Origin: Microcoleus sp.
GTDB taxonomy: Bacteria > Cyanobacteriota > Cyanobacteriia > Cyanobacteriales > Microcoleaceae
Length of the DNA stretch: 64,000 nucleotides
NCBI GenBank assembly: GCA_042408215.1
Contig: JAYFMW010000014.1
Span: 32,001-96,000, forward strand
Direction: 5' to 3'
Part shown: positions 1-64,000 of the stretch, in pieces
How positions within the stretch are numbered: the first letter of the stretch is position 1
How the letters are laid out: every line of letters begins with the position of its first letter
Made by a program: the position numbers and the translations under genes
Notes under the pieces: generated by a model
The model's database searches: none
What the model saw: the letters and a program-made list of their open reading frames with translations, nothing else
What the model was told of the DNA's origin: nothing

Positions 1-475
1 TTTTCACGAAAAATGGTGAAGGCGAAAGCAGAGATTTTTCCTGTTGTACCTGCTCCCATTCTGCACGAATCTCCTGCTCAATTTCAGCTTGAAAGTCGAA
101 GTAATAAGCCATCGCTGCATGAGCCTCCGACTGCATCAAATAAGGATGCTGGCGGCACATTTCTTCCACTGACCAACCATAAGCTAGATAATCCATCACA
201 ATCTGAGCAACCCGCACGCGGGGTATCCGCTGCAACCGTGCGGGTTGACCCGCTACTTTCTCGATATGAGGATAAATTATTGATAGCATAATGATATCCC
301 AAACTAAAATCGCTCAATAGTTAAGTACAATCTTGTTTGATTATAGCCTAAGAAATTAGGAGACTGCACGGTGCCTTAGTCCCTACAATCTTATTTTGGA
401 GTAGGGACGCGGCAATGCCGTGTCCTCTATCCTGACGGTGCAACCGGAATTGATATCATTCACCATCCACCGCCC

Positions 476-1522
476 CTACATAAGCCGATCGCGCTGCCGA
501 TCGAGCTTAACTAAAAATGCACCGGAAACATCGGCCAGAATACTGATAATCCGATACAAAGCCACCGCACTCAGAATTATACCCGTAGAAAATCGATCGT
601 CCAGGAGGGCGATCGCCGTTGCTTCAAATACTCCCATTCCCCCCGGTGCTCCCGGTACAACTAAACCCACGACAAATGCAAAACAAAAAGCACCAAACAA
701 GTTGGGAATTTGGCTAAAAGGGACGGTGGTTAAAGCCATCACAGTTAGCACAAAACCGCTGCCCCGCAATCCGATAAAACACATTTGTCCAATTAACGGC
801 ACTAAAGGATAACGTTTAATTGGTAAATTTATTTTCCGTTTAGACTTGACAGTCGATGTTATTTTTGTTAGATTGGAGGTAGACTCTGTACTAAATTGAA
901 ATCTATCGATCGCAGTATCGCCAGTATTTAAATTTTTCCCATCCTTCTTCTCTAACTTCAACTTCTCTACAAATAGGACGATCGGATTTAAAGTTTGCGG
1001 ACGAATCATCATCAAAATAGCAGTAAAACCGAAAATCCGCAACAACAAATTTATTTTCCCAAAACTGATCGACCCAATCAGCAAACCTGCTCCGGCCATC
1101 AGTAGCGGTTCCAGCAAGACGCTGAGAGTCGCAACTTTCGGCGAAATGCCGGCCTTTTTTGCGTCTAAGATTCTACCCCAAAAATGCCAAATATTCCCCG
1201 GTAAATACTTGGCAATATTAGTTTTGAGAAAAACTTGAATCGCCCAAGCCGCATTTACACGTTGGCGAAATTCCCGCAAAATCAACATCCACACCCAGCC
1301 GGCAAAAATTAAAGACAATAAAGTGACGCCTTGGGCGATCGCCAATAAAGGAAAACTTTCGGCGGCAATTCGGATATTCGCGACTTCTCGCCAGTGAGTT
1401 ACAAAGGCTTGGGCAATAAATAAAAACGTCCCGCCCAAAATACAATAGCGCAAATAAGGCTGGAGACGCGATTTCGCAAGCTTGAATAAATTCTGAATTC
1501 GAGGTAAATGTTGGTTTCCCAT
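476..1522 (-). CDS. Lysylphosphatidylglycerol synthase TM / UPF0104 flippase-like membrane protein
   Basis: Multi-TM 348 aa ORF with KYLPGNIWH and PGAPGGMGVFEA motifs typical of the family. Confidence 0.8.
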   Translation of the reverse strand: MGNQHLPRIQNLFKLAKSRLQPYLRYCILGGTFLFIAQAFVTHWREVANIRIAAESFPLLAIAQGVTLLSLIFAGWVWMLILREFRQRVNAAWAIQVFLKTNIAKYLPGNIWHFWGRILDAKKAGISPKVATLSVLLEPLLMAGAGLLIGSISFGKINLLLRIFGFTAILMMIRPQTLNPIVLFVEKLKLEKKDGKNLNTGDTAIDRFQFSTESTSNLTKITSTVKSKRKINLPIKRYPLVPLIGQMCFIGLRGSGFVLTVMALTTVPFSQIPNLFGAFCFAFVVGLVVPGAPGGMGVFEATAIALLDDRFSTGIILSAVALYRIISILADVSGAFLVKLDRQRDRLM

Positions 1523-1549
1523 TTTCCGATACCGATTTTGAATTTGGGA

Positions 1550-1712
1550 TGAAGTAATTGGGAATTGGGATGAAGTAATTGGGAATTGGGAATTGGGAAT
1601 TGGGCCTGGTTATTTGTTATTTGTTATTTGTTATTTGTTATTTGTTATTTGTTACTTCATAATTGATCCTTCTTCCTTCTTCCTTCTTGCTTCTTCCTTC
1701 TTCCTTCTTCCT
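1550..1712. repeat. Heptamer short tandem repeats (GGGAATT, TTTGTTA, TTCCTTC; STRR-type)
   Basis: Directly visible tandem 7-mers in the intergenic region. Confidence 0.9.
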
Positions 1713-1928
1713 TCAAGATCCGGCTATAATTGGTTTTTCAGTTATTATAGATCCGCAGGGCGGGTTTTGTACCAAGATGGCGCTAAGGAGATCTTGTACG
1801 GCGCGCTAAACCCGCCCCTACTTCTGATAAATTGTTTGTTACACGCACCTATTTATCGCTTTCTTAACCACAATCTCATCTTGAAAATCTCAAATTTAAG
1901 TCAATTACCTCGCTAGGAGTATGTTTCT

Positions 1929-3984
1929 ATGGCTGGCCCGAGTCCTGACGGTCGTTCCTATCTTTTAGACAATGGCCCCAACAGTTTCACTTTAACACCG
2001 GGTTTTTTAACTCCTTACCCAAACGGACTTTTTGCTCTGGGGGGCAACGATTTTATTGTCGGCGCCTCGGATGCCGATCGAATTAGCGGTGATGACGGTA
2101 ACGACAGACTCCTTGGTGGTGGCAATTCCGATACTCTGTTCGGCGGTATCGAAAATGACTTACTCAACGGCGGTATCGGTAACGATATCCTCTTCGGCGA
2201 CTCCGGTAATGATACCTTGCAGGGAGGAAAGGGAGGTGACTTACTCAACGGTGGTAAGGGTGCCGACGTTCTAATCGGCGATGGCGGCAAAGATACTTTG
2301 ACAGGAGGTTTGGGCCCCGATACATTTGTCCTCCGCACCGATTCAGCAGTCATCGATCCGGCTGCGGCTGACATTATTACTGACTTTAACAGTTTTGTGG
2401 ATGCGATCGGGCTAACTGACAATCTTACCGAAACTGACTTAATTTTCGAAGAAATCTCGATCGCCCCTGGTATTTCCAATACATTAATTAAAATTCGCCA
2501 GTCCGGTGCTATTCTAGGCTTAGTTGCCAACGCATCTCCAAAAGACCTCAGCGGTAGATTCATCTCTGCAACTGCCGTATTGGGCAACCAACTCAGCCAA
2601 GCCCGCGACCTCGGCATTCTCAACAGCACTCAAACAATTGTAGACTCGGTTAGCAACGCTATACCCGACGATATCTACCGTTTTACATTATCAGTAACTA
2701 GCGACTTCAGCTTAAATCTCAGCGGTTTGAGTACCGATGTTGGTGTTGCTGTGATTAAAGATATTAACGGCGATAATTCTATTGACTTCACCGATATTAT
2801 TGCTTCTTCTCAAGAGTCTAGTTTATCGCCAAAATCCATCGAAATCAACGCTTTGACACCTGGAACTTACTACGTCCGGGTTTCTCAGTACCAAGGCAGT
2901 ACAAATTTTACCCTAAATTTGTCGGCAATTCCCACAACAGTTGCCGCTAATAATGTTAGCAACTTAGACGGTTTTGATTCTCGTTTTGGCTATGGTTTGG
3001 TGAATGCGGCTGCGGCAGTTGCTAAAGCTGAGGGTGCTGCAACTTTTCCTGACGTTCCCGACTTGGGCGGCGACGAGTGGGGCCAAGATTTAGTTAAAGC
3101 TCCAGAAGTTTGGGCCCAGGGGTTGACTGGAGACGGAATTGTGATTGCAGTTATTGACAGCGGGGTTGACTATAACCACCCTGATTTGACCGGGAATATT
3201 TGGAGTAATAGCGGGGAAAACGGCGTTGACGCGCAGGGTCGAAATAAAGCTAACAACGGCCTTGATGATGATGGGAATGGCTTTGTTGACGATTTCCACG
3301 GATGGGATTTTGTCAACAATGATAATGACCCGATGGATGACAATAATCACGGCACTCATATATCGGGTTTAGTAGCGGCGAAAAGGGATGGCGTGGGGAT
3401 TACTGGTGTGGCTCCCACTGCCAAGATTATGGCTTTGAAAATACTCGATCGAGGAGGATTAGGAAAAATTCGGGATGAAATTAATGCGATTAATTATGCA
3501 GTTGCGAATGGGGCGAATATAGTTAATGTGAGTTTGGGTGGCTTACAGTTGAACAACGACGAATTGAATGCTATTCGAGCGGCTGAAGCTAAGGGCGTAA
3601 TTGTGATTTCCGCTGGGGGAAATGATGCTCGCCCCCAGGTAGATTATCCGGCTCGGTTTGCTGCGGAGGTAGGAATTGCTGTCGGTTCGATTCAGCGGAA
3701 CAACCAGTTTTCAAGTTTTTCTAACCTGGCTGGAACTGAAGTCATCGATTATTTTATTGCGCCCTGGAGGTGACGGTGGCAGGGCGGATTCTGGGGATAT
3801 CTATTCAACTGTACCCCTGTCCGTACCGGGTGTTCCTTATCGGTATTTCGCGGGTACTTCGATGGCTGTGCCGCAAATCGCTGGCGTGATAGCTTTGATG
3901 TTGCATGCTAATCGGAATCTGACTCCGGCCCAAATTAAGAGGATTCTTGCAGAAACTGCCAATCGATCGGACATCATAGTTTGA
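1929..3984 (+). CDS. S8 (subtilisin) serine peptidase with N-terminal RTX-type Ca-binding repeats and PPC domain; frameshifted near 3762
   Basis: GGxGxDxL repeats; VIDSG (Asp) and HGTH (His) in ORF 1929..3773; GTSMA (Ser) in overlapping frame 3676..3984; removing one C at gcgccctgga restores APGGDGG. Confidence 0.9.
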
Positions 3985-4036
3985 ATTAATTGGTAATGGG
4001 TAATTGGTAATAGGCTTGACTGTTACCAAATTTTGT

Positions 4037-4230
4037 AGGGGCGGGTTTTACAAACAATATATAACGATTATCAACAATCTATATAAACCCGCCCTCGCAC
4101 CACAAACAATCTACATCAACCTTGATTTGTATCGAATGCGAAAAATGTACAAGGGGTTTACCGTGGGATGGGGGCGGGTTTTAGAGATGGTAGGTTTACC
4201 CTCAATATTTCTCGTGAAACCCGCCCCTAC
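4037..4230. repeat. REP-like inverted repeat pairs GGGGCGGGTTT...AAACCCGCCC(CTAC)
   Basis: Two adjacent pairs; same family at ~1758-1821 and ~14243-14302. Confidence 0.8.
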
Positions 4231-4238
4231 AAGTTCCC

Positions 4239-4718
4239 TTAAAAGTTGGCGGCGTAAGTTAATTCAAATTGGCGACACAGGGTGATGCAGCAATAGTTGG
4301 GTCGATCGAATACTAAGTTGTAATTCATCTCCCCGTCTATTTTGGTTATGGGTTGCTTTAATGGAATGCCGTGTATGTTATATTGGCGGCGTTCTAAGGC
4401 ACTCCAGTCGATAATTTTGATATCGATTTGGTTCTGCAACTCAGCAACTAACAAACACAATTCCATCTTGTCTTGGACTTGCCCAGTCAGCGGGAATTTC
4501 ATCAAAACTAACTGCGTGACGAGGGGTTTTTGTTCGTTGGGAAGCTTGTAGGTGTGGCAATGTCCGAGTTCTAGATCGTAAGGTTCTAGCTTGAATTTTT
4601 CTCCGGTGGCGATCGCAGATGAGTGCAAGTCTTTGAGGCACTTCTCTAGGTGAGGGATCAACCCCAAGTCTGGATCGCACAGCAGTTTGCGAATATTGGA
4701 GGTTTCGGTGACTGTCAT
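4239..4718 (-). CDS. Hypothetical protein
   Basis: 159 aa ORF, ATG start, no recognisable motif. Confidence 0.55.
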   Translation of the reverse strand: MTVTETSNIRKLLCDPDLGLIPHLEKCLKDLHSSAIATGEKFKLEPYDLELGHCHTYKLPNEQKPLVTQLVLMKFPLTGQVQDKMELCLLVAELQNQIDIKIIDWSALERRQYNIHGIPLKQPITKIDGEMNYNLVFDRPNYCCITLCRQFELTYAANF

Positions 4719-4788
4719 TTGAGATTTTTTATGTTATTTTTTGGATTCTTACTTCTAGTTTACCGCTAAAAGTACCTCGGTCTAAAAT

Positions 4789-6480
4789 CTATTTTTTGGT
4801 GAGTTTCCAGAGATTCAGCTCGACGGTACCGATAACGGAGTCTATTTTATAATTTTGCTGCTGGATTCCCGATCGCAAAGCTGAGGATGGTTTGTATAAA
4901 AACACTTCACTAAAACCGTTAGGAATTCTAGGTATTTTTGGTTTGGCAAGTGCCAAGTCGCGATTTTTGTAGCAAGAAGTGTAGCAGCGGGGTTCGATTA
5001 GTAGTTTGACTTTTGGTTCGAGGCGATAACTTAAAGGCATGATATATGCTATATTGGCATCGCTCACTATTAGGGGCTTGCTGGCTTGATTGACAGCGCT
5101 AGCTACTTCTAATTCTGCGCGCAGCCAACCGCTGCCTTTGTTCCACCAAATATCGGCTTGGGAACTAATTACACCAGATACTATGCCAAGCGAAAATAGT
5201 GCAACTATAAATATTTTCCACATCTTTTTATGGGTAAAATTAGCGAAATTGCTGCTAATTTTTACCGACAGCAGGTAAGCAACTGCTAGCTGAATTCCCA
5301 CATAACAAGGAACTAGATATCGCGGATTTGTCGATCGCCTTCCACCTTTCATTATATCAGGTACTGCTAAAAACAAAGCAGTTGTTGCAATTGTTAACAA
5401 TATCAATAACCAAACCCGTTTTGGTGTATGTTGGCACAGGAAATAAATTGCCGATCCAACTAAAGCTAGGATGATGATACTCAGGGGAATTAGTAAGGCT
5501 AATTGTGTTGCAGATGCAGTTCCATCAATGCCAAAATCAAAAAATGCGATGCTGACGGCACCCACCCACCTGGTAACTAATCTCAAGAGATTTGTCTGTT
5601 GGGCCCATACTGTTGTGCTTCTAATTTGATTGAAGTTTTCTACAACATTTACTAGAGAAGGCATGAAGGCAATTAAGGCTAGTAAAGCTGCTACATAATA
5701 GGCAATAAATGTTTTAACATCGCGCCAGTTGGCAATGATTGCGACGTAGATTGCATGGGCGGCGGCGACGCAGACAAATAACAAGTGGGTGTAAAATCCG
5801 AGGGTTGTCATGATTGCGTAAATTGTCCAGTGATAAACCAGCCAAATTGGGTTTTGATTTGCGTCGGTAGCGCGCATTGATCGCAGCAAGGCGGCCGTTG
5901 ATAAAATAGTAGTGACAGTCCACAAACTGTACTGTCTTGCTTCTTGGGAAAACAGAATATGGTAGGGAGAAATTGCGAAAATTGCGATCGCCATCCACGC
6001 AACATTGGCAGATTCAAATAACTCCCAAGCTAGCCAATAAATGCTGGGAAATACTAGCAAGCTAATCACAGCGGCTAAACTTCTCATTGCTGTTACAGAA
6101 CTGCCGAACCACTGGGCCCAATATCGCGCTAGTATGTAATACAGTGGCGGGTGCTGGGGGTCTTCTGTTGCTAAAGAATTCAGGGTATCAGTTAAAGTTT
6201 TTTCGGAATTGATCTGCTGATATTTTTGTAAATCCGAGGGCGAGGTTATTTGCTGGTAAGAAATTTGTTTGAGCATTTCGGCTTCGGTGTAGCCAGAAAC
6301 TCTCAGGGAAGTATAGGTTTCATCAATCCAGTAAAATTTGCGATCGAGATTTGCGAAACGAAAAAATATACCGATTATTAATACAACTACAATTAAAAAT
6401 CGCAGCCACTTGTCAAGTGGAGGATTCTGAGAATTTAGTCCATCGCAATTTTTCGGAAATTCCATTTTAAACAAACTCAC
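4789..6480 (-). CDS. Glycosyltransferase family 39 (PMT-like, GT-C) membrane protein
   Basis: YWIDE, HPPLYY, QEARQYSL motifs; many TM segments. Confidence 0.85.
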   Translation of the reverse strand: MSLFKMEFPKNCDGLNSQNPPLDKWLRFLIVVVLIIGIFFRFANLDRKFYWIDETYTSLRVSGYTEAEMLKQISYQQITSPSDLQKYQQINSEKTLTDTLNSLATEDPQHPPLYYILARYWAQWFGSSVTAMRSLAAVISLLVFPSIYWLAWELFESANVAWMAIAIFAISPYHILFSQEARQYSLWTVTTILSTAALLRSMRATDANQNPIWLVYHWTIYAIMTTLGFYTHLLFVCVAAAHAIYVAIIANWRDVKTFIAYYVAALLALIAFMPSLVNVVENFNQIRSTTVWAQQTNLLRLVTRWVGAVSIAFFDFGIDGTASATQLALLIPLSIIILALVGSAIYFLCQHTPKRVWLLILLTIATTALFLAVPDIMKGGRRSTNPRYLVPCYVGIQLAVAYLLSVKISSNFANFTHKKMWKIFIVALFSLGIVSGVISSQADIWWNKGSGWLRAELEVASAVNQASKPLIVSDANIAYIMPLSYRLEPKVKLLIEPRCYTSCYKNRDLALAKPKIPRIPNGFSEVFLYKPSSALRSGIQQQNYKIDSVIGTVELNLWKLTKK

Positions 6481-6501
6481 CTGCGGTGGCTATATAAAAC
6501 A

Positions 6502-8116
6502 TCATTTATTGACTATTTTCCCTAGAATCATTTCGTCATTGTCAGCATAGATTGTTTGTATTTTATATCGATTACTTTTAGCAATTTGTGTCTTTAATTC
6601 TGGGGAAATACTGTACAAAAATATCTCGTTAAAATTTACCGGAATTTCCACATTTTTAGGTGACATTAGTAATAATTTAGTTTTGGGATATATTTGGTGA
6701 CTCATACCAAGTAAATTGCCTATCTTATCTACATTATACACCGAAAAGTCTGTTATGATTAATGGCTTAGAAGCTGAGTTGACTGTGCGGGCGATCGAAA
6801 CGTTAATAAAAGATCGGTCTTTGTTCCACCAATGATCTGCTGACACATAGAGGCAGCAGGACGCAATTCCCATTGATATCAGAACAACTAGAGCTACTCT
6901 CCACAGCTTTTGTAATTGGGTTGTCACTTGAACTTTAGTAAAAAGATAAGCAACAGATATCTGTATTCCTAAATAACAGGGAATCATGTAACGAGCGTTG
7001 ACAGATCGAATCCCTCCCTTAATTAAGTCCGCTGGTAAGAAAATTCCTAATATCACGCACGTCAATGTCACAACAAACAACCAAACTCGCATTTCGGCTT
7101 GACTTACCAGCAAATAAAAAGAATACCCGACCGTGATTAAAATCATTAAAATAACTGGCAGACTAGATATCAAATACGGTCGTGGCAAATCCCAGTAAAA
7201 TCCCACGTCAACAAATTGATTGCTAATGTTCAACACCCAATTTTTCATCAATTCTGACAACAGGCCTTCTCAGGGACAGCCACGATGTTTTATCACCGGC
7301 ATTGTTCGAGTTTTTTAGGAAAACTATAATCCAAGGAGACAGAGCAATCAATCCTGCTATTGATGCTAGCAAATAGCCAATTACAGTCTTGTTAAAACGG
7401 TATTTTTCGACAATTAATACATAGATTCCATGTCCTATGGCAACCATTCCAAATAAGAGGTGAGCATAAAATCCCACTGCTAGTGTTACAGCATAAATTG
7501 CCCAACTACTATTAGTTTTTAGGCGCATTCCTCGTAGCAAGACCGCGCTTGACAGTAAAATTATCATTACAAACAAACTGTAAGGTCGAGCTTCCTGAGC
7601 GTAAACTATCTGAAAAGGCGATACAGCTAGTATGGCAACTGCTAACCAAGCTGTCAGCGATGACTCAAATAATTCTAAGCACAGCCAATACATACAAGGT
7701 AATGCCAGCACGCTAAAAACCGCCGATAAACTTCTAGTTACTGCTATTGAATCTCCAAACAGTTGCACCCAAAATCTCGCTGCTACAAAATACAAGGGAG
7801 CAAGTTGAGGTTCTTCTAATGCCAATCCTTTTACGGTGTCAAAAACGCTTTTTTCTGCATTGATATGCTGATACTTTTGTAAACTTTTTATTCCCCGGAT
7901 TTTACCGTCACCAAGCTCTTGAATAAATTCAGATTCTGTATAGCCGGAAATCCGCAGAGAAGTGTAACTTTCGTCTATCCAGTAAACTTTATTTTCGAGA
8001 TTTGCGAACCTAAAAAATATACCCATGACTAATAGAACTACAATTAAAAATCGCAGCCACTTGTCAAGTGGAGGATTCTGAGAATTTAGTCGATCGCCAT
8101 TTTTTGTAAATTCCAT
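6502..8116 (-). CDS. Glycosyltransferase family 39 paralog; frameshifted near 7260
   Basis: ORFs 7223..8116 (YWIDE, QEARPYSL) and 6502..7260 (RYMIPCYLG, WWNK) together are colinear with the neighbouring paralog. Confidence 0.8.
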
Positions 8117-8238
8117 TTAAAGTAAACTCACCTACAACAACAGCATAGCATATCCCCGACTTCTTTAAGAACCAGGATAGCATATACCCGACTTCTTTGA
8201 GAAGTCGGGTATACAATCTTAATCAACCAAATTTGAGA

Positions 8239-11214
8239 TTAATCATCCACTCCTTCAATCGGAGCAAAACCTTGCCGCTGGATATTTTCGGTTATGGTGC
8301 GGGGTTCAAGGAATTGTAGCAAATAATCCGGGCCGCCGGCTTTGGAACCAACTCCCGAAAGTTTGAATCCTCCGAAAGGTTGACGCGATACCACTGCGCC
8401 TGTAATTCCGCGATTTATGTACAGGTTTCCGACTTCAAAATCGGAGGCGGCGCGATCGATATGGGAAGGTGTGCGAGAATACAATCCGCCAGTTAAAGCA
8501 AAATTGGTGCCGTTAGCAATCGCAATCGCTTCATTAAAATTATTTGCCCGAATCACCGACAAAACTGGGCCAAAAATTTCTTCTTGAGCAAGAGTTGCTG
8601 TTGGCGATACTTCCGTGACAATGACTGGGCCGACAAAATAGCCGGTTTCCGGTGCCGACATTTCTAAAGCTATTGTAGCTTCGGCGCGGCCTTTTTCGAT
8701 GTATTCACGGATGCGCGATTGGGCGGTGATATCGATGACTGGGCCGACTTGAGTACCGGGATTTTCCGCTGAACCAACATTGAGCGATCGCGTGGCTTCT
8801 ACCAACCTTTCCACAAAATTATCATACACCGATTCGACCACAATTACTCGCGAACAAGCGGAACATTTTTGGCCACTATATCCAAATGCCGAATAAACAA
8901 CGCCCGCTACAGCTTGGTCTAAATCTGCACTTTCATCGACAATAATTGCATTCTTGCCGCCCATTTCTGCAATTACTCGTTTCAGGTGTTTTTGTCCTGG
9001 CTGCAAAATAGCAGCATCGGCGTAAATGCGGCAACCAACCTCTTGAGAACCGGTGAAAGTAATCATGTGAACATCGGGATGTTTCACCATGTAAGCACCC
9101 ACCGTTGAACCTTTGCACGGGACGTATTGAAATACGCCTTTGGGGATGCCTGCTTCTAGCAAGATCTCGGTGATTTTAGCGGCAATTACTGAGGAAAATT
9201 CCGCAGGTTTGAGTAAAGTACAATTCCCTGCAACTAGGGATGCAACGGTCATTCCCACAGGAATTGCTAGGGGAAAATTCCAAGGTGAAATAATCAAAGA
9301 AATGCCGCGCGGCTGATAGCTATAGCGGTTGTTTTCTCCAGCAATGTCGTAATTTTGCCCTTGTTCTAACCGTTCCATTTCGTCGGCGTAGTAGCGACAA
9401 AAATCAATGGCTTCGGAAACTTCGGCATCGCATTCTCTGACTGGTTTCCCGACTTCAAATACCATCCAAGCTGACAGTTCGTGCCGTCTTTTTTCCATCA
9501 ATTCTGCGGCTTTGCGTAAAACGCCGGCGCGTTGTCTGACGGGGGTTTTCCGCCAACCGAGAGAGGCTTCTTTGGCTGCTTGCAGGGCTTTCTGGGCTTG
9601 TGATTCTGAAAGCAATCCGATTTTGCCAACTATTTCTGTGGGGTTGGAAGGGTTGAGGGAATTGACTGTGGTTTCAGTGTTTTGATATTCGCCATTAATT
9701 AGGGGTAAATAGGTTTGTCCTAGGATTCCCCGCACTGATTTGATGGCTGTTTCTGCTTGTTTTCGGAGTTCGGTATTGGCGTAGTCTGTATCTGCTACAT
9801 TGGGAAATACTTTGGTGTAAACTAGCTGGTCATTTCCACTAGCAACTGGTGCGGCTAACAATTGTTCGATCGGCATTTCTTCGGAACTTTGCCGAATGAA
9901 GGAACTATTGGCGGTATTTTCCAACAAACGGCGGATTAAATAGGCCATTCCTGGGAGTAAATCGCCGTAGGGACAATAGACTCGGACGCGATAACCGCGA
10001 TCGACTAAAAGCTTAGCCAATTTGTCGCCCATGCCGTACAATACTTGCATTTCAAAGCGGCGGCGTGGTATATTGAGAGTTTCGGCAATGGCGATCGCCC
10101 TGGCTTGCGATCGCACATTATGACTGCCAATCGCTGCATACAAATATTCATGATTTTCCAGCAGCAACTGAGTCATCTCCTCAAAGTTGGCATCCGTAGC
10201 AACTTTGTCATTGTAGACAGGCTGCGGCCAATCTTTCTGCATAGCTTTGATTGTTTCCTGATCCCAGTAAGCGCCTTTTACCAACCGCACTGTTACGGGA
10301 TTTCCGCGTTTTTTCGCCCAAGCAACTAAGCCTTGCAAATCTTGTTTGCTATCGCGCAAATAGGCTTGTAATGTGATACCGATATCTGTGCGTCCGCGAA
10401 ACTCATCCTCTAACAATAAGTCTTTGAGAATGCTGAGAGTTAAACCTTTATAAACATACTGTTCCATGTCGAAATGGACAGCAGCGCCCAACTCTTGAGC
10501 GCGACGTAGTAACAGGCGAATGCGATCGCTGACTTTGGCCTCACTACCTTTAGCATCCAGCGGGTCAAACTGAGAATAAAACGCGGTTAACTTGACAGAT
10601 ACTTGTACTCGTGGTAAGGTTTCACCATCAGCTTTATCGATCGCATCTACCTGGGACCAATTTTTGGCGGCGATGCTCAATTCCTGCATCAATTCCAAAT
10701 AGCGATCGAGATACTTTTGCGCCTCAGTTTCAGTAATTACAGCTTCCCCCAAAAGGTCAACTGTAAAACCCATTTTATCCTTGCGAAGTCGCTCTAAAGT
10801 TTTAACTACCTGCTTGATATTTTCCCCAGAAATATACTTGTGCGCCAAAGTTTCCACCGCCGGCGCAACTGTTGTCGCCGCCAATTGTCCAGGAATCGAA
10901 TCAGCGTTAGTAAAATTGAGCAATTTTTTCAAAGCTTCCGGCAATTCTACCTCTTCCGCAGTCAGGTATTCTTGCAGGTGGCGGGCAATTTCCGGCTTGC
11001 TGCGAAGGGCGGGCAAACAGTCAATAAATCGAAACAATTGTACCCGCAATCCGGGGCTAGCCATTGCCCAGTCTAGCAGTTTGTCGTCCCAGCGCATTTG
11101 GTCTTGCAGTTGACCGAGAAAGGAGCGTTTTTTGTCTTGAGTTGCCTTCAGGATTTCTTTCGCAATTTCCTGAGTTTTTGCTTCGTAGATGCTTGGAGAT
11201 ACTTGTGCGATCAT
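8239..11214 (-). CDS. putA: Bifunctional proline dehydrogenase / P5C dehydrogenase
   Basis: RLVKGAYWD, YLIRRLLEN (PRODH); EMGGKN, GQKCSA, EEIFGP (ALDH). Confidence 0.95.
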   Translation of the reverse strand: MIAQVSPSIYEAKTQEIAKEILKATQDKKRSFLGQLQDQMRWDDKLLDWAMASPGLRVQLFRFIDCLPALRSKPEIARHLQEYLTAEEVELPEALKKLLNFTNADSIPGQLAATTVAPAVETLAHKYISGENIKQVVKTLERLRKDKMGFTVDLLGEAVITETEAQKYLDRYLELMQELSIAAKNWSQVDAIDKADGETLPRVQVSVKLTAFYSQFDPLDAKGSEAKVSDRIRLLLRRAQELGAAVHFDMEQYVYKGLTLSILKDLLLEDEFRGRTDIGITLQAYLRDSKQDLQGLVAWAKKRGNPVTVRLVKGAYWDQETIKAMQKDWPQPVYNDKVATDANFEEMTQLLLENHEYLYAAIGSHNVRSQARAIAIAETLNIPRRRFEMQVLYGMGDKLAKLLVDRGYRVRVYCPYGDLLPGMAYLIRRLLENTANSSFIRQSSEEMPIEQLLAAPVASGNDQLVYTKVFPNVADTDYANTELRKQAETAIKSVRGILGQTYLPLINGEYQNTETTVNSLNPSNPTEIVGKIGLLSESQAQKALQAAKEASLGWRKTPVRQRAGVLRKAAELMEKRRHELSAWMVFEVGKPVRECDAEVSEAIDFCRYYADEMERLEQGQNYDIAGENNRYSYQPRGISLIISPWNFPLAIPVGMTVASLVAGNCTLLKPAEFSSVIAAKITEILLEAGIPKGVFQYVPCKGSTVGAYMVKHPDVHMITFTGSQEVGCRIYADAAILQPGQKHLKRVIAEMGGKNAIIVDESADLDQAVAGVVYSAFGYSGQKCSACSRVIVVESVYDNFVERLVEATRSLNVGSAENPGTQVGPVIDITAQSRIREYIEKGRAEATIALEMSAPETGYFVGPVIVTEVSPTATLAQEEIFGPVLSVIRANNFNEAIAIANGTNFALTGGLYSRTPSHIDRAASDFEVGNLYINRGITGAVVSRQPFGGFKLSGVGSKAGGPDYLLQFLEPRTITENIQRQGFAPIEGVDD

Positions 11215-11300
11215 TGGTAATTAGTTATGGGTAATTGGTAATTGGCAATCAAGGAGAGTTTAGGTATCTTGTAACTACCAGACTTCTACAATTATACTTG

Positions 11301-13734
11301 CTATTTTACTTCAATTTTAACTCCGTAGTTTGCTTTGTTGTCGCCAGAAATTTCAATACTATAGTCGCCGCTGCTGGGGAGTTGACCTTGCCACTGACTT
11401 GTGCTATTTGCAGTGCCTATTTTTTCACCGTTAGGAGCAATAATTGCGGCGCTAACTTGACCTTCTTGAACCTTTAATGTCATGGTTTGGCCGCTATTGC
11501 ACTCAAGTAAGTAGCGCTTTGATTTGTTGTCTGGCAAATTATTCCTGACAGTAACTCCGATCGCACCTGGTTCAAAGCTAACTCGCTCAGTGACAGCGGT
11601 TTGGGCCGCAGGAGAGGGCGATGGCGAGGGCAAGGGCGAGGGCAAGGGCGAGGGCAAGGGCGAGGGCAAGGGCGACGGCGATGGCAGTTGCGGAGCCCCT
11701 GACAGGGATGGTATGACAGTGGGAGTGGGCGACGGCAGGCTGTTTGGTGGCTGTGCGGTTCCGGGTGCTGGGGGAATCGCGAGCAGTCGATTAGCGGGCG
11801 CGGCCCGAACAGGGGAAGGGCTTGGAGGAAGTGGTACGTCTGAGGGTAACTTGATTTGAAGGTTGACTCTTTCCTGATACATTCTCCACGCTACCAAAGT
11901 GCCGAGACTCAGCACAGAACCGACTAACATTCCGCTGAGAAAAACTGCCAAAACTTGCCAAATTGGAGTTGTTTTGGGTGAGGGAATCGCAGTTTGATTT
12001 AGTTGAGTTGGGTAATTTTCATTGTCAATAGTTTCCGGTGCGATGTCGGCGACTATTGGAAGGGTTTCTGGTTCATTTATTGTATTTAAAATCTCTTCTG
12101 TTGCGGCATTTTTCCTGGGCGTTTCTGTTTCGGAATTCGCAGTTAAATTAGCTTCGGATGTGGCATTTTTCCTGGGCGTTTCTGTTTCATAATTGGTCGT
12201 TAGATTAGATTCTTTTGCGGCATTTTTCCTGGGCGTTTCTGTTTCGGAATTGGCAGTTAAAGTATCTTCGGTTGTGGTATTTTCAGTGGGCGTTTCTGTT
12301 TCGGAATTGGCAGTTAAATTAGCTGTAGCAATTTCAAGCGGAGTTTCTGTTTCGTAATTGGCAGTTGAATCATCTTCGGTTGTGGCATTTTCCAGCGGGA
12401 GTTTCTGCTGTTCGTAATTGGCAGTTGAATCATCTTCGGTTGCTGGAATTTCAATCGGAGTTTCTGCTAGTTCGTAATTGGCAGTTGAATCATCTTCGGT
12501 TGCTGGAATTTCAATCGGACTTTCTGCTAGTTCGTAATTGGCAGTTGAATCATCTTCGGTTGTAGCAATTTCAATCGGAGTTTCTGCTAGTTCGTAATTG
12601 GCAGTTGAATCAGCTTCGGTTGTGGCAATTTCAATCGGAGTTTCTGCTAGTTCGTAATTGGCAGTTGAATCAGCTTCGGTTGTAGCAATTTCCAGCGGAG
12701 TTTCTGTTTCGTAATTGGCATTTGAATCATCTTCGATTGTGGCAATTTCCGTGGGAGTTTCTGTTTCGTAATTGGCATTTGAATCATCTTCGGTTGCTGC
12801 AATTTCCAGCGGAGTTTCTGTTTCGTAATTGGCAGTTGAATCAGCTTCGGTTGTAGCAATTTCAATCGGAGTTTCTGCTAGTTCGTAATTGGCAGTTGAA
12901 TCAGCTTCGGTTGTAGCAATTTCAATCGGAGTTTCTGCTAGTTCGTAATTGGCAGTTGAATCAGCTTCGGTTGTGGCAATTTCCAGCGGAGTTTCTGCTA
13001 GTTCGTAATTGGCAGTTGAATCATCTTCGGTTGCTGGAATTTCCAGCGGAGTTTCTGCTAGTTCGTAATTGGCAGTTGAATCATCTTCGGTTGTGGCAAT
13101 TTCAAGCGGAGTTTCTGCTAGTTCGTAATTGGCAGTTGAATCAGCTTCGGTTGTAGCAATTTCCGTGGGAGTTTCTGTTTCGTAATTGGCAGTTGAATCA
13201 GCTTCGGTTGTAGCAATTTCAATCGGAGTTTCTGCTAGTTCGTAATTGGCAGTTGAATCATCTTCGGTTGTGGCATTTTCAAGCGGAGTTTCTGCTAGTT
13301 CGTAATTGGCAGTTGAATCATCTTCGGTTGCTGGAATTTTCAAGCGGAGTTTCTGCTAGTTCGTAATTGGCAGTTGAATCATCTTCGGTTGCTGCAATTT
13401 CCAGCGGAGTTTCTGCTAGTTCGTAATTGGCAGTTGAATCATCTTCGGTTGTGGCATTTTCAAGCGGACTTTCTGCTGTTTCGTAATTAGCAGTTAAAGT
13501 ATCTTCGGTTGTGGCAATTTCCAGCGGAGTTTCTGTTTCGTAATTGGCCGTTGAATCAGCTTCGGTTGTGGATTTTTCAAGCGGAGTTTCTGCTAGTTCG
13601 TAATTAGCAGTTAAAGTATCTTCGGTTGTGGCAATTTCCATCGGAGTTTCTGCTGCTTCGGAAGGTGCATCGAAACTGGCAAGTGTTTCCGGTTGCTGAG
13701 TCAAAATTTGATTTTTTTCTTGTTCGTCACTCAT
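11301..13734 (-). CDS. Membrane-anchored protein: long acidic 19-20 aa repeat region, one TM, Pro-rich linker, C-terminal PPC-like domain; frameshift near 13340
   Basis: ORFs 13318..13734 and 11301..13343 carry the same ETPLEIATTEDDSTANYELA repeat; TM IWQVLAVFLSGMLVGSVLSLGTLVAW; C-terminal QWQGQLPSSGDYSIEI. Confidence 0.75.
12340..13655 (-). repeat. Coding tandem repeat, 57/60-bp units (about 22 copies)
   Basis: Recurring ttcgtaattggcagttgaatcatcttcggttg...ggagtttctgctag. Confidence 0.95.
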
Positions 13735-13817
13735 GGGGATAAAATTCTAGTATAAAGACTGCTTTTAAGCATTTTACGTTATTTGTGCGATCGGCGGCAC
13801 TGAAACGTGCCATGATA

Positions 13818-14144
13818 TTAGTCTAGATCGTTCAACTTAATGGCTGCTTCAATTTCGTCAGAAAATGCCTCAGCATAAGCCCAAGCATTTTTCAATTCGC
13901 TAGCACTAAGATGCGGATAATCTTCTAAAAGTTGAGTATCAGTTGCACCTAATCGACGAGATTCTACCAAGCCCCAAACAGAAATTATAGTCCCTGCAAT
14001 CCTGGCATTACCGCCAACTACACCGGGAGTTTTTTCAATTCCCTGCCTGGTGTGGGCTAAACTTTGAGCTAATATCTGTATTGCTTGAGCTTTTTCAGGC
14101 GGAGTCAGGGAAAGCAGTTGCGGTTCTAATTCTTTTAGTGTCAT
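13818..14144 (-). CDS. DUF433 domain protein (antitoxin-like)
   Basis: KTPGVVGGNARIAGT...LLEDYPHLS...AWAYA. Confidence 0.85.
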   Translation of the reverse strand: MTLKELEPQLLSLTPPEKAQAIQILAQSLAHTRQGIEKTPGVVGGNARIAGTIISVWGLVESRRLGATDTQLLEDYPHLSASELKNAWAYAEAFSDEIEAAIKLNDLD

Positions 14145-14462
14145 AGTCGATCGGGTTGGGCTGCTGGGATTGTCGTATCTATATTATAGCGATCGAGCTT
14201 TTTACTGGCAAGAATAAACAAGTTACCGATTTACTGTTGGGTGGGGGCGGGTTTATGAGATTGTTCGTTACAGGCGAGTATTGTTGGTGAACCCGCCCCT
14301 ACAAATTATATCGTTTACGGTTGTTTCTGAATGATTTAACCTTTCTAGGACGCAGAGAACGCAGAGGAAGAGAAGAGAGAGATGAGTCATTCTGATACAA
14401 TGCCAACGGATTTGATATTACCAATTCCCCATGCCCGATTCCCCATGTCCCATACCCAATCA

Positions 14463-17040
14463 TTAATTATTAGGCAAAGACTGCCAAAAAGGTCGTTCTT
14501 CTCCCTTCCTGACAGTGTTCGTAGCCGACTGCACGTTTCCTCTCAGTTCTTGATAATATCTATCGTCAAGGAAACTAATATTGACACCAAAAGGAAGCAG
14601 CAGTTGGCGCAATTTTTCCTGAGTGTAATCCTTACCGTCAATAATTGCCCCGCGCGGATTTGAAACTAACAAATTGCCATTGACAGGCACTGAATTGACC
14701 ATATTCGGCCACCAAGCATAACCGCTGTAGCCAAACATCGCCGGCACTTGAATAATTTGGTCATCTGTGAGTGAAAACTCTCTTTTCAACTTCTCTATAA
14801 TCGGATTCAGTTTCTGCTTTTGCAAATTGAGATTGTGCTTAATTAAAGCTGGATTTTTCAAAGCAGCGCTGACTGTAATTTCATTGCTCAAACCGCGATT
14901 GATAGTCACATCACCGTAACCTTTTCCTGCCAATTCTTCCAACAGCTTAACTCCTGCTTCTGGACTGGCGATCGCCATTATATACTTTCCGGGAGTTGGA
15001 CTGGGAATAAAATTGATAATTTCATCGACTTGGCGAGTCAAAAGCCAAGAAGTATCAATATCCACCGCAGGCCCTTGAATTTGCTGAGCTTGAATAAAAT
15101 CAAGTACCTCTGGATTAAAACTAGCATTCCCCGAATTGCCGTAATAAACTCGACCCATTGGGTGTCCGGGAATCGGCGGCGTCACCTGCAAATTGCCATA
15201 GCCATTAGACCACTGACTTACAGGGTCTTCATAGCGAGGACTGGCTGATTTTAAAGACGCTCAAATCCTGCTCTTGAGTTGATTTAGCAGGCTTGTTGAT
15301 AGCTGGATTGCTATTGCTTTTGACAGCTACATTAAAATTGCGGAGTTGGGATTTTCCGGGAAATTGAACATAGCCATTTTTCTGGATATTCTGCATCCAA
15401 GCGCGCTCTCCCTGGATAATTTTTACCTGAGCTCCTGTTGGTTCTACTGCTTGTTTTAGTTGGGAGATAAATTCACTGTTTCCTGAGCCTCGGTCACTAA
15501 CTTGAACTTCTTTTACTGGTGCGGTATTGGACGGCATGATCCAAGGAGTAACGCCCATTTGAATTATATTGGCAGCGATTTCTTGGCCGTTATTTGTAGC
15601 AGTTGCTCTGAGATTAACTAGGCCGTTCCAGTTGCGATCGGCAAATTGTTTTGCTTCTACACCTAACACAATATTGCTGCTGAAAACTAGCGGTTTAGCA
15701 CCGGATATATCTACAGCTTGCCAGCCGTTGCTAGTCTTCTGAAAAACGCTGATGTGAGGGCTAGCAACGCTGTCAGCAGTGATAAATACTTGAGAACCGT
15801 TGAAGTTTTCAGGTAGTTTTAAGTGAACTTGAGAGAGCATTGCTGGGCGGCGGGGGGTGCTAACTTTGGTTTCTTGCCAAACCGGTATTTTCGGGCGATC
15901 GCTCGATTTATCATTAAATAGAACTAGGGCTCCACTGGACAAAGACCATTGTTCTTTACCCAGTTCGTCTTGCTGATTAATTTCGCCGTCTCTGTTAGTA
16001 TCTCCCGCAAAGAAAAAGCTAGACGGCGACAGGGCGGGCAAAAGTTGGCTGGGAGTTGGTGTTAGAGTTTCTTGAGTAGTTGGTTGGGGAGTAGTTGGTT
16101 GATTTCTCTCTAATTCTTGGCGGGCTAATTCTTGGCGGGCTAATTCTTGGCGGGCTAGTTCTTGGCGGGCTAGTTCTTGGCGGGCTAGTTCTTGGCGGGC
16201 TAATTCTTGGCGGGCTAATTCTTGGCGGGCTAATTCTTGCTTTTCTAGTTTTTTCCTATCTAATTCTTGGCGGGCTAGTTCTTCTTTCTCTAACTCTTTT
16301 CTGACCAGTTCTTTTTTCTCAAACTCTTGTCTTTCTAACTCTTTTCTGACCAGTTCTTTTCTCTCAAATTCTTGTATTTCTAGCTCTTTGCGGGCTTGTT
16401 CTTTTTTCTTTAGCTCTTGTCTCTGTAACTCTTTTTTCTGTTGTTGTTCTTCTAAATTTTTTTGAAGAGAACGTGAGATTTGCAGTTCATAGGTAGCGAC
16501 AGTTAGGTTTCCTTGATATTCGATGGTTTTGTCGATCGCCCGATTAGCCAAAAAAGAACCGTGAGGAATTTGGCGGAGTGTATTGATCGCCAAATTCCAC
16601 AGGTATTGCGACTGTTCCCAAGTAGCAGGATCAGCCTTAGCGGTGCGTCCGATTACGACAGCTTGAGTGGCTAATTTAGCAGATTCATCCCAAGTATTTT
16701 TAGCTCTTTCTTCGATTTGAATGCGAATTGTCACATTTTCGAGCTGCTGTAGGAGAGTTTGTGATTTCTGCTGCTCGATTTGCGGTTTCCAGGGTTCTGA
16801 GAAAGACGGGGTATCGGGATTTTTGGCAAGTTGGTCTAATTCTAGTTTAAGGCGATCGCGCAATTTGTAGAGTTCCGAAAGTGATTGGGGAGTTTCGCCC
16901 TCTGGCTGTCGCTGAGAGATTTGGAGTTGGTAGTTGAGGGAAGGTTGGGCCAGCGTTTGGGGCACAGCCACCCAGATGATACCGATGACGACACCGAAAG
17001 CATTGACAATGGCGATCGCAATATATTTAACCAAGCGCAT
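14463..17040 (-). CDS. Protein-arginine deiminase (PAD)-like protein with N-terminal signal/coiled coil; frameshift near 15230; catalytic residues substituted
   Basis: TPWIMP, GNLQVTPP, GRVYYG, IDTSWLL, WPNMVN, YYQELRGNVQSATN match the PAD C-terminal layout; QELAR 15-bp repeats ~16113-16280. Confidence 0.75.
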
Positions 17041-17432
17041 ATAGTTTATCCTCAGATACCCAAATAATTTTACCTAATATTGGGTTCAATGGGAAATTTA
17101 ATTATGGGGACTTACGCATGGGGCCCAGAAACCGGGTTTTTCCGAAAATATTTCGTTGCTGTTGATAGATTAGGTAAAAGTGAGTCCACAAAATCTCGAT
17201 CCCCCCTAGCCTCCCTTAAGAAGGGGAGTAGGGGAGTAGGGGGTGTGGGACAAGAGTGCAGTCAAAGTCCCCCTTCTTAAGGGGGATTTAGGGGGATCTA
17301 GACTTGGCTACCAGCGAGATATTAGCATCGCGCACCAGCCCAGAAACCGGGGGTTTTACGAAATACTTCGTTGCTGTTCATAGATTAGGTGAAAAACCCG
17401 GTTTCTTTGTCGGAGTCCGTAAATCCTAAACT

Positions 17433-20400
17433 TTACTCAATGGGGAAACCAGGAATCAGTTGATCGATTTCTACCATCAGTTGCATAGTTTCTTTGAGCG
17501 CAACCACCACCTTTTGATAATGCAATACATCATCAAAAGATAAAGTGCGTTTGGCTTTCTTACGGTCTTTGAGCCATTTGTCCAACACCTGATAACCGCC
17601 AATTTTAAACTCCCAAACGACCGGGGCGATGCCTTCAAAATAGCGATTTTTGTTGATATAAACTCGTTGTTCTGCGGGTTTATAGGTAACTTCGGTAACG
17701 GCATTGTCACCATCGCCATTCATTTTAGTAATCAGCTTATTCAGCTTTTTCGATTTCATCAGGTGCAGGTCTACTAATGCCTGACCTTTTGCACCCAAGT
17801 CTTTGAATAGCTGATCGTTACTGGTCAATGGAACGCGGGGAAAGTCGATTTTGAGAAACTCGGCGTAGCGTTGGCGATAGGTAGGGCTATGGAAGATGGC
17901 GTAGATGTAGTAAAAGATGGCTTCTGGAGTGGGAATGTAGCCAAGTTTTTTTTGAATTGTGTCAAGAAAAGTCTGAGAAAGATTCGGTCATTTTTGCTTA
18001 AATAAATAACCTTGTTGATCTGCAGTATCGGGATAAAGATAAAGAGGAAATAAGACTAATTAGCGCTCTTTTGGCAAATCGTATGATTATTTTCGTGATA
18101 ATACAACTTGGTAGCCAAAAACCTTCCTTTATCTTCAACCTGCGATATGTTAAATTCCTAGTTTTTTCTTGTAGCATATGTCTCATCACATCTCCACTGG
18201 AGTAATCGACTCCATCTTCATGATGTGTAGTAAGATCTCCAAGTCAAAAGGTCGATATAAGCATTGGTAATATATTTTCACAATCATGTTTGCTTTGACT
18301 ATCGTCGTCTTTGGCTTTGAATTTCCAATCTCTAGTATCTTGAATCTCATAGTCTTCTATTTCTTGATCTGAAATGCTCAGACTCTAAATTTTTCATATG
18401 CGTTTTCGGAGTTGCCATTGGTAAAGTCAATACATGATCGCTGTGCAGTCTCGATCCCTGTTGAGTTAACAGGCATAATTTCGGTAATTTTCCAACCTCT
18501 CATTATATTCTGCTCAGAGAGTCGGTGTTTTGAGGACAGAATAAATAAAACGGTAATTGAGGTGCGATCGCTTTCCAATCAACATCGTCAATACAACTTT
18601 GATTCAAAATCTCATATTTAGTCGCTCGATTTCCCCAAAGTCAGCATGATGAACATTAGCTGCACCTGTCTTTCCAGGCTCTTTAATAAAAATTCCAATA
18701 CTAACACCCTGCTGAATATCAAAGACATTTTGATCGGGTGAACCGTCAGGAGAAATTTCTTTTTTCTTAGAATTACCGTGTAAATCCAAGAGATAGATAT
18801 CTGTAAATGTTTGCATCAAGTTCTGACGCATTCCTCTAAACGTTGGATTATCCAGATAACCATGATTGGTAATGAACGCTAAAACGCCATAACCGGTTTC
18901 GCTGACTCGCCACTGCCCAAACCGAATGAATTTTACATAATCATCTTGCAAATACTTAGGATTTTGTTCTCCTAGCGGTAAACCGTTCACATAGTAGTAA
19001 TCGCGAACTAAACCAGCAATCCACTCGCTTTTATTTGCCGAATGTCCTGAATAAGGCGGATTGCCCAACACCACCATCACAGGTGTATCTCGTTTTACCG
19101 TCGAAGCTTCATTTGCTTCCTGTGCGACAAACTGACCAAACAAAATCTCTGACTTTTTCAGTGCCTCATCTAGCGTATTGGTGAGGTAAATGCCTAATCG
19201 TTGTTTGCCCTTAAATTTGTAACCAAGTTCTTGAAGTTCTAGCCCTAGCTTAAGATGAGCAATGGCATAGGGAGCCATCAATAACTCAAAGCCAAACAAT
19301 CGATTCAGCAAATTATCTCGCACATAGCTATCCCACTGATTCGCCATGCCAATTTCTTCTAAATTGCGGTAAATTTGCTTTACTACTTCATACAAAAACG
19401 TACCTGTACCCGTTGCAGGATCGAGAATTTGCACTTTCGGCTTTTGTGTTATTGGATCTTTGGCATTATCAGCTAATCCCAATGGCAAATCGAAGCGGTC
19501 TTTGAGAATAGCATCAACCGATCGCACAATAAACGACACCACAGGTTCCGGTGTATAATAAACGCCTCGACTCTTTCGCAAAGCCGCATTATACGCCGCC
19601 AAAAACGTTTCATAAAAATGCACCACCGGGTCTTCTTGACGAGTGCGCTGCCCAAAGTTTTCGAGAATGCTGCCCATATCAACCTGAGACAGCAATTGCA
19701 CCAGATCGTCGATCGCCCAATCGATCTGACTGACTGCATCCGTTTCGACGATCGTATTAAACAATCGCTTCAAAAATGGGTTTGTTGCCGGAATATACGT
19801 GCCCGCCGTGCGCCGAGTAAACGGTTCACACCCTGGATTTTGAGCATGACCAACTCTTGCCGCAAATAACCCATAAGAAATCGTCTGAGCATACATATCA
19901 GCAAAATCAGCATCATTCAAATCGGGCAACAAAACCTCACTAAAGCCCTGTTTCAGTTGATGCAATTCACCGTCTTTCCTTTCTCCCTCCAGCGCAGTTG
20001 TTGTTGCTAACCGAATTGCCTTCGTCAACCTCGCCATCTGTCGCGCCAGGTCTTCAGGACTGCTGATAATCTCGCCAGTATAGTTGATAAACTGATCTAG
20101 CAGAGCCGCAATCTTTTCTGTAGCCCTTACTTGCAGCTTATTCTCATTACGATCTGCTAAAATTTCCTTCTGTCTGCGCTTCCCATTCACATACCAACGA
20201 AACTCTAAATAATTGGTCAATACTAGATTCGGAAACGCTTCTATATACCGCTGCAATTGCTCCGATTTTTCTATCTGATCCAAATCTAGCCCAACGTCTT
20301 TGGCTTCTACATAACCCACCAATAGTTCCCGCCGCCGCACGGTAAAGTCTGGAATCCCTGCCTTATTGCCTTTTTCTTCAATGACGGCATCAATGCCCTT

Positions 20401-20511
20401 GTCTGAGTCATCCAGCAAATCTTTCAACGCTGGATAATGGCTGCGCTCGCTACCTTTTTGCAGGTTATTTTGAATCGACTTGAGGTAAGCATCAAAAGAT
20501 ATAGATGGCAT
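17433..20511 (-). pseudogene. Single-polypeptide restriction-modification enzyme (nuclease + N6-adenine MTase + type ISP/LlaBIII-like C-terminal specificity region), multiply frameshifted ~17950-18640
   Basis: PDF...YVEAK nuclease-like motif, YYTP, DPATGTGTF, GNPPY; C-terminal WEFKIGGYQVLDKWLKDRK; middle section split across frames. Confidence 0.85.
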
Positions 20512-20585
20512 TGAATCAGTTCCCTGGTTTAGTTTGGTTTTCGCGCCTCTGCCATTGTTAGTTTACCCGTAAAGGGCTCAACCTG

Positions 20586-21065
20586 CTAGCTATATACTCT
20601 GGTCTCATGCAATTCCTCTTCTTGGCTAAACTCAGCTAATTCCTTGAGAATTTCACGGCGCTTAACAGTACGCTGCTGTTTATAGGCGATCGCACTTACC
20701 AAACTAATCCGCCGCTGGTTTCCTACTTTTCCATAGGCAATTTCCCCATCATCGAGTAATTTGACCACAAATTCTGGCGACACATTCAGCAAACTAGCAG
20801 TTTCTTCAACAGTCATATCTGGCTCAATTGGCACTAAAGATACTGCTTTACCAGCCGCCATTAAATGTGCGGCTTGACACAACAATTGATAGAGCGATTC
20901 AGGAAGTGCGATTTCTTCCCCGCCAACTTCCACAAGTTTTACTTGTAATGTCTCAGAATTACCATTTTCTATCTTGAGACATAGCATTTTATCCAACAAT
21001 TTGATAGCTTTTGTTTCTTCTTCTGTCGGTAAAACCGGATCTAGGAGTATTTTTTGCCTGTTCAT
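20586..21065 (-). CDS. Excisionase-family helix-turn-helix (HTH_17) DNA-binding protein
   Basis: MTVEETASLLNVSPEFVVKLLDDGEIAYGKVGNQRRI. Confidence 0.85.
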   Translation of the reverse strand: MNRQKILLDPVLPTEEETKAIKLLDKMLCLKIENGNSETLQVKLVEVGGEEIALPESLYQLLCQAAHLMAAGKAVSLVPIEPDMTVEETASLLNVSPEFVVKLLDDGEIAYGKVGNQRRISLVSAIAYKQQRTVKRREILKELAEFSQEEELHETRVYS

Positions 21066-21105
21066 GGAAATGTTTCCTGAATTCGTTTAATGCTATTATA
21101 CCTTA

Positions 21106-22096
21106 TAAGATGCGGCGATTGAAATCGCTTCTACACAAACAAAGTCGGCCTCCGCCGACTGAAGAATATTGATACCAAATCAGACTTAAATACCCGCTCA
21201 TTTTCTTAGATAAGATGCGGCGATTGAAATCGCTTCTACACAAACGAAGTCGGCCTCCGCCGACTGAAGAATATTGATCTCAAATCAGACTTAAATACCC
21301 GCTCATTTTCTTAGATAAGATGCGGCGATTGAAATCGCTTCTACACAAACGAAGTCGGCCTCCGCCGACTGAAGAATATTGATCTCAAATCAGACTTAAA
21401 TACCCGCTCATTTTCTTAGATAAGATGCGGCGATTGAAATCGCTTCTACACAAACGAAGTCGGCCTCCGCCGACTGAAGAATATTGATCTCAAATCAGAC
21501 TTAAATACCCGCTCATTTTCTTAGATAAGATGCGGCGATTGAAATCGCTTCTACACAAACGAAGTCGGCCTCCGCCGACTGAAGAATATTGATCTCAAAT
21601 CAGACTTAAATACCCGCTCATTTTCTCAGATAAGATGCGGCGATTGAAATCGCTTCTACACAAACAAAGTCGGCCTCCGCCGACTGAAGAATATTGATAT
21701 TAAATCAGACTTAAATACCCGCTCATTTTCTCAGATAAGATGCGGCGATTGAAATCGCTTCTACACAAACAAAGTCGGCCTCCGCCGACTGAAGAATATT
21801 GATCTCAAATCAGACTTAAATACCCGCTCATTTTCTTAGATAAGATGCGGCGATTGAAATCGCTTCTACACAAACGAAGTCGGCCTCCGCCGACTGAAGA
21901 ATATTGATCTCAAATCAGACTTAAATACCCGCTCATTTTCTCAGATAAGATGCGGCGATTGAAATCGCTTCTACACAAACGAAGTCGGCCTCCGCCGACT
22001 GAAGAATATTGATCTCAAATCAGACTTAAATACCCGCTCATTTTCTTAGTCCGCGAAGGCGGACTTTGTTTGTGTAGACGCGGTTTCAACCGCCGG
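21106..22096. repeat. Tandem array of nine 105-bp units ending in an inverted copy of the double-hairpin motif
   Basis: taagatgcggcg... starts at 21106, 21211, 21316, 21421, 21526, 21631, 21736, 21841, 21946; inverted motif ~22048-22096. Confidence 0.95.
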
Positions 22097-22106
22097 GTTT
22101 CTCCAA

Positions 22107-22172
22107 AGAAACCGGGTTTTTTACCAAATCTATCGACTACAACGAAATATTGTCGTAAAAAACCCGGTTTCT
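22107..22172. repeat. AGAAACCGGGTTTT...AAAACCCGGTTTCT inverted-repeat family
   Basis: Other copies at ~17127, ~17343-17406 and ~61494-61557. Confidence 0.8.
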
Positions 22173-22185
22173 CGGCCTCGCAATC

Positions 22186-23595
22186 CTACAACTGCTTCAC
22201 CTCAGCAACCAATTTGGCAACCACATCCTTAGCGCTACCAAACAACATCATCGTCTTATCCTTATAAAACAACTCATTGTCAACACCCGAAAAACCAGCA
22301 CTCATCCCGCGCTTAATTACGATCGTATGCTTAGCCTTATCAACCTCCAAAATCGGCATCCCATAAATCGGGCTCGCCGTATCGTGACGCGCCGCCGGAT
22401 TCACCACATCATTCGCACCAATCACCAACGCCACATCCGTCTCTTCAAACTGCGGATTGATATCGTCCATATCGTACAACTGCGGATAAGGCACGTTTGC
22501 TTCTGCTAGCAACACATTCATGTGCCCCGGCATCCGCCCAGCCACCGGGTGAATCGCGTATTTGACGTCAACTCCCATTTTTTCCAAACCGTCGGCTAAC
22601 TCGCGCACGGCGTGTTGTGCTTGCGCTACAGCCATCCCGTAGCCCGGAACGATCACAACCGATCGCGCATAACCCAACATCATCGCACTTTCTTCAATAT
22701 CAATGCTGTGAACAGTTTTGTCGATCGCCCCAGCAGCAGCCCCAGCAGCCCCAGCACTAGCACCACCGCTACCAAAGGCGCTAAACAACACGCTAGAAAG
22801 CGATCGATTCATCGCCTTACACATGATTTGCGTCAAAATAATCCCCGACGCGCCAACAAGTGCACCAGCGATAATCAGCATATTGTTCATCAAAATGAAC
22901 CCAGCCACACTCGCCGCAATCCCCGAATAGGAGTTAAGCAGCGACACCACCACCGGCATATCGCCGCCCCCAATCGGGAGCACAAACATGATTCCCAGAA
23001 TATTGGAAATCGCCACCAAAGCCAGGAATACCGGCACATTCTCCGGATTCGTCAGCATATAACCGCTGCCCGCTAAAAGCGCGATCGCCAGTAAAGCATT
23101 AAACGGCTGTTGTAGCGGAAACGTGACAGGAGCACCAGGTAGCAATTCTTGCAGCTTCGCAAACGCCACAACGCTACCAGTGAAAGTAATCCCGCCAATC
23201 AACACACCCAAAAGGATCGTGATTGTCGCGTCTGGAGTCGGCGATTCCGGGATGCTGAGATAGCGCCAGAATTCGCCCACAGCAACGAGTGCAGAAGCCG
23301 CGCCCCCAAAACCGTTAAGCAAACCCACCATCTGCGGCATATCCGTCATCGCCACGGTTTTCGCCATAATTGTTCCCAAAATGGAACCGATGATAATTCC
23401 GACAGCAATCAATTCGTAGCTGACTACTTGTTTTTCCAGCAACGTACCGACGATCGCAATCAACATCCCGATCGCAGCTAACACATTTCCTTGACGGGCG
23501 GTTGCGGGCGATCCCAACTGTTTCAAACCGACAATAAACAAAGATGCGGCAACTAAATAACCTAGTTGAATGGCACTTGGCAGAAAATCACTCAC
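22186..23595 (-). CDS. pntB: NAD(P) transhydrogenase subunit beta
   Basis: PGYGMAVAQAQ, HPVAGRMPGHMNVLLAEA, GANDVVNP. Confidence 0.97.
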   Translation of the reverse strand: MSDFLPSAIQLGYLVAASLFIVGLKQLGSPATARQGNVLAAIGMLIAIVGTLLEKQVVSYELIAVGIIIGSILGTIMAKTVAMTDMPQMVGLLNGFGGAASALVAVGEFWRYLSIPESPTPDATITILLGVLIGGITFTGSVVAFAKLQELLPGAPVTFPLQQPFNALLAIALLAGSGYMLTNPENVPVFLALVAISNILGIMFVLPIGGGDMPVVVSLLNSYSGIAASVAGFILMNNMLIIAGALVGASGIILTQIMCKAMNRSLSSVLFSAFGSGGASAGAAGAAAGAIDKTVHSIDIEESAMMLGYARSVVIVPGYGMAVAQAQHAVRELADGLEKMGVDVKYAIHPVAGRMPGHMNVLLAEANVPYPQLYDMDDINPQFEETDVALVIGANDVVNPAARHDTASPIYGMPILEVDKAKHTIVIKRGMSAGFSGVDNELFYKDKTMMLFGSAKDVVAKLVAEVKQL

Positions 23596-23637
23596 GCTTT
23601 AACCTCTAACTCTTTTCTCAGACATTTCTTGAAAATT

Positions 23638-24927
23638 TCATACAAACGAGTAGTTGTATCCATCGTTTCGTTGAACAGGCTTAATTTGATTCCGAGAAAC
23701 GCTAATCACAGTAGTGTCGTTTACTCGAATATCAAAATTTCCTTTAAACCTTGTGGTTTTAATTCGCTTGCATTTAACCCCCTCATACTTGCCGTCAATT
23801 ACAGAGACAATATCTCCAGTTTTCCAACCTTTGACCTTTTTTTTGGGCTGATAACCCTTGCGAGGAAAACCATATTTATCAGTCTGTACAACTTGGCGAC
23901 TCCCCCAACCCATAGCTTTAATTAGCAAAGGTTGATTGATTGCCAAAGTTAAACCCTGACTCACATCTCCGCAGCAAGCAGCATCTATCCAATGAGCCTT
24001 TGGTAAACCAAGTTTAGTCCGATTGAACTTAGTTAAAGAACCACGTCCTACATATATATGCTCGAGTTTTGTAGCCTTTAAAACTTCGAGCAAAGCAGAT
24101 TTAGTAGCATTGACCGCCGCCGCATCCTTTAATGGTGCTTTAGCTTGACTCATTATTCTTTTAAGAAGATCAGGCTGGCTTTTCAGAAAGTCTTTGATGT
24201 CTTCAGTCCCCTTTTTGATATTGCATTTTTTACAAGCCAAGCACAGGTTAGAAACACGATTGCTACCACCTTTAGCGCGTGGGTTCATATGCTCTACCTG
24301 TAACGGTAAATTTTCAGCACTACAGTAAGCACATTTGCGATTCCACTTTTCAAGCAGGTATTCTCTAACCTCATAACCTTGCAGTTCCCCTTGTTGATAT
24401 TCAATACCATAAACTTCAGGGCTTTGCATTTTTTGAGTATCAAACTTTACCAACTCAAAAGCTATTGATTTAATTGGTGCTAACTTACAAAGGCGATTCA
24501 CCCAGGTAATTGTAGTTAATACTCGATGCTGCAAACTTGGAGGTAGCCAACCTTTCCGACGAATACGATTAAAAAATCGCAGCTGACGATAACGAGTCTT
24601 ACGATTACGGCGGTTGCGTCGGATGGCACGGCGAGTTTCCAGTCGCGATTTGATAGCTTGCCCCCGATGGGTAAGTTCAGCACCCCAAATTACTTGGGTT
24701 AAGAACACCAAAGCTATACCAGTAGTTTTACTACCAGGATCGATGCGAATTTCTATTGGTTGTGGTTGTTCCTCTACTGATTTGTTGAGGATGATTGCAA
24801 ATGGGTACAGTCTGAAAACTTTTGCTTTGCCTGCATTTAATAGCTTTCTAGCTATCACTGGCAGGCACGGGGTTAAAGGTTTCTTCCTGCTATCGAGTAC
24901 GAATACTTGATTGGGATTTTTAGACAT
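23638..24927 (-). CDS. iscB: RNA-guided endonuclease IscB
   Basis: PLTP (PLMP) N-terminus, RuvC-I IDPGSK, R-rich bridge helix, RuvC-II FELVKFD, HNH CAYC...EH...GGSNRVSNLCLACKKCN, RuvC-III HWIDA. Confidence 0.95.
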   Translation of the reverse strand: MSKNPNQVFVLDSRKKPLTPCLPVIARKLLNAGKAKVFRLYPFAIILNKSVEEQPQPIEIRIDPGSKTTGIALVFLTQVIWGAELTHRGQAIKSRLETRRAIRRNRRNRKTRYRQLRFFNRIRRKGWLPPSLQHRVLTTITWVNRLCKLAPIKSIAFELVKFDTQKMQSPEVYGIEYQQGELQGYEVREYLLEKWNRKCAYCSAENLPLQVEHMNPRAKGGSNRVSNLCLACKKCNIKKGTEDIKDFLKSQPDLLKRIMSQAKAPLKDAAAVNATKSALLEVLKATKLEHIYVGRGSLTKFNRTKLGLPKAHWIDAACCGDVSQGLTLAINQPLLIKAMGWGSRQVVQTDKYGFPRKGYQPKKKVKGWKTGDIVSVIDGKYEGVKCKRIKTTRFKGNFDIRVNDTTVISVSRNQIKPVQRNDGYNYSFV

Positions 24928-24934
24928 GGTTGCG

Positions 24935-25156
24935 TCTATTCCTAATTAGTAAAGGTTGCCTTGGCATTGTTATTGGTCGGTATGATCTCAACAGCACTGG
25001 CTTTACAAAATCCTTGCCTGTTTAACTGCCGAGTTATAGAGCTTGGGGCTGGCACGTACTCCAAGGTATGAACTTGAACGCTTGCCAATAACGAAAGCCT
25101 GGACTTACTTAGAATTTTCTGGGTTTATTCAGAAATGTCTAGGATTTGAGTAAGTC
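24935..25156 (-). ncRNA. omegaRNA (HEARO-like) scaffold of the IscB element; guide predicted from 5' flank ~25157-25176
   Basis: Non-coding leader of iscB; GACTTACT (25156-25149) pairs with AGTAAGTC (25109-25102); GTCCAG/CGTTA, GCCAG..GCTCT and TTAAACAG motifs shared with the other omega-like elements. Confidence 0.75.
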
Positions 25157-25435
25157 TTTTTTCTTGAACATTTGTAGCATTCGATCGGTGACTAAGAAAC
25201 CGCCGACAACGTTAATTGTGGCAAGGGCGATCGCGATCGTCCCCAAAATCGAAGTAACAGTCACATTACCTTGGCCTGAAATTAGAATTGCGCCTAAAAC
25301 CGCAATTCCTGAAATCGCATTGGAACCCGACATCAAAGGTGTGTGTAGCGTCGGTGGGACTTTGTTAATTACTTCAAATCCCACAAACGATGCTAGAGTA
25401 AACACCACTAAACCTGCAATCAATCCTTCTGCCAT
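25139..25435 (-). CDS. pntA: NAD(P) transhydrogenase subunit alpha part 2 (C-terminus rewritten by the insertion)
   Basis: LHTPLMSGSNAISG, NVVGGFLVTDRMLQMF. Confidence 0.95.
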   Translation of the reverse strand: MAEGLIAGLVVFTLASFVGFEVINKVPPTLHTPLMSGSNAISGIAVLGAILISGQGNVTVTSILGTIAIALATINVVGGFLVTDRMLQMFKKKDLLKS

Positions 25436-25441
25436 AATACT

Positions 25442-25620
25442 TGGTAATTGGTAATTGGTTATTTGTCATTAGTCATTAGTTGTTAGTCATTAGTCATTAG
25501 TTGTTAGTCATTAGTTGTTAGTCATTAGTTGTTATTTTCAATGACTCCCGACTCCCGACTACCGACTACTAACTACTAACTAATGACTACTAACTAATGA
25601 CTAATGACTACTGACTAATG
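25442..25620. repeat. Heptamer STRR tracts (TTAGTCA / TGACTAA etc.) in inverted arrangement
   Basis: Directly visible between pntA1 and pntA2. Confidence 0.85.
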
Positions 25621-26763
25621 ACTGCTGACTGCGGAAGCAGCCAAAGCATCCCGCACTCGCTGGTTACTAATTTCACCATCACGAGCCACACAGGAACCAG
25701 CGATGATATCGTCTTCAAAATTCAGATTTAGCTCCTTATCTTTCAGCATCAACTGAAGCAAAGACGAGACATTCTTCGAGTAAGTTTCACTAGCATGAAC
25801 AGGCATTGAGGATGGTAAATTAATCGGGCCAATCACATTAACACCGTTCCATTCAACATCTTTTCCTGCTTCCGTGCACTCGCAATTGCCGCCTTGCTCG
25901 GCCGCGAGGTCAACAATTACTGCTCCCGGTTTCATTTGAGAAACCATTTCTCTAGTCACTAAAATCGGTGCTTTTCTACCAGGAACTTGAGCCGTTGTAA
26001 TCACCGCATCGGAAGCACCGACGTGCTGGGTGAGCACTTGACGGGTGTGTTCTTTAGCGGCTTCTGATAATTCTTTAGCATAGCCGCCTGCTGCTACAGT
26101 TTCTTCTTTGAGTTCGACATCAATAAATTTAGCACCCAAACTTTGCACTTGTTCTTTTGTTTCTGGGCGGATGTCAAATGCTTCGACTACTGCGCCCAAA
26201 CGACGCGCCGTGGCGATCGCCTGTAAGCCCGCAACGCCCACACCCATTACCAAAACTTTCGCGGGGCGAATCGTACCCGCCGCCGTTGTCAGCATCGGAA
26301 AATACTTCGGTAAAGCCGCTGCTGCGATCAATACCGCTTTGTAACCGGCGACGTTAGCCTGAGATGACAGCGCATCCATGCTTTGAGCGCGGCTGGTGCG
26401 CGGGATCATTTCCATACTGAATGCAGTCACTTGGCGATCGGCTAAACGCTGTACCAAAGCCGGATTTCCCAAAGGATTCAAAAATCCGATGAAAACTGCT
26501 CCTTCCCGCAGTTGATGAACTTCTGACTCTTGCAATTCCCCGATTTTGACGACGACATCAGCTTCGCCCCACAGCGTAGCGGTATCGGCGACAATCTGAG
26601 CTCCGGCTTCTTCGTAAGCCAGATCCGAGAAAAAGGATTTTGCTCCGGCACCGGCCTCAACCCAAACTTGGACGCCTTGTTTTACCAATTTGGCCACAGC
26701 GTCGGGTACTAAAGCCACCCGGCGCTCGCCTGCTGCTATTTCTTTTGCGATCGCTAATTTCAT
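25615..26763 (-). CDS. pntA: NAD(P) transhydrogenase subunit alpha part 1
   Basis: ERRVALVP, RAQSMDALSSQ, GVGVAGL, DLAAEQGGNC; ATG at 26763. Confidence 0.95.
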   Translation of the reverse strand: MKLAIAKEIAAGERRVALVPDAVAKLVKQGVQVWVEAGAGAKSFFSDLAYEEAGAQIVADTATLWGEADVVVKIGELQESEVHQLREGAVFIGFLNPLGNPALVQRLADRQVTAFSMEMIPRTSRAQSMDALSSQANVAGYKAVLIAAAALPKYFPMLTTAAGTIRPAKVLVMGVGVAGLQAIATARRLGAVVEAFDIRPETKEQVQSLGAKFIDVELKEETVAAGGYAKELSEAAKEHTRQVLTQHVGASDAVITTAQVPGRKAPILVTREMVSQMKPGAVIVDLAAEQGGNCECTEAGKDVEWNGVNVIGPINLPSSMPVHASETYSKNVSSLLQLMLKDKELNLNFEDDIIAGSCVARDGEISNQRVRDALAASAVSSH

Positions 26764-27230
26764 AAACAAACTCGGTAAGTGGGAAACTCAGTGGCTTTAG
26801 CCCGCTCGTGGGAAACGACCCTTCGACTGCGCTCAGGGCGACGCACGAGCGGTTTTAACCGCTTTGAATAACTTGTTTTATTACCGCCTTGGAGTTGTTC
26901 AATTCGGTGTGCTTTTGTGATGCACTTTCAATGGGACAGTTACCATTTCAAATTTCACAACCCTGTACGCATAATAGTTTTGCTCGATTGACAAGCCTCC
27001 CATTTCTGGGGTAATGTTAGCTTCGACCTGTTATAAGAGCTTGTTGGGCTTGCAACACTGTTCCAGTGACCTTAGAACTGTTTAATCACAAGCGACAGAG
27101 CGGGGAACTAGCTACGCATTCGCCCGGTGTCGTGACTCAAATAACGGCTCCTCTTACGAGGGGTCTGGTCAATACGGCTTGCGAGAGATTTCTCTTACAA
27201 GCTCAGTCCCTTTAGGGCTGGGTTACTGAC
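26764..27230 (-). mobile_element. Non-autonomous omegaRNA (HEARO-like) element with no ORF, between the pntA1 RBS and its ATG
   Basis: Begins GTCAGTAAC...TTGACCAGACC, contains TTAAACAG and GGTCGAAG, ends CTGAGTTTCCCACTTACCGAG; homologous to 34098-34459. Confidence 0.85.
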
Positions 27231-27235
27231 GAACT

Positions 27236-27241
27236 CTCCTT
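27236..27241 (-). promoter_or_regulatory. Displaced Shine-Dalgarno AAGGAG of pntA1
   Basis: Lies 5 nt before the ATG once 26764-27230 is removed. Confidence 0.7.
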
Positions 27242-27547
27242 TACTCTCGTTGATAGTAAAGCCGATCGCCCAAATTCGAGCCGTATCTTTAACTTGTCTT
27301 ATAGATTCAGATTCGCTAAATTGTTAAATTTGTTACGTCCCATGATATACTAACGTGCTGACTAATTCTGTAGCTTGAATATCAGCCTGGGATATGGCAT
27401 CAAAAAATTCACCTATATTGTTAAGCGATCGCCCTCATCAAATTTCTCAGAGAGTCGGTAATATTGGAGAGCTAATAGCAAATTGTCAGCACTAAATATT
27501 TGCTAAATATTCAAGGTTCGATCGTAATTTTATTTAGAGGAGTTGTT

Positions 27548-28060
27548 ATGCGACGATTATTTTCAGCACTAGCGGTTACAAGTTGCTTGCTGACTGGCTT
27601 ACCCGCCATCAGTTTAGCCCAAGGAATGCCTGGATTCACAATTTTCGGCGGCCCGGAGCGTAGCAATCAGTTAAACTACCGCTTAGATTACGGCAAATCT
27701 GGGATGAGTGGCGACAGATACCGACTGCGAATTCCTTCTAAGAAAGTAACTTTGGCGATCGCCCAACTAAACATTTCCTATCCAGACTACTACAAAGGCG
27801 AATTCGATCAAAAAGACATTAAAGTGCGCGTCAAAGACAAAACAATCGAATTGCAAGAAGTAATCTGGGACAAAGAAAATCGTTTCATAGAAATTTATCC
27901 CAAAGAGCCAATTCCTGCCGGCAACAATGTTGAGGTTGTACTCTCCAACGTCAAAAACCCATCGCCTGGGGGAATGTATCATTTCAACGTCCGCATCCGC
28001 ACCCCCGGAGACGTTCCCTTGCTGCGTTACCTCGGCACTTGGCTATTGAGCATTGATTAG
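27548..28060 (+). CDS. DUF2808 family exported protein
   Basis: Signal-like N-terminus; LSNVKNPSPGGMYHFN...YLGTWLLSID. Confidence 0.8.
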   Translation: MRRLFSALAVTSCLLTGLPAISLAQGMPGFTIFGGPERSNQLNYRLDYGKSGMSGDRYRLRIPSKKVTLAIAQLNISYPDYYKGEFDQKDIKVRVKDKTIELQEVIWDKENRFIEIYPKEPIPAGNNVEVVLSNVKNPSPGGMYHFNVRIRTPGDVPLLRYLGTWLLSID

Positions 28061-28188
28061 AAGCAAAGGAATCAGGTGGCGGGCAGAAATATCTCGTTTC
28101 CTGGTTTTCGGGAACCATAAAATAGAACCTCTGGCTGATACAGCAATCCTCAGCGATCGGTAAAATAAGTGTACGGGCAATCCCCGTA

Positions 28189-28420
28189 CCATAGGTGTCA
28201 ACTTAAGATTGAAACCCATAATAAATGTCGCTTAAAGTCGAGTCTAGATCCCCCTCCCATCCCCCTTAAGAAGGGAGTAGGGTGTGAGCAGGGGTTGACG
28301 AAAGATCGTACTCTTGTCCCACCCCCTACCCCCCTTAATAAGGGGGGTTAGGGGGGATCGAGACTTCGAGAAAACTCTTGTCTCCGCTCTGATTAAGGGG
28401 GATGCGAGGGGGTTCTGGAC
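28189..28420. repeat. Partial MITE (CCATAGGTGTCAACTTAAG end) with internal CCCCCTTAAGAAGGG palindromes
   Basis: Same end and core as the 41190, 44593 and 47967 copies. Confidence 0.65.
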
Positions 28421-28857
28421 TTGGTGAACCCTAGGAGATTTGTATTTCTTGATTAGGCCCGATCGCACATAGCTTCAAACACACCCCCTGGAATAAACCG
28501 ACACAACGCCCTCCGCCGATCGTCCGCATCTTGGCGGTTGACAAAACGGGCGATCGTATAATGCTGAGCATTCGGTAAAATTCGGACGATCGCCCAAGAA
28601 TTGCGTAGGCGCAAGCCGGGGCGTAGCCATCGCCCTCCTTTGAGATTTCAGGTATTTTCGATCGCGGATTTGAGTTGAGTTCGATCGCGGGGCGATCGTC
28701 GGAGAATTCGCCTTTCTGAGAGTGTTGAGATAGCGGGCGATCGCACTTCCTTTCAGATTCGCCCCGACGCGCAGAATCAGAAACACCGCCAAGCTTTCGA
28801 GCTCTGGCTGAGTCATGCACGCGCGATCGGCCTCAAAGTCCTCATCAGAGAATTGGG

Positions 28858-30125
28858 TAGAAACCCCGTCCTTTAGGACGGCTTTACATTTAATATGTTA
28901 GTATGTGAAGTATGGAAAAAGCTCACCGTTACCGATTTTACCCAACGCCTGAACAAGAGTCGCTATTGCGACGCACATTGGGCTGCGTAAGATTGGTTTA
29001 CAACAAGGCTCTCCACGAGAGAACCCAGGCTTGGTACGAGAGACAAGAAAGAGTTGGATACAACCAGACTTCTTCTATGCTGACTCAATGGAAAAAAGAG
29101 GAAGATCTTGATTTTCTGAATGAGGTTAGCTGCGTACCATTGCAACAAGGGCTTAGACATCTTCAAACTGCTTTCACTAATTTTTTCGCAGTCAGGACTA
29201 AATATCCCAACTTCAAGAAGAAACATCATGGTGGCAGTGCTGAGTTTACTAAATCGGCTTTTAAGTTCAAAAATAAAGAAATTTATCTTGCCAAAAACTC
29301 TGAGCCATTACCGATTAAATGGTCTAGACAAATTCCCAAAGGATGTGAACCGAGCAGTGTAACGGTTAGTCTCCATCCCTCTGGACGCTGGCAGATCTCG
29401 ATTAGGTTTGATGCTCCAACGATTCAACCTTTGCCCATTAGCGACAATTCTGTAGGAATAGATTTGGGAATAACGAGTTTGATTGCGACCAGTAATGGTG
29501 ACAAGATCGCTAATCCCAAGCATTTAAAAAAGCATCTAAAGCGTTTGAAGAAAGCGCAAAAGAATCTTTATCGTAAACAGAAAGGTTCCAAAAACAGAGA
29601 AAAGGCGAGAATTAAGGTTGCTAAAATTCACCTGAAAATCTCCGACGATCGCAAAAATTTATTGCATAAGTTGACAACTCAATTGGTCCGCGAAAATCAA
29701 ACAATTGCTGTTGAGTCGTTGGCGGTTAAGAATATGGTCAAAAACCCTAAACTCGCCTTGGCTATTTCTGATAGCGGATGGAGTGAATTGATTCGACAAC
29801 TGGATTACAAATGTCGTTGGTACGGAAGGAAATTGGTCGCAATTGACCGATGGTTTCCTAGTTCCAAGCGTTGTAGCCACTGTGGGCAGATTGTCGATAA
29901 AATGCCTCTTAATATTCGTGATTGGACTTGTCCGAGTTGTGGTTGTAACCACGCTCGGGATGTCAACGCAAGTAAAAACATTTTGGCCGCTGGACTAGCG
30001 GTGTCAGTCTGGGGAGCGAGTGTAAGACCAGAGCAGAGTAAATCTGTTAAGGCTTCTGCTATGAAACAGAAACTTAAATCGTGAGGTTTAGGAATCCTAG
30101 CCCTTTAGGGCGGGGAGGATGTCAA
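28858..30125 (+). mobile_element. IS200/IS605-family (IS1341-like, TnpB-only) element
   Basis: Left hairpin CCGTCCTTTAGGACGG, right hairpin GCCCTTTAGGGC, terminal GTCAA; boundaries supported by in-frame empty-site reconstruction. Confidence 0.85.
28912..30084 (+). CDS. tnpB: RNA-guided endonuclease TnpB
   Basis: YRFYPT HTH, GIDLG, AVESL, CSHC/CPSC Zn finger, RDVNA. Confidence 0.95.
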   Translation: MEKAHRYRFYPTPEQESLLRRTLGCVRLVYNKALHERTQAWYERQERVGYNQTSSMLTQWKKEEDLDFLNEVSCVPLQQGLRHLQTAFTNFFAVRTKYPNFKKKHHGGSAEFTKSAFKFKNKEIYLAKNSEPLPIKWSRQIPKGCEPSSVTVSLHPSGRWQISIRFDAPTIQPLPISDNSVGIDLGITSLIATSNGDKIANPKHLKKHLKRLKKAQKNLYRKQKGSKNREKARIKVAKIHLKISDDRKNLLHKLTTQLVRENQTIAVESLAVKNMVKNPKLALAISDSGWSELIRQLDYKCRWYGRKLVAIDRWFPSSKRCSHCGQIVDKMPLNIRDWTCPSCGCNHARDVNASKNILAAGLAVSVWGASVRPEQSKSVKASAMKQKLKS

Positions 30126-30325
30126 TTTGGAACAAGCTGTCAGAGAACGCCAAAAACAAATGCAAAAACAGTCCCCACCATCCGATGAGAAACAAGATCA
30201 AAATTGAGTGGAGTTGAGGCGATCGATCTTTTACTCCTTTCCCGGTAGAAGATTATCTACTTCTTCCTGATTCTTCCTGAGTCTTCCTTCGTGTCATAAG
30301 CGTCTTCGCGGTTCAATAATACTAA

Positions 30326-31084
30326 ATGAAATTTATCGGCATAGACTTAGGTTGGAGTTCAGGAGCAAGCGGCTTGTGCTGCTTAAACTGGGAAAACAAT
30401 CAATTACAATTCCTAGAGTGCGATCGCCAACAATCCCTTAACGACATTCTCACCTGGATCGACACCCAAATCTCCCCAAGCGAAGCAGCAATAATCGCAG
30501 TAGACGCCCCCACAATCATCGCCAACCCTACGGGAATGCGCGACGCCGACAAACTCACCCACAAACACTTCGGGCGCTACCACGCAGGCTGCTATCCCGC
30601 CAACCTATCACGCCCCTTCGCCCAAAAAACCGTAGAATTTGGTCTCAGTTTAGAAAGCCGAGGATTTGTCCACGCACCAACTATTGAAGCTCAAAAATTA
30701 GGCAGATATCAAATAGAAGTATTTCCCCATCCAGCCACAATAAACTTATTTAAATTAGACAGAATACTTAAATATAAAAAAGGAAAACTGGCAGAACGTC
30801 AACTAGAATTGATGAAACTCTGCCAGTATATTAGAGATATTTTACCGACTCTTGAACCCTCTCTAAATCTGTCTTGTGGCACAGGCATCTTGCCTGTGAG
30901 CTGTGGCGGTTCAAAACTCCCCGAAATCCCCACCAGTGTTGCAACTCTCAAAGCCTTAGAAGACCAGCTAGATGCCTTGCTGTGCGCTTATATAGGCGCT
31001 CACTGGTGGTACTGGGGAATCGAGCGGAATTTGGTATTGGGCGATCGCACCACCGGCTACATCGTCATTCCCCAACTTCGATAA
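30326..31084 (+). CDS. DUF429 family (RNase H-like predicted nuclease)
   Basis: FIGIDLGW, AVDAP, IEVFPH, EDQLDALLCAY. Confidence 0.8.
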   Translation: MKFIGIDLGWSSGASGLCCLNWENNQLQFLECDRQQSLNDILTWIDTQISPSEAAIIAVDAPTIIANPTGMRDADKLTHKHFGRYHAGCYPANLSRPFAQKTVEFGLSLESRGFVHAPTIEAQKLGRYQIEVFPHPATINLFKLDRILKYKKGKLAERQLELMKLCQYIRDILPTLEPSLNLSCGTGILPVSCGGSKLPEIPTSVATLKALEDQLDALLCAYIGAHWWYWGIERNLVLGDRTTGYIVIPQLR

Positions 31085-31184
31085 GGAGAGAAGGAGAGAA
31101 GGAGAATGGGAGAATTAGAAAAATCTCCCTTGATTGTTATTTCTCCTGACTGCTGACTAATGACTGCTGACTAATGACTACCTT

Positions 31185-33743
31185 CTAATGTGCCCAGAGA
31201 ATCACGCCAGCTTCATAGGGACTGCTGAGATTGTCGTGCTTCGGCAAAACCCGGAGCGACAAACCTTGCAAGCCGCTAGAAGTATAGGTAATGTCAGCGG
31301 TATAAAGACTAGCATTGTGAGCATCTTCTCCCAAATACTCCATTACCACCGGCACGCCACCGATAATATCGCCGTTAACATCGATCGAACCTTGATAAAG
31401 TTCGACTTGTACGTCAGCCGGCGTCAATCCCATGAGATTAATCCGAGCTTTCACATCGATCGACTGATTGACCTTAACTTCCTTATCCTGGGAAATATCC
31501 ACAGCCTCAATCTTAATATCGTGCCACTTAGCGAGCACCTGCTTCTTCCAGTGAGACAACTCCTTAGCCGGAGCACACTGCTCCGAAGTCATAGTGTGGA
31601 ATCGATCGCTGACTGGGAAATAAGCCCGCCGCGCGTAATCCTTCACCATCCGAGCCGTATTGAACAAAGGACAATTCAAGCGAATAGAATCCTTCATTTT
31701 CGCCGTCCAACCACGGGGAATTCCATCAGAATCCCGGTTGTAAAACAGCGGTACAACTTCCTTCTCCATCAACTCGTACAAAGCATTAGCTTCGACATCA
31801 TCCTGATACTTAGTATCTTCGTAAAACTCCCCATGTCCGATCGGCCAACCGGTGCGAACATAATCCGCCTCATCCCACCAGCCATCAAGAATACTCAGAT
31901 TCGGCAAACCATTCATCGAAGCCTTCATCCCCGAAGTACCCGAAGCCTCCCTAGGGCGGCGCGGCGTATTCAGCCACACATCACAGCCAGAAACCATCAT
32001 CCGAGCCACGTTAATGTCGTAATTCGGAAGGAACACCATCGAACTCATCGTGTCGTGTTCGCGGATAAAGTGAACAATATCCCGAATCAATTCCTTACCC
32101 GGAATATCCATCGGGTGAGCCTTCCCAGCAATCACAAACTGCACCGGGCGGTTTTTGTCCCGCATGATCCGCATAATTCGCTCGACATCGCGCAAAAACA
32201 GCGTAGCCCGCTTATAAGTAGCAAAGCGGCGTGCAAAGCCGATCGTCAGCACCTTCGGATCGAGAGCCTCCCGTGCGTGCTCAATTTCCCCTTGAGCAGC
32301 ACCCCGCTCACGCAAAGTCTTTTGCAGCCACTCCCGCGCGAACACCACCAACTCCGATCGACAGCGTTCATGATTCCGCCACAATTCCTCATCAGGAATC
32401 GAAGCCATCTTATCCCACAGGCGATCGTCCTTGCGAGTCATTTCCCAATCCGGGCCCAGGTAGCGATCGTACAGTTCCTGAGTAGACTTAGCCACACAAC
32501 TGCGAGCGTGTACCCCGTTTGTAATCGAAGTAATCGGCACCTCATCCACCGGCAAACCCGGCCACAGGCCCCCAAACATCGGGCGCGACACCTCACCATG
32601 CAAAGCCGCCACCCCGTTGACAAAACTCGACATTTTAATTGCCAAAATTGCCATATTCAGAGGTGCGGACAAATCGCCAGTATTCTCCCGGCCCAACCCC
32701 AGAAACTCATCTTGCGACAACCCAAACATCCTGGGATATTGACCGAGATAGTGCATCACCATATCCGGCTCGAACAAGTCAAACCCAGCAGGGACTGGCG
32801 TGTGAGTCGTAAACATACTGCTGGACACCACCACCTGTTCCGCTTCCTCAAAAGTCAGGTGATATTCCTCCATCAGCATCCGTATCCGTTCCAAAGCCAT
32901 GAAAGCCGCGTGGCCTTCATTCATGTGATAGGCCGTGACTTTCAGCCCCAGGGCTTTCATCATTTTCACACCACCGATGCCCAGCATAATTTCTTGGTGC
33001 ATCCGCAGGGTTTTATCGCCGCCGTACAGTTGGTCGGTAATATCTTGGTCGTAGCGGCTGTTCGGTTCAATATTCGTATCCATCAGGTACAGAGGGACCG
33101 TACCCACTTGCACCCGCCAAATCCGCGCGTAAACCTTGCGGCCTGGATAGTCCACCTCAATCCGCAATTCCGAACCGTCGGGATTGCGTTCTGGGTGGAG
33201 TGGCATATTGTAGAAATCGTTGAGCGGATAGCGTTCTTGCTGCCAGCCGTCAGCGTTGAGATACTGCGAGAAATAGCCTTCTTGGTAAAGCAGGCCAATG
33301 CCGACTAGGGGCAAGCCCAAATCGCTAGCAGATTTGAGGTGGTCGCCAGCGAGCACGCCCAAACCGCCGGAATAGATGGGCAGGGCTTTGACTAAACCAA
33401 ATTCCATCGAAAAGTAAGCGTAGCATTCATGCTGCTCGGTGCCGCGCTGTTTGCGGTACCAGGCGCGATTTTTGAGGTAATCGTCTAATTGCTGGGCCGC
33501 CCGGTTCATTTGGGCGATGAAGCCTTGGTCTTCGGCCATTTCTTGCAGTCGCTCTTGAGAAATGGTTCCCAGCATCAGCACCGGGTTTTGGTTGCTGGAG
33601 TCCCAGAGGTCTCTATCTAGGCGACGGAAGAGGTCTTTGGTTTCGACGTTCCAGTCCCAGTGCAAGTTGTAGGCAAGCTTGCGTAGGGGTTCGAGAATTG
33701 TCGGTAGGGAAGGGGAAACGTTAAATGTGCGAATCGGCTGCAT
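31185..33743 (-). CDS. glgP: Alpha-glucan (glycogen) phosphorylase
   Basis: YSGGLGVLAGD, NEGH, ARRFATYKR, EASGTSGMK. Confidence 0.95.
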   Translation of the reverse strand: MQPIRTFNVSPSLPTILEPLRKLAYNLHWDWNVETKDLFRRLDRDLWDSSNQNPVLMLGTISQERLQEMAEDQGFIAQMNRAAQQLDDYLKNRAWYRKQRGTEQHECYAYFSMEFGLVKALPIYSGGLGVLAGDHLKSASDLGLPLVGIGLLYQEGYFSQYLNADGWQQERYPLNDFYNMPLHPERNPDGSELRIEVDYPGRKVYARIWRVQVGTVPLYLMDTNIEPNSRYDQDITDQLYGGDKTLRMHQEIMLGIGGVKMMKALGLKVTAYHMNEGHAAFMALERIRMLMEEYHLTFEEAEQVVVSSSMFTTHTPVPAGFDLFEPDMVMHYLGQYPRMFGLSQDEFLGLGRENTGDLSAPLNMAILAIKMSSFVNGVAALHGEVSRPMFGGLWPGLPVDEVPITSITNGVHARSCVAKSTQELYDRYLGPDWEMTRKDDRLWDKMASIPDEELWRNHERCRSELVVFAREWLQKTLRERGAAQGEIEHAREALDPKVLTIGFARRFATYKRATLFLRDVERIMRIMRDKNRPVQFVIAGKAHPMDIPGKELIRDIVHFIREHDTMSSMVFLPNYDINVARMMVSGCDVWLNTPRRPREASGTSGMKASMNGLPNLSILDGWWDEADYVRTGWPIGHGEFYEDTKYQDDVEANALYELMEKEVVPLFYNRDSDGIPRGWTAKMKDSIRLNCPLFNTARMVKDYARRAYFPVSDRFHTMTSEQCAPAKELSHWKKQVLAKWHDIKIEAVDISQDKEVKVNQSIDVKARINLMGLTPADVQVELYQGSIDVNGDIIGGVPVVMEYLGEDAHNASLYTADITYTSSGLQGLSLRVLPKHDNLSSPYEAGVILWAH

Positions 33744-33904
33744 AGACAACTTCTATATTTTGGGGTAGGGATATTTTCCTATGTCTTTGGGTACAAGTCC
33801 GTCAATCTGCACACTATTTTAAGTTTTAACTCGCGGGGGGGCGATCGGCTGTCACCTTAACTTCAACTTCTGTGGCGGTTTTAAGGGCGATCGCCCTTAA
33901 AACC

Positions 33905-34015
33905 GCCCAACGTCTGAGCCAGAAATTTTATTGAGGTTAGCTGCGTCCCATTGGAACAAGGATTGCGCCATCTCCAAGCAACTTTTAGTAACTTCTTCGC
34001 CCGGGTGGATGTCAA
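33905..34015 (+). mobile_element. Internally deleted remnant of the 28858-30125 TnpB element family
   Basis: tgaggttagctgcgtcccattggaacaagg...catct matches tnpB ~29121-29190; ends GGATGTCAA like the right end. Confidence 0.7.
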
Positions 34016-34097
34016 CCCTCCTTGTTTATTCTGGCGGTTGAGGTAGGAACACCAATAAGCTAAACTTGTATCCGATCGCCAAATTAACTACAAGGCA

Positions 34098-34459
34098 GTC
34101 AGCAACTCAGGTCTAAAGACACTGAGCTTGTAAGAAATTATAAGCTGTGCTGACCAGACCCCTCTTCTGAGGAGACGTTATTTAGGTCACGATACCGGAG
34201 AATGCGACGCTAGTTTTCCGCTCTATCATCTGCAATTAAACAGTTTTAAAGTCACTGAAACAGTGTTGCAGGTCTAACAAGCCTTTATAACCAGGTCGAA
34301 GCGAACATTACCCGAAAGGGAAAGAGAGACAACCATATCTCCCTAGAGGGGCAACCATACCCCTCTCCCTCGCAAGGGGGATTGAAGGCGGTTGAAACCG
34401 CCGAGTCGTTTCCCTCTCAGGTCTAAAGACTCTGAGTTTCCCACTTACCGAGCTTTTTT
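34098..34459 (+). mobile_element. Non-autonomous omegaRNA (HEARO-like) element with no ORF, directly before the ATG of the DUF4231 gene
   Basis: GTCAGC...GCTGACCAGACC; hairpin CTCAGGTCTAAAGACNCTGAG at both ends; ends CCCACTTACCGAGCTTTTTT followed by ATGA. Confidence 0.85.
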
Positions 34460-35302
34460 ATGACTACTTCTGCACAGAAAAACCAGACCGAGATTTCCAA
34501 TACAGTCTCATCAAATCCACAAATGTTATCTTTCCTGAAAATTATCGAGTATTTATCCCTAGCTGCTTTTGCTGGTGTATGCCTCCTTACCAGAGTTTTT
34601 CCAGACAATCAACTTGTCGTTATCTGGGGAGCTGTTTTTCTCTCTAGCTTTATTTTTATCTTTCTGACCAATAGACAATTGGCTCAGAACTCTAGGAATC
34701 TGACTAATCAGTTAGAACTCGGAAGAAAAGCTGAATTATATAGTTATCTGTTGAACCCGAATAATTCTTCAGAACACAATCTGATAACTCCCGTGAGAGT
34801 AAAGGCTTTACGATATTGCCAGGAGTTGATTGACGACTATAAAAAGACTAGAGAGACTTCGAGAAATATTTATTATACTTTCCAATTGGCAACCGTTATT
34901 TTATCGGGAGTCACACCAATTTTAGTATTGGTAGACAAATTGGAACCAGGTCAAACTTTGCTCAAGTGGCTGCCCGTAATTTGTCCCGCTGTCGCCTCAA
35001 TAGTCGCCAGTATAGTTACCTCCTTTCCTTTTCAGGAGAATTGGATTTCTGCTAACACGACTGTGGAATTGTTAGAAGCGGAACAGGAGAAATTTATATT
35101 GGGAGTGACTCCGGCTTATCGTTGCTATGATGTAGCCGACGAAGCCCAACATCAACAAATGACAAAAATGGCAATAGAAAACTTTATCAATCAGGTGAAT
35201 GAAATTCATCTCAAGCAAATCCAAAAACCAGATGAGACACGATCAAATGAGCAGAATACAGAGCCCGATCAATCTACTGAGTCAAAGCAGGGGCAGAGTT
35301 AA
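34460..35302 (+). CDS. DUF4231 (SLATT-like) membrane protein
   Basis: Two N-terminal TMs, then a helix, a TM pair and ENW...ELLEAEQEKF. Confidence 0.7.
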   Translation: MTTSAQKNQTEISNTVSSNPQMLSFLKIIEYLSLAAFAGVCLLTRVFPDNQLVVIWGAVFLSSFIFIFLTNRQLAQNSRNLTNQLELGRKAELYSYLLNPNNSSEHNLITPVRVKALRYCQELIDDYKKTRETSRNIYYTFQLATVILSGVTPILVLVDKLEPGQTLLKWLPVICPAVASIVASIVTSFPFQENWISANTTVELLEAEQEKFILGVTPAYRCYDVADEAQHQQMTKMAIENFINQVNEIHLKQIQKPDETRSNEQNTEPDQSTESKQGQS

Positions 35303-35342
35303 CGAAGCTGACCATAAGCTGTGACGCAGATCGATCGTATAA

Positions 35343-35422
35343 TAGACATCTCCCAAAAATGCTGTCAAAGGCAGGCAGGATGCCTAACCCCTACCCCCCA
35401 CAGGAATTATGGGAGATGTCTA
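35343..35422. repeat. Small MITE-like element with TIR TAGACATCTCCC/GGGAGATGTCTA
   Basis: Perfect 12-bp inverted ends; related copy ~57643-57713. Confidence 0.7.
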
Positions 35423-35496
35423 ATAGAAAGACAAGACAAGTAATTGCTGCACAATCGGTTCTACCAAAGATGCAGAGGCTCTCACCGAAAGACGAG

Positions 35497-36914
35497 CGGG
35501 AAGCCCCTGGCTTTAGACATGGGGAGGAACGTGGTTGCGACTTACTTGAGGAGCCTGTATTTTTCTTGTCTTTTTAATCATTTGATAGCAGGTGAGAAGG
35601 TATAATACAAAAAGGAGGTAACAAAAATGTTTGGCTGCCAACAAAATCTAATTAGCCCTGATAAAGACCTCAAAGCAATTCTAGAATTCCTGTGCAGTGA
35701 GTCATCAAAATTGACTAATTGCGGAATCTATTACGCTCGTCAAATGTATTTCAAAACAGGTAAAATACCTAGTAGAGCCGAATTGCATAAAGTATTAGGC
35801 ACTGAAAATCGCAATTTGCACTACCAAGCATTTTATTCGGATACTGCACAGCAGATTCTAACTACTGTCGCCGAGTCTTTTAAGTCCTACATTGGACTAT
35901 TAAAAGGCATTAAGGCAGGGACAGTAACTCAAAAGCCTAGACTACCCAATTATCGACAAGGTGGTCTAGCTTTGGTGACGTATACATGGCGCTCTGTAAA
36001 GCTAAAAGACGGGCTATTGAGATTTCCGCTAGGTACGCAGTTAAAAGCCTGGTTCGGACTGGATGCTTTTTATCTACCTATGCCTACAAACTTAGACCAC
36101 ACAGCAATCAGAGAGTATCGAATTCTACCTAGAAACGGCTGTTTTTACTTGGAATTAATCTACAAAACTGAGAATATTGAAGCAGATGTAGACCCATCTA
36201 AAGCTTTGATGATCGACCACGGAATGAACAATTGGCTGACTTGTGTCAGTAATATAGGGACTAGCTTTATTATTGATGGTTTGCATCTGAAGTCGATCAA
36301 TCAAGGATACAATAAGCGTGTTGCTTTTTTGACGGAAGGGAAAGCGAATGGCTATTGGTCAAAACGACTTGAGCGATTGACTGAAAATCGCAATCGGACG
36401 ATGCGAGATGCTGTCAACAAAGCTGCTCGGAAGGTGATTAATCATTGTTTAGTCAACAATCTGGGTACTGTGATATGCGGCTGGAATGCTGGGATGAAAA
36501 ATGGTCTGAATCTGGGAGCTAAAACTAACCAAAAGTTTGTTCAGATTCCAACTGGCAGACTCAAGGATAGAATCGCTCAATTGTGCGAGCAGTATAGAAT
36601 TCGTTTTGTAGAAACTGAGGAGTCCTATACATCGAAAGCTTCGTTTATCGATCGAGATGTGCTACCTAAATTCTGCGAAAAACCAGAAGGGTGGCAACCT
36701 TGCGGTAAACGAATTCAGCGCGGATTGTATAGGACTTTTGAAGGTTTGTTAATTAATGCAGATTGCAATGGTGCAGCTAATATCGGTCGAAAAGTAGCGG
36801 CAACCTTGGGGCTTTGTCTTAAGGGAGTCAGTAGAGGTGCCTTGATAACGCCTTTGAAAGTCCCTTTGTGGTCTTAATCAAGAATCCCCCCGATTCATCG
36901 GTGGGGAGTATCAA
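35497..36914 (+). mobile_element. IS200/IS605-family TnpB-only element (left boundary approximate)
   Basis: Left hairpin CCCCTGGCTTTAGACATGGGG; right end CCCCCCGATTCATCGGTGGGGAGTATCAA. Confidence 0.75.
35627..36877 (+). CDS. tnpB: RNA-guided endonuclease TnpB (cyanobacterial MFGCQQ clade)
   Basis: IDHG (RuvC-I), EESYTSK, INADCNGAANI; AGGAGG RBS. Confidence 0.9.
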   Translation: MFGCQQNLISPDKDLKAILEFLCSESSKLTNCGIYYARQMYFKTGKIPSRAELHKVLGTENRNLHYQAFYSDTAQQILTTVAESFKSYIGLLKGIKAGTVTQKPRLPNYRQGGLALVTYTWRSVKLKDGLLRFPLGTQLKAWFGLDAFYLPMPTNLDHTAIREYRILPRNGCFYLELIYKTENIEADVDPSKALMIDHGMNNWLTCVSNIGTSFIIDGLHLKSINQGYNKRVAFLTEGKANGYWSKRLERLTENRNRTMRDAVNKAARKVINHCLVNNLGTVICGWNAGMKNGLNLGAKTNQKFVQIPTGRLKDRIAQLCEQYRIRFVETEESYTSKASFIDRDVLPKFCEKPEGWQPCGKRIQRGLYRTFEGLLINADCNGAANIGRKVAATLGLCLKGVSRGALITPLKVPLWS

Positions 36915-36942
36915 TTAGCCCGATCGCCCTCACCGCTCCTTC

Positions 36943-39900
36943 TCAAGCAATTTTCGCCTTCTTCAACCAATAATTTACCAACAGCTTGCTAGCATCATTT
37001 ACTGATAGTGCACGGCTGAAATAATGACCCTGAATTTCTTGACAGTGGAGCGATCGCAAACACTCCAACTGCTCTTGAGTTTCTACTCCTTCTGCTACCA
37101 CGCTCAAGTTCAAATCTCGCCCCAGAGTTGCTACGGCATTTGCGATCGCCCTTTCGCAGGGATCTGTCGTCATTTCGCTGACAAAGGATTTGTCTATTTT
37201 TAAGATATTCAGGGGAAACTTTTTGAGATAATTTAGAGAACAATAACCCGTTCCGAAATCATCCAGCGCAATCTGCACACCCATATTCTGCAAATCCTTC
37301 AGAACTTTTGTGGTATAATCCACATCTTGCATTGCTGTAGTCTCCGTAATTTCCAACTCTAAATACTTGGGTTCTAAACCAGTTTTATCCAAACATTTGG
37401 TCACCATTTCTAATAAATTAAATTGCTGGAACTGCCTAGCAGAAAAGTTAACTGCTATCCGCAAATCTGGCTGCAAGGCATCCTGCCAAGCTTTATTTTG
37501 GGTACAGGCAGTTTCCAGTACCCATTCGCCAATAGCTACAATTAGTCCGTTCTCTTCGGCGATCGGAATAAATGTACCCGGAGAAACTAAACCCAATTCT
37601 GGGTGATGCCAGCGCAGCAGGGCTTCCATGCCCTGTATTTTCCAAGTAGTGATGTTGACTTTTGGCTGGTAGTAAACCTCAAATTCTCCCTTTTGTAGAG
37701 CGTCGTGCAACCGGTTTTCTAGAGTTAGCAACTGACTGCCTTGGGGATTAATAGTTGAAGTATAAAACTGATAGTTATTTCTTCCCCTTTCTTTAGCGCG
37801 GTACAAGGCTGCATCTGCATTTTTGACTAAAGTTTCGGCATCCTCCCCATCTTCGGGATAGATGGCAATGCCGATGCTGCTGGTGACGTGCAGTGACTGT
37901 TCTTCCAGTTTAAATACTGGCTTTAAATTCTCTTGTATTCTTTGAGCCATTTTGACTGCATCTTCTAGGGAATTGATGTCTGGTAGTAGCACAGTAAATT
38001 CGTCCCCTCCCCAGCGGGCTACGGTATCAGTAGATCGCAAACTGTCGCTGATCCGTGCGGCAAAACTTTCCAACAGTCGATCGCCCGCTGCGTGACCTAG
38101 TGTATCATTAATCTTTTTGAATCTGTCTAAGTCTAAAAACATCACAGCCAGCATTGTTTGGCTGTTGCGAGGCTTGGTTAATGCCGCCAATAGACGCTCA
38201 TTAAAAAGTAGGCGATTCGGCAAACCAGTTAATTGGTCATAAACAGCTTGATAGCGAATAATTGCTTCAGATTGCTTGCGCTGAGTGATGTCCATCATCG
38301 TGCCGATAGCGCGCACTGCTTTGCCGCTTTCATTACGGATTATATATCCCCGATCTAGCACAAAAACATATCCGCCATCGGCACGGCGAAAGCTGTATTC
38401 CTCCGACCAACATTGAGCGTCACCGTTGATTGTTTCATTGAAGCTCGCGATCACTTTTTCCATTTCTTCAGGATGAATATTTCGCCGCCAAAATTCGACT
38501 CTTATTGTCTGATATTCATTGAGTTTATGTCCAAATAATTTCTCAAATTCTCCGCTCACCCAATACTGATTTTTGGACAAATTCAAGTCCCAAACTGCAT
38601 CATTTGTGGCTCGCGTCAGCAGGTTAAAGCGTTCTTCGCTTTTGCGCAGTGCTTCTTCTGAACGCAGCCGTTCAGTTACATCTCGAAAGCTGAACACTCT
38701 ACCAGTAATTTTTCCTCCTGTGCGCTGCGGGAGCGAGTACCGCTCGAAGATTCTACCGTCTTTAAATTCGATAATATCGAAACTTTCTGCTTCCGGTCGC
38801 TCGGACAATTCTTGAGCGCTGTTTAGAAAGATTTCCGGGTATTTTAACTGATTGATTCCGCAGCCAAAAATTTGGTTATTATCTCGGGAATCGAGCCAGA
38901 AATCCGGCAGTTGCCACAGCTGGGCAAACTTACGATTAAAGCTGACAATTTTTCCTGTACTGTCAACTGCAAGAATGCCATCCGCCGTAGATTCAATTGT
39001 TGCTTGAAGTAAGGAAAGAGATGTTTCTAGTTCTAACTCTGCTAGTTTGCGATCGCTAATATCAAAAGCCGTGACTAAGATTGACGCTTTGCTCTCGAAT
39101 TTAATCAGATTTAATGTTGCTTCAATCCAGCATTTATCCTCCGTTTTTGTAAGAATTTGAATTTCATACTTTGAGCTAATATCTTCTCTCTGCTGGGTGA
39201 TTTTACCCCAATTTTTAACTATCGGTATAAAATCGGGATGAATTAAGTCGTATAAATCTACGGCTAGCAATTCTTCGCGAGTATATCCGGTAATAGCTGA
39301 TGTCTGAGAATTGACATAACGCAATTGCCGGCCTTGATAGATAAATGCAGCAGCATTAACAGTGTCTGCTAGTTGCCGAAACTTCTTTTCACTGCGACGC
39401 AAATCTCTTTCTACCCGCTTGTGTTCCGTAATATCTTGCGCTACATATAACTTGCCGCTTACCTCGCCTTTCCCGTCGCGAATAGTTGAAATAGAAAGCA
39501 GTACAATTATTTTTTGTCCCTGTTTCGATAAGTAAACTTTCTCGATGTTGTGCAGCAAACCTTCAGGTGTTAAATTTTCTAATTCTAACACTGAAAACGG
39601 GAATTCTGTTTTGTTGAAAACTCTGGATATTGATTGACCGATTAACTCTTTTTTAGAGTATCCTAAAAGTTGACAGGTAGCTTGATTTAACGACAGGATA
39701 TGACCTCCCGGCGTGGTCGCAATTATGGAAACACTCATTTCCTCGCAAATATCGAGTGCGTATTCCGCAGTTTGCTGCAAATCTTGGGTCATTTTTGTAA
39801 GAGTATCCCCGAGTTCCTGTTCTTGTTTTTGATGAAAAACTTTTTGGCCTAACCTTGGATAGTCATTGTCAGTTTCAGACTTCGGTTTGATTGACTCGAT

Positions 39901-40254
39901 CGCCTGAGCTAACATATTGGGTATATTCTTCCTCATTAATAAGGAGATGAATACCGAAATAAACGCCAGAGAAGAGCTAATTTTTGTGAAACTATAACCA
40001 TCATTTGGGGGGGGATTTTCTGCCGTCGATCCGAGATAGTTTTCCTGCGGATTCACAGGCTGCATTTGGGATGAGCGACCCCCTAATTCTGCCCTTGTAA
40101 AAATACTCGGACGAGATGCCGTTGCTACAGTTTCTGCTACAGCCAGAGTCCCGTTGATATCTGCTGCTGGTAGCATTTTTATATTGCTCCGACCTTCTAT
40201 ACTAAAAATAGCAGTAATTAAACATCCTAACAGTAATTTACCAGTAATTTTCAT
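36943..40254 (-). CDS. Multi-PAS diguanylate cyclase/phosphodiesterase
   Basis: Several PAS/PAC repeats, GGDEF, EAL, DDFGTG. Confidence 0.93.
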   Translation of the reverse strand: MKITGKLLLGCLITAIFSIEGRSNIKMLPAADINGTLAVAETVATASRPSIFTRAELGGRSSQMQPVNPQENYLGSTAENPPPNDGYSFTKISSSLAFISVFISLLMRKNIPNMLAQAIESIKPKSETDNDYPRLGQKVFHQKQEQELGDTLTKMTQDLQQTAEYALDICEEMSVSIIATTPGGHILSLNQATCQLLGYSKKELIGQSISRVFNKTEFPFSVLELENLTPEGLLHNIEKVYLSKQGQKIIVLLSISTIRDGKGEVSGKLYVAQDITEHKRVERDLRRSEKKFRQLADTVNAAAFIYQGRQLRYVNSQTSAITGYTREELLAVDLYDLIHPDFIPIVKNWGKITQQREDISSKYEIQILTKTEDKCWIEATLNLIKFESKASILVTAFDISDRKLAELELETSLSLLQATIESTADGILAVDSTGKIVSFNRKFAQLWQLPDFWLDSRDNNQIFGCGINQLKYPEIFLNSAQELSERPEAESFDIIEFKDGRIFERYSLPQRTGGKITGRVFSFRDVTERLRSEEALRKSEERFNLLTRATNDAVWDLNLSKNQYWVSGEFEKLFGHKLNEYQTIRVEFWRRNIHPEEMEKVIASFNETINGDAQCWSEEYSFRRADGGYVFVLDRGYIIRNESGKAVRAIGTMMDITQRKQSEAIIRYQAVYDQLTGLPNRLLFNERLLAALTKPRNSQTMLAVMFLDLDRFKKINDTLGHAAGDRLLESFAARISDSLRSTDTVARWGGDEFTVLLPDINSLEDAVKMAQRIQENLKPVFKLEEQSLHVTSSIGIAIYPEDGEDAETLVKNADAALYRAKERGRNNYQFYTSTINPQGSQLLTLENRLHDALQKGEFEVYYQPKVNITTWKIQGMEALLRWHHPELGLVSPGTFIPIAEENGLIVAIGEWVLETACTQNKAWQDALQPDLRIAVNFSARQFQQFNLLEMVTKCLDKTGLEPKYLELEITETTAMQDVDYTTKVLKDLQNMGVQIALDDFGTGYCSLNYLKKFPLNILKIDKSFVSEMTTDPCERAIANAVATLGRDLNLSVVAEGVETQEQLECLRSLHCQEIQGHYFSRALSVNDASKLLVNYWLKKAKIA

Positions 40255-40574
40255 GGCACTTAATTCCTGATTTAAAAAAATGGCCAGCGGTAAAAGAGCT
40301 AAAAAAATTGAGTAGAACCTGTCCTGTGTGAGTCAAACCGAAACCAACTTAATTTAACTTAATTTTTTAACTTGAATCTTCACAGAATCAGAAAATTAGC
40401 CAGAACCATAATTATAATTATAATCTGAATTTAAAATGTGTCATCAGTCCTTAGACCGAGACACCACCTGCGATCGCGCTAAAATGAGATATTTTTAACA
40501 GGGAGGCGTCCTGGATTTGTTGGAAAAATAAATAATTAGCTTAAAATCGATGCAGAGGCCCACTAATTGAACCT

Positions 40575-41147
40575 ATGAGTCAGACAATCCCAGAACTCCA
40601 AACAGAAGTCCGCACCCTGCAAGCAGAAATTGTCACCCTGCGAGAGTCGCGGGAAAAACTTGGCAAACAGCGCTCCTTGTGCCGCATCGCAGTCAGTTTT
40701 CCCAAGGATAATACCCCGGAAGCCATTGCCGAGTTCCACCAGCAAAATGCTGCTTTTGGGGAGCAGTGGTTGCAGCAACTCGAAGAGATTGACCGAGAAA
40801 TCAGAACTATTGAAAAGCAATTGCCACAAAAACAGCTTCTAATTGAATACAAACAAGCTGAAATCGAAAAAATACTGGCTGGACAGCACTGGCAAGAAAT
40901 AGAAAATAAAATTCAGATGGGGGAAGAGCGCTTGCAGGCACAAACTCGCCGGATCAATCAGATAGCAGCGCAGCTAGAGGCTGAAATACGGACTTTAAAA
41001 GCGCTATCTGATGAGTTCAGTCCCAGTTATGCTGAGTGGTTTCAACAACCAACTCAAATCGTTAAATTTTCGGCAAAAACTATCCCTCAAGCTGTTGCTA
41101 AAAACAACGGCTTTGTCCTAGAAAGTAAGGAGATAGACTGGGAGTAA
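40575..41147 (+). CDS. Hypothetical coiled-coil protein
   Basis: 190 aa E/Q/L-rich ORF. Confidence 0.65.
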   Translation: MSQTIPELQTEVRTLQAEIVTLRESREKLGKQRSLCRIAVSFPKDNTPEAIAEFHQQNAAFGEQWLQQLEEIDREIRTIEKQLPQKQLLIEYKQAEIEKILAGQHWQEIENKIQMGEERLQAQTRRINQIAAQLEAEIRTLKALSDEFSPSYAEWFQQPTQIVKFSAKTIPQAVAKNNGFVLESKEIDWE

Positions 41148-41170
41148 AAATAAATATTTTTGATATAGTA

Positions 41171-41406
41171 GTAGGGACACTGCAAGGCCCATTAGTGTCA
41201 ACTTAACATCAAATGCTGTCACAGATTGCTGTTTAACTATTAAGCTTAGATCCCCCCTAGCCCCCCTTAATAAGGGGGGGACAAGAGTCTTCTCAAAGTC
41301 CCCCTTATTAAGGGGGATTTAGGGGGATCTAGACTTAGCGTAAAAACGATATTTCTCAAGGGTTGTAGTCTTAACTTGACACCAATGTGCAATGCGGTGT
41401 CCCTAG
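41171..41406. repeat. Nested repeat: GTAGGGACAC REP arms enclosing a CATTRGTGTCAA-TIR MITE with a CCCCCTTA palindromic core
   Basis: Inverted ends at 41190 and 41387; GTAGGGACAC/GTGTCCCTAG outside. Confidence 0.8.
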
Positions 41407-41438
41407 GGAGATTTATCTGGAATGTACTTGAAATATTA

Positions 41439-42476
41439 ATGAAACAACTGATTTGGATAGTTCTATTTACTATATTTGCTGTTGGGGCTGTCGGTTGGGG
41501 TTCCTATTCGTGGCAGGATTTGTCGCCAGTACCCGAAGTTCGGAGCGGAGGCAATATCAGCATTTCCCAAAACCCCTCTGACTCGCGGCTTCCTGCTGAA
41601 AAACCACAAGTTGATTTTCCCCAAATTGACCAGTCCAGTTTGTGGAAACACGTTGAGATTTTAGCAGGAGAACGTGAGGGAGAAAGCGATCGAATTTTCG
41701 CCAGAGACTACATTTCCAAACAACTGCAAATATCGGGATTTTCCCCGGAATTGCAGCCCTTCGATCGAGGCACTAACGTCTTTGCCGAAAGAAAAGGTAC
41801 GGACTCAAAAGCCGGTGCAATTCTCGTCGCCGCCCACTACGATACCGTACTCAAATCCCCCGGTGCTGATGACAATGCTACGGGAGTTGCAGTAGTTTTA
41901 GAAGTAGCGCGACTGCTGGCTTCTCGTCCCACACCTCGGACACTGCAAGTCGCATTTTTTGACAGAGAAGAAATCGGACTTTTAGGTAGTTTAGCATTTA
42001 CCGGTAATGCAGCAAGGTTAAAAGATTTGCAGGGAGTGGTAGTCTTAGATATGGTAGGTTATGCCTGTCATACTTCGGGTTGTCAGCGATATCCTGAAGG
42101 GTTGACACCAGCACCTTTTTTAGATGCTGCGGGGGTGACTTCTCCCGATTTGGGCGAATTTATCGCAGTGGTTGGTGATGCGGAACATCCGCTGCTATTG
42201 GGAACTTTTGCGGAGTCTGGAACAACTGGTTTACCTGCGGTGGTGACGCTACCGGTTCCCCTCAAAGGGTTGCTGACTCCCGATGTTTTGCGGAGCGATC
42301 ATGCAGCTTTCTGGTATAAGGGAGTGGGTGCGGTGTTGGTGACTGATACGGCAAATTTGCGATCGCCCCACTATCACCAATCTAGCGATACTCTAGCAAC
42401 TATCGATCGACCTTTCTTTGCCGGTTCTGCTCAAATTGTTGTCAACGCTACTGCTAAATTATTGGAAATTCGGTAA
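41439..42476 (+). CDS. M28 family metallopeptidase
   Basis: AHYD, GADDNATG, EEIGLLGS, SDH, YH. Confidence 0.9.
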   Translation: MKQLIWIVLFTIFAVGAVGWGSYSWQDLSPVPEVRSGGNISISQNPSDSRLPAEKPQVDFPQIDQSSLWKHVEILAGEREGESDRIFARDYISKQLQISGFSPELQPFDRGTNVFAERKGTDSKAGAILVAAHYDTVLKSPGADDNATGVAVVLEVARLLASRPTPRTLQVAFFDREEIGLLGSLAFTGNAARLKDLQGVVVLDMVGYACHTSGCQRYPEGLTPAPFLDAAGVTSPDLGEFIAVVGDAEHPLLLGTFAESGTTGLPAVVTLPVPLKGLLTPDVLRSDHAAFWYKGVGAVLVTDTANLRSPHYHQSSDTLATIDRPFFAGSAQIVVNATAKLLEIR

Positions 42477-42628
42477 TTGGGAATTGGGCATAGGGCATAG
42501 GGCATGGGGCATGGGGCATTGGTAATTGATTATTATAACGAACAACGAACAACAAAAATAGCACCAATAACTAATGACCAATGACTCATGACTAATAACT
42601 AATGACTAATGACTAATGACTAAAAAAA

Positions 42629-44533
42629 ATGACTAACCAAGAAAACCTACGACAGCATTTACTCCAACTAGACAATCGCAGCTACAAAGCCTACAAAGAC
42701 ATTCAAGGTAGCTATGACTTTTCAGAATTCACATTAATCGTTGATTATGTTCAAGGAGATCCCTTCGCTTCTCCCAGTAAATTTAGAGTCAGAGTTCCGC
42801 AAAATATTGCTCAACTTCCCGGCGAACTTTTCAACTCTCGCAGTCGAGAAATAGCCCTCCGAGATTACCTAACTCGCTCCTTTGACAAAGCCGCATATAG
42901 CATTAGTAGCAAACGCGGTACTGGCAAAAGTGGTTTGATTGCAGTGACTCGCTTCGGACAAGAAGTTTTAGAGCGAACTTCAGCATTGATCGTTGACTCA
43001 AATACATCCGATGTCGAAGATTTAGGAGGAGTTGAACTGCGATTTGCCGTCGGACTTCCGGCGGGCGGGCGCAGCATTTTAGGACGACAAGCTGCTGAAA
43101 TGCTGTGCGAAGATATCCCACAAATTGTCAGCCAATCTCTGAAATATGCTAACTTAAATGCTGCTGAATGTCGCCGTCATGTTGAAACTGTAGAAGATGC
43201 TGATTGGCTGCGACAGCAGTTAGCTGAAAAAGGATTAGTTGCCTTTGTTGCTGATGGTTCTATTTTACCTCGTCGCACTGGCTTTGACAATCGCCCTTTG
43301 TTAAATAATCCTGTGGCTTTTCAGTCGCCACCGTCGTTAAAAGTTGAGTTTAATTGTCCGAATCAAGGTTTAATTTCCGGTCTGGGTATTCCCGCTGGCA
43401 TTACTTTGATTGTTGGGGGTGGCTATCATGGGAAATCGACTCTACTGAGAGCGATAGAGTTGGGAGTTTATAACCGGATTCCGGGAGATGGCCGGGAATT
43501 TGTGGTGACTAATCCGGCGGCGGTTAAAATTAGGGCGGAAGATGGCAGAAGTGTTGCGGGAGTTGATATTTCGCCTTTTATTAATCACTTGCCTCAAGGT
43601 AGAGATACTTCACAATTTTATACGGAAAATGCGAGCGGTAGCACGTCACAAGCTGCTAATATTATTGAGGCTTTGGAAGTGGGGAGAGGGAAGTTCGGCA
43701 ACGGATTCTGTAACGGATTTAACGGATGTCAGGAAGAAGAGATCAAGAATGGTTCGACTACGCACGCGCCTACCGCCGCGTCAGGAAGAAGGAAGAAGCA
43801 AGAACCAAGAGGGAAGGAGGAAGAGGGGAGAAGGAAGAGGGAAGGGGATTTAGTGCCTGTTTTATTGGTTGATGAGGATACGGCGGCGACTAATTTTATG
43901 ATTCGCGATCGCCGAATGCAGAAACTCATCGCTAAGGCTCAAGAACCGATTACGCCGTTTATTGATAAAGTGAGACAATTGTATGCGGATTATGGCGTAT
44001 CAACTATTTTAGTCATGGGCGGAAGCGGTGACTATTTTGATGTGGCGGATACTGTGATTTCAATGGATAATTTTCAAGCCTATGATGTGACGCAAAAAGC
44101 TAAAGAAATTGCGAAAAATTACTCGACTAGCCGCGCTGGTGAAGGGGGAGAAAATTTTGGTAAAATTAGTCAAAGAGTGCCGATTCCTGCTAGTTTAGAT
44201 CCGAGTCGGGGACGGCGAGATGTTCGGGTGAAGGTGCGGGATGTTGATGAATTGGCTTTCGGAACTGAGGAGATTGATTTGGCTGCTGTGGAACAAATTG
44301 TGGATAGCGGACAGTTAAGGGCGATCGCCGCGGCAATGGTTTATGCTAAACAGCAATATATGGATGGGAAACGCACTTTATCGGAAATTATAGATTTGGT
44401 GATGGCAGATATTGACGATGGCGGGATGGATATTTTATCGCCTTTTCCTGAAGGGGATTTTGCCATGTTTCGACGGTTTGAATTAGCGGCTGCAATTAAT
44501 CGGCTTCGTAGTTTGTCCGTTGTTGCTAATTAG
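42629..44533 (+). CDS. ABC-class ATPase domain protein (stand-alone) with an in-frame low-complexity insertion
   Basis: GGGYHGKST, ASGSTSQA, LLVDED, TNFMIRD. Confidence 0.88.
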   Translation: MTNQENLRQHLLQLDNRSYKAYKDIQGSYDFSEFTLIVDYVQGDPFASPSKFRVRVPQNIAQLPGELFNSRSREIALRDYLTRSFDKAAYSISSKRGTGKSGLIAVTRFGQEVLERTSALIVDSNTSDVEDLGGVELRFAVGLPAGGRSILGRQAAEMLCEDIPQIVSQSLKYANLNAAECRRHVETVEDADWLRQQLAEKGLVAFVADGSILPRRTGFDNRPLLNNPVAFQSPPSLKVEFNCPNQGLISGLGIPAGITLIVGGGYHGKSTLLRAIELGVYNRIPGDGREFVVTNPAAVKIRAEDGRSVAGVDISPFINHLPQGRDTSQFYTENASGSTSQAANIIEALEVGRGKFGNGFCNGFNGCQEEEIKNGSTTHAPTAASGRRKKQEPRGKEEEGRRKREGDLVPVLLVDEDTAATNFMIRDRRMQKLIAKAQEPITPFIDKVRQLYADYGVSTILVMGGSGDYFDVADTVISMDNFQAYDVTQKAKEIAKNYSTSRAGEGGENFGKISQRVPIPASLDPSRGRRDVRVKVRDVDELAFGTEEIDLAAVEQIVDSGQLRAIAAAMVYAKQQYMDGKRTLSEIIDLVMADIDDGGMDILSPFPEGDFAMFRRFELAAAINRLRSLSVVAN

Positions 44534-44573
44534 ACTTGCTTAATATAAGTGTATTCCAGGTTTATGAAGTGTA

Positions 44574-44833
44574 GTAGGGACAAAGGCTTTCGCCCAGTGG
44601 TGTCAACAATCGCCTAAAACCATTGAGAAATCTCGCTTTTAGCTAAGTCTAGATCCCCCTAAATCCCCCTTAAGAAGGGGGACTTTGAGCGGATTCTTGT
44701 CCCACACCCCCTACTCCCCTACTCCCCTTCTTAAGGGGGGCGCCGGGGGTATCTGGCCTTAATAGTCAAACAGCATTCTGTGACTGGGTTTGACGTTAAG
44801 TTGACACCAATGGGCACGCTTGAGTGTCCCTAC
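44574..44833. repeat. Nested REP/MITE copy
   Basis: GTAGGGACA...CCCAGTGGTGTCAAC...GTTGACACCAATGGG...TGTCCCTAC. Confidence 0.8.
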
Positions 44834-44940
44834 GGGGATCGATCGGGGGTGTACTTCATAAACGTGGAATCTGCTGTAAGTGTATTGTTGTCCTACTTTT
44901 GATATGCTGAAAAAGTGAGTCCAAAAACCGCAATTTAAGT

Positions 44941-47367
44941 ATGAAAGGCAATATAGGACAACCGACAGCTTTAAGCGATCGACCATATTTAGTATTAAAT
45001 AGTCAAGGCGAAGTTCTACAGTTTGAGTTGAAACAGCAGCAGCACGTATTGGGGCGCGATCGCAAAGCCGATTTAATCGTACCCGACACCGAACCCTGGC
45101 GTGTTGTTTCCAATGAGCACGCTGTTTTGCGCCAAAAAGGCGATAATTACTGGATTTACGACGGAGACGGCCAAAAACCGAGCACTAATGGCTTATTTGT
45201 CGATCGCACACGCATCACTCCCAACGACGGTTATTGTCTGAAAAACGGTGCAGAAATTAAAATCGGTCTTGACCCGAAAAATCAAGTTTTACTGACTTAT
45301 TTTAACCCGACTGCAAATCAAGTTGTTTTACCAAACAAACAGTCAATTTCTCTCAAAAATAGGTCGGTATTATTGGGGCGCGATCCTAACGCTTCGCTGC
45401 AATTAGATGCGCCACTTGTATCTAGACGCCACGCGACAATTGACCAAGATAGTCGCGGCAATTATCTTTTACGAGACTACAGCGTTAACGGGGTGTTTGT
45501 TAACGGTCAGCGAGTCACCAATTCTGTACAATTGTCCGAGGGAGATGCGATTCGGATCGGCCCGTTTACTTTAATTTACCGTAGTGGTGAGTTGGAGATG
45601 CAAGACTCCGGCCATCAAATTCGCTTGGATGCTGACTGTCTGGTGATTCCAAAGCGTTTGGATGGGATCAAATTAGCGATCGAACCAGGGCAATTTGTGG
45701 CTTTAGTCGGCGGTAGCGGCGCGGGAAAATCTACTTTAATGCGGACGCTTTTAGGGATTGAAAAAACTACTGAAGGTGTAGTTTATCTCAACGGCGATAA
45801 CCTCCGAAAAAACTTTAATATTTACCGCAATCAAATTGGTTACGTGCCTCAAGATGATATTGTCCACGCAGATTTGACAGTAGAAGAAGTCTTAACTTAT
45901 GCAGCTAAATTGCGTCTACCTCCCGATACAGATGTTAATCAAGTAGTCTCAAAAACCTTAGAAGATATTGAGATGACTCACCGTCGCAATGCTTTAGTAA
46001 AAGAACTTAGCGGCGGACAGCGGAAGCGGGTTAGTATCGGAGTCGAACTGTTAGCAGACCCGAAACTTTTCTTTTTGGACGAACCGACTTCAGGACTCGA
46101 TCCGGGTTTGGATAAAAAGATGATGCAACTGCTGCGAAAGTTGGCAAATCAAGGTCGGACGGTGATTTTGGTGACTCACGCGACGGCGAATATCACGATG
46201 TGCGATCGCATAGTGTTTATGGGTCGTGGCGGTCGCCTTTGTTACTTCGGCCCGCCAACGGTCGCCCTAGATTTTTTCGATGTCAAAAATGGTGATTTTG
46301 CCGACATTTACAACGAATTAGAAACAGGAGAAACCAACGTTCAAAGCTGGGCGGATAAGTTTCACAGTTCTCCATATTATCAGCAATATATCGTCAATCA
46401 CTTCAGCGCCGGCAACCCCGAAGGAAAAACACCGACTGCGCCTCCCAAGCCAAAGTCTGTATCTTTTGTCCAACAACTTGTTCTGCTAGCTCAGCGCTAT
46501 TTTCAGCTAATTTCGCGGGACGTAGTTAACTTAAGTTTAGCTCTTTTAACTGCACCAATCGGCATTAGTTTACTGCGGCTTGCAGTCAGAGACAAAGACC
46601 CGTTAATTGGCGCACCGGAAGCAACTTTAGCACCTTTGGCGTTGCGGGTTCTGTTTGTCTTTACCTGTGCGGCGATTTGGGTAGGATTGGCAACTTCTCT
46701 GCAAGAAATTGTCAAAGAATCAGCTATTTATCTGCGGGAACGTTTAGTAAATTTAGGATTATTTGCTTATGTGGGTTCAAAAGTTTTAATCCTTTCCGGG
46801 TTGGCCGTATTGCAAACTATCTTAATGGTAGGAGTAATTTTGATTGCTTTTAAACACCCAGAACCGAGTTTAATTTCATGGACTGTGGGAGTAAGTATTA
46901 CCACTTTTCTAACTTTACTGAGTTGTGTTAGTCTCGGATTAGTCGTTTCAGCGATTGTTAAAAATGGCTCTCAAGCTAATAGCGCTTTGCCTCTATTATT
47001 GCTGCCTCAGATTATCTTTTCTGGAGTTTTGTTTAAGATGGAAGGTGCGGCGAGCAAGTTTTCTTGGCTGATGTTAAGCCGCTGGTCTGTGGGTGCTTAC
47101 GGTTCTTTGGTTAATGTGAATGCGATGGTTCCCGCAGCTACTAAATTGCCGGATGGGAGTACACTTCCTCAGCCCTTTGAGCCTACTCCTGTTTACGATC
47201 CAACTTGGGAGAATTTGAGTTTAAATTGGGGGATTTTGTGCGTGCATATTTTGGTTTATTTGATGTTGACTTTGTGCTTACTGAAGTGGAAGCATATTCT
47301 ATCCCAATTCTTTGATATGATATCAAAGTTTTGCAAAGAAAAGGTGAAGCTAGGGGGAGGCAGATAG
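44941..47367 (+). CDS. FHA-FHA-ABC transporter (ATPase + ABC-2 permease fusion)
   Basis: Two FHA domains (GR...SxxHA...NG), GGSGAGKST, LSGGQ, LDEPT, C-terminal TMs. Confidence 0.92.
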   Translation: MKGNIGQPTALSDRPYLVLNSQGEVLQFELKQQQHVLGRDRKADLIVPDTEPWRVVSNEHAVLRQKGDNYWIYDGDGQKPSTNGLFVDRTRITPNDGYCLKNGAEIKIGLDPKNQVLLTYFNPTANQVVLPNKQSISLKNRSVLLGRDPNASLQLDAPLVSRRHATIDQDSRGNYLLRDYSVNGVFVNGQRVTNSVQLSEGDAIRIGPFTLIYRSGELEMQDSGHQIRLDADCLVIPKRLDGIKLAIEPGQFVALVGGSGAGKSTLMRTLLGIEKTTEGVVYLNGDNLRKNFNIYRNQIGYVPQDDIVHADLTVEEVLTYAAKLRLPPDTDVNQVVSKTLEDIEMTHRRNALVKELSGGQRKRVSIGVELLADPKLFFLDEPTSGLDPGLDKKMMQLLRKLANQGRTVILVTHATANITMCDRIVFMGRGGRLCYFGPPTVALDFFDVKNGDFADIYNELETGETNVQSWADKFHSSPYYQQYIVNHFSAGNPEGKTPTAPPKPKSVSFVQQLVLLAQRYFQLISRDVVNLSLALLTAPIGISLLRLAVRDKDPLIGAPEATLAPLALRVLFVFTCAAIWVGLATSLQEIVKESAIYLRERLVNLGLFAYVGSKVLILSGLAVLQTILMVGVILIAFKHPEPSLISWTVGVSITTFLTLLSCVSLGLVVSAIVKNGSQANSALPLLLLPQIIFSGVLFKMEGAASKFSWLMLSRWSVGAYGSLVNVNAMVPAATKLPDGSTLPQPFEPTPVYDPTWENLSLNWGILCVHILVYLMLTLCLLKWKHILSQFFDMISKFCKEKVKLGGGR

Positions 47368-47395
47368 AATATTATGAGGATAGCGAATAGATTAT

Positions 47396-47852
47396 ATGAA
47401 TTATTGGCTAATGAAGTCGGAACCTGATGTTTATAGTATTGCGAATTTGAAATCTGATAAGATTTCCCTTTGGGATGGCGTTCGCAACTATCAAGCTCGT
47501 AATTTTATGCGAGAAATGAGTCTGGGAGATTTAGTATTTTTTTACCATTCTAATACTAAAATACCGGGAATTTTCGGCTTGATGCGTGTCGTTGAAACTA
47601 ATATCGCTGACCCAACTCAGTTTGATATCAATAGTGAATATTATGATGCTAAAGCGCAGCTTGACTCACCTCGTTGGCAAACTGTGAAAGTAGAATTTGT
47701 TGAGGAATTTGCTCAAGTCAATATCTTTGGATGAATTGAAACAAGAGTTTAATGCTGACGAGATTTTGGTGGTGAGAAAAGGCAATCGGTTATCTGTGAT
47801 GCCGGTATCTGCAAGCTGCGGCTCAGAAGATTTTGAAGATGAGAGAATCTAA
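47396..47852 (+). CDS. EVE domain protein; frameshifted near 47715 and 47812
   Basis: MNYWLMKSEP, WDGVRNYQARN, FFYHS; downstream frame gives RKGNRLSVMPV. Confidence 0.85.
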
Positions 47853-47950
47853 TGATTAAACCGCAGAGAGCGCAGAGAGCACAGAGTCAGAGAAGGAGGA
47901 CATGGCTATGCCTTTTCTCTACCCCAAAATAATCGATTATGCTCGCGAGG

Positions 47951-48195
47951 AGGACACGGCACTGCCGTGTCAACTTAACGTCAAACCCACTCAGAGACTG
48001 TTGTTTGACGATTCGAGCCTGATCCCCCCTAGCCCCCCTTAAGAAGGGGAGTAGGGGAGTAGGGGGTGTGGGACAGGAGTCTTCTCAAAGTCCCCCTTCT
48101 TAAGGGGGATTTAGGGGGATCAAGACTCAGGTAAAAGCGACATTTATCAAGGGCTTCAGGCTTAAGTTGACACTAATGGGCTTCTGGAGTGTCCT
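47951..48195. repeat. Nested REP/MITE copy
   Basis: AGGACAC...GTGTCAACTTAA...TTAAGTTGACACTAATGGG...GTGTCCT. Confidence 0.75.
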
Positions 48196-48239
48196 GACTG
48201 TGGGTAGCCGGAGAGCCCGCCAAAACTATTTAAAATCTC

Positions 48240-49280
48240 CTAAATATCTGCTGCACAAACTGCCGCTCCAATTAACCCTACATTGCTATTCAAAACAACA
48301 CTAACAGGTATCATTTCCAAAAGCGAATCCATCCGCCCTTTGTGGGTAAAAGCCCGCATAAAACCGCCTTCTTGAATCAGTGGCAAAATTTTAGCCGCAA
48401 TGCCACCAGCTATGTACAAACCGCCGTAAGGTAAAAGTGTCACAGCCATATTTCCCGCCACAGCGCCGTAAGCTTCTACAAACATTTGCATTGTTTGTTC
48501 GGAAAGCCGATCGCACTTTTCGAGTGCAGCCTTTGCAATTGTCGCTCCCGGATCGACAGTCTTTTCAGTTTTACCAATTTCTGACTCCCATTTTTTAATA
48601 ATTTGCCCTACCTCCGGCGATTCAGGAGCAAATTTTCTGTCCCGCAAAAACTGGTAAATTGCCACAATTCCCTGTCCCGAAACCACTCGCTCGATCGATA
48701 TTCTTTGAATGTCGTGTTTAGCCAACAAATATTTCAGCAATTGAAACTCCAACTCCGAGCGAGGAGCAAAGTCACCGTGTCCCCCTTCGGAAGAAAAAAC
48801 TTTCACTCCATTTGCTTCAGGAATGGCAAAACATTTGCCCAAACCAGTCCCCGCACCAATCACAGCAATTGGAGCGTTTGGTCGGGGTTTTCCCACTTGC
48901 AAAGTGTGCAAATCTGTAGCATCCAAACCGCACACGCCGTAGCCAATAGCGACAAAATCATTAATTAAACTAACGTGGGATATTCCTAATTCCTGTTCCA
49001 GACGCTTCGCATCTAGCAGCCAAGGCAAATTAGTCAGTTTTGCTGTATTGTTAACCACCGGGCCTGCGATCGCAAAACAAGCTTTTTTAGGTACTGGCGC
49101 AAAATCTAGTTTAGCAGCAGCTTCCGTCAAAAACTGCTGCACCATCGGCACTAAATCGGGAAACTCCCCACTCGAATAGCGAAACTCATAAAGAGCTTTC
49201 ATTTCACCCTCAACAGTCCTTTCTACTAAGCGCAAAATTGTCTTAGTTCCGCCAATGTCGCCCGCTAATAATAATGCCAT
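48240..49280 (-). CDS. glk: Glucokinase
   Basis: GDIGGT, INDF, GAGTGLG, EGGH; GGAGG RBS before ATG at 49280. Confidence 0.95.
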   Translation of the reverse strand: MALLLAGDIGGTKTILRLVERTVEGEMKALYEFRYSSGEFPDLVPMVQQFLTEAAAKLDFAPVPKKACFAIAGPVVNNTAKLTNLPWLLDAKRLEQELGISHVSLINDFVAIGYGVCGLDATDLHTLQVGKPRPNAPIAVIGAGTGLGKCFAIPEANGVKVFSSEGGHGDFAPRSELEFQLLKYLLAKHDIQRISIERVVSGQGIVAIYQFLRDRKFAPESPEVGQIIKKWESEIGKTEKTVDPGATIAKAALEKCDRLSEQTMQMFVEAYGAVAGNMAVTLLPYGGLYIAGGIAAKILPLIQEGGFMRAFTHKGRMDSLLEMIPVSVVLNSNVGLIGAAVCAADI

Positions 49281-49552
49281 AAACCTCCGATTCAACCCAT
49301 TTTCTTTTGACGGTTGGGCGGAGCGAAGCGTGGAGGGGTTCACTTCGTTCTACCCAACCTACTCATCGACTAGCTAACAGACTAGGTTGTCGCAGTCACT
49401 ATTCAACAATCGCTGTTAGATACCAGACTGTCTTAACAGAAGTCTGGTACTCTGGGTATTCTGTTTTTTTACTTCTTCCTTGTTCCTTCTTCCTTCTTCC
49501 TTGTTCCTTGTTCCTTCTTCCTTGTTCCTTGTTCCTTCTTCCTTCTTCCCAT

Positions 49553-51619
49553 TTAACCGCCCGTCCTCTGAATTGCCAACCAAGCCCTCAGCACCTCAGC
49601 CACTGTCCAAGCTTGTGCAGTGCAGCCCCGTGGCTCGAAGGGTGCGTCGCCCTCAAAAATTTCGCCCAAACTGCCAACTCCGCCGGCTAATATATGATGT
49701 GCCATCGGTTCGAGCAATTCACGAGCTTGTGCTGGGTCTTTGTATACGTCTAAGTGAGCTAAAACAAAGGGCCCAATTAGCCAGCCCCAAACTGTGCCCT
49801 GGTGATAGGCGCTGTCGCGCTGCAATTGGTCGCCTCCATATTCGCCCTGAAACTGCGGGTCTTCCGGCGAGAGGCTGCGAAGGCCGACAGAAGTGAGCAA
49901 CTGCTGAGCGCAGGCGTCCACCACACCCCGACACCGATCGGGCGTGAGTAAGGGTGTATAGCGGTGGGTTTCCTTGACCCGCAATCCCCTTGCTAATAAA
50001 GAGTTCGGAGACTGATCCCCAGTTAATAGAGGCAGCGACACGGCGAATATTTGGTTGGGCCGCCGTCGGGGATCGTGTCCGTCTGGGCCGTCCAGAACGT
50101 CGTAACAGTAACCTGTGGCATCGTTCCAGAAACGAGTGAATCCCGCGGCCGTCCGATCGGCCAGTTGCTGGTATTCATAGTGAGGTTGGCCCAATTTTTG
50201 AGCAAAACTTACCATTGCTTGTATAGCATTGTACCAAAGAGCGCTGATTTCGATCGGCTTACCAATCCGGGGAGTCACCACCCAATCGCCGACTTTCGCG
50301 TCCATCCAAGTCAGTTGCACGCCAGTTTCGCCGGCGTAGATTAAACCGTCGTCGGGATCGAGGTGGATGTTATACCGAGTTCCCTTTATATGCCAATCGA
50401 CAATCTCACATAGTATCGGCCAGAGTTCGCTCAAAAGTCGATCGTCCCGGGTGGCGTAGTAGTAAGCGCGAATTGCTTCAAAGTACCACAGTGTCGCGTC
50501 TACGGTGTTGTATTCGGGTGCGCCACCAGCATCGGGAAAGCGGTTTGGCAACATCCCTCGATCGACATACCGGGCAAAAGTCCGCAAGATCGATCGCGCA
50601 ATCGACCATCGCCCAGTACATATTGTGAGACCGGGCAGGGCAATCATCGTATCCCGCCCCCAGTCGCTGAACCAGGGATATCCGGCGATGATCGTTTTGC
50701 CCTCCGGTTCCTCTGGTATCGGGCGACTGACGATAAATTGGTCGGCAGCTAGCACTAAGTGAGCGATCCAATCGGGAGTTTTTCTCACATTTGACCATTT
50801 TTCCAGCACTTCTTGGTCATAGGTGCGACGGAGTTCTAAAGCGATATCGCCGTTTAACTGGGGATTTTTCTCTGTGCTGGCGATTAAAGTCAGAGACTGT
50901 CCCGGTTCGATCGCAAAATGGAAAGTCGCTGCGTGCAGATGAGCCTCACAACACTCCAATCCGCGCTGCCTTTCTGCTGGGAGGTCAAATCCGTAGTGCC
51001 AATTGTATAAGGGCGTAGAAACTCGGAATTTGGCCTCTGGTTCGGCATCTGTCAGCAGGTAGAGGGGTGCAGCTTTCGGAAAAGCAGTGGCGCAAACCCC
51101 TTTTTCCAAGGTTTCTAGGCTCATCTGCCAGTCACTTGCCCTAGTGATGTGGTGGTGGTCGCGATAGTTGATCAGGGTTTTGACAGCCAGGGCGATCGGT
51201 TTTGAGCCGCGGTGCAAGCGATATTGAATATACGTTGTGTTAGCACTTTGCTGCATCCAAATCCGCTTTTCCAGGATAGCGTCAGCGAGAGCAAACCTCC
51301 AAACAGGCGTTGTGCCTTCGAGGTGAAAGCTTTCGATGTACTTGTAGCCGTGGGGTTCGATCGTCCCGTCGGTCCAGCGGTTTGTATAAAGGGGATAGGG
51401 GCGATCGTTATACATAGCCGTTTCGTCCAGCTTGGCGAGCATCAAAGTTCGTCCCAGCGGGGGTTTGAGGGCGGCTACCAGTAGACCGTGATAGCGCCTA
51501 GTGAGCAGACCCGCGATCGTCCCGCTAGCATAACCGCCGATCCCGTTTGTGACCAACCACTCGCGAGACTGGGCCGAGTCTAGATTGCAGCAGATTTCCC
51601 GTCCAAAAGCAATAACCAT
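49553..51619 (-). CDS. Amylo-alpha-1,6-glucosidase (glycogen debranching enzyme)
   Basis: EWLVTNGIGGYA, AGYPWFSDWGRD, TWMD, YHQGTVW, QAW. Confidence 0.9.
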   Translation of the reverse strand: MVIAFGREICCNLDSAQSREWLVTNGIGGYASGTIAGLLTRRYHGLLVAALKPPLGRTLMLAKLDETAMYNDRPYPLYTNRWTDGTIEPHGYKYIESFHLEGTTPVWRFALADAILEKRIWMQQSANTTYIQYRLHRGSKPIALAVKTLINYRDHHHITRASDWQMSLETLEKGVCATAFPKAAPLYLLTDAEPEAKFRVSTPLYNWHYGFDLPAERQRGLECCEAHLHAATFHFAIEPGQSLTLIASTEKNPQLNGDIALELRRTYDQEVLEKWSNVRKTPDWIAHLVLAADQFIVSRPIPEEPEGKTIIAGYPWFSDWGRDTMIALPGLTICTGRWSIARSILRTFARYVDRGMLPNRFPDAGGAPEYNTVDATLWYFEAIRAYYYATRDDRLLSELWPILCEIVDWHIKGTRYNIHLDPDDGLIYAGETGVQLTWMDAKVGDWVVTPRIGKPIEISALWYNAIQAMVSFAQKLGQPHYEYQQLADRTAAGFTRFWNDATGYCYDVLDGPDGHDPRRRPNQIFAVSLPLLTGDQSPNSLLARGLRVKETHRYTPLLTPDRCRGVVDACAQQLLTSVGLRSLSPEDPQFQGEYGGDQLQRDSAYHQGTVWGWLIGPFVLAHLDVYKDPAQARELLEPMAHHILAGGVGSLGEIFEGDAPFEPRGCTAQAWTVAEVLRAWLAIQRTGG

Positions 51620-51943
51620 AAAAGCACACTCGTGGTGAATTGCGATCTACCGAAAGGTAGATTTTACACATTAGATAAACCAGGAATTTTTACCCTTGCA
51701 GACGACTAATTTCGCTAACGGGCTAAACAGATTCATGCTTTAATTGAGATGGAGCCAACCGCTAATTTTGACTCTTTGCGACAATTCTAACCGTTGCTCT
51801 GTCTAAAGTTAGTTGTTTGTTACTTTTTTAACTGATCTTACTTTTCAAACAGGCTTGTTGGCGATCGGCGCTCAACAGACCTATTACCAAAATACCATTT
51901 TCAGTCATACCACAAACCTATTTTATAAGGAGAATAACTCAAA

Positions 51944-53767
51944 ATGAAGATAGGAGCAAACTACCTTGGCAACAATCAATGCGAATTTACCGTTTGGGCA
52001 CCCACCCTTAAACAAGTAGCAGTCCAAATTACTTCCCCAGACAAACGCCTGCTCCCCATGCAACAATCCGCCGCAGGTTATTGGCAAACCACAGCTACAG
52101 ACATCCCACCCGGAACCCTTTACACCTACCAACTCGAAGGCAAAACCGACTGGCCAGATCCCGCATCAAAATATCAACCCCAAGGCGTACACTGCCCTTC
52201 CCAAGTAATAGATGAAAACGCCTTTACCTGGACAGACACAGACTGGAAAGGCGTAGTCCTAGCAGAAATGATCATCTATGAATTACACGTCGGAACCTTC
52301 ACCCAAGCAGGAACATTTGAAGCAATAATTCCCCAACTAAACCAACTCAAAGAACTGGGAATCAACGCCATAGAAATCATGCCCGTCGCCCAATTTTCCG
52401 GCGAGCGAAACTGGGGCTACGACGGCGTATATCCCTACGCCGTCCAGAACTCCTACGGCGGCCCCGAAGGCTTCAAAAAACTCATCAACGCCAGCCACAA
52501 ACAAGGCATCTCAGTAATTCTTGATGTAGTTTTCAACCACCTCGGCCCCGAAGGAAACTATCTCAGTCAATTTGCTCCTTACTTTACATCAAAATACGGC
52601 TCAATTTGGGGAGACCCCCTCAACTTCGACGACGAATACAGCGATGAAGTCCGCAACTACTTTATAGAAAACGCCCTGTACTGGTTTCGAGACTATCACA
52701 TCGACGCCCTGAGACTCGACGCAATTCAAGCAATATTTGAAGTAAGTGCCCGACCGTTTTTGCAAGAACTAACCGATGCAACCTGCGATATTTCTCAACA
52801 GCTAGGACGACCACTTTATCTAATAGCAGAAAGTGACTTAAATGATGTCCGCGTTTTGCGTTCAAAAGAACTCGGCGGTTTCGGACTAGACGCCCAGTGG
52901 TGCGACGATTTCCACCACGCACTGCACGCACTACTCACCGGAGAAAATGACCGATACTACCAAGACTTCGGCAAGTGCGAACACTTAGAAAAAGCCTTCA
53001 AAGAAAGCTTTGTTTACTCCGGCCAATACGCCCCCGACAGAAAGCGAAAACACGGCAATTCTGCCAAGGATCAACCAGCCCATCAATTCGTCGTATTTTC
53101 CCAAACCCACGACCAAATCGGCAACCGCATTTTGGGAGACAGACTGTCTAAAATAGTAGACTTTGAAGGACTCAAACTTGCCGCAGGCACTGTCTTAATT
53201 TCTCCCTACATTCCCTTTCTATTTATGGGAGAAGAATACGGAGAATCAGCACCATTTTTGTACTTCGTTTCCCACTCGGACGCTAACCTAATTGAAGCTA
53301 TCCGTAAAGACAAACAACAAGAATTTAAAATCTTTGAAGGCCGAGGGGAGTTTCAAGACCCCCAGAGTCCTGAGAGTTTCCAAAAGTGCAAGTTAAATTG
53401 GGAAAAACCAATAGAAGGCAAACATAAAATCCTCTGGGAATGGCATCAGCATTTAATTCAACTGCGGCGCACAATACCAGCCCTTAAAAAACTGGATAAA
53501 ACCAGCCTAGAAGTGTCCAGCATCGAAGCAGAAAAAATCTTATTTCTACGTCGCTGGACAGATGACAGTCAGATATTCTGCATTCTAAACTTCAACAAAC
53601 AACAGGTCGCTTTTACCGCTGCACTTCCTCAAGGCAATTGGAAAAAGATTTTAGACTCTGTTGATGCAAAATGGATGGGTGCAGGTTCAACCTTGCCTGA
53701 AAAGATAACTTCAGACCAAGAATTGACAGTCAAACCGCAGAGTTTTGCACTCTATGAATTAGAGTAA
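51944..53767 (+). CDS. treZ: Malto-oligosyltrehalose trehalohydrolase
   Basis: YELHVGTF, WGYDG, NHLGPEG, LRLDA, HDQIGNR. Confidence 0.95.
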   Translation: MKIGANYLGNNQCEFTVWAPTLKQVAVQITSPDKRLLPMQQSAAGYWQTTATDIPPGTLYTYQLEGKTDWPDPASKYQPQGVHCPSQVIDENAFTWTDTDWKGVVLAEMIIYELHVGTFTQAGTFEAIIPQLNQLKELGINAIEIMPVAQFSGERNWGYDGVYPYAVQNSYGGPEGFKKLINASHKQGISVILDVVFNHLGPEGNYLSQFAPYFTSKYGSIWGDPLNFDDEYSDEVRNYFIENALYWFRDYHIDALRLDAIQAIFEVSARPFLQELTDATCDISQQLGRPLYLIAESDLNDVRVLRSKELGGFGLDAQWCDDFHHALHALLTGENDRYYQDFGKCEHLEKAFKESFVYSGQYAPDRKRKHGNSAKDQPAHQFVVFSQTHDQIGNRILGDRLSKIVDFEGLKLAAGTVLISPYIPFLFMGEEYGESAPFLYFVSHSDANLIEAIRKDKQQEFKIFEGRGEFQDPQSPESFQKCKLNWEKPIEGKHKILWEWHQHLIQLRRTIPALKKLDKTSLEVSSIEAEKILFLRRWTDDSQIFCILNFNKQQVAFTAALPQGNWKKILDSVDAKWMGAGSTLPEKITSDQELTVKPQSFALYELE

Positions 53768-53875
53768 TTAAAACTGGAGGCAGAACCTCTATATATGCGT
53801 TCCCAGGCAGAACCCATTCCTGACAAATTCAGACTGCAACTCATAATAAATGTCGCTTTTAGGCGAATGCGAGAG

Positions 53876-54757
53876 CCCCCTAAATCCCCCTGAATAAGGG
53901 GGACTTTGAGAAATACTCTTTTCCCCCCTGAATAAGGGGTACTTTGAGAAATACTCTTTTCCCCCCCTTAATCAAGGGGTACTTTGAGAAATACTCTTTT
54001 CCCCCCTTAATCAAGGGGTACTTTGAGAAATACTCTTTTCCCCCTTAATCAAGAATACTTTGAGAAATACTCTTTTCCCCCTTAATCAAGGGGTACTTTG
54101 AGAAATACTCTTTTCCCCCTTAATCAAGGGGACTTTGAGAAATACTCTTTTCCCCCCTTAATCAAGGGGTACTTTGAGAAATACTCTTTTCCCCCTTAAT
54201 CAAGGGGTACTTTGAGAAATACTCTTTTCCCCCTTAATCAAGGGGTACTTTGAGAAATACTCTTTTCCCCCTTAATCAAGGGGTACTTTGAGAAATACTC
54301 TTTTCCCCCTTAATCAAGGGGTACTTTGAGAAATACTCTTTTCCCCCTTAATCAAGGGGTACTTTGAGAAATACTCTTTTCCCCCCTGAATAAGGGGACT
54401 TTGAGAAATACTCTTGTCCCCCCTTAATCAAGGGGTACTTTGAGAAATACTCTTTTCCCCCTTAATCAAGGGGTACTTTGAGAAATACTCTTTTCCCCCT
54501 TAATCAAGGGGTACTTTGAGAAATACTCTTTTCCCCCCTGAATAAGGGGACTTTGAGAAATACTCTTTTCCCCCTTAATCAAGGGGTACTTTGAGAAATA
54601 CTCTTTTCCCCCCTTAATCAAGGGGTACTTTGAGAAATACTCTTTTCCCCCCTTAATCAAGGGGACTTTGAGAAATACTCTTTTCCCCCCTTAATCAAGG
54701 GGACTTTGAGAAATACTCTTTTCCCCCCCTTATTAAGGGGGGTTAGGGGGGATCTAG
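53876..54757. repeat. Tandem array of 22 ~37-40-bp units inside a CCCCCTAAATCCCCC-type repeat
   Basis: Counted 22 TTTGAGAAATACTC cores, each with a CCCCTT-AATC-AAGGGG hairpin; no spacers. Confidence 0.95.
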
Positions 54758-54807
54758 ACTTCGATACAAAACATATAAAACCCGAAAAAACCAGGAGTCA
54801 AATTAAC

Positions 54808-57603
54808 ATGATGCGAATTCCCACAGCAACTTATCGGATTCAGTTTCATGCAGGTTTTAACTTTCAAGCCGCCAGACAAATCCTGAGCTATCTAGAAGAA
54901 TTAGGCGTTACTGATTTGTACGCTTCACCCATATTTAAAGCCAGAAAAGGCAGCAGTCACGGCTACGATGTAGTTGACTCAAATCAACTCAATCCCTCCT
55001 TGGGAACCTCAGAAGACTTTGAAGAACTCACACAGGAAATTCAGAACCGAAAAATGGGATGGTTGCAAGATATTGTCCCAAACCACATGGCTTACGATAC
55101 TCAAAACTTGTTGCTGTTAGACGTATTAGAACACGGGCCGGATTCCGACTATTTCGATTACTTCGATATTGAATGGAATCACGCTTACGAACACCTCAGA
55201 GGTCGAGTGCTTGCTCCGCTGCTGGGAAATTTTTATGGAGAGTGTCTAGAAAATGGCGAGATTCAATTGAAATACAGCGAAATTGGGTTGAGTATCAATT
55301 ACTACAGCTTAAGATTGCCAGTCAAAATAGAATCCTACGCTAATTTTATTAGTCATAATTTGGGACATCTCAGCAGTGAATTAGGCAGACGGCATCCAGA
55401 TTTTGTCAAGTTTTTGGGCATTCTTTATCTAATCAAAAATACTCCTTCAGAAACCAAAGGCAAAGAAAGATATGACCAGATAGCCTTTGTCAAAGCACTG
55501 CTTTGGGAACTCTACAATCAAAATCCGATTGTTCAGGAATTTATCGACGAAAATATCAACTTTTTTAACGGACAAAAAGGCAATTCTGAAAGCTTTAACC
55601 TACTGGATGATTTGCTGTCCGAGCAGTTTTACCGTCTGGCTTTTTGGAAAGTGGGTGCAGAAGAAATTAACTACCGAAGATTTTTTACTGTCAACGAACT
55701 AATTTCGGTAAAAGTCGAAGATATTAAAGTTTTCCATAAAAATCATGCTCTGATATTCGACTTGATTGCAGAGGGGAAATTTACGGGATTGAGAATTGAC
55801 CATATCGACGGACTTTACGATCCCACAGAATATTTAAAACGCCTGAGGCATCAAACCGGAGATCTTTACATCACTGTGGAAAAAATTCTCGAACACGAAG
55901 AAGAGTTGCCGTCATATTGGCCGATTGAGGGAACGAGTGGTTACGATTTTTTGAATTACGTAAACGGCGTTTTTTGTCGGTGCGATCGCGAACAGCAATT
56001 TAGCGAGATCTATCACAGATTTACTCGTCTGAGCGTCCCCTATGAACAGTTGTTTTTAGATAAAAAGAGGCTAATTCTTGAGAAGAATTTGGCGGGAGAT
56101 GTAGACAATCTAGCTCAACTTTTGAAAAATATATCTGGTCTATCTCGACAGGGAAATGACTTTACTCGCCCTGGATTGGAAAAAGCATTAGCAGCAATTT
56201 TGACGATTTTTCCAGTTTACCGAACTTACATTAATCAAGACGGCTTGAGAGAGTCCGATCGCATTTACGTCAAATATGCGATCGCCAAAGCCAAAGAACA
56301 AGTACCGCTACTGCTCAAAGAACTTAAATTTATCGAAACAGTGCTGTTGCTGGAAGAAGAAGAAACATTAACAGCCGAACAAAAAAAGCATCGGCGGCAC
56401 TTCGTCATGAAACTCCAGCAGTTGACAGGCCCTTTGATGGCCAAAGGCATTGAAGACACGCTTTTATACGTCTACTACAGACTTTTATCGCTCAACGAAG
56501 TGGGAGGAAACCCCAGTCAATTCGGCGTCTCGCTGGCAGACTTCCACGAATTCAACCAACATCAGCAAGCTGTTTGGCCTCACAAAATGAATGCTACAGC
56601 TACCCACGATACCAAACGTGGTGAAGATGTCCGCGCTCGCATTAATGTACTGTCAGAAATCCCCGATGAATGGGAACAGCAAGTCAAGTCTTGGAGAGAG
56701 TTAAATTCTTCCAAAAAAGTCAACTTACTAAATCGAATGGTTCCCGATACTAATGACGAATACTTCTTTTACCAAACCTTAATTGGCACTTTGCCTTTTG
56801 AGGAAATCGCAAATACTGACTTTATTGAGCGCCTGAAAAATTATGCCATTAAAGCCGTCCGCGAAGCGAAAGTTCACACTGCTTGGCTGAGACCGGATAA
56901 CGACTACGAGAGTGGTTTTATGACTTTTGTCGATCATGTTCTCGAACCTGGTGAACAAAATCAGTTCCTCAAGAAATTCACGCCTTTCTGGAAAAAAGTA
57001 GCTCATTACGGAATTTTCAATTCTTTATCTCAAACACTGCTGAAAATCACGGCCCCTGGTGTGCCAGACATTTATCAAGGTACGGAATTTTGGGATTTAA
57101 GCCATGTCGATCCAGATAACCGCCGTCCCGTTGATTTTGAGCGCCGAATCGAGGTGTTACGGGAGATTAAAGAGCAAGCTAAAAATGATATTTTTCAACT
57201 GATTGAAGAGTTGACATTGACGAGAGAAGATGCTAGAATTAAGTTGTTTCTGACTGCCAGAGTTCTCGAAGCGAGAAAACAGTACCTGCAAGTTTTTCAA
57301 GCAGGTAATTATCAGCCACTGGAAGTAGTTGGTACATTTAAAGAGAATATTGTCGCCTTTGCCAGAACCTACGAATATACTACAGTTATTGTAATTGCTC
57401 CCCGGTTTTTGACTGGCATCATCAAGCCGGAAGAAATGCCGGTAGGCAAAAAAGTCTGGCAAGATACTAAGCTGGAATTGTCCGAGGAAATGCCGTCGGT
57501 TTGGCAAGATGCAATTACAAATCAGATGGTAGAAAGTAACGGTCAACTGGTAATTGGTGAAGCTCTGAATTACTTTCCTTGTGCTCTGCTGATTGGTCAA
57601 TAG
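54808..57603 (+). CDS. treY: Malto-oligosyltrehalose synthase
   Basis: ATYRIQF, HGYDV, DIVPNHM, RIDHIDG, THDTKR, VDPDNRR; AGGAG RBS. Confidence 0.95.
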   Translation: MMRIPTATYRIQFHAGFNFQAARQILSYLEELGVTDLYASPIFKARKGSSHGYDVVDSNQLNPSLGTSEDFEELTQEIQNRKMGWLQDIVPNHMAYDTQNLLLLDVLEHGPDSDYFDYFDIEWNHAYEHLRGRVLAPLLGNFYGECLENGEIQLKYSEIGLSINYYSLRLPVKIESYANFISHNLGHLSSELGRRHPDFVKFLGILYLIKNTPSETKGKERYDQIAFVKALLWELYNQNPIVQEFIDENINFFNGQKGNSESFNLLDDLLSEQFYRLAFWKVGAEEINYRRFFTVNELISVKVEDIKVFHKNHALIFDLIAEGKFTGLRIDHIDGLYDPTEYLKRLRHQTGDLYITVEKILEHEEELPSYWPIEGTSGYDFLNYVNGVFCRCDREQQFSEIYHRFTRLSVPYEQLFLDKKRLILEKNLAGDVDNLAQLLKNISGLSRQGNDFTRPGLEKALAAILTIFPVYRTYINQDGLRESDRIYVKYAIAKAKEQVPLLLKELKFIETVLLLEEEETLTAEQKKHRRHFVMKLQQLTGPLMAKGIEDTLLYVYYRLLSLNEVGGNPSQFGVSLADFHEFNQHQQAVWPHKMNATATHDTKRGEDVRARINVLSEIPDEWEQQVKSWRELNSSKKVNLLNRMVPDTNDEYFFYQTLIGTLPFEEIANTDFIERLKNYAIKAVREAKVHTAWLRPDNDYESGFMTFVDHVLEPGEQNQFLKKFTPFWKKVAHYGIFNSLSQTLLKITAPGVPDIYQGTEFWDLSHVDPDNRRPVDFERRIEVLREIKEQAKNDIFQLIEELTLTREDARIKLFLTARVLEARKQYLQVFQAGNYQPLEVVGTFKENIVAFARTYEYTTVIVIAPRFLTGIIKPEEMPVGKKVWQDTKLELSEEMPSVWQDAITNQMVESNGQLVIGEALNYFPCALLIGQ

Positions 57604-58153
57604 TCAGTAGTCAGTAGTCATTAGTCATTAGTCATTAGTCATTAGATATCTCCAAAAAAGCCTGTCAAGAACAGGCATCTTGCCTGTTCCACAAGAAATA
57701 TGGTCGATGTCTATGAGTCAGTAAGCAGTAGGTCAAGGCGAACTTATAGGTACATAATTTCTAGTTATATTTTGCATCCAAAAATGCGATCGCCCCTAGC
57801 AACCAAACAAAATTTATACAACAAAGACGGCAAATACAACACAACGTATACGGTTTGCCACAATACCCCGATCGCTCAAACCCCGTACATTAGGAAGAGT
57901 AAAGAAAAGCAGTCGAAAACTATAGCGGTGCAAGCCCGACGGATGCAACCGTCCCCTAACAGGTTCGGTAAACACGCCTTCATCCCAAGGTCTAACCGCC
58001 CGCAGTATAGAGATCAGCACCCTATCGAAGACTGTATTAAAGCTGGACTCACTACCCGTACACCCCCCCAGGTGAAATCGCAGTCCTGAATAACCAGACT
58101 ATCACACAGATAGAAAACCAAAATTTTGTAGAGATTGGAGCCGGAACACCCCT

Positions 58154-60058
58154 ATGGGAAAAGTAGTTGGAATTGACCTTGGTACGACAAACTCCTGCGT
58201 CGCAGTTATGGAAGGCGGCAAACCCACCGTCATAGCCAACGCCGAAGGGGGTCGCACCACACCTTCCGTAGTAGCATTTGCCAAAAATGGCGATCAACTC
58301 GTCGGACAAATCGCCAAGCGTCAAGCCGTGATGAACGCCGAAAACACATTTTACTCAGTAAAACGGTTCATCGGGCGCCGGGTTGACGAAGTAACCCACG
58401 AAACCACAGAAGTTTCATACAAAGTCCTCAAAGTCGGCAACAGCCTCAAACTCGACTGTCCCGCCCGCGGCAAGCAATTTGCCCCTGAAGAAATTTCGGC
58501 CCAAGTCCTCCGCAAACTCGTAGAAGACGCCAGCAAATACCTCGGCGAAACTGTTACCCAAGCGGTAATTACTGTTCCCGCTTACTTCAATGACTCCCAG
58601 CGACAAGCGACTAAAGACGCTGGAAAAATTGCCGGTATTGAAGTTCTGCGGATTATTAACGAACCTACAGCAGCAGCTTTAGCTTACGGATTAGATAAAA
58701 AGAGCAACGAAACCATCCTCGTATTTGACTTAGGTGGCGGTACTTTCGACGTATCGATTCTCGAAGTTGGCGACGGCGTATTTGAAGTGTTGGCAACTTC
58801 TGGAGACACTCACCTCGGCGGTGACGACTTCGACAAAAAAATCGTCGATTTCATTGCTAACGAATTCCAAAGAGCAGAAGGAATTGACCTCCGCAAAGAC
58901 AAACAAGCACTGCAACGCCTGACGGAAGCAGCGGAAAAAGCCAAGATTGAACTGTCGAGCGTTACCCAAGCAGAAATCAACTTGCCGTTTATTACTGCGA
59001 CTCAAGACGGCCCAAAACACTTGGACACGACTTTGACGCGGGGCAAGTTTGAAGAACTGTGCTCGGATTTGATCGATCGCTCTCGCATCCCGGTAGAAAA
59101 CGCGATTCGCGATGCCAAATTAGACAAATCTGCAATTAATGAAGTTGTCTTAGTTGGTGGTTCTACACGCATTCCTGCGGTGCAAGAACTGGTCAAAAAA
59201 ATCCTCGGCAAAGACCCCAACCAAACGGTAAACCCGGATGAAGTGGTAGCAGTCGGTGCAGCAATTCAAGCTGGCGTGCTCGCAGGCGAAGTCAAAGACA
59301 TCCTGTTGCTCGACGTGACTCCGCTGTCTCTCGGCGTCGAAACCTTGGGCGGCGTGATGACCAAAATTATTCCCCGCAACACCACTATTCCTACTAAGAA
59401 GTCGGAAACTTTCTCGACTGCTGTAGACGGCCAAACTAACGTGGAAATTCACGTTTTGCAAGGCGAACGAGAACTGGCGAATGACAACAAGGATTTGGGA
59501 ACTTTCCGCTTAGATGGAGTGCCACCAGCACCTCGTGGCGTGCCTCAAATTGAAGTTACTTTCGATATCGATGCTAACGGTATTTTGAATGTAGCTGCTA
59601 AGGATAAAGGTACTGGCAAGGTGCAATCTATTAGCATTACTGGTGCTTCTACTTTGCCCAGCAATGAAGTCGATCGCATGGTGAGGGAAGCCGAATCGAA
59701 TGCGACTGCTGACAAAGAGCGTCGCGAACGGATCGATCGCAAAAACCAAGCTGATTCTCAAGCCTATCAAATCGAGAAGCAGTTGGCAGAATTGGGTGAT
59801 AAAGTTCCCCCTGCTGACAAAACTAAGATTGAAGGGCTACTCAAAGACTTGCGCGAGGCGATCGCTACCGAAGATGACGATCGCATCAAAACCTTGACAA
59901 CAGAGTTGCAGCAAGCATTCTACGCTGTCAGCAGCAACCTGTACCAGCAAGCAGGCGGCCCGACTGACGGCCCTGGCGGCTCGACTGGCGGCTCGACTGG
60001 CGGCTCCACGGTTGGTGGTGACGACGTGATTGACGCCGACTTCACAGAAGGCAAATAG
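58154..60058 (+). CDS. dnaK: Molecular chaperone DnaK
   Basis: [24 protein letters not shown]-terminal DDVIDADF. Confidence 0.98.
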
Positions 60059-60068
60059 AAGGCAATAC

Positions 60069-60258
60069 TAAGGTGCGTCGCTTTCAGAGTCAATCTGTAA
60101 GTTCCATTGAAAATGGAACAGCGACGCACCCTACAAATTAGCTAGAAGTAGGAAACCCGGTTTTGAAGAGAAGCCGGGTTTCTCTAATAGTAAGGTGCGT
60201 CGCCTTCTATAATCTGTAAGGAAAGATAGAACATCTGGTAGCGACGCACCCTACAAAT
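60069..60258. repeat. BIME-like cluster: two GGTGCGTCGC...GCGACGCACC pairs around an AAACCCGG/CCGGGTTT hairpin
   Basis: Directly visible inverted repeats after the dnaK stop. Confidence 0.75.
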
Positions 60259-60322
60259 TATTTATAGAACCGAAAGGATGTCACCGCAATCAATATTAAT
60301 ATTGCAATCAGGAGTAATCTAA

Positions 60323-60835
60323 ATGTCTCGTTCTCCTATACAAAATTCCTCCACAAATACTCTCAGCAAATCCCATGTTGCATCCTTGCGGCGACTCCGC
60401 CGCATCAGCCATTTACTAGACAATGCAATTCCCATTCCCGGCACAAAATATCGCATTGGACTCGATCCAATCTTGGGACTTATACCGGGCGGCGGCGATT
60501 TGCTAGGCTCAATTTTTGCAGGTTATATTGTCTTCAAATCCGCTCAAATGGGAGTGCCTCAAGAGACTTTAGTACAAATGGCTGCTAACATCGTATTTGA
60601 TACAGTTGCTGGCACTGTACCGGTGGCTGGAGACTTATTGGATGTTGCTTGGAAAGCTAATGTCAAAAATATAGAATTGCTGGATGCTCATTTAGGTTCC
60701 CCCGAACAAGGCAAAAAAGCCGATTGGTTGTTTGTGGCGGCTTTGCTGTTGGGTTTGATGTTAATTGTCGGAGGTGTAATTTTCTTGAGCGTGACGCTTT
60801 TAGGGTGGCTATTTCGAGCGGTGACAGGGGGTTGA
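60323..60835 (+). CDS. DUF4112 domain protein
   Basis: LLDNAI...RIGLDPILGLIPGGGD...GDLLDVAWKAN. Confidence 0.88.
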   Translation: MSRSPIQNSSTNTLSKSHVASLRRLRRISHLLDNAIPIPGTKYRIGLDPILGLIPGGGDLLGSIFAGYIVFKSAQMGVPQETLVQMAANIVFDTVAGTVPVAGDLLDVAWKANVKNIELLDAHLGSPEQGKKADWLFVAALLLGLMLIVGGVIFLSVTLLGWLFRAVTGG

Positions 60836-60884
60836 TGTTGGATTTTAGGGTAAAAGTAATAGATTTGCGATCGCCGGCAACAAT

Positions 60885-61242
60885 TTACTGCACGCTTTCC
60901 TGATATTCAGCTAATTCCGCGGCTAAATCTGCCTCAATTTCAGGGCGGTTAGCATGATAGTAACATAGCGCTGCATAGACTTGTGCCAAGTTTAAATATA
61001 GCGGTTCTTAAGAAAGTGAGGTATGCCCTATGCCCTATGCCCTATGCCCTATGCAACTCGGGCACCTCATGTTACTGAGAAAGGCTATACGGAATTTCAT
61101 TGAGTATTTCTTCTACACTCCAGTCCTGGTTTATTCCAAACGGCAATTTGAGCGAGAGAAATTCTGCTTCCCACAATGCGGGGCCGCCCTCCACAGGTTT
61201 CGTACAGACAACCAGGGTGCTAATGTCGATCGCAGTTGACAT
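60885..61242 (-). pseudogene. DUF433 gene disrupted by a MITE and a frameshift
   Basis: MSTAIDIST...CGGRPRI...NEIPY|LNLAQVYAALCYYHANRPEIE. Confidence 0.7.
60999..61087. mobile_element. MITE with imperfect TIRs and TA target duplication
   Basis: TA-TAGCGGTTCT...AGAAAGGCTA-TA; removal restores the DUF433 reading frame. Confidence 0.7.
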
Positions 61243-61251
61243 AGTTACCTC

Positions 61252-61448
61252 TTACGCGAAACTCAAACAAGCCACAATATCCTGTTGCGTGAGATAGGGA
61301 AAATCATCAAGAATTTCTTGATAAGTCATCCCAGAAGCGAGATATTCCAACAAGTCATAAACCGTATTCTCATACCTCGAATACAAGGTTTACCACCAGG
61401 TTTACCCGGTTCGATGGTAATGATATTAGTGATATCTTGTTCTGACAT
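61252..61448 (-). pseudogene. DUF433 gene, frameshifted near 61365
   Basis: ITIEPGKPGGKPCIRGMRI then VYDLLEYLASGMTYQEILDDFPYL in another frame. Confidence 0.75.
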
Positions 61449-61895
61449 GGCACTTTTCCTTGAGCTTATATAGTCCTGGACGCACGGGTAGTCAGAAACC
61501 GGGTTTTTTGCGAGAAGACGCCTTACAGCCCGCAGAAACCGCAAAAACCCGGTTTCTTTGTCGGAGTGCGTAAGTCCCGAAAGGGATAGAGTTATAATAA
61601 CTTTTGATAATTTCTAGCATTTTATTAGTTGCTTTAATTTCCTAATTCACCTTAACTCAATCCCCCCACAGCCAACACTCGCATCAAGTCCCATCAGGGG
61701 CGTGTCAGAGCCTTTTTGGGTATCTTTTCGCCGATCGCCCCCCATCGTGCAATAATGATATGACTTGCACAAAAACTCTATTAGTAGGTAAGTCTTGCCC
61801 AGGTTACCTCTACCTATAGCGTCTCAACTGTCAACCCGTGCAAGTTCCCAATCAAATCGGCTGTTGCACTACACAATTTTTTCCTATTTTTCCTA

Positions 61896-62924
61896 ATGGC
61901 TGAAGTCCCCCAAAATCCCACAGAACTTGCAGAAGCCCTCAAAGGCTTTACCGACATTAACTTCCAATTACCCGATCCCGAAGACGAACAAATACCCGAC
62001 TTCGACTTTGACAAACAAGTTGACAATGCTTGGAAAGTGTGCGATCGCTTCGACTTACAAACCGACATCTGGCGCGGACGCATTCTCCGAACAGTCAGAG
62101 ACAGAGAAAAAAAAGGTGGCGACGGACGCGGCACCGGCTTCTTGAACTGGTTAAAAGAACGAGAAATAGGCAAAAGTCAAGCCTATTCCCTGATAGAATT
62201 AGCAAAGAGTGCCGATACTCTCATCGAGCAAGGAGATTTAGACCCAGATTCCATTAAAAACTTCAGCAAAAGAGCCTTTGTAGAAACAGCCAAATCATCC
62301 CCAGAAGTGCAGCAAATGGTAACAGATGCAGCATCAAAAGGCGATCGAATCACCAGGCGCGAAGTCAAACAACTCTCCGACGAATGGATGGCCATGAACT
62401 CAGACTTACTCCCAGAAGAAGTCAAAGAAAAAGCATCTACCGGCTCACTTCCTCCCCGCTACCTCGCTCCTTTAGTCAAAGAAATGGAGAAACTCTCCCC
62501 ATCTCACCAAACAGAAATTCAAAAAGAAGTAGCAGAAAATCCCGACTTAGATACTGTTAAACAACTAACTTCCGATGCCAAAAACTTATCTAAATATCTC
62601 GACTCAGCCGCCCAAGTGCAAGCTCTCAATCAGTCCCACTTAGACATGGAAATGGCCTTAGAAGAATCCTTACGAGTAGGCTGTTTGGGAACCACAGCCG
62701 ATGTCGTAAAACAAGCTGCACTGCTAGAACAAACAGTAGTAAAACTCTACACCATTTGGAAACGCTTAGGCAGTTTAACAGATAGATTGTATGTAGATAC
62801 AGGAGCAAGCACCCCCAATTTACGGTTGCTTTTGGGATGCTTAGACAGTCTTTCTGGAGAAAAAATCGAAGTAGATTTCGGAGATGGAGAACGCTCTATT
62901 CGCTTGCAAATTTTCAGCGAATAA
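61896..62924 (+). CDS. Hypothetical protein with a possible HTH-like segment
   Basis: 342 aa ORF; FLNWLKEREIGKSQAYSLIELA. Confidence 0.75.
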   Translation: MAEVPQNPTELAEALKGFTDINFQLPDPEDEQIPDFDFDKQVDNAWKVCDRFDLQTDIWRGRILRTVRDREKKGGDGRGTGFLNWLKEREIGKSQAYSLIELAKSADTLIEQGDLDPDSIKNFSKRAFVETAKSSPEVQQMVTDAASKGDRITRREVKQLSDEWMAMNSDLLPEEVKEKASTGSLPPRYLAPLVKEMEKLSPSHQTEIQKEVAENPDLDTVKQLTSDAKNLSKYLDSAAQVQALNQSHLDMEMALEESLRVGCLGTTADVVKQAALLEQTVVKLYTIWKRLGSLTDRLYVDTGASTPNLRLLLGCLDSLSGEKIEVDFGDGERSIRLQIFSE

Positions 62925-63215
62925 ATCCCGTAAATATCGGCGTTAATCCGCGTTCATCTGCGGTGAAAAATTTTCCACCTCCTCCAAAGATAGCGAGGAT
63001 GGAAATAACGCCGATATTTTGTAACGCAGGACACGGCAATGCCGTTTCCCTACCCCAATAATCAATCTTGAGGACAGGGCAATGCCGTTTCCCTACCTGT
63101 TATATCAAATCCGTTGGTATCGTCCTGTATTCATCTCTCTCTTCTCTTCCTCTGTGCCCTCTGCGCTCTCTGCGGTTTAATCATTCCGATGCAACCGAAA
63201 TTGATATTATCCCAT

Positions 63216-64000
63216 TTAATTCTTAATCCCCGTCGCCGCAATACCCCGCATAAACTGCCGCTGACCCGCCAAAAACAGCAACACCACCGGCAGAGTCCCA
63301 ATTACCACGGCGGCCATCAACAACTGCCAACTGCTAGTAAACTGTTCCTGAAACTCAGCCAAAGCCAACTGTACCGTCCGCAACTCCGGCCGCGTCGTAA
63401 ACACCAGCGGCTTAAACAAATCGTTCCACTCCCCGATAAAAGTAAACAAAAACAGCGTCACCAAAGCAGGGCGCGCCAAAGGCAACATCACCCGCCACAA
63501 AACCTGCCAGCGGTTAGCCCCATCCAGCATTGCCGCCTCTTCGAGCTCCACCGGAATTGTCAGGAAATATTGACGCAGCAGAAAAATCCCAAAACCATTA
63601 GCAGCCGTCGGCAAAATTAGCGCCCCGTAAGTATTCAGCAAATGGCCCCACTTCAAAACCAAGAAAATTGGAATCACCAAAAGCTGAAAGGGAATTACCA
63701 GCGTTGCCAAAACCCCCAACACAATCGCCTGTCGCCCGCGAAACTTCAGCCTGGCCAAGGCGTAACCAGCCAAAGCCGAAGTTATGACCTGAAAACCGGT
63801 CACTGCGATCGCCACTAGAGTAGAATTAAGGAATGCCAACAAAAAATTTCCCCGCCGCCAAGCCTCCTGATAGTTCGCGAAAGTTAGGCCAGTGGTGTTG
63901 ACACCGACACCAGATGGTGATACAGAAACCAAAAATACAGCAGCTAATGGTAGCAGCACCAGCGCTGCCCCCGCCAGCAACAACAGAAAACTCAGCATTT
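63216..64000 (-). CDS. Carbohydrate ABC transporter permease (may start beyond the window edge)
   Basis: EAA motif ELEEAAMLDGA, WNDL, multiple TMs. Confidence 0.92.
   Translation of the reverse strand, partial: MLSFLLLLAGAALVLLPLAAVFLVSVSPSGVGVNTTGLTFANYQEAWRRGNFLLAFLNSTLVAIAVTGFQVITSALAGYALARLKFRGRQAIVLGVLATLVIPFQLLVIPIFLVLKWGHLLNTYGALILPTAANGFGIFLLRQYFLTIPVELEEAAMLDGANRWQVLWRVMLPLARPALVTLFLFTFIGEWNDLFKPLVFTTRPELRTVQLALAEFQEQFTSSWQLLMAAVVIGTLPVVLLFLAGQRQFMRGIAATGIKN

What the first reader, a model, noticed from the sequence alone, without database searches (positions are those of the whole stretch)
23592..25176. IscB element inserted in the last codons of pntA2, with an AGA direct repeat and imperfect inverted ends
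Seen: removing 23607-25156 restores KKKEVKA* with TGA overlapping the pntB GTG. With the element, pntA2 ends KKKDLLKS*, using a stop inside the omegaRNA 5' region, and pntB keeps a GAGG SD-like sequence. AGA occurs at both junctions. The ends are imperfect inverted repeats: TTACTCAAATCCTAGACATTTCTGAA vs TAACTCTTTTCTCAGACATTTCTTGAA. Knowledge: Y1-TnpA IS200/IS605 elements lack TIRs and target duplications, whereas IS607 serine-recombinase elements use a short shared core and DDE elements make TSDs. Inference: this IscB clade may be mobilised by a non-Y1 route. Its guide is pntA2 coding sequence (...CAAATGTTCAAGAAAAAA) with a predicted TAM starting GAGG, unlike the ATGA family nearby. RuvC D/E/D and HNH His are retained.
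Basis: partly seen in the sequence, partly recalled or inferred. Interest (0 to 1): 0.75.

Follow-up and report, generated by a model that had tools for sequence, protein, structure and literature searches.

The report
IscB element with IS607-like ends
A small mobile element that carries the Cas9 ancestor IscB and its guide RNA sits in the last codons of a transhydrogenase gene, and its ends look like those of serine-recombinase (IS607) transposons rather than the hairpin ends usual for IscB elements.

Summary
A 1550-bp IscB plus omegaRNA element (window 23607-25156, minus strand) interrupts pntA2 four codons before its stop. All 20 same-genus relatives examined have the uninterrupted ...AAGAAAAAAGAGGTTAAAGCGTGA.

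The 'AGA direct repeat' is only partly right. Across 16 5' junctions and 20 3' junctions of the family, only GA is common to both sides. The 5' flank is otherwise variable, which fits a guide. The 3' flank always starts GAG, which fits a target/TAM. Five empty sites hold a single GA(G).

The inverted ends are real and conserved. Reading inward from each terminal dinucleotide, GACA motifs sit at positions 17/18, with further copies at 27 and 37 in some members. A bona fide IS607-type element of the same genome (serine TnpA plus TnpB, GG termini) has TTAGACA at 18 and 28.

The matching hairpins that other IscB families of this genome carry at both ends are absent.

Best reading, about 50%: a non-autonomous IscB element moved in trans by an IS607-type serine recombinase, with crossover at GA. 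A Y1 route is not excluded.

- No recombinase gene is linked to any copy.
- No cognate partner was identified.
- A second IscB lineage with similar repeats fails the 2-nt core rule.

The parts
23607..25156 (-). The 1550-bp IscB-omegaRNA element. The boundary can be shifted by up to 2-3 nt because GA (here AGA) occurs at both junctions.
   Evidence: Empty site in 20/20 same-genus relatives. Copies of 99.6-99.7% identity lie at other sites in two other genomes. A metagenome contig skips exactly 1550 nt with 3-nt ambiguity.
25157..25172 (-). Predicted guide source: the last pntA2 codons immediately 5' of the omegaRNA scaffold (...AATGTTCAAGAAAAAA). The 16-nt length is assumed from known IscB systems (recalled).
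   Evidence: The 5' flank differs in every independent copy. The HEARO scaffold starts at 25156.
24949..25156 (-). omegaRNA scaffold, a HEARO-type RNA that lacks the model's first hairpin.
   Evidence: 70.8 bits, model positions 1-211. The P1 stem GACTTACT/AGTAAGTC and the inner stem are kept in 15 copies, with 2 pairs changed on both sides.
25155..25156 (-). Terminal dinucleotide GA at the omegaRNA end. It is the candidate crossover core, or in the Y1 reading the last bases of the end motif ..GTC on the other strand.
   Evidence: GA at 16/16 5' junctions, with a 2-nt CA insert after it in L075.
25132..25141 (-). 5' subterminal motif TAGACATTTC. GACA starts at position 18 from the terminus. 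A degenerate second copy lies about 11 nt further in.
   Evidence: GACA is invariant in 15/15 aligned copies. Geometry.
23638..24927 (-). iscB ORF, 429 aa, intact.
23620..23629 (-). 3' subterminal motif AGAAATGTCT, the reverse complement of the 5' motif. On the + strand GACA starts at position 17 from the terminus. A second copy (ATTGTC) is present in most other family members and is degenerate here (ATTTTC).
   Evidence: TGTC is invariant in 19/19 aligned copies. Geometry. No consensus hairpin in this region.
23604..23606 (-). GAG: target/TAM abutting the 3' end. Its GA is the second copy of the shared dinucleotide.
   Evidence: GAG follows 20/20 3' ends and the fourth base varies. There is a single GAG in five empty sites.
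25139..25435 (-). pntA2 with an altered C-terminus (DLLKS* in place of EVKA*). Its stop codon lies inside the omegaRNA 5' region.
22186..23595 (-). pntB, now 1.55 kb downstream of pntA2. The GAGG Shine-Dalgarno-like sequence is retained, and the stop/start overlap with pntA2 is lost.

Best explanation
This is a non-autonomous OMEGA transposon: an omegaRNA plus an intact iscB gene and no transposase gene. It inserted into the last codons of pntA2, in the same orientation as the pnt operon.

- The guide is the pntA2 sequence just 5' of the scaffold.
- The TAM is the GAG that abuts the other end, so IscB would cut the restored empty site (...AAGAAAAAA|GAG...) and favour re-copying of the element.
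- This family does not have the IS200/IS605 (Y1) end structure. It has IS607-type ends: the same dinucleotide (GA) at both termini and once in the target, and helically phased GACA-type motifs starting 17-18 nt from each terminus, inverted between the ends.

Inferred: an IS607-family serine recombinase supplied in trans binds these motifs. It excises the element as a double-stranded circle and inserts it at GA(G) by a 2-nt crossover. The TAM is therefore the crossover core plus G.

Shown: the insertion, its borders, the target motif, the variable guide flank, the end architecture and its match to a genuine IS607-type element.

Not shown: which enzyme moves it, or any activity.
For: 1. Insertion and borders. 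The empty site is present in 20/20 same-genus relatives. There are four further clean empty sites in the own genome for copies found in other genomes.

2. Recent mobility. Copies of 99.6-99.7% identity sit at different sites in two other species-level genomes, and one of those genomes has the pntA2 site empty. A DNA metagenome shows the same picture.

3. Core dinucleotide. GA is at 16/16 5' junctions and 20/20 3' junctions, and occurs once in the empty sites.

4. Motifs and geometry.
- Reading inward from the terminal dinucleotide, GACA is at 18 at the 5' end.
- At the 3' end it is at 17, then 27, then 37 in L075.
- The genuine IS607-type element S1 of this genome has four copies of 2008 bp. 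It encodes a TnpA of 223 aa with an N-terminal HTH and a resolvase domain, plus a TnpB of 375 aa, and has GG at both termini. It carries TTAGACA at 18 and 28 at its right end and at 28 (38) at its left end.
- No such motifs occur at the ends of an ATGA-type IscB element or of an IS605 element in the same genome.
- Background chance of GACA at 17/18 from a given position is 0.0070, or 4.9e-5 for both ends.

5. The motifs are invariant in 15 and 19 aligned copies down to 66% identity, although the 3' one is non-coding.

6. No Y1 end structure.
- There is no consensus structure in the last 40 nt of the 3' end.
- DNA folds of three of four other or own 3' ends have z from -0.17 to +0.54.
- The HEARO first hairpin is missing.
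- By contrast, 6 of 16 full-length IscB loci of this genome have near-identical 27-nt hairpins at both ends and ATGA 75 nt after the stop.

7. Literature, passages read.
- Chen et al. 2018, PMC6188088: IS607 ends have GG termini, GG in the target, a 2-bp exchange, and 9-bp directly repeated, helically phased motifs 10-60 bp from the ends, inverted between the ends.
- Review PMC13565253: IS607 TnpB TAMs are G-rich (AGGAG/GAGGG).
Against: - No serine recombinase lies within 1.5-4 kb of any of 99 IscB loci, about 83 of them distinct. This was a tblastn search with 16 serine-recombinase and 13 Y1 queries from this genome. Among 80 metagenome loci only one anecdotal case was found.
- Published surveys found no iscB next to serine resolvases (Meers et al.; Altae-Tran et al.).
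- The core here is GA, whereas the IS607-type elements I examined, and the literature, have GG.
- S1-like TnpA (76% identity or more) was found in only 3 of the 13 genomes that carry the family.
- No element with a recombinase gene shares these termini in 79 genomes of the genus.
- The window's own copy has only one perfect GACA per end. The second copy is degenerate.
- A second IscB lineage with tandem TGGACAA repeats at both ends inserts at GC|GATCG with only 1 nt shared between junctions. Such repeats are therefore not by themselves diagnostic of a 2-nt serine crossover.
- The GA shared by both junctions is also what a Y1 element would show if its end motif (..GTC) resembles its target (..CTC). 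The 5' GA is in any case constrained by the omegaRNA P1 stem.
Confidence: 0.5

Rival explanations
1. This is an ordinary IS200/IS605-type (ISC) element moved in trans by a Y1 HUH TnpA. On the top strand (window +) it inserts 3' of CTC, and its right end finishes with GTC. The shared GA is then just the usual likeness of the target motif (TAM) to the end motif (TEM). The omegaRNA stem would serve as the right-end hairpin, and a weak hairpin in or near the iscB 3' end would serve as the left-end hairpin.
For: - This is the published rule for IscB elements. Kapitonov et al. 2016, PMC4810608, report target-specific insertion, no TSD, and targets GT|GG, GT|RA and N|ATGA.
- Meers et al. report that the omegaRNA is bounded by the right end, that TAM and TEM differ at few positions, and that about 98.5% of iscB genes lack a nearby tnpA.
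- 20 Y1_Tnp matches exist in this genome.
- A coding-region stem 38-60 nt from the 3' end has one pair changed on both sides in 4 of 19 copies.
- The second IscB lineage with similar repeats has a Y1-like TAM/TEM pair, GATCG/GATAG.
Against: - No conserved hairpin exists in the 3' terminal 40 nt. 3' end folds are not better than shuffles in 3 of 4 copies.
- The two ends carry no similar hairpin on one strand, unlike 6 of 16 IscB loci and the IS605 families of the same genome.
- The target would be only 3 nt.
- No IS605 or TnpB-only element shares a terminus in 79 genomes. Kapitonov et al. found such partners for many ISC families.
- This reading does not explain phased, inverted GACA motifs with IS607 geometry.
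Confidence: 0.28
2. This is a terminal-inverted-repeat element moved by a DDE-type or other unknown transposase that duplicates a 2-bp GA target. The imperfect inverted ends, about 27 nt long, would be its binding sites.
For: - GA occurs twice when the site is occupied and once when it is empty.
- The ends are imperfect inverted repeats.
- The review PMC13565253 cites TnpB genes inside DDE elements with TIRs.
Against: - The best-conserved part of the inverted repeat is subterminal (17-27 nt in), not terminal. The terminal bases are offset by one (CTTACTC versus TAACTC).
- No other element in the own genome, or in 79 genus genomes, has these ends.
- The left GA is part of the omegaRNA P1 stem.
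Confidence: 0.1
3. The inverted complementarity (AGACAUUUCU near the omegaRNA 5' end, AGAAAUGUCU after the iscB stop) works at the RNA level. It would be a long-range pairing within the read-through transcript that controls omegaRNA processing or iscB translation, and it would say nothing about the transposase.
For: - The complementarity is 10 nt and is kept, with the L075 variant changed at both ends: GACAA at each.
- Contigs from an RNA library bridge both junctions.
Against: - In the second lineage, and in the Scytonema relatives, the 3' repeats lie inside the coding region but at a fixed place relative to the end.
- The same motif and spacing occur at the ends of IS607-type TnpB elements.
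- It does not explain the phased second and third copies.
Confidence: 0.07

Closest known systems
ISC / IscB-omegaRNA (OMEGA) elements of the IS200/IS605 superfamily (Kapitonov 2016; Altae-Tran 2021, recalled; Meers 2023)
   Same: - A single iscB gene (RRXRR/RuvC plus HNH) with a HEARO-type omegaRNA upstream.
- No transposase gene.
- The guide is taken from the 5' flank, and a fixed motif abuts the other end.
- Same orientation as the upstream gene.
- Low copy number.
   Different: - No matching subterminal hairpins. The first hairpin of the HEARO model is lost.
- The target N|GAG is not among the published GT|GG, GT|RA and N|ATGA sites.
- Both ends carry phased GACA motifs in inverted orientation and the same terminal dinucleotide.
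IS607-family transposons (serine recombinase TnpA plus TnpB; Chen et al. 2018, Boocock and Rice 2013)
   Same: - The same dinucleotide at both termini and in the target, and scarless sites.
- Directly repeated, helically phased motifs 10-60 bp from the ends, inverted between the ends.
- A guide RNA scaffold overlaps the motifs next to the guide.
- A G-rich TAM that contains the core.
- Motif (TAGACA), period (10-11 nt) and distance (17-18 nt) match element S1 of this genome.
   Different: - It carries iscB instead of tnpB, and no tnpA.
- The core is GA, not GG.
- Both ends look like S1's right end.
- No cognate recombinase was identified.
ATGA-type IscB elements of the same genome (for example at window 34098 onward and G000 C10:171260)
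   Same: IscB at 57-61% amino-acid identity, a HEARO omegaRNA, and a non-autonomous element.
   Different: They have near-identical 27-nt hairpins at both ends and insert 5' of ATGA, which is the classic Y1 pattern.

Membership tests
IscB / OMEGA RNA-guided nuclease element | IscB protein with RRXRR/RuvC and an inserted HNH domain | tested here: met
   Pfam RRXRR 6.5e-72 and HNH 3.6e-9. Matches solved IscBs at E 5.9e-38 to 1.5e-22.
IscB / OMEGA RNA-guided nuclease element | omegaRNA (HEARO) directly upstream of iscB | tested here: met
   RF02033 matches end to end at 70.8 bits, E 8e-14. This is below the gathering score of 83 because one hairpin is missing. Stems are kept in 15 copies.
IscB / OMEGA RNA-guided nuclease element | Guide derived from variable flank, with a fixed adjacent motif (TAM) on the far side of the element | tested here: met
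   The 16 5' flanks are all different. 20/20 3' flanks start GAG.
IscB / OMEGA RNA-guided nuclease element | RNA-guided DNA cleavage | not testable with these tools
   Only the motifs were seen in sequence.
IS200/IS605 (Y1 TnpA) transposon | Similar subterminal imperfect palindromes at both ends on one strand | tested here: not met
   No consensus structure in the last 40 nt of the 3' end. Folds are not better than shuffles in 3 of 4. No similarity between the omegaRNA-end stem and any 3' stem. Positive controls in the same genome do show matching hairpins.
IS200/IS605 (Y1 TnpA) transposon | Insertion 3' of a short specific motif without duplication, with an end motif resembling it | tested here: inconclusive
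   The top-strand target is CTC (3 nt) and the end motif is GTC. This is compatible but short, and equally explained by a 2-nt core.
IS200/IS605 (Y1 TnpA) transposon | Y1 TnpA in the element, or a Y1-bearing or TnpB-only element with the same termini in the genome | tested here: not met
   There are 20 Y1 matches in the genome but none near an IscB. No Y1 gene in 99 plus 80 loci. No shared termini.
IS607 (serine recombinase) transposon | Identical dinucleotide at both termini and at the exchange site of the empty target | tested here: met
   GA at 16/16 and 20/20 junctions, and once in 5 empty sites. The canonical dinucleotide is GG.
IS607 (serine recombinase) transposon | Multiple short directly repeated motifs, helically phased, within about 10-60 bp of each end and inverted between the ends | tested here: met
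   GACA at 18 (5' end) and at 17, 27 and (37) (3' end). The same motif and phase occur in S1. In the window's own copy the second motif is degenerate.
IS607 (serine recombinase) transposon | Serine recombinase TnpA (N-terminal HTH plus resolvase domain) encoded in the element | tested here: not met
   The only ORF is iscB. No serine recombinase is near any copy.
IS607 (serine recombinase) transposon | A cognate TnpA in trans whose own element has matching ends | tested here: inconclusive
   There are 26 resolvase-domain matches in the genome. S1 shares the motif and geometry but has GG termini, and was found in only 3 of 13 carrier genomes.
IS607 (serine recombinase) transposon | Double-stranded circular intermediate, with dependence on the catalytic serine | not testable with these tools
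   Only assembled contigs of public runs were available.

The most novel reading that the evidence does not exclude
A lineage of IscB-omegaRNA elements has left the single-strand Y1 (IS200/IS605) lifestyle and rides on IS607-type serine recombinases. Its TAM (GAG) is built around the 2-nt crossover core (GA), and the recombinase-binding repeats are embedded in the first 40 nt of the omegaRNA. That would be the first IscB-IS607 association. It would show that the Cas9 ancestor, like TnpB, switched transposase superfamilies.
Probability: 0.5. Interest if true: 0.8.

Novelty: new variant of a known kind. Interest (0 to 1): 0.7.

Why it matters
IscB, the ancestor of Cas9, is described in the papers I could read as tied to Y1 (IS200/IS605) elements only.
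- Two surveys state that iscB, unlike tnpB, is not found with serine recombinases.
- A 2026 review lists IscB under IS605 alone.
- My searches found no paper that describes IscB with IS607-type ends.

If this family is moved by a serine recombinase:
- The co-evolution of TAM and transposase target seen for TnpB in two transposon superfamilies would hold for IscB too.
- It would offer a natural IscB with a short G-rich TAM (GAG).
- It would give a clean test system, because the prediction is simple: matching dinucleotides and GACA repeats are required, and hairpins are not.

Locally, the insertion rewrites the PntA2 C-terminus and separates pntA2 from pntB by 1.55 kb, without destroying either reading frame.

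Tried and rejected
- **Linked transposase.** I searched 99 loci of IscB relatives with tblastn, using 13 Y1 and 16 serine-recombinase segments of the own genome. These were 78 loci from species genomes plus 21 from the genus, and 16 of them are duplicates. Nothing scored at E 1e-4 or better, and the best hit was E 0.018. The control against the own genome gave 509 hits.
- **Metagenome loci.** Among 80 loci, two carry an unrelated resolvase 3.5 kb away. One (L332) has fragments of an IS607-type TnpA just upstream of an IscB of 46% identity. About 0.6 such cases would be expected by chance at this genome's IS607 density, so I do not count it as support.
- **Partner with the same termini.** blastn-short of 70-nt ends against the own genome found only the two copies plus 15-19-nt chance matches. 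60-70-nt ends searched against 79 genus genomes found only copies of the family.
- **Pattern GACATTTCNNGAMAAT in 79 genomes.** It found the family copies, one conserved single-copy site per genome, and a few promoter-like TTGACA pairs. The five loci I looked at had no recombinase nearby.
- **S1 TnpA distribution** does not track the family.
- **Ends of other serine-recombinase families** (S2-S5) were read. All that could be defined end in GG, and none in GA.
- **Generalising to a second IscB lineage** (G000 C5:442108 and C21:57714, with relatives). It has tandem TGGACAA repeats at both ends, but two empty sites show insertion at GC|GATCG with only 1 nt shared. The 2-nt rule fails there.
- **A Y1 left-end hairpin.** The only recurring stem lies in the coding region and needs G-T pairs that become mismatches on the other strand. 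I rejected it as a convincing TnpA site.
- **Earlier notes of this scan.** There was nothing near this place.
- **Public runs.** Only assembled contigs were served, so starts, ends, strand, circle junctions and the parts without cover in the RNA library say nothing.


Full report
**What is there**

All genes of the region lie on the minus strand:
- pntAA: 25615-26769
- pntA2: 25139-25435
- an ORF of 429 aa: 23638-24927
- pntB: 22186-23595, with a GTG start

The 429-aa protein matches Pfam RRXRR (6.5e-72) and HNH, and solved IscB structures (best E 5.9e-38). Between pntA2 and this ORF, the Rfam HEARO model (the IscB omegaRNA) matches 24949-25156 end to end at 70.8 bits, E 8e-14. This is below the curated score of 83 because the model's first hairpin is almost wholly missing. 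Two other HEARO copies in the window score 136 and 146 bits.

**The insertion**

I took the pntA2 locus from 40 relatives. All 20 same-genus loci that hold the gene read ...CAAATGTTCAAGAAAAAAGAGGTTAAAGCGTGAG..., or a variant with 1-3 changes. That is KKKEVKA* with the stop overlapping the pntB start.

In the window, 1550 bp (23607-25156) are inserted after AAGAAAAAA. As a result:
- PntA2 now ends DLLKS*, using a stop inside the omegaRNA region.
- pntB keeps its GAGG.

Other evidence on this insertion:
- One other genome (G051) has the same insertion at the same site. There the element is itself split by a group II intron.
- A DNA metagenome contig skips exactly these 1550 bp, with a 3-nt ambiguity.
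- In one RNA library, contigs bridge both junctions of the occupied form (23508-23809 and 24992-25253). This fits read-through from the pnt operon, but DNA carry-over cannot be excluded.

**Borders, guide and target**

The genus holds the family in 13 of 79 genomes, with 1-3 copies each.

- **Recent mobility.** Two other species-level genomes carry copies of 99.6-99.7% identity at different sites. One of them has the pntA2 site empty. The element has therefore moved or been transferred recently.
- **5' junctions.** I read 16 of them. The flank differs each time. The element starts GAC in 15, and GA-CAC in one.
- **3' junctions.** I read 20, with 18 distinct flanks. The next bases are always GAG, followed by any base.
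- **Empty sites.** For four copies found in other genomes, the own genome holds the empty site. Each time it has one GAG joined directly to the left flank. A fifth site lies in a (GA)n run and differs by one unit, and a sixth was unclear.

So the 5' flank is the guide source, GAG is the target/TAM, and GA (not AGA) is what the two junctions share. The A before the left GA is flank: it is A in 11, G in 4 and T in 1 of 16.

**The ends**

TAGACATTTC lies 16-25 nt from the 5' end, and its complement lies at the mirror position of the 3' end.

- GACA/TGTC is invariant in 15 aligned 5' ends and 19 aligned 3' ends, down to 66% overall identity. The 3' motif is non-coding.
- Most copies have a second motif about 10-11 nt further in (ATTGTC...AATGTC). 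One diverged copy (L075) has three at its 3' end: TAGACAAATA TAGACACAAT TCGACAAAGG.
- The window's own copy has one perfect motif per end, and the second is degenerate.
- RNAalifold finds the omegaRNA P1 and inner stems at the 5' end. It finds no structure at all in the last 40 nt of the 3' end.
- DNA folds of 3' ends are not better than shuffles, with z of -1.4 for the window and -0.17, +0.50 and +0.54 for three others.

**Contrast within the same genome**

Of 16 full-length IscB loci:
- Six have near-identical 27-nt hairpins (CCACTA...TAGTGG type) in the omegaRNA 5' region and after the stop, with ATGA 75 nt after the stop.
- Two more have a second hairpin type at both ends, judged by eye.

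This is the published Y1 pattern (Kapitonov et al.). IS605 elements of the genome have the same kind of hairpins. Our family has none of this.

**Comparison with IS607-type elements**

The genome has 26 resolvase-domain matches. One family, S1, has these features:
- Four copies of 2008 bp, 98-99% alike.
- It encodes a 223-aa TnpA with an N-terminal HTH followed by a resolvase domain, and a 375-aa TnpB.
- It has GG at both termini and unrelated flanks.

Positions of GACA, reading inward from the terminal dinucleotide:

| End | GACA starts at |
|---|---|
| S1 right end | 18 and 28, with a degenerate third copy at 38 |
| S1 left end | 28 (38 in the S1b relative) |
| This IscB family, 5' end | 18 |
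| This IscB family, 3' end | 17, 27 (and 37 in L075) |

- The S1 right end reads CC + 12 nt + TTAGACAAAG TTAGACACCG TTAGATG.
- The left end of an S1 relative (GG...ACTAAATTCTTAGACATCTATTGACATCC) resembles the IscB 5' end (GA...ACTAAAATCCTAGACATTTCTGGAGAAATCC).
- In the genome at large, GACA falls at 17/18 from a given position with frequency 0.0070. That is 4.9e-5 for both ends. This is a post-hoc figure.

The passages I read of Chen et al. 2018 (PMC6188088) define IS607 ends in just these terms:
- GG at the termini and GG in the empty target.
- Exchange over 2 identical bp.
- 9-bp direct repeats in helical phase, 10-60 bp from the ends, inverted between the ends.
- Little sequence requirement in the terminal 19 bp.

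**Interpretation**

The simplest account of all this is that the family has IS607-type ends and is moved in trans by a serine recombinase that exchanges strands at GA.

- The TAM (GAG) would then be the core plus G. This parallels IS607 TnpB, whose G-rich TAMs contain the GG core (review PMC13565253).
- After excision the donor joint ...AAGAAAAAA-GA-GGTT... would carry the guide match followed by GAG. This is what IscB needs to re-cut it.

**What speaks against it**

- No recombinase is linked to any copy.
- No element with a recombinase gene shares the termini.
- Every IS607-type end I could define has GG.
- S1-like TnpA was found in only 3 of the 13 carrier genomes.
- The shared GA can equally be read as a Y1 end motif (GTC) resembling its target (CTC). 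Meers et al. describe such likeness as usual.
- A second IscB lineage (445 aa; the own genome, five other genus genomes and two Scytonema loci) also carries tandem TGGACAA repeats at both ends. It inserts into GC|GATCG with only one base shared between the junctions, and its GATCG/GATAG pair looks Y1-like. Repeats of this kind therefore do not by themselves prove a serine route.

I put the serine route at about 0.5, a Y1 route at about 0.28, and other routes lower.

**Literature**

Searches listed no paper that describes IscB with IS607-type ends or with a serine recombinase.
- Meers et al. (bioRxiv 10.1101/2023.03.14.532601, passages read) state that tnpB, but not iscB, was found with serine resolvases, and that about 1.5% of iscB genes have a tnpA nearby.
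- Altae-Tran et al. (PMC10691335, passages read) contrast IscB/IsrB with TnpB in this respect.
- Kapitonov et al. (PMC4810608, passages read) list 4 genomes with ISC elements, a serine transposase and no Y1. They nevertheless conclude in favour of Y1.
- I did not open the supplements of any of these papers. They may hold cases that bear on the claim of novelty.

**Verdict**

The insertion and its consequences are confirmed. 'AGA' shrinks to GA. The inverted ends are functional-looking, and they match IS607 architecture rather than IS605. The non-Y1 idea is the best-supported reading, but it rests on architecture alone.

Noticed in passing
window 26764-27230 (minus strand): There is a HEARO omegaRNA (135.9 bits) with no iscB behind it. 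The roughly 470-bp element ends ...ACCGAGTTTGTTT|ATGA, where ATG is the likely true start codon of pntAA (MKLAIAKE...). An ATGA-type, omegaRNA-only derivative therefore sits directly on the start of the same operon.
   Followed up: partly
window 34098-34311 (+), with ORFs 34460-35302 and 35627-36877: This is the third HEARO copy (145.7 bits). It is followed by a 280-aa and a 416-aa ORF rather than one IscB-sized ORF. I did not examine it.
   Followed up: no
L137 2423-4000 (genome G051, same pntA2 insertion): A 1578-bp insert splits iscB after element position 808. It starts GTGCG and ends ...CCTAC, and carries a 276-aa ORF with an HNH-like C-terminus. It looks like a group II intron. The family assignment is by recall; no search was run.
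   Followed up: partly
G000 C5:441868-443457 and C21 (L260-L268); Scytonema loci L175, L184: A second IscB lineage (445 aa) has tandem TGGACAA repeats at both ends. It inserts into the cyanobacterial HIP1-like site GC|GATCG, and the first two bases of its omegaRNA P1 stem come from the target. How it is mobilised is unexplained.
   Followed up: partly
G000 C3:174529-176536, C3:444936-446943, C5:26739-28746, C17:510394-512401: Four copies of an IS607-type element, 98-99% identical, encode a serine TnpA and TnpB. They have GG termini and three phased TTAGACA motifs. The element is probably active.
   Followed up: yes
L332 2682-5311 (soil metagenome contig): Fragments of an IS607-type TnpA lie directly upstream of an omegaRNA-sized gap and an IscB of 46% identity. 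The HTH part is on the minus strand and the catalytic N-terminus (YARISS) on the plus strand. It could be a remnant of a serine TnpA plus IscB element, or a chance neighbour.
   Followed up: partly
window 25440-25500: A short repeated sequence (TTAGTCATTAG-type) just upstream of pntA2 attracts very high contig depth in all four public runs. It is a widespread simple repeat.
   Followed up: no

What the first reader, a model, noticed from the sequence alone, without database searches (positions are those of the whole stretch)
26764..34459. Two protein-free omegaRNA elements, each inserted immediately before a host ATGA start codon
Seen: 26764-27230 (-) and 34098-34459 (+) are homologous ORF-less elements. 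They share a 5' GTCAG..TGACCAGACC stem, central TTAAACAGTT..GTCACTG.AACAGTGTTGCA, GGTCGAAGC.AACATTACCC, and 3' CTGAGTTTCCCACTTACCGAG. Both are followed directly by ATGA, which is the start codon of pntA1 (ATGAAA) and of the DUF4231 gene (ATGACT). The 5' flanks are AAAGGAGAGTTC (a clear SD) and ACAAGGCA (weaker). Knowledge: IscB omegaRNAs take their guide from the 5' flank and need a 3' TAM; ATGA is a reported IscB TAM; stand-alone omegaRNAs can act in trans. Inference: this family may target translation starts. It would leave ORFs intact, become their 5' leader, be transcribed from host promoters, and carry guides matching the RBS region of the empty allele. This could be stealthy selfish insertion or domesticated RNA-guided control of translation. 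Two of two copies is suggestive but a small sample.
Basis: partly seen in the sequence, partly recalled or inferred. Interest (0 to 1): 0.88.

Follow-up and report, generated by a model that had tools for sequence, protein, structure and literature searches.

The report
IscB guide-RNA mini-transposons at start codons
Two gene-less copies of a known mobile element (the guide-RNA half of an IscB transposon) sit exactly in front of the start codons of two host genes, and most of the other copies in this genome do the same, because the family inserts before ATGA and persists in transcribed gene leaders.

Summary
Both stretches are full-length matches to Rfam HEARO, the IscB omegaRNA (145.7 and 135.9 bits). 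They are ORF-less deletion derivatives of a 1.6-kb IscB transposon. Relatives carry precise empty sites, leader|ATGA, with no duplication.

The genome holds 70 HEARO matches. Four subfamilies end directly at ATGA, giving 60 ends. In 47 of 60 that ATG is a host start codon, against 13.6% expected among tolerated ATGA sites (P=1.8e-29). The genes include the single-copy rpsP and rplS. Insertions are young and polymorphic.

Best reading: selfish IS200/IS605-type (ISC, N|ATGA) elements, mobilised in trans by TnpA. They are retained where host promoters read into them. No evidence supports domesticated regulation: 45 of 48 guides have no in-genome target.

The element type, the target and the read-in requirement are published. 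I found no paper stating the start-codon rule. This scan had already noted the rule on other DNA. A third, intact IscB element splits the same pnt operon.

The parts
26764..27230 (-). ORF-less omegaRNA element 1 (467 nt, subfamily A), inserted between the pntA leader and the pntA ATG
   Evidence: Sequence. Empty site in 13 of 13 relatives' loci. Homologous to a full-length family A element over positions 1-235 and 411-467.
27011..27230 (-). omegaRNA scaffold (HEARO match) of element 1
   Evidence: RF02033, 135.9 bits, E 4.3e-28, model positions 1-211.
27231..27246 (-). 5' flank of element 1. This is the guide source and the native pntA Shine-Dalgarno region (GAGTAAAGGAGAGTTC).
   Evidence: The same leader abuts the ATG in relatives. 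Anti-SD duplex energy is -8.8 kcal/mol, against -2.5 for the element's own 3' end.
25615..26763 (-). pntA (AlaDh_PNT N and C domains, 382 aa). Its ATGA at 26760-26763 is the target/TAM.
   Evidence: Pfam, (protein 18).
34098..34459 (+). ORF-less omegaRNA element 2 (362 nt, subfamily A), inserted before the DUF4231 gene ATG
   Evidence: 8 loci empty and 1 filled in relatives. 93.5% identical over 215 nt and 90% over the last 80 nt to the full-length element C3:407065.
34098..34311 (+). omegaRNA scaffold (HEARO match) of element 2
   Evidence: RF02033, 145.7 bits, E 1.8e-30.
34106..34126 (+). 5' subterminal hairpin CTCAGGTCTAAAGACACTGAG, a likely TnpA-binding end hairpin that also forms part of omegaRNA stem P1
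   Evidence: Read. Pairs 19-32 and 23-31 covary among 23 copies.
34416..34436 (+). 3' subterminal hairpin CTCAGGTCTAAAGACTCTGAG, a near-copy of the 5' hairpin
   Evidence: Read. Two-ended subterminal hairpins are the IS200/IS605 hallmark (Kapitonov 2016, passages).
34082..34097 (+). 5' flank of element 2, the guide source (AATTAACTACAAGGCA)
   Evidence: Orthologous leader in empty sites with 1-2 mismatches.
34460..35302 (+). DUF4231 gene (280 aa). Its ATGA at 34460-34463 is the target/TAM.
   Evidence: protein 16.
23600..25156 (-). Third element, about 1557 nt, full-length and of another subfamily (F). It carries a weak HEARO match at 24949-25156 and an intact IscB ORF at 23638-24927. It is inserted between pntA2 and pntB, 4 nt before the pntB GTG (23595).
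   Evidence: HEARO 70.8 bits, below the gathering score. 88.6% identical over 1562 nt to C7:93727. RRXRR + HNH. Boundaries.

Best explanation
Both features are non-autonomous, protein-free (PATE/MITE-like) derivatives of an ISC-type IS200/IS605 transposon. They keep the whole IscB omegaRNA scaffold (about 215-235 nt) and the last 57-80 nt of the parent element, and have lost the iscB ORF.

Shown here:
- Their identity as omegaRNA.
- Their derivation from the full-length element.
- Precise insertion 5' of ATGA without duplication.
- Open Y1 TnpA genes and intact, matching IscB genes elsewhere in the genome.
- A genome-wide habit of abutting host start codons in sense orientation.
- The youth and polymorphism of the insertions.

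Inferred:
- A Y1 TnpA supplied in trans pastes the single-stranded element next to TCAT (ATGA on the RNA strand).
- The guide lies in the 5' flank, so a working guide RNA arises only if a host promoter reads into the element.
- Copies sitting in the sense strand of a gene leader can therefore, with IscB supplied in trans, cut the empty donor joint (leader + ATGA). They are restored by recombination, whereas silent copies are lost on excision.
- ATGA start codons are the commonest sense ATGA in leaders, so the survivors pile up exactly on start codons.
- The host gene then uses the element as its 5' leader and initiates at the abutting ATG.

The element's 3' end offers an SD-like motif in subfamilies B2 and C. 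In A, the window's subfamily, and in B1 it offers only a U-rich tract.
For: Identity:
- RF02033 at 145.7 and 135.9 bits.
- In 23 ORF-less family A scaffolds, 17 of 36 predicted pairs are kept through compensatory changes.

Derivation:
- blastn against the full-length element C3:407065 (1596 nt; IscB 423 aa with RRXRR + HNH) matches only the two ends.

Target:
- All 60 counted ends of subfamilies A, B1, B2 and C are followed by ATGA. ATGA was part of how ends were counted; motif hits without it (16, 31, 1 and 0) were set aside.
- Empty sites are seen at pntA (13 of 13), the DUF4231 gene (8 empty, 1 filled), rpsP (22 of 22 empty) and rplS (20 empty, 2 filled, 2 not found).

Trans factors:
- 20 Y1_Tnp matches, 13 of them near-full-length (score 87 bits or more) and 12 of those without internal stops.
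- 31 RRXRR matches, 18 with open frames of 402-459 aa and no internal stop, including family A copies C3:407314 and C8:37798.

Start-codon habit:
- 47 of 60 ends open an ORF of 60 aa or more, or petL/petM. Of those 47, 41 have a Pfam family, mostly matched from profile position 1-2.
- 41 of 60 coincide with starts from the same crude gene caller used for the null, against 13.6% expected (P=4.7e-22). Using 47 of 60 gives P=1.8e-29.

Orientation:
- The next downstream gene is on the same strand for 57 of 60 ends.
- For 31 control ends that share the B1 terminus but lack HEARO and ATGA, the figure is 21 of 31 (Fisher P=8.7e-4).

A leader-only null already predicts 45-75% at start codons.

Tolerance by the host:
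- Single-copy rpsP and rplS carry an element.
- No terminator-like site lies on the sense strand inside either window element.

Literature:
- N|ATGA target of ISC1-1_MA (Kapitonov 2016, PMC4810608, passages).
- The guide lies outside the IS, read-in transcription is needed, an orientation bias exists, and the GstIscB TAM is TTCAT (Meers 2023 preprint, passages).
Against: - No transcript evidence. Metatranscriptome contigs laid on the pntA locus came from other copies or from relatives with empty sites, and none bridged a junction.
- The leader-only null does not fully explain the pile-up. 47 of 48 sites at or within 50 nt of a start are the start itself, against 74.5% expected (P=1.3e-5). For 100 nt it is 47 of 50 against 58.9% (P=2.3e-8). 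Something beyond 'anywhere in a leader' favours the start codon.
- The null rests on my crude gene caller (5475 genes, first-ATG rule).
- The window's subfamily A brings no real SD (mean -1.9 kcal/mol against a background of -2.56). It replaces a strong one at pntA (-8.8). How translation is kept up is unknown.
- In subfamily C the G-run could pair with an upstream C-run, read from the print, and so be structural rather than an SD.
- The cognate TnpA was not identified.
- The upstream gene is co-oriented in only 29 of 48 cases. Read-in must therefore often come from the downstream gene's own promoter, which was not mapped.
Confidence: 0.8

Rival explanations
1. Start-codon docking is an evolved strategy rather than a by-product. 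The ATG of a start codon serves as a TAM and target that the host cannot mutate away. The RBS region gives a conserved, unstructured guide. The element's 3' end is shaped to restore translation. Together these would make the family an obligate parasite of gene leaders.
For: - The start codon is favoured over other leader ATGA sites (P=1.3e-5 and 2.3e-8).
- SD-like 3' ends occur in subfamilies C (-9.7 kcal/mol) and B2 (-6.8), against a background of -2.56.
- The same start codon is used repeatedly. rplS is filled in G000, G017 and G023, while relatives at 99% identity are empty. The CPP1-like gene carries family A in G000 and family B1 in G017.
- Single-copy essential genes are tolerated as hosts.
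- Families without an ATGA end (D and F, n=6) do not show the downstream-gene link: 3 of 6.
Against: - Subfamilies A and B1 (43 of the 60 ends) bring no SD.
- With about 50 insertions per genome among about 2250 ATGA starts, roughly one shared site between two genomes is expected by chance. This is my arithmetic numbers.
- No functional data.
- The null model is crude.
Confidence: 0.3
2. TnpA or IscB recognises a longer target than ATGA, for example SD plus ATG, so insertion itself is aimed at translation-initiation regions.
For: - Young, strain-specific insertions are already at starts: pntA 0 of 13 relatives filled, rpsP 0 of 22.
- This argues against slow attrition.
Against: - Base frequencies at -8..-1 and +5..+10 of the insertion sites look like those of ordinary ATGA-start genes. 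No position is conserved.
- 13 of 60 ends are at non-start ATGA.
- Known TnpA target recognition uses 4-5 nt (Kapitonov 2016, Meers 2023; passages).
Confidence: 0.1
3. The ORF-less omegaRNAs are domesticated. With IscB in trans they would bind or cut host DNA or RNA at RBS-ATG sites to control expression.
For: - The scaffolds keep their structure, with compensatory changes.
- One element (C23) has a perfect 16-nt guide + ATGA match elsewhere in the assembly, at C28:256581.
Against: - 45 of 48 guides have no match (16 nt, up to 2 mismatches, + ATGA) elsewhere. Two of the three hits have 2 mismatches, about what chance gives.
- The insertions are strain-specific rather than conserved.
- IscB keeps RRXRR + HNH.
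- Copy number varies from 2 to at least 43 among 24 genomes of the genus, as expected for a transposon.
Confidence: 0.04
4. The pattern is only what purifying selection against ORF disruption leaves of random ATGA insertions.
For: None of the 13 non-start ends lies inside a predicted gene, so ORF disruption is indeed avoided.
Against: Among tolerated sites (2247 starts + 14217 non-coding ATGA) only 13.6% are starts. Observed: 41-47 of 60 (P between 4.7e-22 and 1.8e-29).
Confidence: 0.02

Closest known systems
ISC transposons with the N|ATGA target (ISC1-1_MA of Microcystis, ISC2-1_HM, ISC2-1_MS; Kapitonov, Makarova & Koonin 2016, PMC4810608; passages read)
   Same: - 5' end GTCA...
- Insertion exactly 5' of ATGA without duplication.
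- Subterminal hairpins.
- iscB on the sense strand.
- An end shared with TnpB-only IS605B elements. The window's TnpB element at 28846 abuts TCAT and carries the B1-type hairpin.
- Non-autonomous, with Y1 TnpA supplied in trans.
   Different: - The two flagged copies have lost iscB altogether.
- The paper does not contain the words 'start codon', 'translation' or 'intergenic' (0 occurrences each). Here 47 of 60 copies sit on start codons.
[quoted passage not shown] 2023 preprint, 10.1101/2023.03.14.532601; passages read)
   Same: - The omegaRNA scaffold lies at the transposon end and the guide lies in the 5' flank.
- The TAM TTCAT equals ATGAA on the RNA strand.
- Transcription must start outside the element.
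- An orientation bias relative to neighbouring genes is reported.
   Different: - Their bias is measured against the upstream gene. Here the link is to the downstream gene (57 of 60 same strand) and much weaker to the upstream one (29 of 48).
- No experiment was done here.
PATEs / MITE-like protein-free IS200/IS605 derivatives, and stand-alone omegaRNAs (the latter recalled from Altae-Tran et al. 2021, not read here)
   Same: - Only the transposon ends are kept, without a protein gene.
- Many copies per genome.
- The omegaRNA has no adjacent nuclease, while matching IscB genes lie elsewhere.
   Different: - Unlike a minimal PATE, these keep the complete 215-235-nt guide-RNA scaffold, with covarying helices.
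- Trans use by IscB is untested.
HEARO RNA, Rfam RF02033 (Weinberg et al. 2009; recalled, the paper was not held)
   Same: - Full-length matches above the gathering score.
- A multi-copy family in a cyanobacterium.
   Different: The Rfam model stops about 20-30 nt before the end of the conserved scaffold and does not cover the 3' transposon end.

Membership tests
HEARO / IscB omegaRNA (Rfam RF02033) | Covariance-model score at or above the gathering score (83 bits) over the whole model | tested here: met
   145.7 and 135.9 bits, model positions 1-211. 64 of 70 genome matches are above the cut-off.
HEARO / IscB omegaRNA (Rfam RF02033) | Lies directly upstream of an iscB (RRXRR-RuvC/HNH) ORF | tested here: not met
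   - There is no ORF in either flagged element.
- The feature is met by the parent-type copy C3:407065 and by the third window element.
- The flagged copies are orphan scaffolds, not complete loci.
HEARO / IscB omegaRNA (Rfam RF02033) | Helices maintained by compensatory substitutions | tested here: met
   In 23 ORF-less family A scaffolds, 17 of 36 predicted pairs show changes on both sides with pairing kept. The copies are related, so this shows descent from structured masters. It does not show present function of each copy.
ISC / IS200-IS605 superfamily, N|ATGA group | Precise insertion 5' of a 4-nt target with no target-site duplication | tested here: met
   Filled and empty alleles were compared at pntA, the DUF4231 gene, rpsP and rplS.
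ISC / IS200-IS605 superfamily, N|ATGA group | Subterminal hairpins at both ends instead of terminal inverted repeats | tested here: met
   Element 2 carries CTCAGGTCTAAAGAC(A/T)CTGAG at 34106-34126 and 34416-34436. Element 1 has the analogous pair. Binding by TnpA was not tested.
ISC / IS200-IS605 superfamily, N|ATGA group | A Y1 (HUH) TnpA available to mobilise it | tested here: inconclusive
   There are 20 PF01797 matches, 13 of them near-full-length (score 87 bits or more) and 12 of those without internal stops. Which one, if any, recognises these ends was not determined.
Stand-alone, trans-acting omegaRNA | An intact IscB of the matching subfamily elsewhere in the genome | tested here: met
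   Family A copies C3:407314 and C8:37798 have open frames of 448 and 450 aa without stops. The scaffold of C3:407065 is 93.5% identical to that of element 2.
Stand-alone, trans-acting omegaRNA | The RNA is made with its 5' guide and loaded into IscB | not testable with these tools
   No usable RNA data were found.
Domesticated RNA-guided regulator (TldR-like logic) | The guide matches a host site present in the same genome, the effector is nuclease-dead, and the locus is conserved | tested here: not met
   45 of 48 guides have no in-genome target. HNH and RRXRR are present. The insertions are strain-specific.
IStron / self-splicing intron in a leader | A match to a group I or group II intron RNA family | tested here: not met
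   The Rfam gathering scan of the whole window found only the two HEARO matches.

The most novel reading that the evidence does not exclude
The ATGA-type IscB/omegaRNA elements are specialised parasites of gene leaders, and landing on the start codon is selected for in its own right. The ATG is a TAM the host cannot lose. The RBS region supplies a conserved, accessible guide. Host promoters make the guide RNA. The element's 3' end (SD-like in subfamilies B2 and C, U-rich in A and B1) substitutes for the displaced ribosome-binding site. That substitution would let even single-copy ribosomal-protein genes be colonised, and the same start codons be re-colonised in different species. If so, these elements may also couple host-gene expression to omegaRNA processing or IscB binding.
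Probability: 0.3. Interest if true: 0.7.

Novelty: new member of a known kind. Interest (0 to 1): 0.45.

Why it matters
The element type is textbook OMEGA biology, so the two features themselves are ordinary. What is worth knowing is the scale and regularity of the pattern.

- In one genome, about 50 RNA-guided transposon copies have wedged themselves between the ribosome-binding site and the ATG of working genes. These include rpsP, rplS, fusA, petL, petM, chlB and hisG, and none of the reading frames is broken.
- This bears on genome annotation. A 350-1600-nt 'intergenic' stretch before a start codon in cyanobacteria is often one of these elements. The true RBS then lies far upstream.
- It bears on how IscB elements obtain their guide transcripts.
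- It raises the question of how translation starts without the native SD.
- It also gives a natural set of about 50 leader|ATGA targets and orphan scaffolds for testing trans-acting omegaRNAs.

I found no paper that states the start-codon rule (searches; passage search). It follows closely from published facts, and this scan has already seen it on other genomes.

Tried and rejected
- **RNA evidence.** The look-up of sequencing runs listed 18 RNA or probably-RNA rows; the best held 0.23 of the words and the rest 0.17 or less. I laid X1, X2, X5 and X14, all contigs. The pieces on the scaffold come from other copies or organisms, since their loose ends differ. The one contig on pntA (X1, record 1) runs on upstream of the ATG for about 129 letters with no further piece laid, which I read as a relative's leader without this element. 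No verdict on co-transcription.
- **Promoter and terminator scan.** It found 18 promoter-like and 14 terminator-like sites, not above shuffles (14.2 +/- 3.6 and 12.4 +/- 4.2). No sense-strand terminator lies inside either element. One promoter-like site (27489-27460, minus strand) lies upstream of element 1. This is weak evidence.
- **Extended target motif.** None was found.
- **In-genome guide targets.** There were 3 hits for 48 guides. Two have 2 mismatches and look like chance. One is exact and unexplained.
- **RBS-donor idea.** It holds for subfamilies B2 and C only, not for the window's subfamily A.
- **Replicate in G017.** Only 13 of 30 HEARO loci had a 3' end that my G000-derived motifs recognise. 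5 of 5 ATGA ends are at ORFs of 127 aa or more. 7 family-A-type ends are followed by GTGA, and only 2 of those are at GTG starts. The sample is too small for a test.
- **Element-presence tag.** It mislabelled G000's own rplS copy, so I read the printed junctions instead.
- **Family F target.** It could not be defined from 2 copies.
- **Rows dropped before the count of 60.**
  - Two family-A rows with 4 mismatches and no T-run: C17-182907, which lies next to a tnpA and may be real, and C20+547742.
  - Two identical family-C rows with 4 mismatches.
  - With these included the count is 47 of 64 (P=2.7e-27).
- **Rows set aside.**
  - 16 family-A-motif hits without ATGA (3-4 mismatches).
  - 1 B2 hit without ATGA.
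  - 31 B1-type ends without ATGA, which were used as the control.
- **Ends not counted.** At least two further copies end at ATGA (C20:549101 and C17:185218) but escaped the motif scan. 22 of the 70 HEARO matches are not linked to any of the 60 ends. These are families D and F, and copies whose 3' ends are divergent or unresolved.
- **Literature.** Weinberg 2009 (PMC4140389) is not held.
- **Earlier scan note.** Note e1-5210004 is marked 'part of it fell' without saying which part.
Full report
**1. What is there**

The window is G000:C14:32001-96000. Gene content marks the genome as a cyanobacterium (petL, petM, chlB, cemA, ftrV).

An Rfam scan of the whole window gives exactly two matches above the gathering score. 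Both are to HEARO (RF02033), the IscB omegaRNA:
- 34098-34311(+), 145.7 bits, E 1.8e-30.
- 27011-27230(-), 135.9 bits, E 4.3e-28.

Both cover model positions 1-211.

The two stretches align with each other (ignore its third row, a filler). About 245 nt at the 5' end and about 75 nt at the 3' end align, and a variable middle does not. Neither stretch holds a sense ORF of 50 aa or more.

Both are followed at once by ATGA. Pfam shows that the ATG is the true N-terminus of PntA and of a DUF4231 protein.

**2. What the elements are**

I compared them with a full-length copy in the same genome, C3:407065. That copy is 1596 nt long and its 423-aa ORF carries RRXRR + HNH, so it is IscB.
- Element 2 matches positions 1-215 at 93.5% and the last 80 nt at 90%.
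- Element 1 matches positions 1-228 at 75% and the last 56 nt (1541-1596) at 82%.

The iscB ORF has been replaced by 68 or 175 nt of other sequence. The elements are therefore internal-deletion, protein-free derivatives. They keep the whole guide-RNA scaffold and both transposon ends.

Element 2 carries nearly the same hairpin near both ends, CTCAGGTCTAAAGAC(A/T)CTGAG. This is the IS200/IS605 arrangement.

The trans-acting factors are present in the genome:
- 20 matches to Y1 TnpA, 13 of them near-full-length and 12 of those without internal stops.
- 31 matches to the IscB RRXRR domain, 18 with open frames of 402-459 aa and no internal stop. Two of these are family A copies.

Among 23 ORF-less family A scaffolds, 17 of 36 predicted pairs are kept through changes on both sides. 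The orphans therefore descend from structured, working RNAs and have not decayed.

**3. Boundaries and target, from empty sites**

At each site the ATGA belongs to the host. Insertion is to the base, without duplication, between the leader and the ATG. This is the N|ATGA target that Kapitonov et al. 2016 described for ISC1-1_MA and others (passages).

- **pntA.** In 13 of 13 relatives' loci, pntA is preceded directly by ...AAGGAGA(G/A)TT(C/T)|ATGAAATTAGCG. One of these (G014) carries an upstream sequence clearly orthologous to G000's 5' flank.
- **DUF4231 gene.** 8 loci are empty, and one (G009, 99% identical) carries the element.
- **rpsP.** 22 of 22 relatives' loci are empty.
- **rplS.** 20 are empty, 2 are filled (G017, G023) and 2 could not be read. 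The relatives at 99% identity are empty.

The insertions are therefore young and polymorphic.

**4. Genome-wide pattern**

G000 holds 70 HEARO matches, 64 of them above the cut-off. All-against-all comparison splits them into subfamilies.

Four subfamilies end directly at ATGA:

| Subfamily | 3' end | Ends | Notes |
|---|---|---|---|
| A | ...CCCACTTACCGAG + T-run | 33 | the window's subfamily |
| B1 | ...GGGGTTTCAAACCCATTTTTCTG | 10 | |
| B2 | ...CCGTGAGGTTTTT | 6 | |
| C | ...CCAAGGGGGAAGACAG | 11 | full-length; most copies 90-96% alike |

In 47 of these 60 ends, the ATG opens an ORF of 60 aa or more, or opens petL or petM. Of the 47, 41 have a Pfam family, usually matched from profile position 1-2 near residue 1-14. 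By subfamily:
- A: 27 of 33.
- B1: 7 of 10.
- B2: 5 of 6.
- C: 8 of 11.

The host genes include rpsP, rplS, fusA, petL, petM, chlB, hisG, cbiC, ftrV, cemA, an arginine decarboxylase gene, an ammonium-transporter gene and a PBP gene. rpsP and rplS are single-copy, so an element in that position is compatible with expression.

Rows dropped or missed are listed under Tried and rejected. With the four dropped rows included, the count is 47 of 64.

**5. Is that more than chance?**

A crude gene caller of my own found 5475 genes covering 75% of the genome (first-ATG rule). It gives these ATGA counts:
- 50,012 ATGA sites on both strands.
- 2,247 at predicted starts.
- 14,217 in non-coding DNA.

If insertions were random among tolerated sites, 13.6% would be at starts.

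| Criterion | Observed | P |
|---|---|---|
| Same gene caller as the null | 41 of 60 | 4.7e-22 |
| ORF/Pfam criterion | 47 of 60 | 1.8e-29 |

(Both.)

A narrower null counts only sense-strand ATGA within W nt upstream of a start, plus the starts themselves. It predicts the following fractions at starts:
- W=50: 74.5%.
- W=100: 58.9%.
- W=200: 44.6%.

Much of the 'start-codon' effect is therefore a 'sense strand of a gene leader' effect combined with the ATGA target. Even so, the start codon is over-used within leaders:
- 47 of 48 against 74.5% (P=1.3e-5).
- 47 of 50 against 58.9% (P=2.3e-8).

Of the 13 non-start ends, none lies inside a predicted gene, and 10 are followed by a same-strand gene 36-1551 nt away.

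No base beyond ATGA is conserved at the sites.

**6. Controls and contrasts**

- **Control ends.** The B1-type terminus also occurs 31 times followed by something other than ATGA: ATAA 16, GTAA 6, ATCG 4, others 5. None of these has a HEARO within 2 kb. They are probably TnpB-type elements that share the end, as Kapitonov describes. The window's own TnpB element (ORF 28912-30084) starts at 28846, right after TCAT, and carries the same hairpin. For these 31 ends the next gene is on the same strand in 21, and within 100 nt in 5. For the 60 HEARO ends the figures are 57 and 50 (Fisher P=8.7e-4 and 4.6e-10).
- **HEARO subfamilies D and F.** Their ends are not at ATGA (n=6). The downstream gene is co-oriented in 3 of 6 and the upstream gene in 5 of 6.
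- **ATGA subfamilies.** The upstream gene is co-oriented in only 29 of 48. These subfamilies are tied to the gene they precede.

**7. Mechanism (inferred)**

Meers et al. 2023 (preprint, passages) make four relevant points:
- The IscB guide lies outside the transposon, so transcription must start in host DNA.
- IscB elements show an orientation bias.
- The TAM of GstIscB (TTCAT) is the TnpA target.
- Cutting of the empty donor joint restores the element by recombination.

Applied here, a copy in the sense strand of a leader is transcribed with its guide. It can defend its site, using IscB in trans for the orphans. A silent copy is lost on excision.

The youth of the insertions fits a fast filter or a real insertion bias better than it fits slow attrition.

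The guides are simply the host leaders. For pntA the guide includes the SD, GAGTAAAGGAGAGTTC. For 45 of 48 elements, no 16-nt guide + ATGA match (up to 2 mismatches) exists elsewhere in the genome. This fits homing and not regulation.

**8. What happens to translation**

The native SD of pntA (-8.8 kcal/mol against the anti-SD) now lies 467 nt upstream of the ATG.

| Sequence | Mean anti-SD duplex energy (kcal/mol) |
|---|---|
| Background: 2206 ATGA-start genes | -2.56 |
| Subfamily A 3' ends | -1.9 |
| Subfamily B1 3' ends | +1.0 |
| Subfamily B2 3' ends | -6.8 |
| Subfamily C 3' ends | -9.7 |

(All.)

The 'replacement RBS' idea therefore holds for B2 and C. It does not hold for the window's subfamily A, which offers only GAG-N7 and a U-run.

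In subfamily C the G-run could also pair with an upstream C-run (read from the print), so even there the SD reading is not secure.

No sense-strand terminator-like site lies in either window element (a weak scan). RNA data were uninformative.

**9. Recurrence**

- The rplS start is filled in G000, G017 and G023 by variants with different 3' ends, while closer relatives are empty.
- The CPP1-like gene start carries subfamily A in G000 and subfamily B1 in G017, next to orthologous 5' flanks.
- With about 50 insertions per genome among about 2250 ATGA starts, roughly one coincidence per genome pair is expected. This fits a restricted site set but does not prove hot spots.
- HEARO occurs in 24 of 24 genomes of the genus, with 2 to at least 43 matches each.

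**10. A third element in the same operon**

A weak HEARO match lies at 24949-25156(-), 70.8 bits. It heads a full-length element of about 1557 nt, 88.6% identical to C7:93727. Its ORF at 23641-24927(-) is IscB, with RRXRR + HNH.

The element sits between pntA2 (25142-25435) and pntB (22189-23595, GTG start). It ends 4 nt before that GTG and rewrites the last residues of PntA2. The pnt operon thus carries two elements and keeps all three reading frames open.

**11. Comparison with the literature and with earlier notes**

These points are published: the element type, the N|ATGA target, an end shared with TnpB elements, trans-mobilisation, orphan protein-free derivatives and the read-in requirement.

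I found no paper that states that these elements sit on start codons:
- Searches found none.
- 'Start codon' occurs 0 times in Kapitonov 2016 and in the 2026 OMEGA review.
- It occurs once in the Meers preprint, in a passage on measuring distances.
- Weinberg 2009 could not be read, and supplements were not consulted.

Earlier notes of this scan report the same habit on other DNA. These include a look-alike element in another cyanobacterium, e1-5210004, which is marked 'part of it fell' without detail.

**12. Verdict**

The domestication reading is not supported.

This is a new member of a known kind. It shows an unusually clean, quantified genome-wide pattern. The open question is why the start codon itself, and not merely the leader, is favoured.

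Noticed in passing
window 23600-25156 (-): A full-length IscB/omegaRNA element of another subfamily is inserted between pntA2 and pntB. It ends 4 nt before the pntB GTG and changes the PntA2 C-terminus. The 429-aa ORF at 23638-24927 is IscB, not a pnt gene.
   Followed up: partly
window 28846-30084 (+) and 35627-36877 (+): Two TnpB (OrfB_IS605) genes lie in the window. The first element starts right after TCAT (ATGA on the other strand, 29 nt upstream of a minus-strand ORF's ATG). It carries the hairpin CCGTCCTTTAGGACGG that also ends the B1 HEARO subfamily. This is an end shared between IscB and TnpB elements, as in Microcystis.
   Followed up: partly
G000 C23:24419-25918 and C28:255097-256596: The 1500 nt upstream of the full-length (broken-iscB) element on C23 are 100% identical to a stretch on C28. 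There they are followed by ATGA and unrelated sequence. This element's guide therefore has a perfect target in the same assembly. It could be a duplication, a recombination between copies or an assembly branch; I did not resolve which.
   Followed up: partly
G000, 31 sites listed (e.g. C30:248780, C20:478295): The B1-type 3' terminus occurs 31 times followed by ATAA, GTAA, ATCG and similar, without a HEARO nearby. These are probably TnpB-type or PATE elements with a TTAT-like TAM. I used them only as a control.
   Followed up: partly
G017 loci L125, L130, L133, L140, L143, L144: In a sister species, family-A-type ends are followed by GTGA instead of ATGA. Two of the seven sit on GTG start codons (a purS-like 94-aa ORF and a glyA-like 427-aa ORF). 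The target seems to have been retuned from ATGA to GTGA.
   Followed up: partly
L038 (G000 C5:596343) and L136 (G017): The same start codon, of a CPP1-like gene, is occupied by a subfamily A element in G000 and a subfamily B1 element in G017, next to orthologous 5' flanks.
   Followed up: yes
G000 C6:209965-211487 (L044): Two omegaRNA scaffolds lie in tandem, about 870 nt apart, upstream of a single 3' end and the DUF4335 gene ATG.
   Followed up: no
G000 C20:689447-692034 (L056): A composite sits in front of a GH57 gene ATG. It consists of tnpA, a broken tnpB, a truncated family A scaffold and a normal family A 3' end.
   Followed up: partly
G000 C20:208628-209296 (L116): The sucD-like ORF behind a subfamily C element is only 223 aa long, and its Ligase_CoA domain is cut at profile position 73 of 128. 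It is possibly truncated or frameshifted.
   Followed up: no
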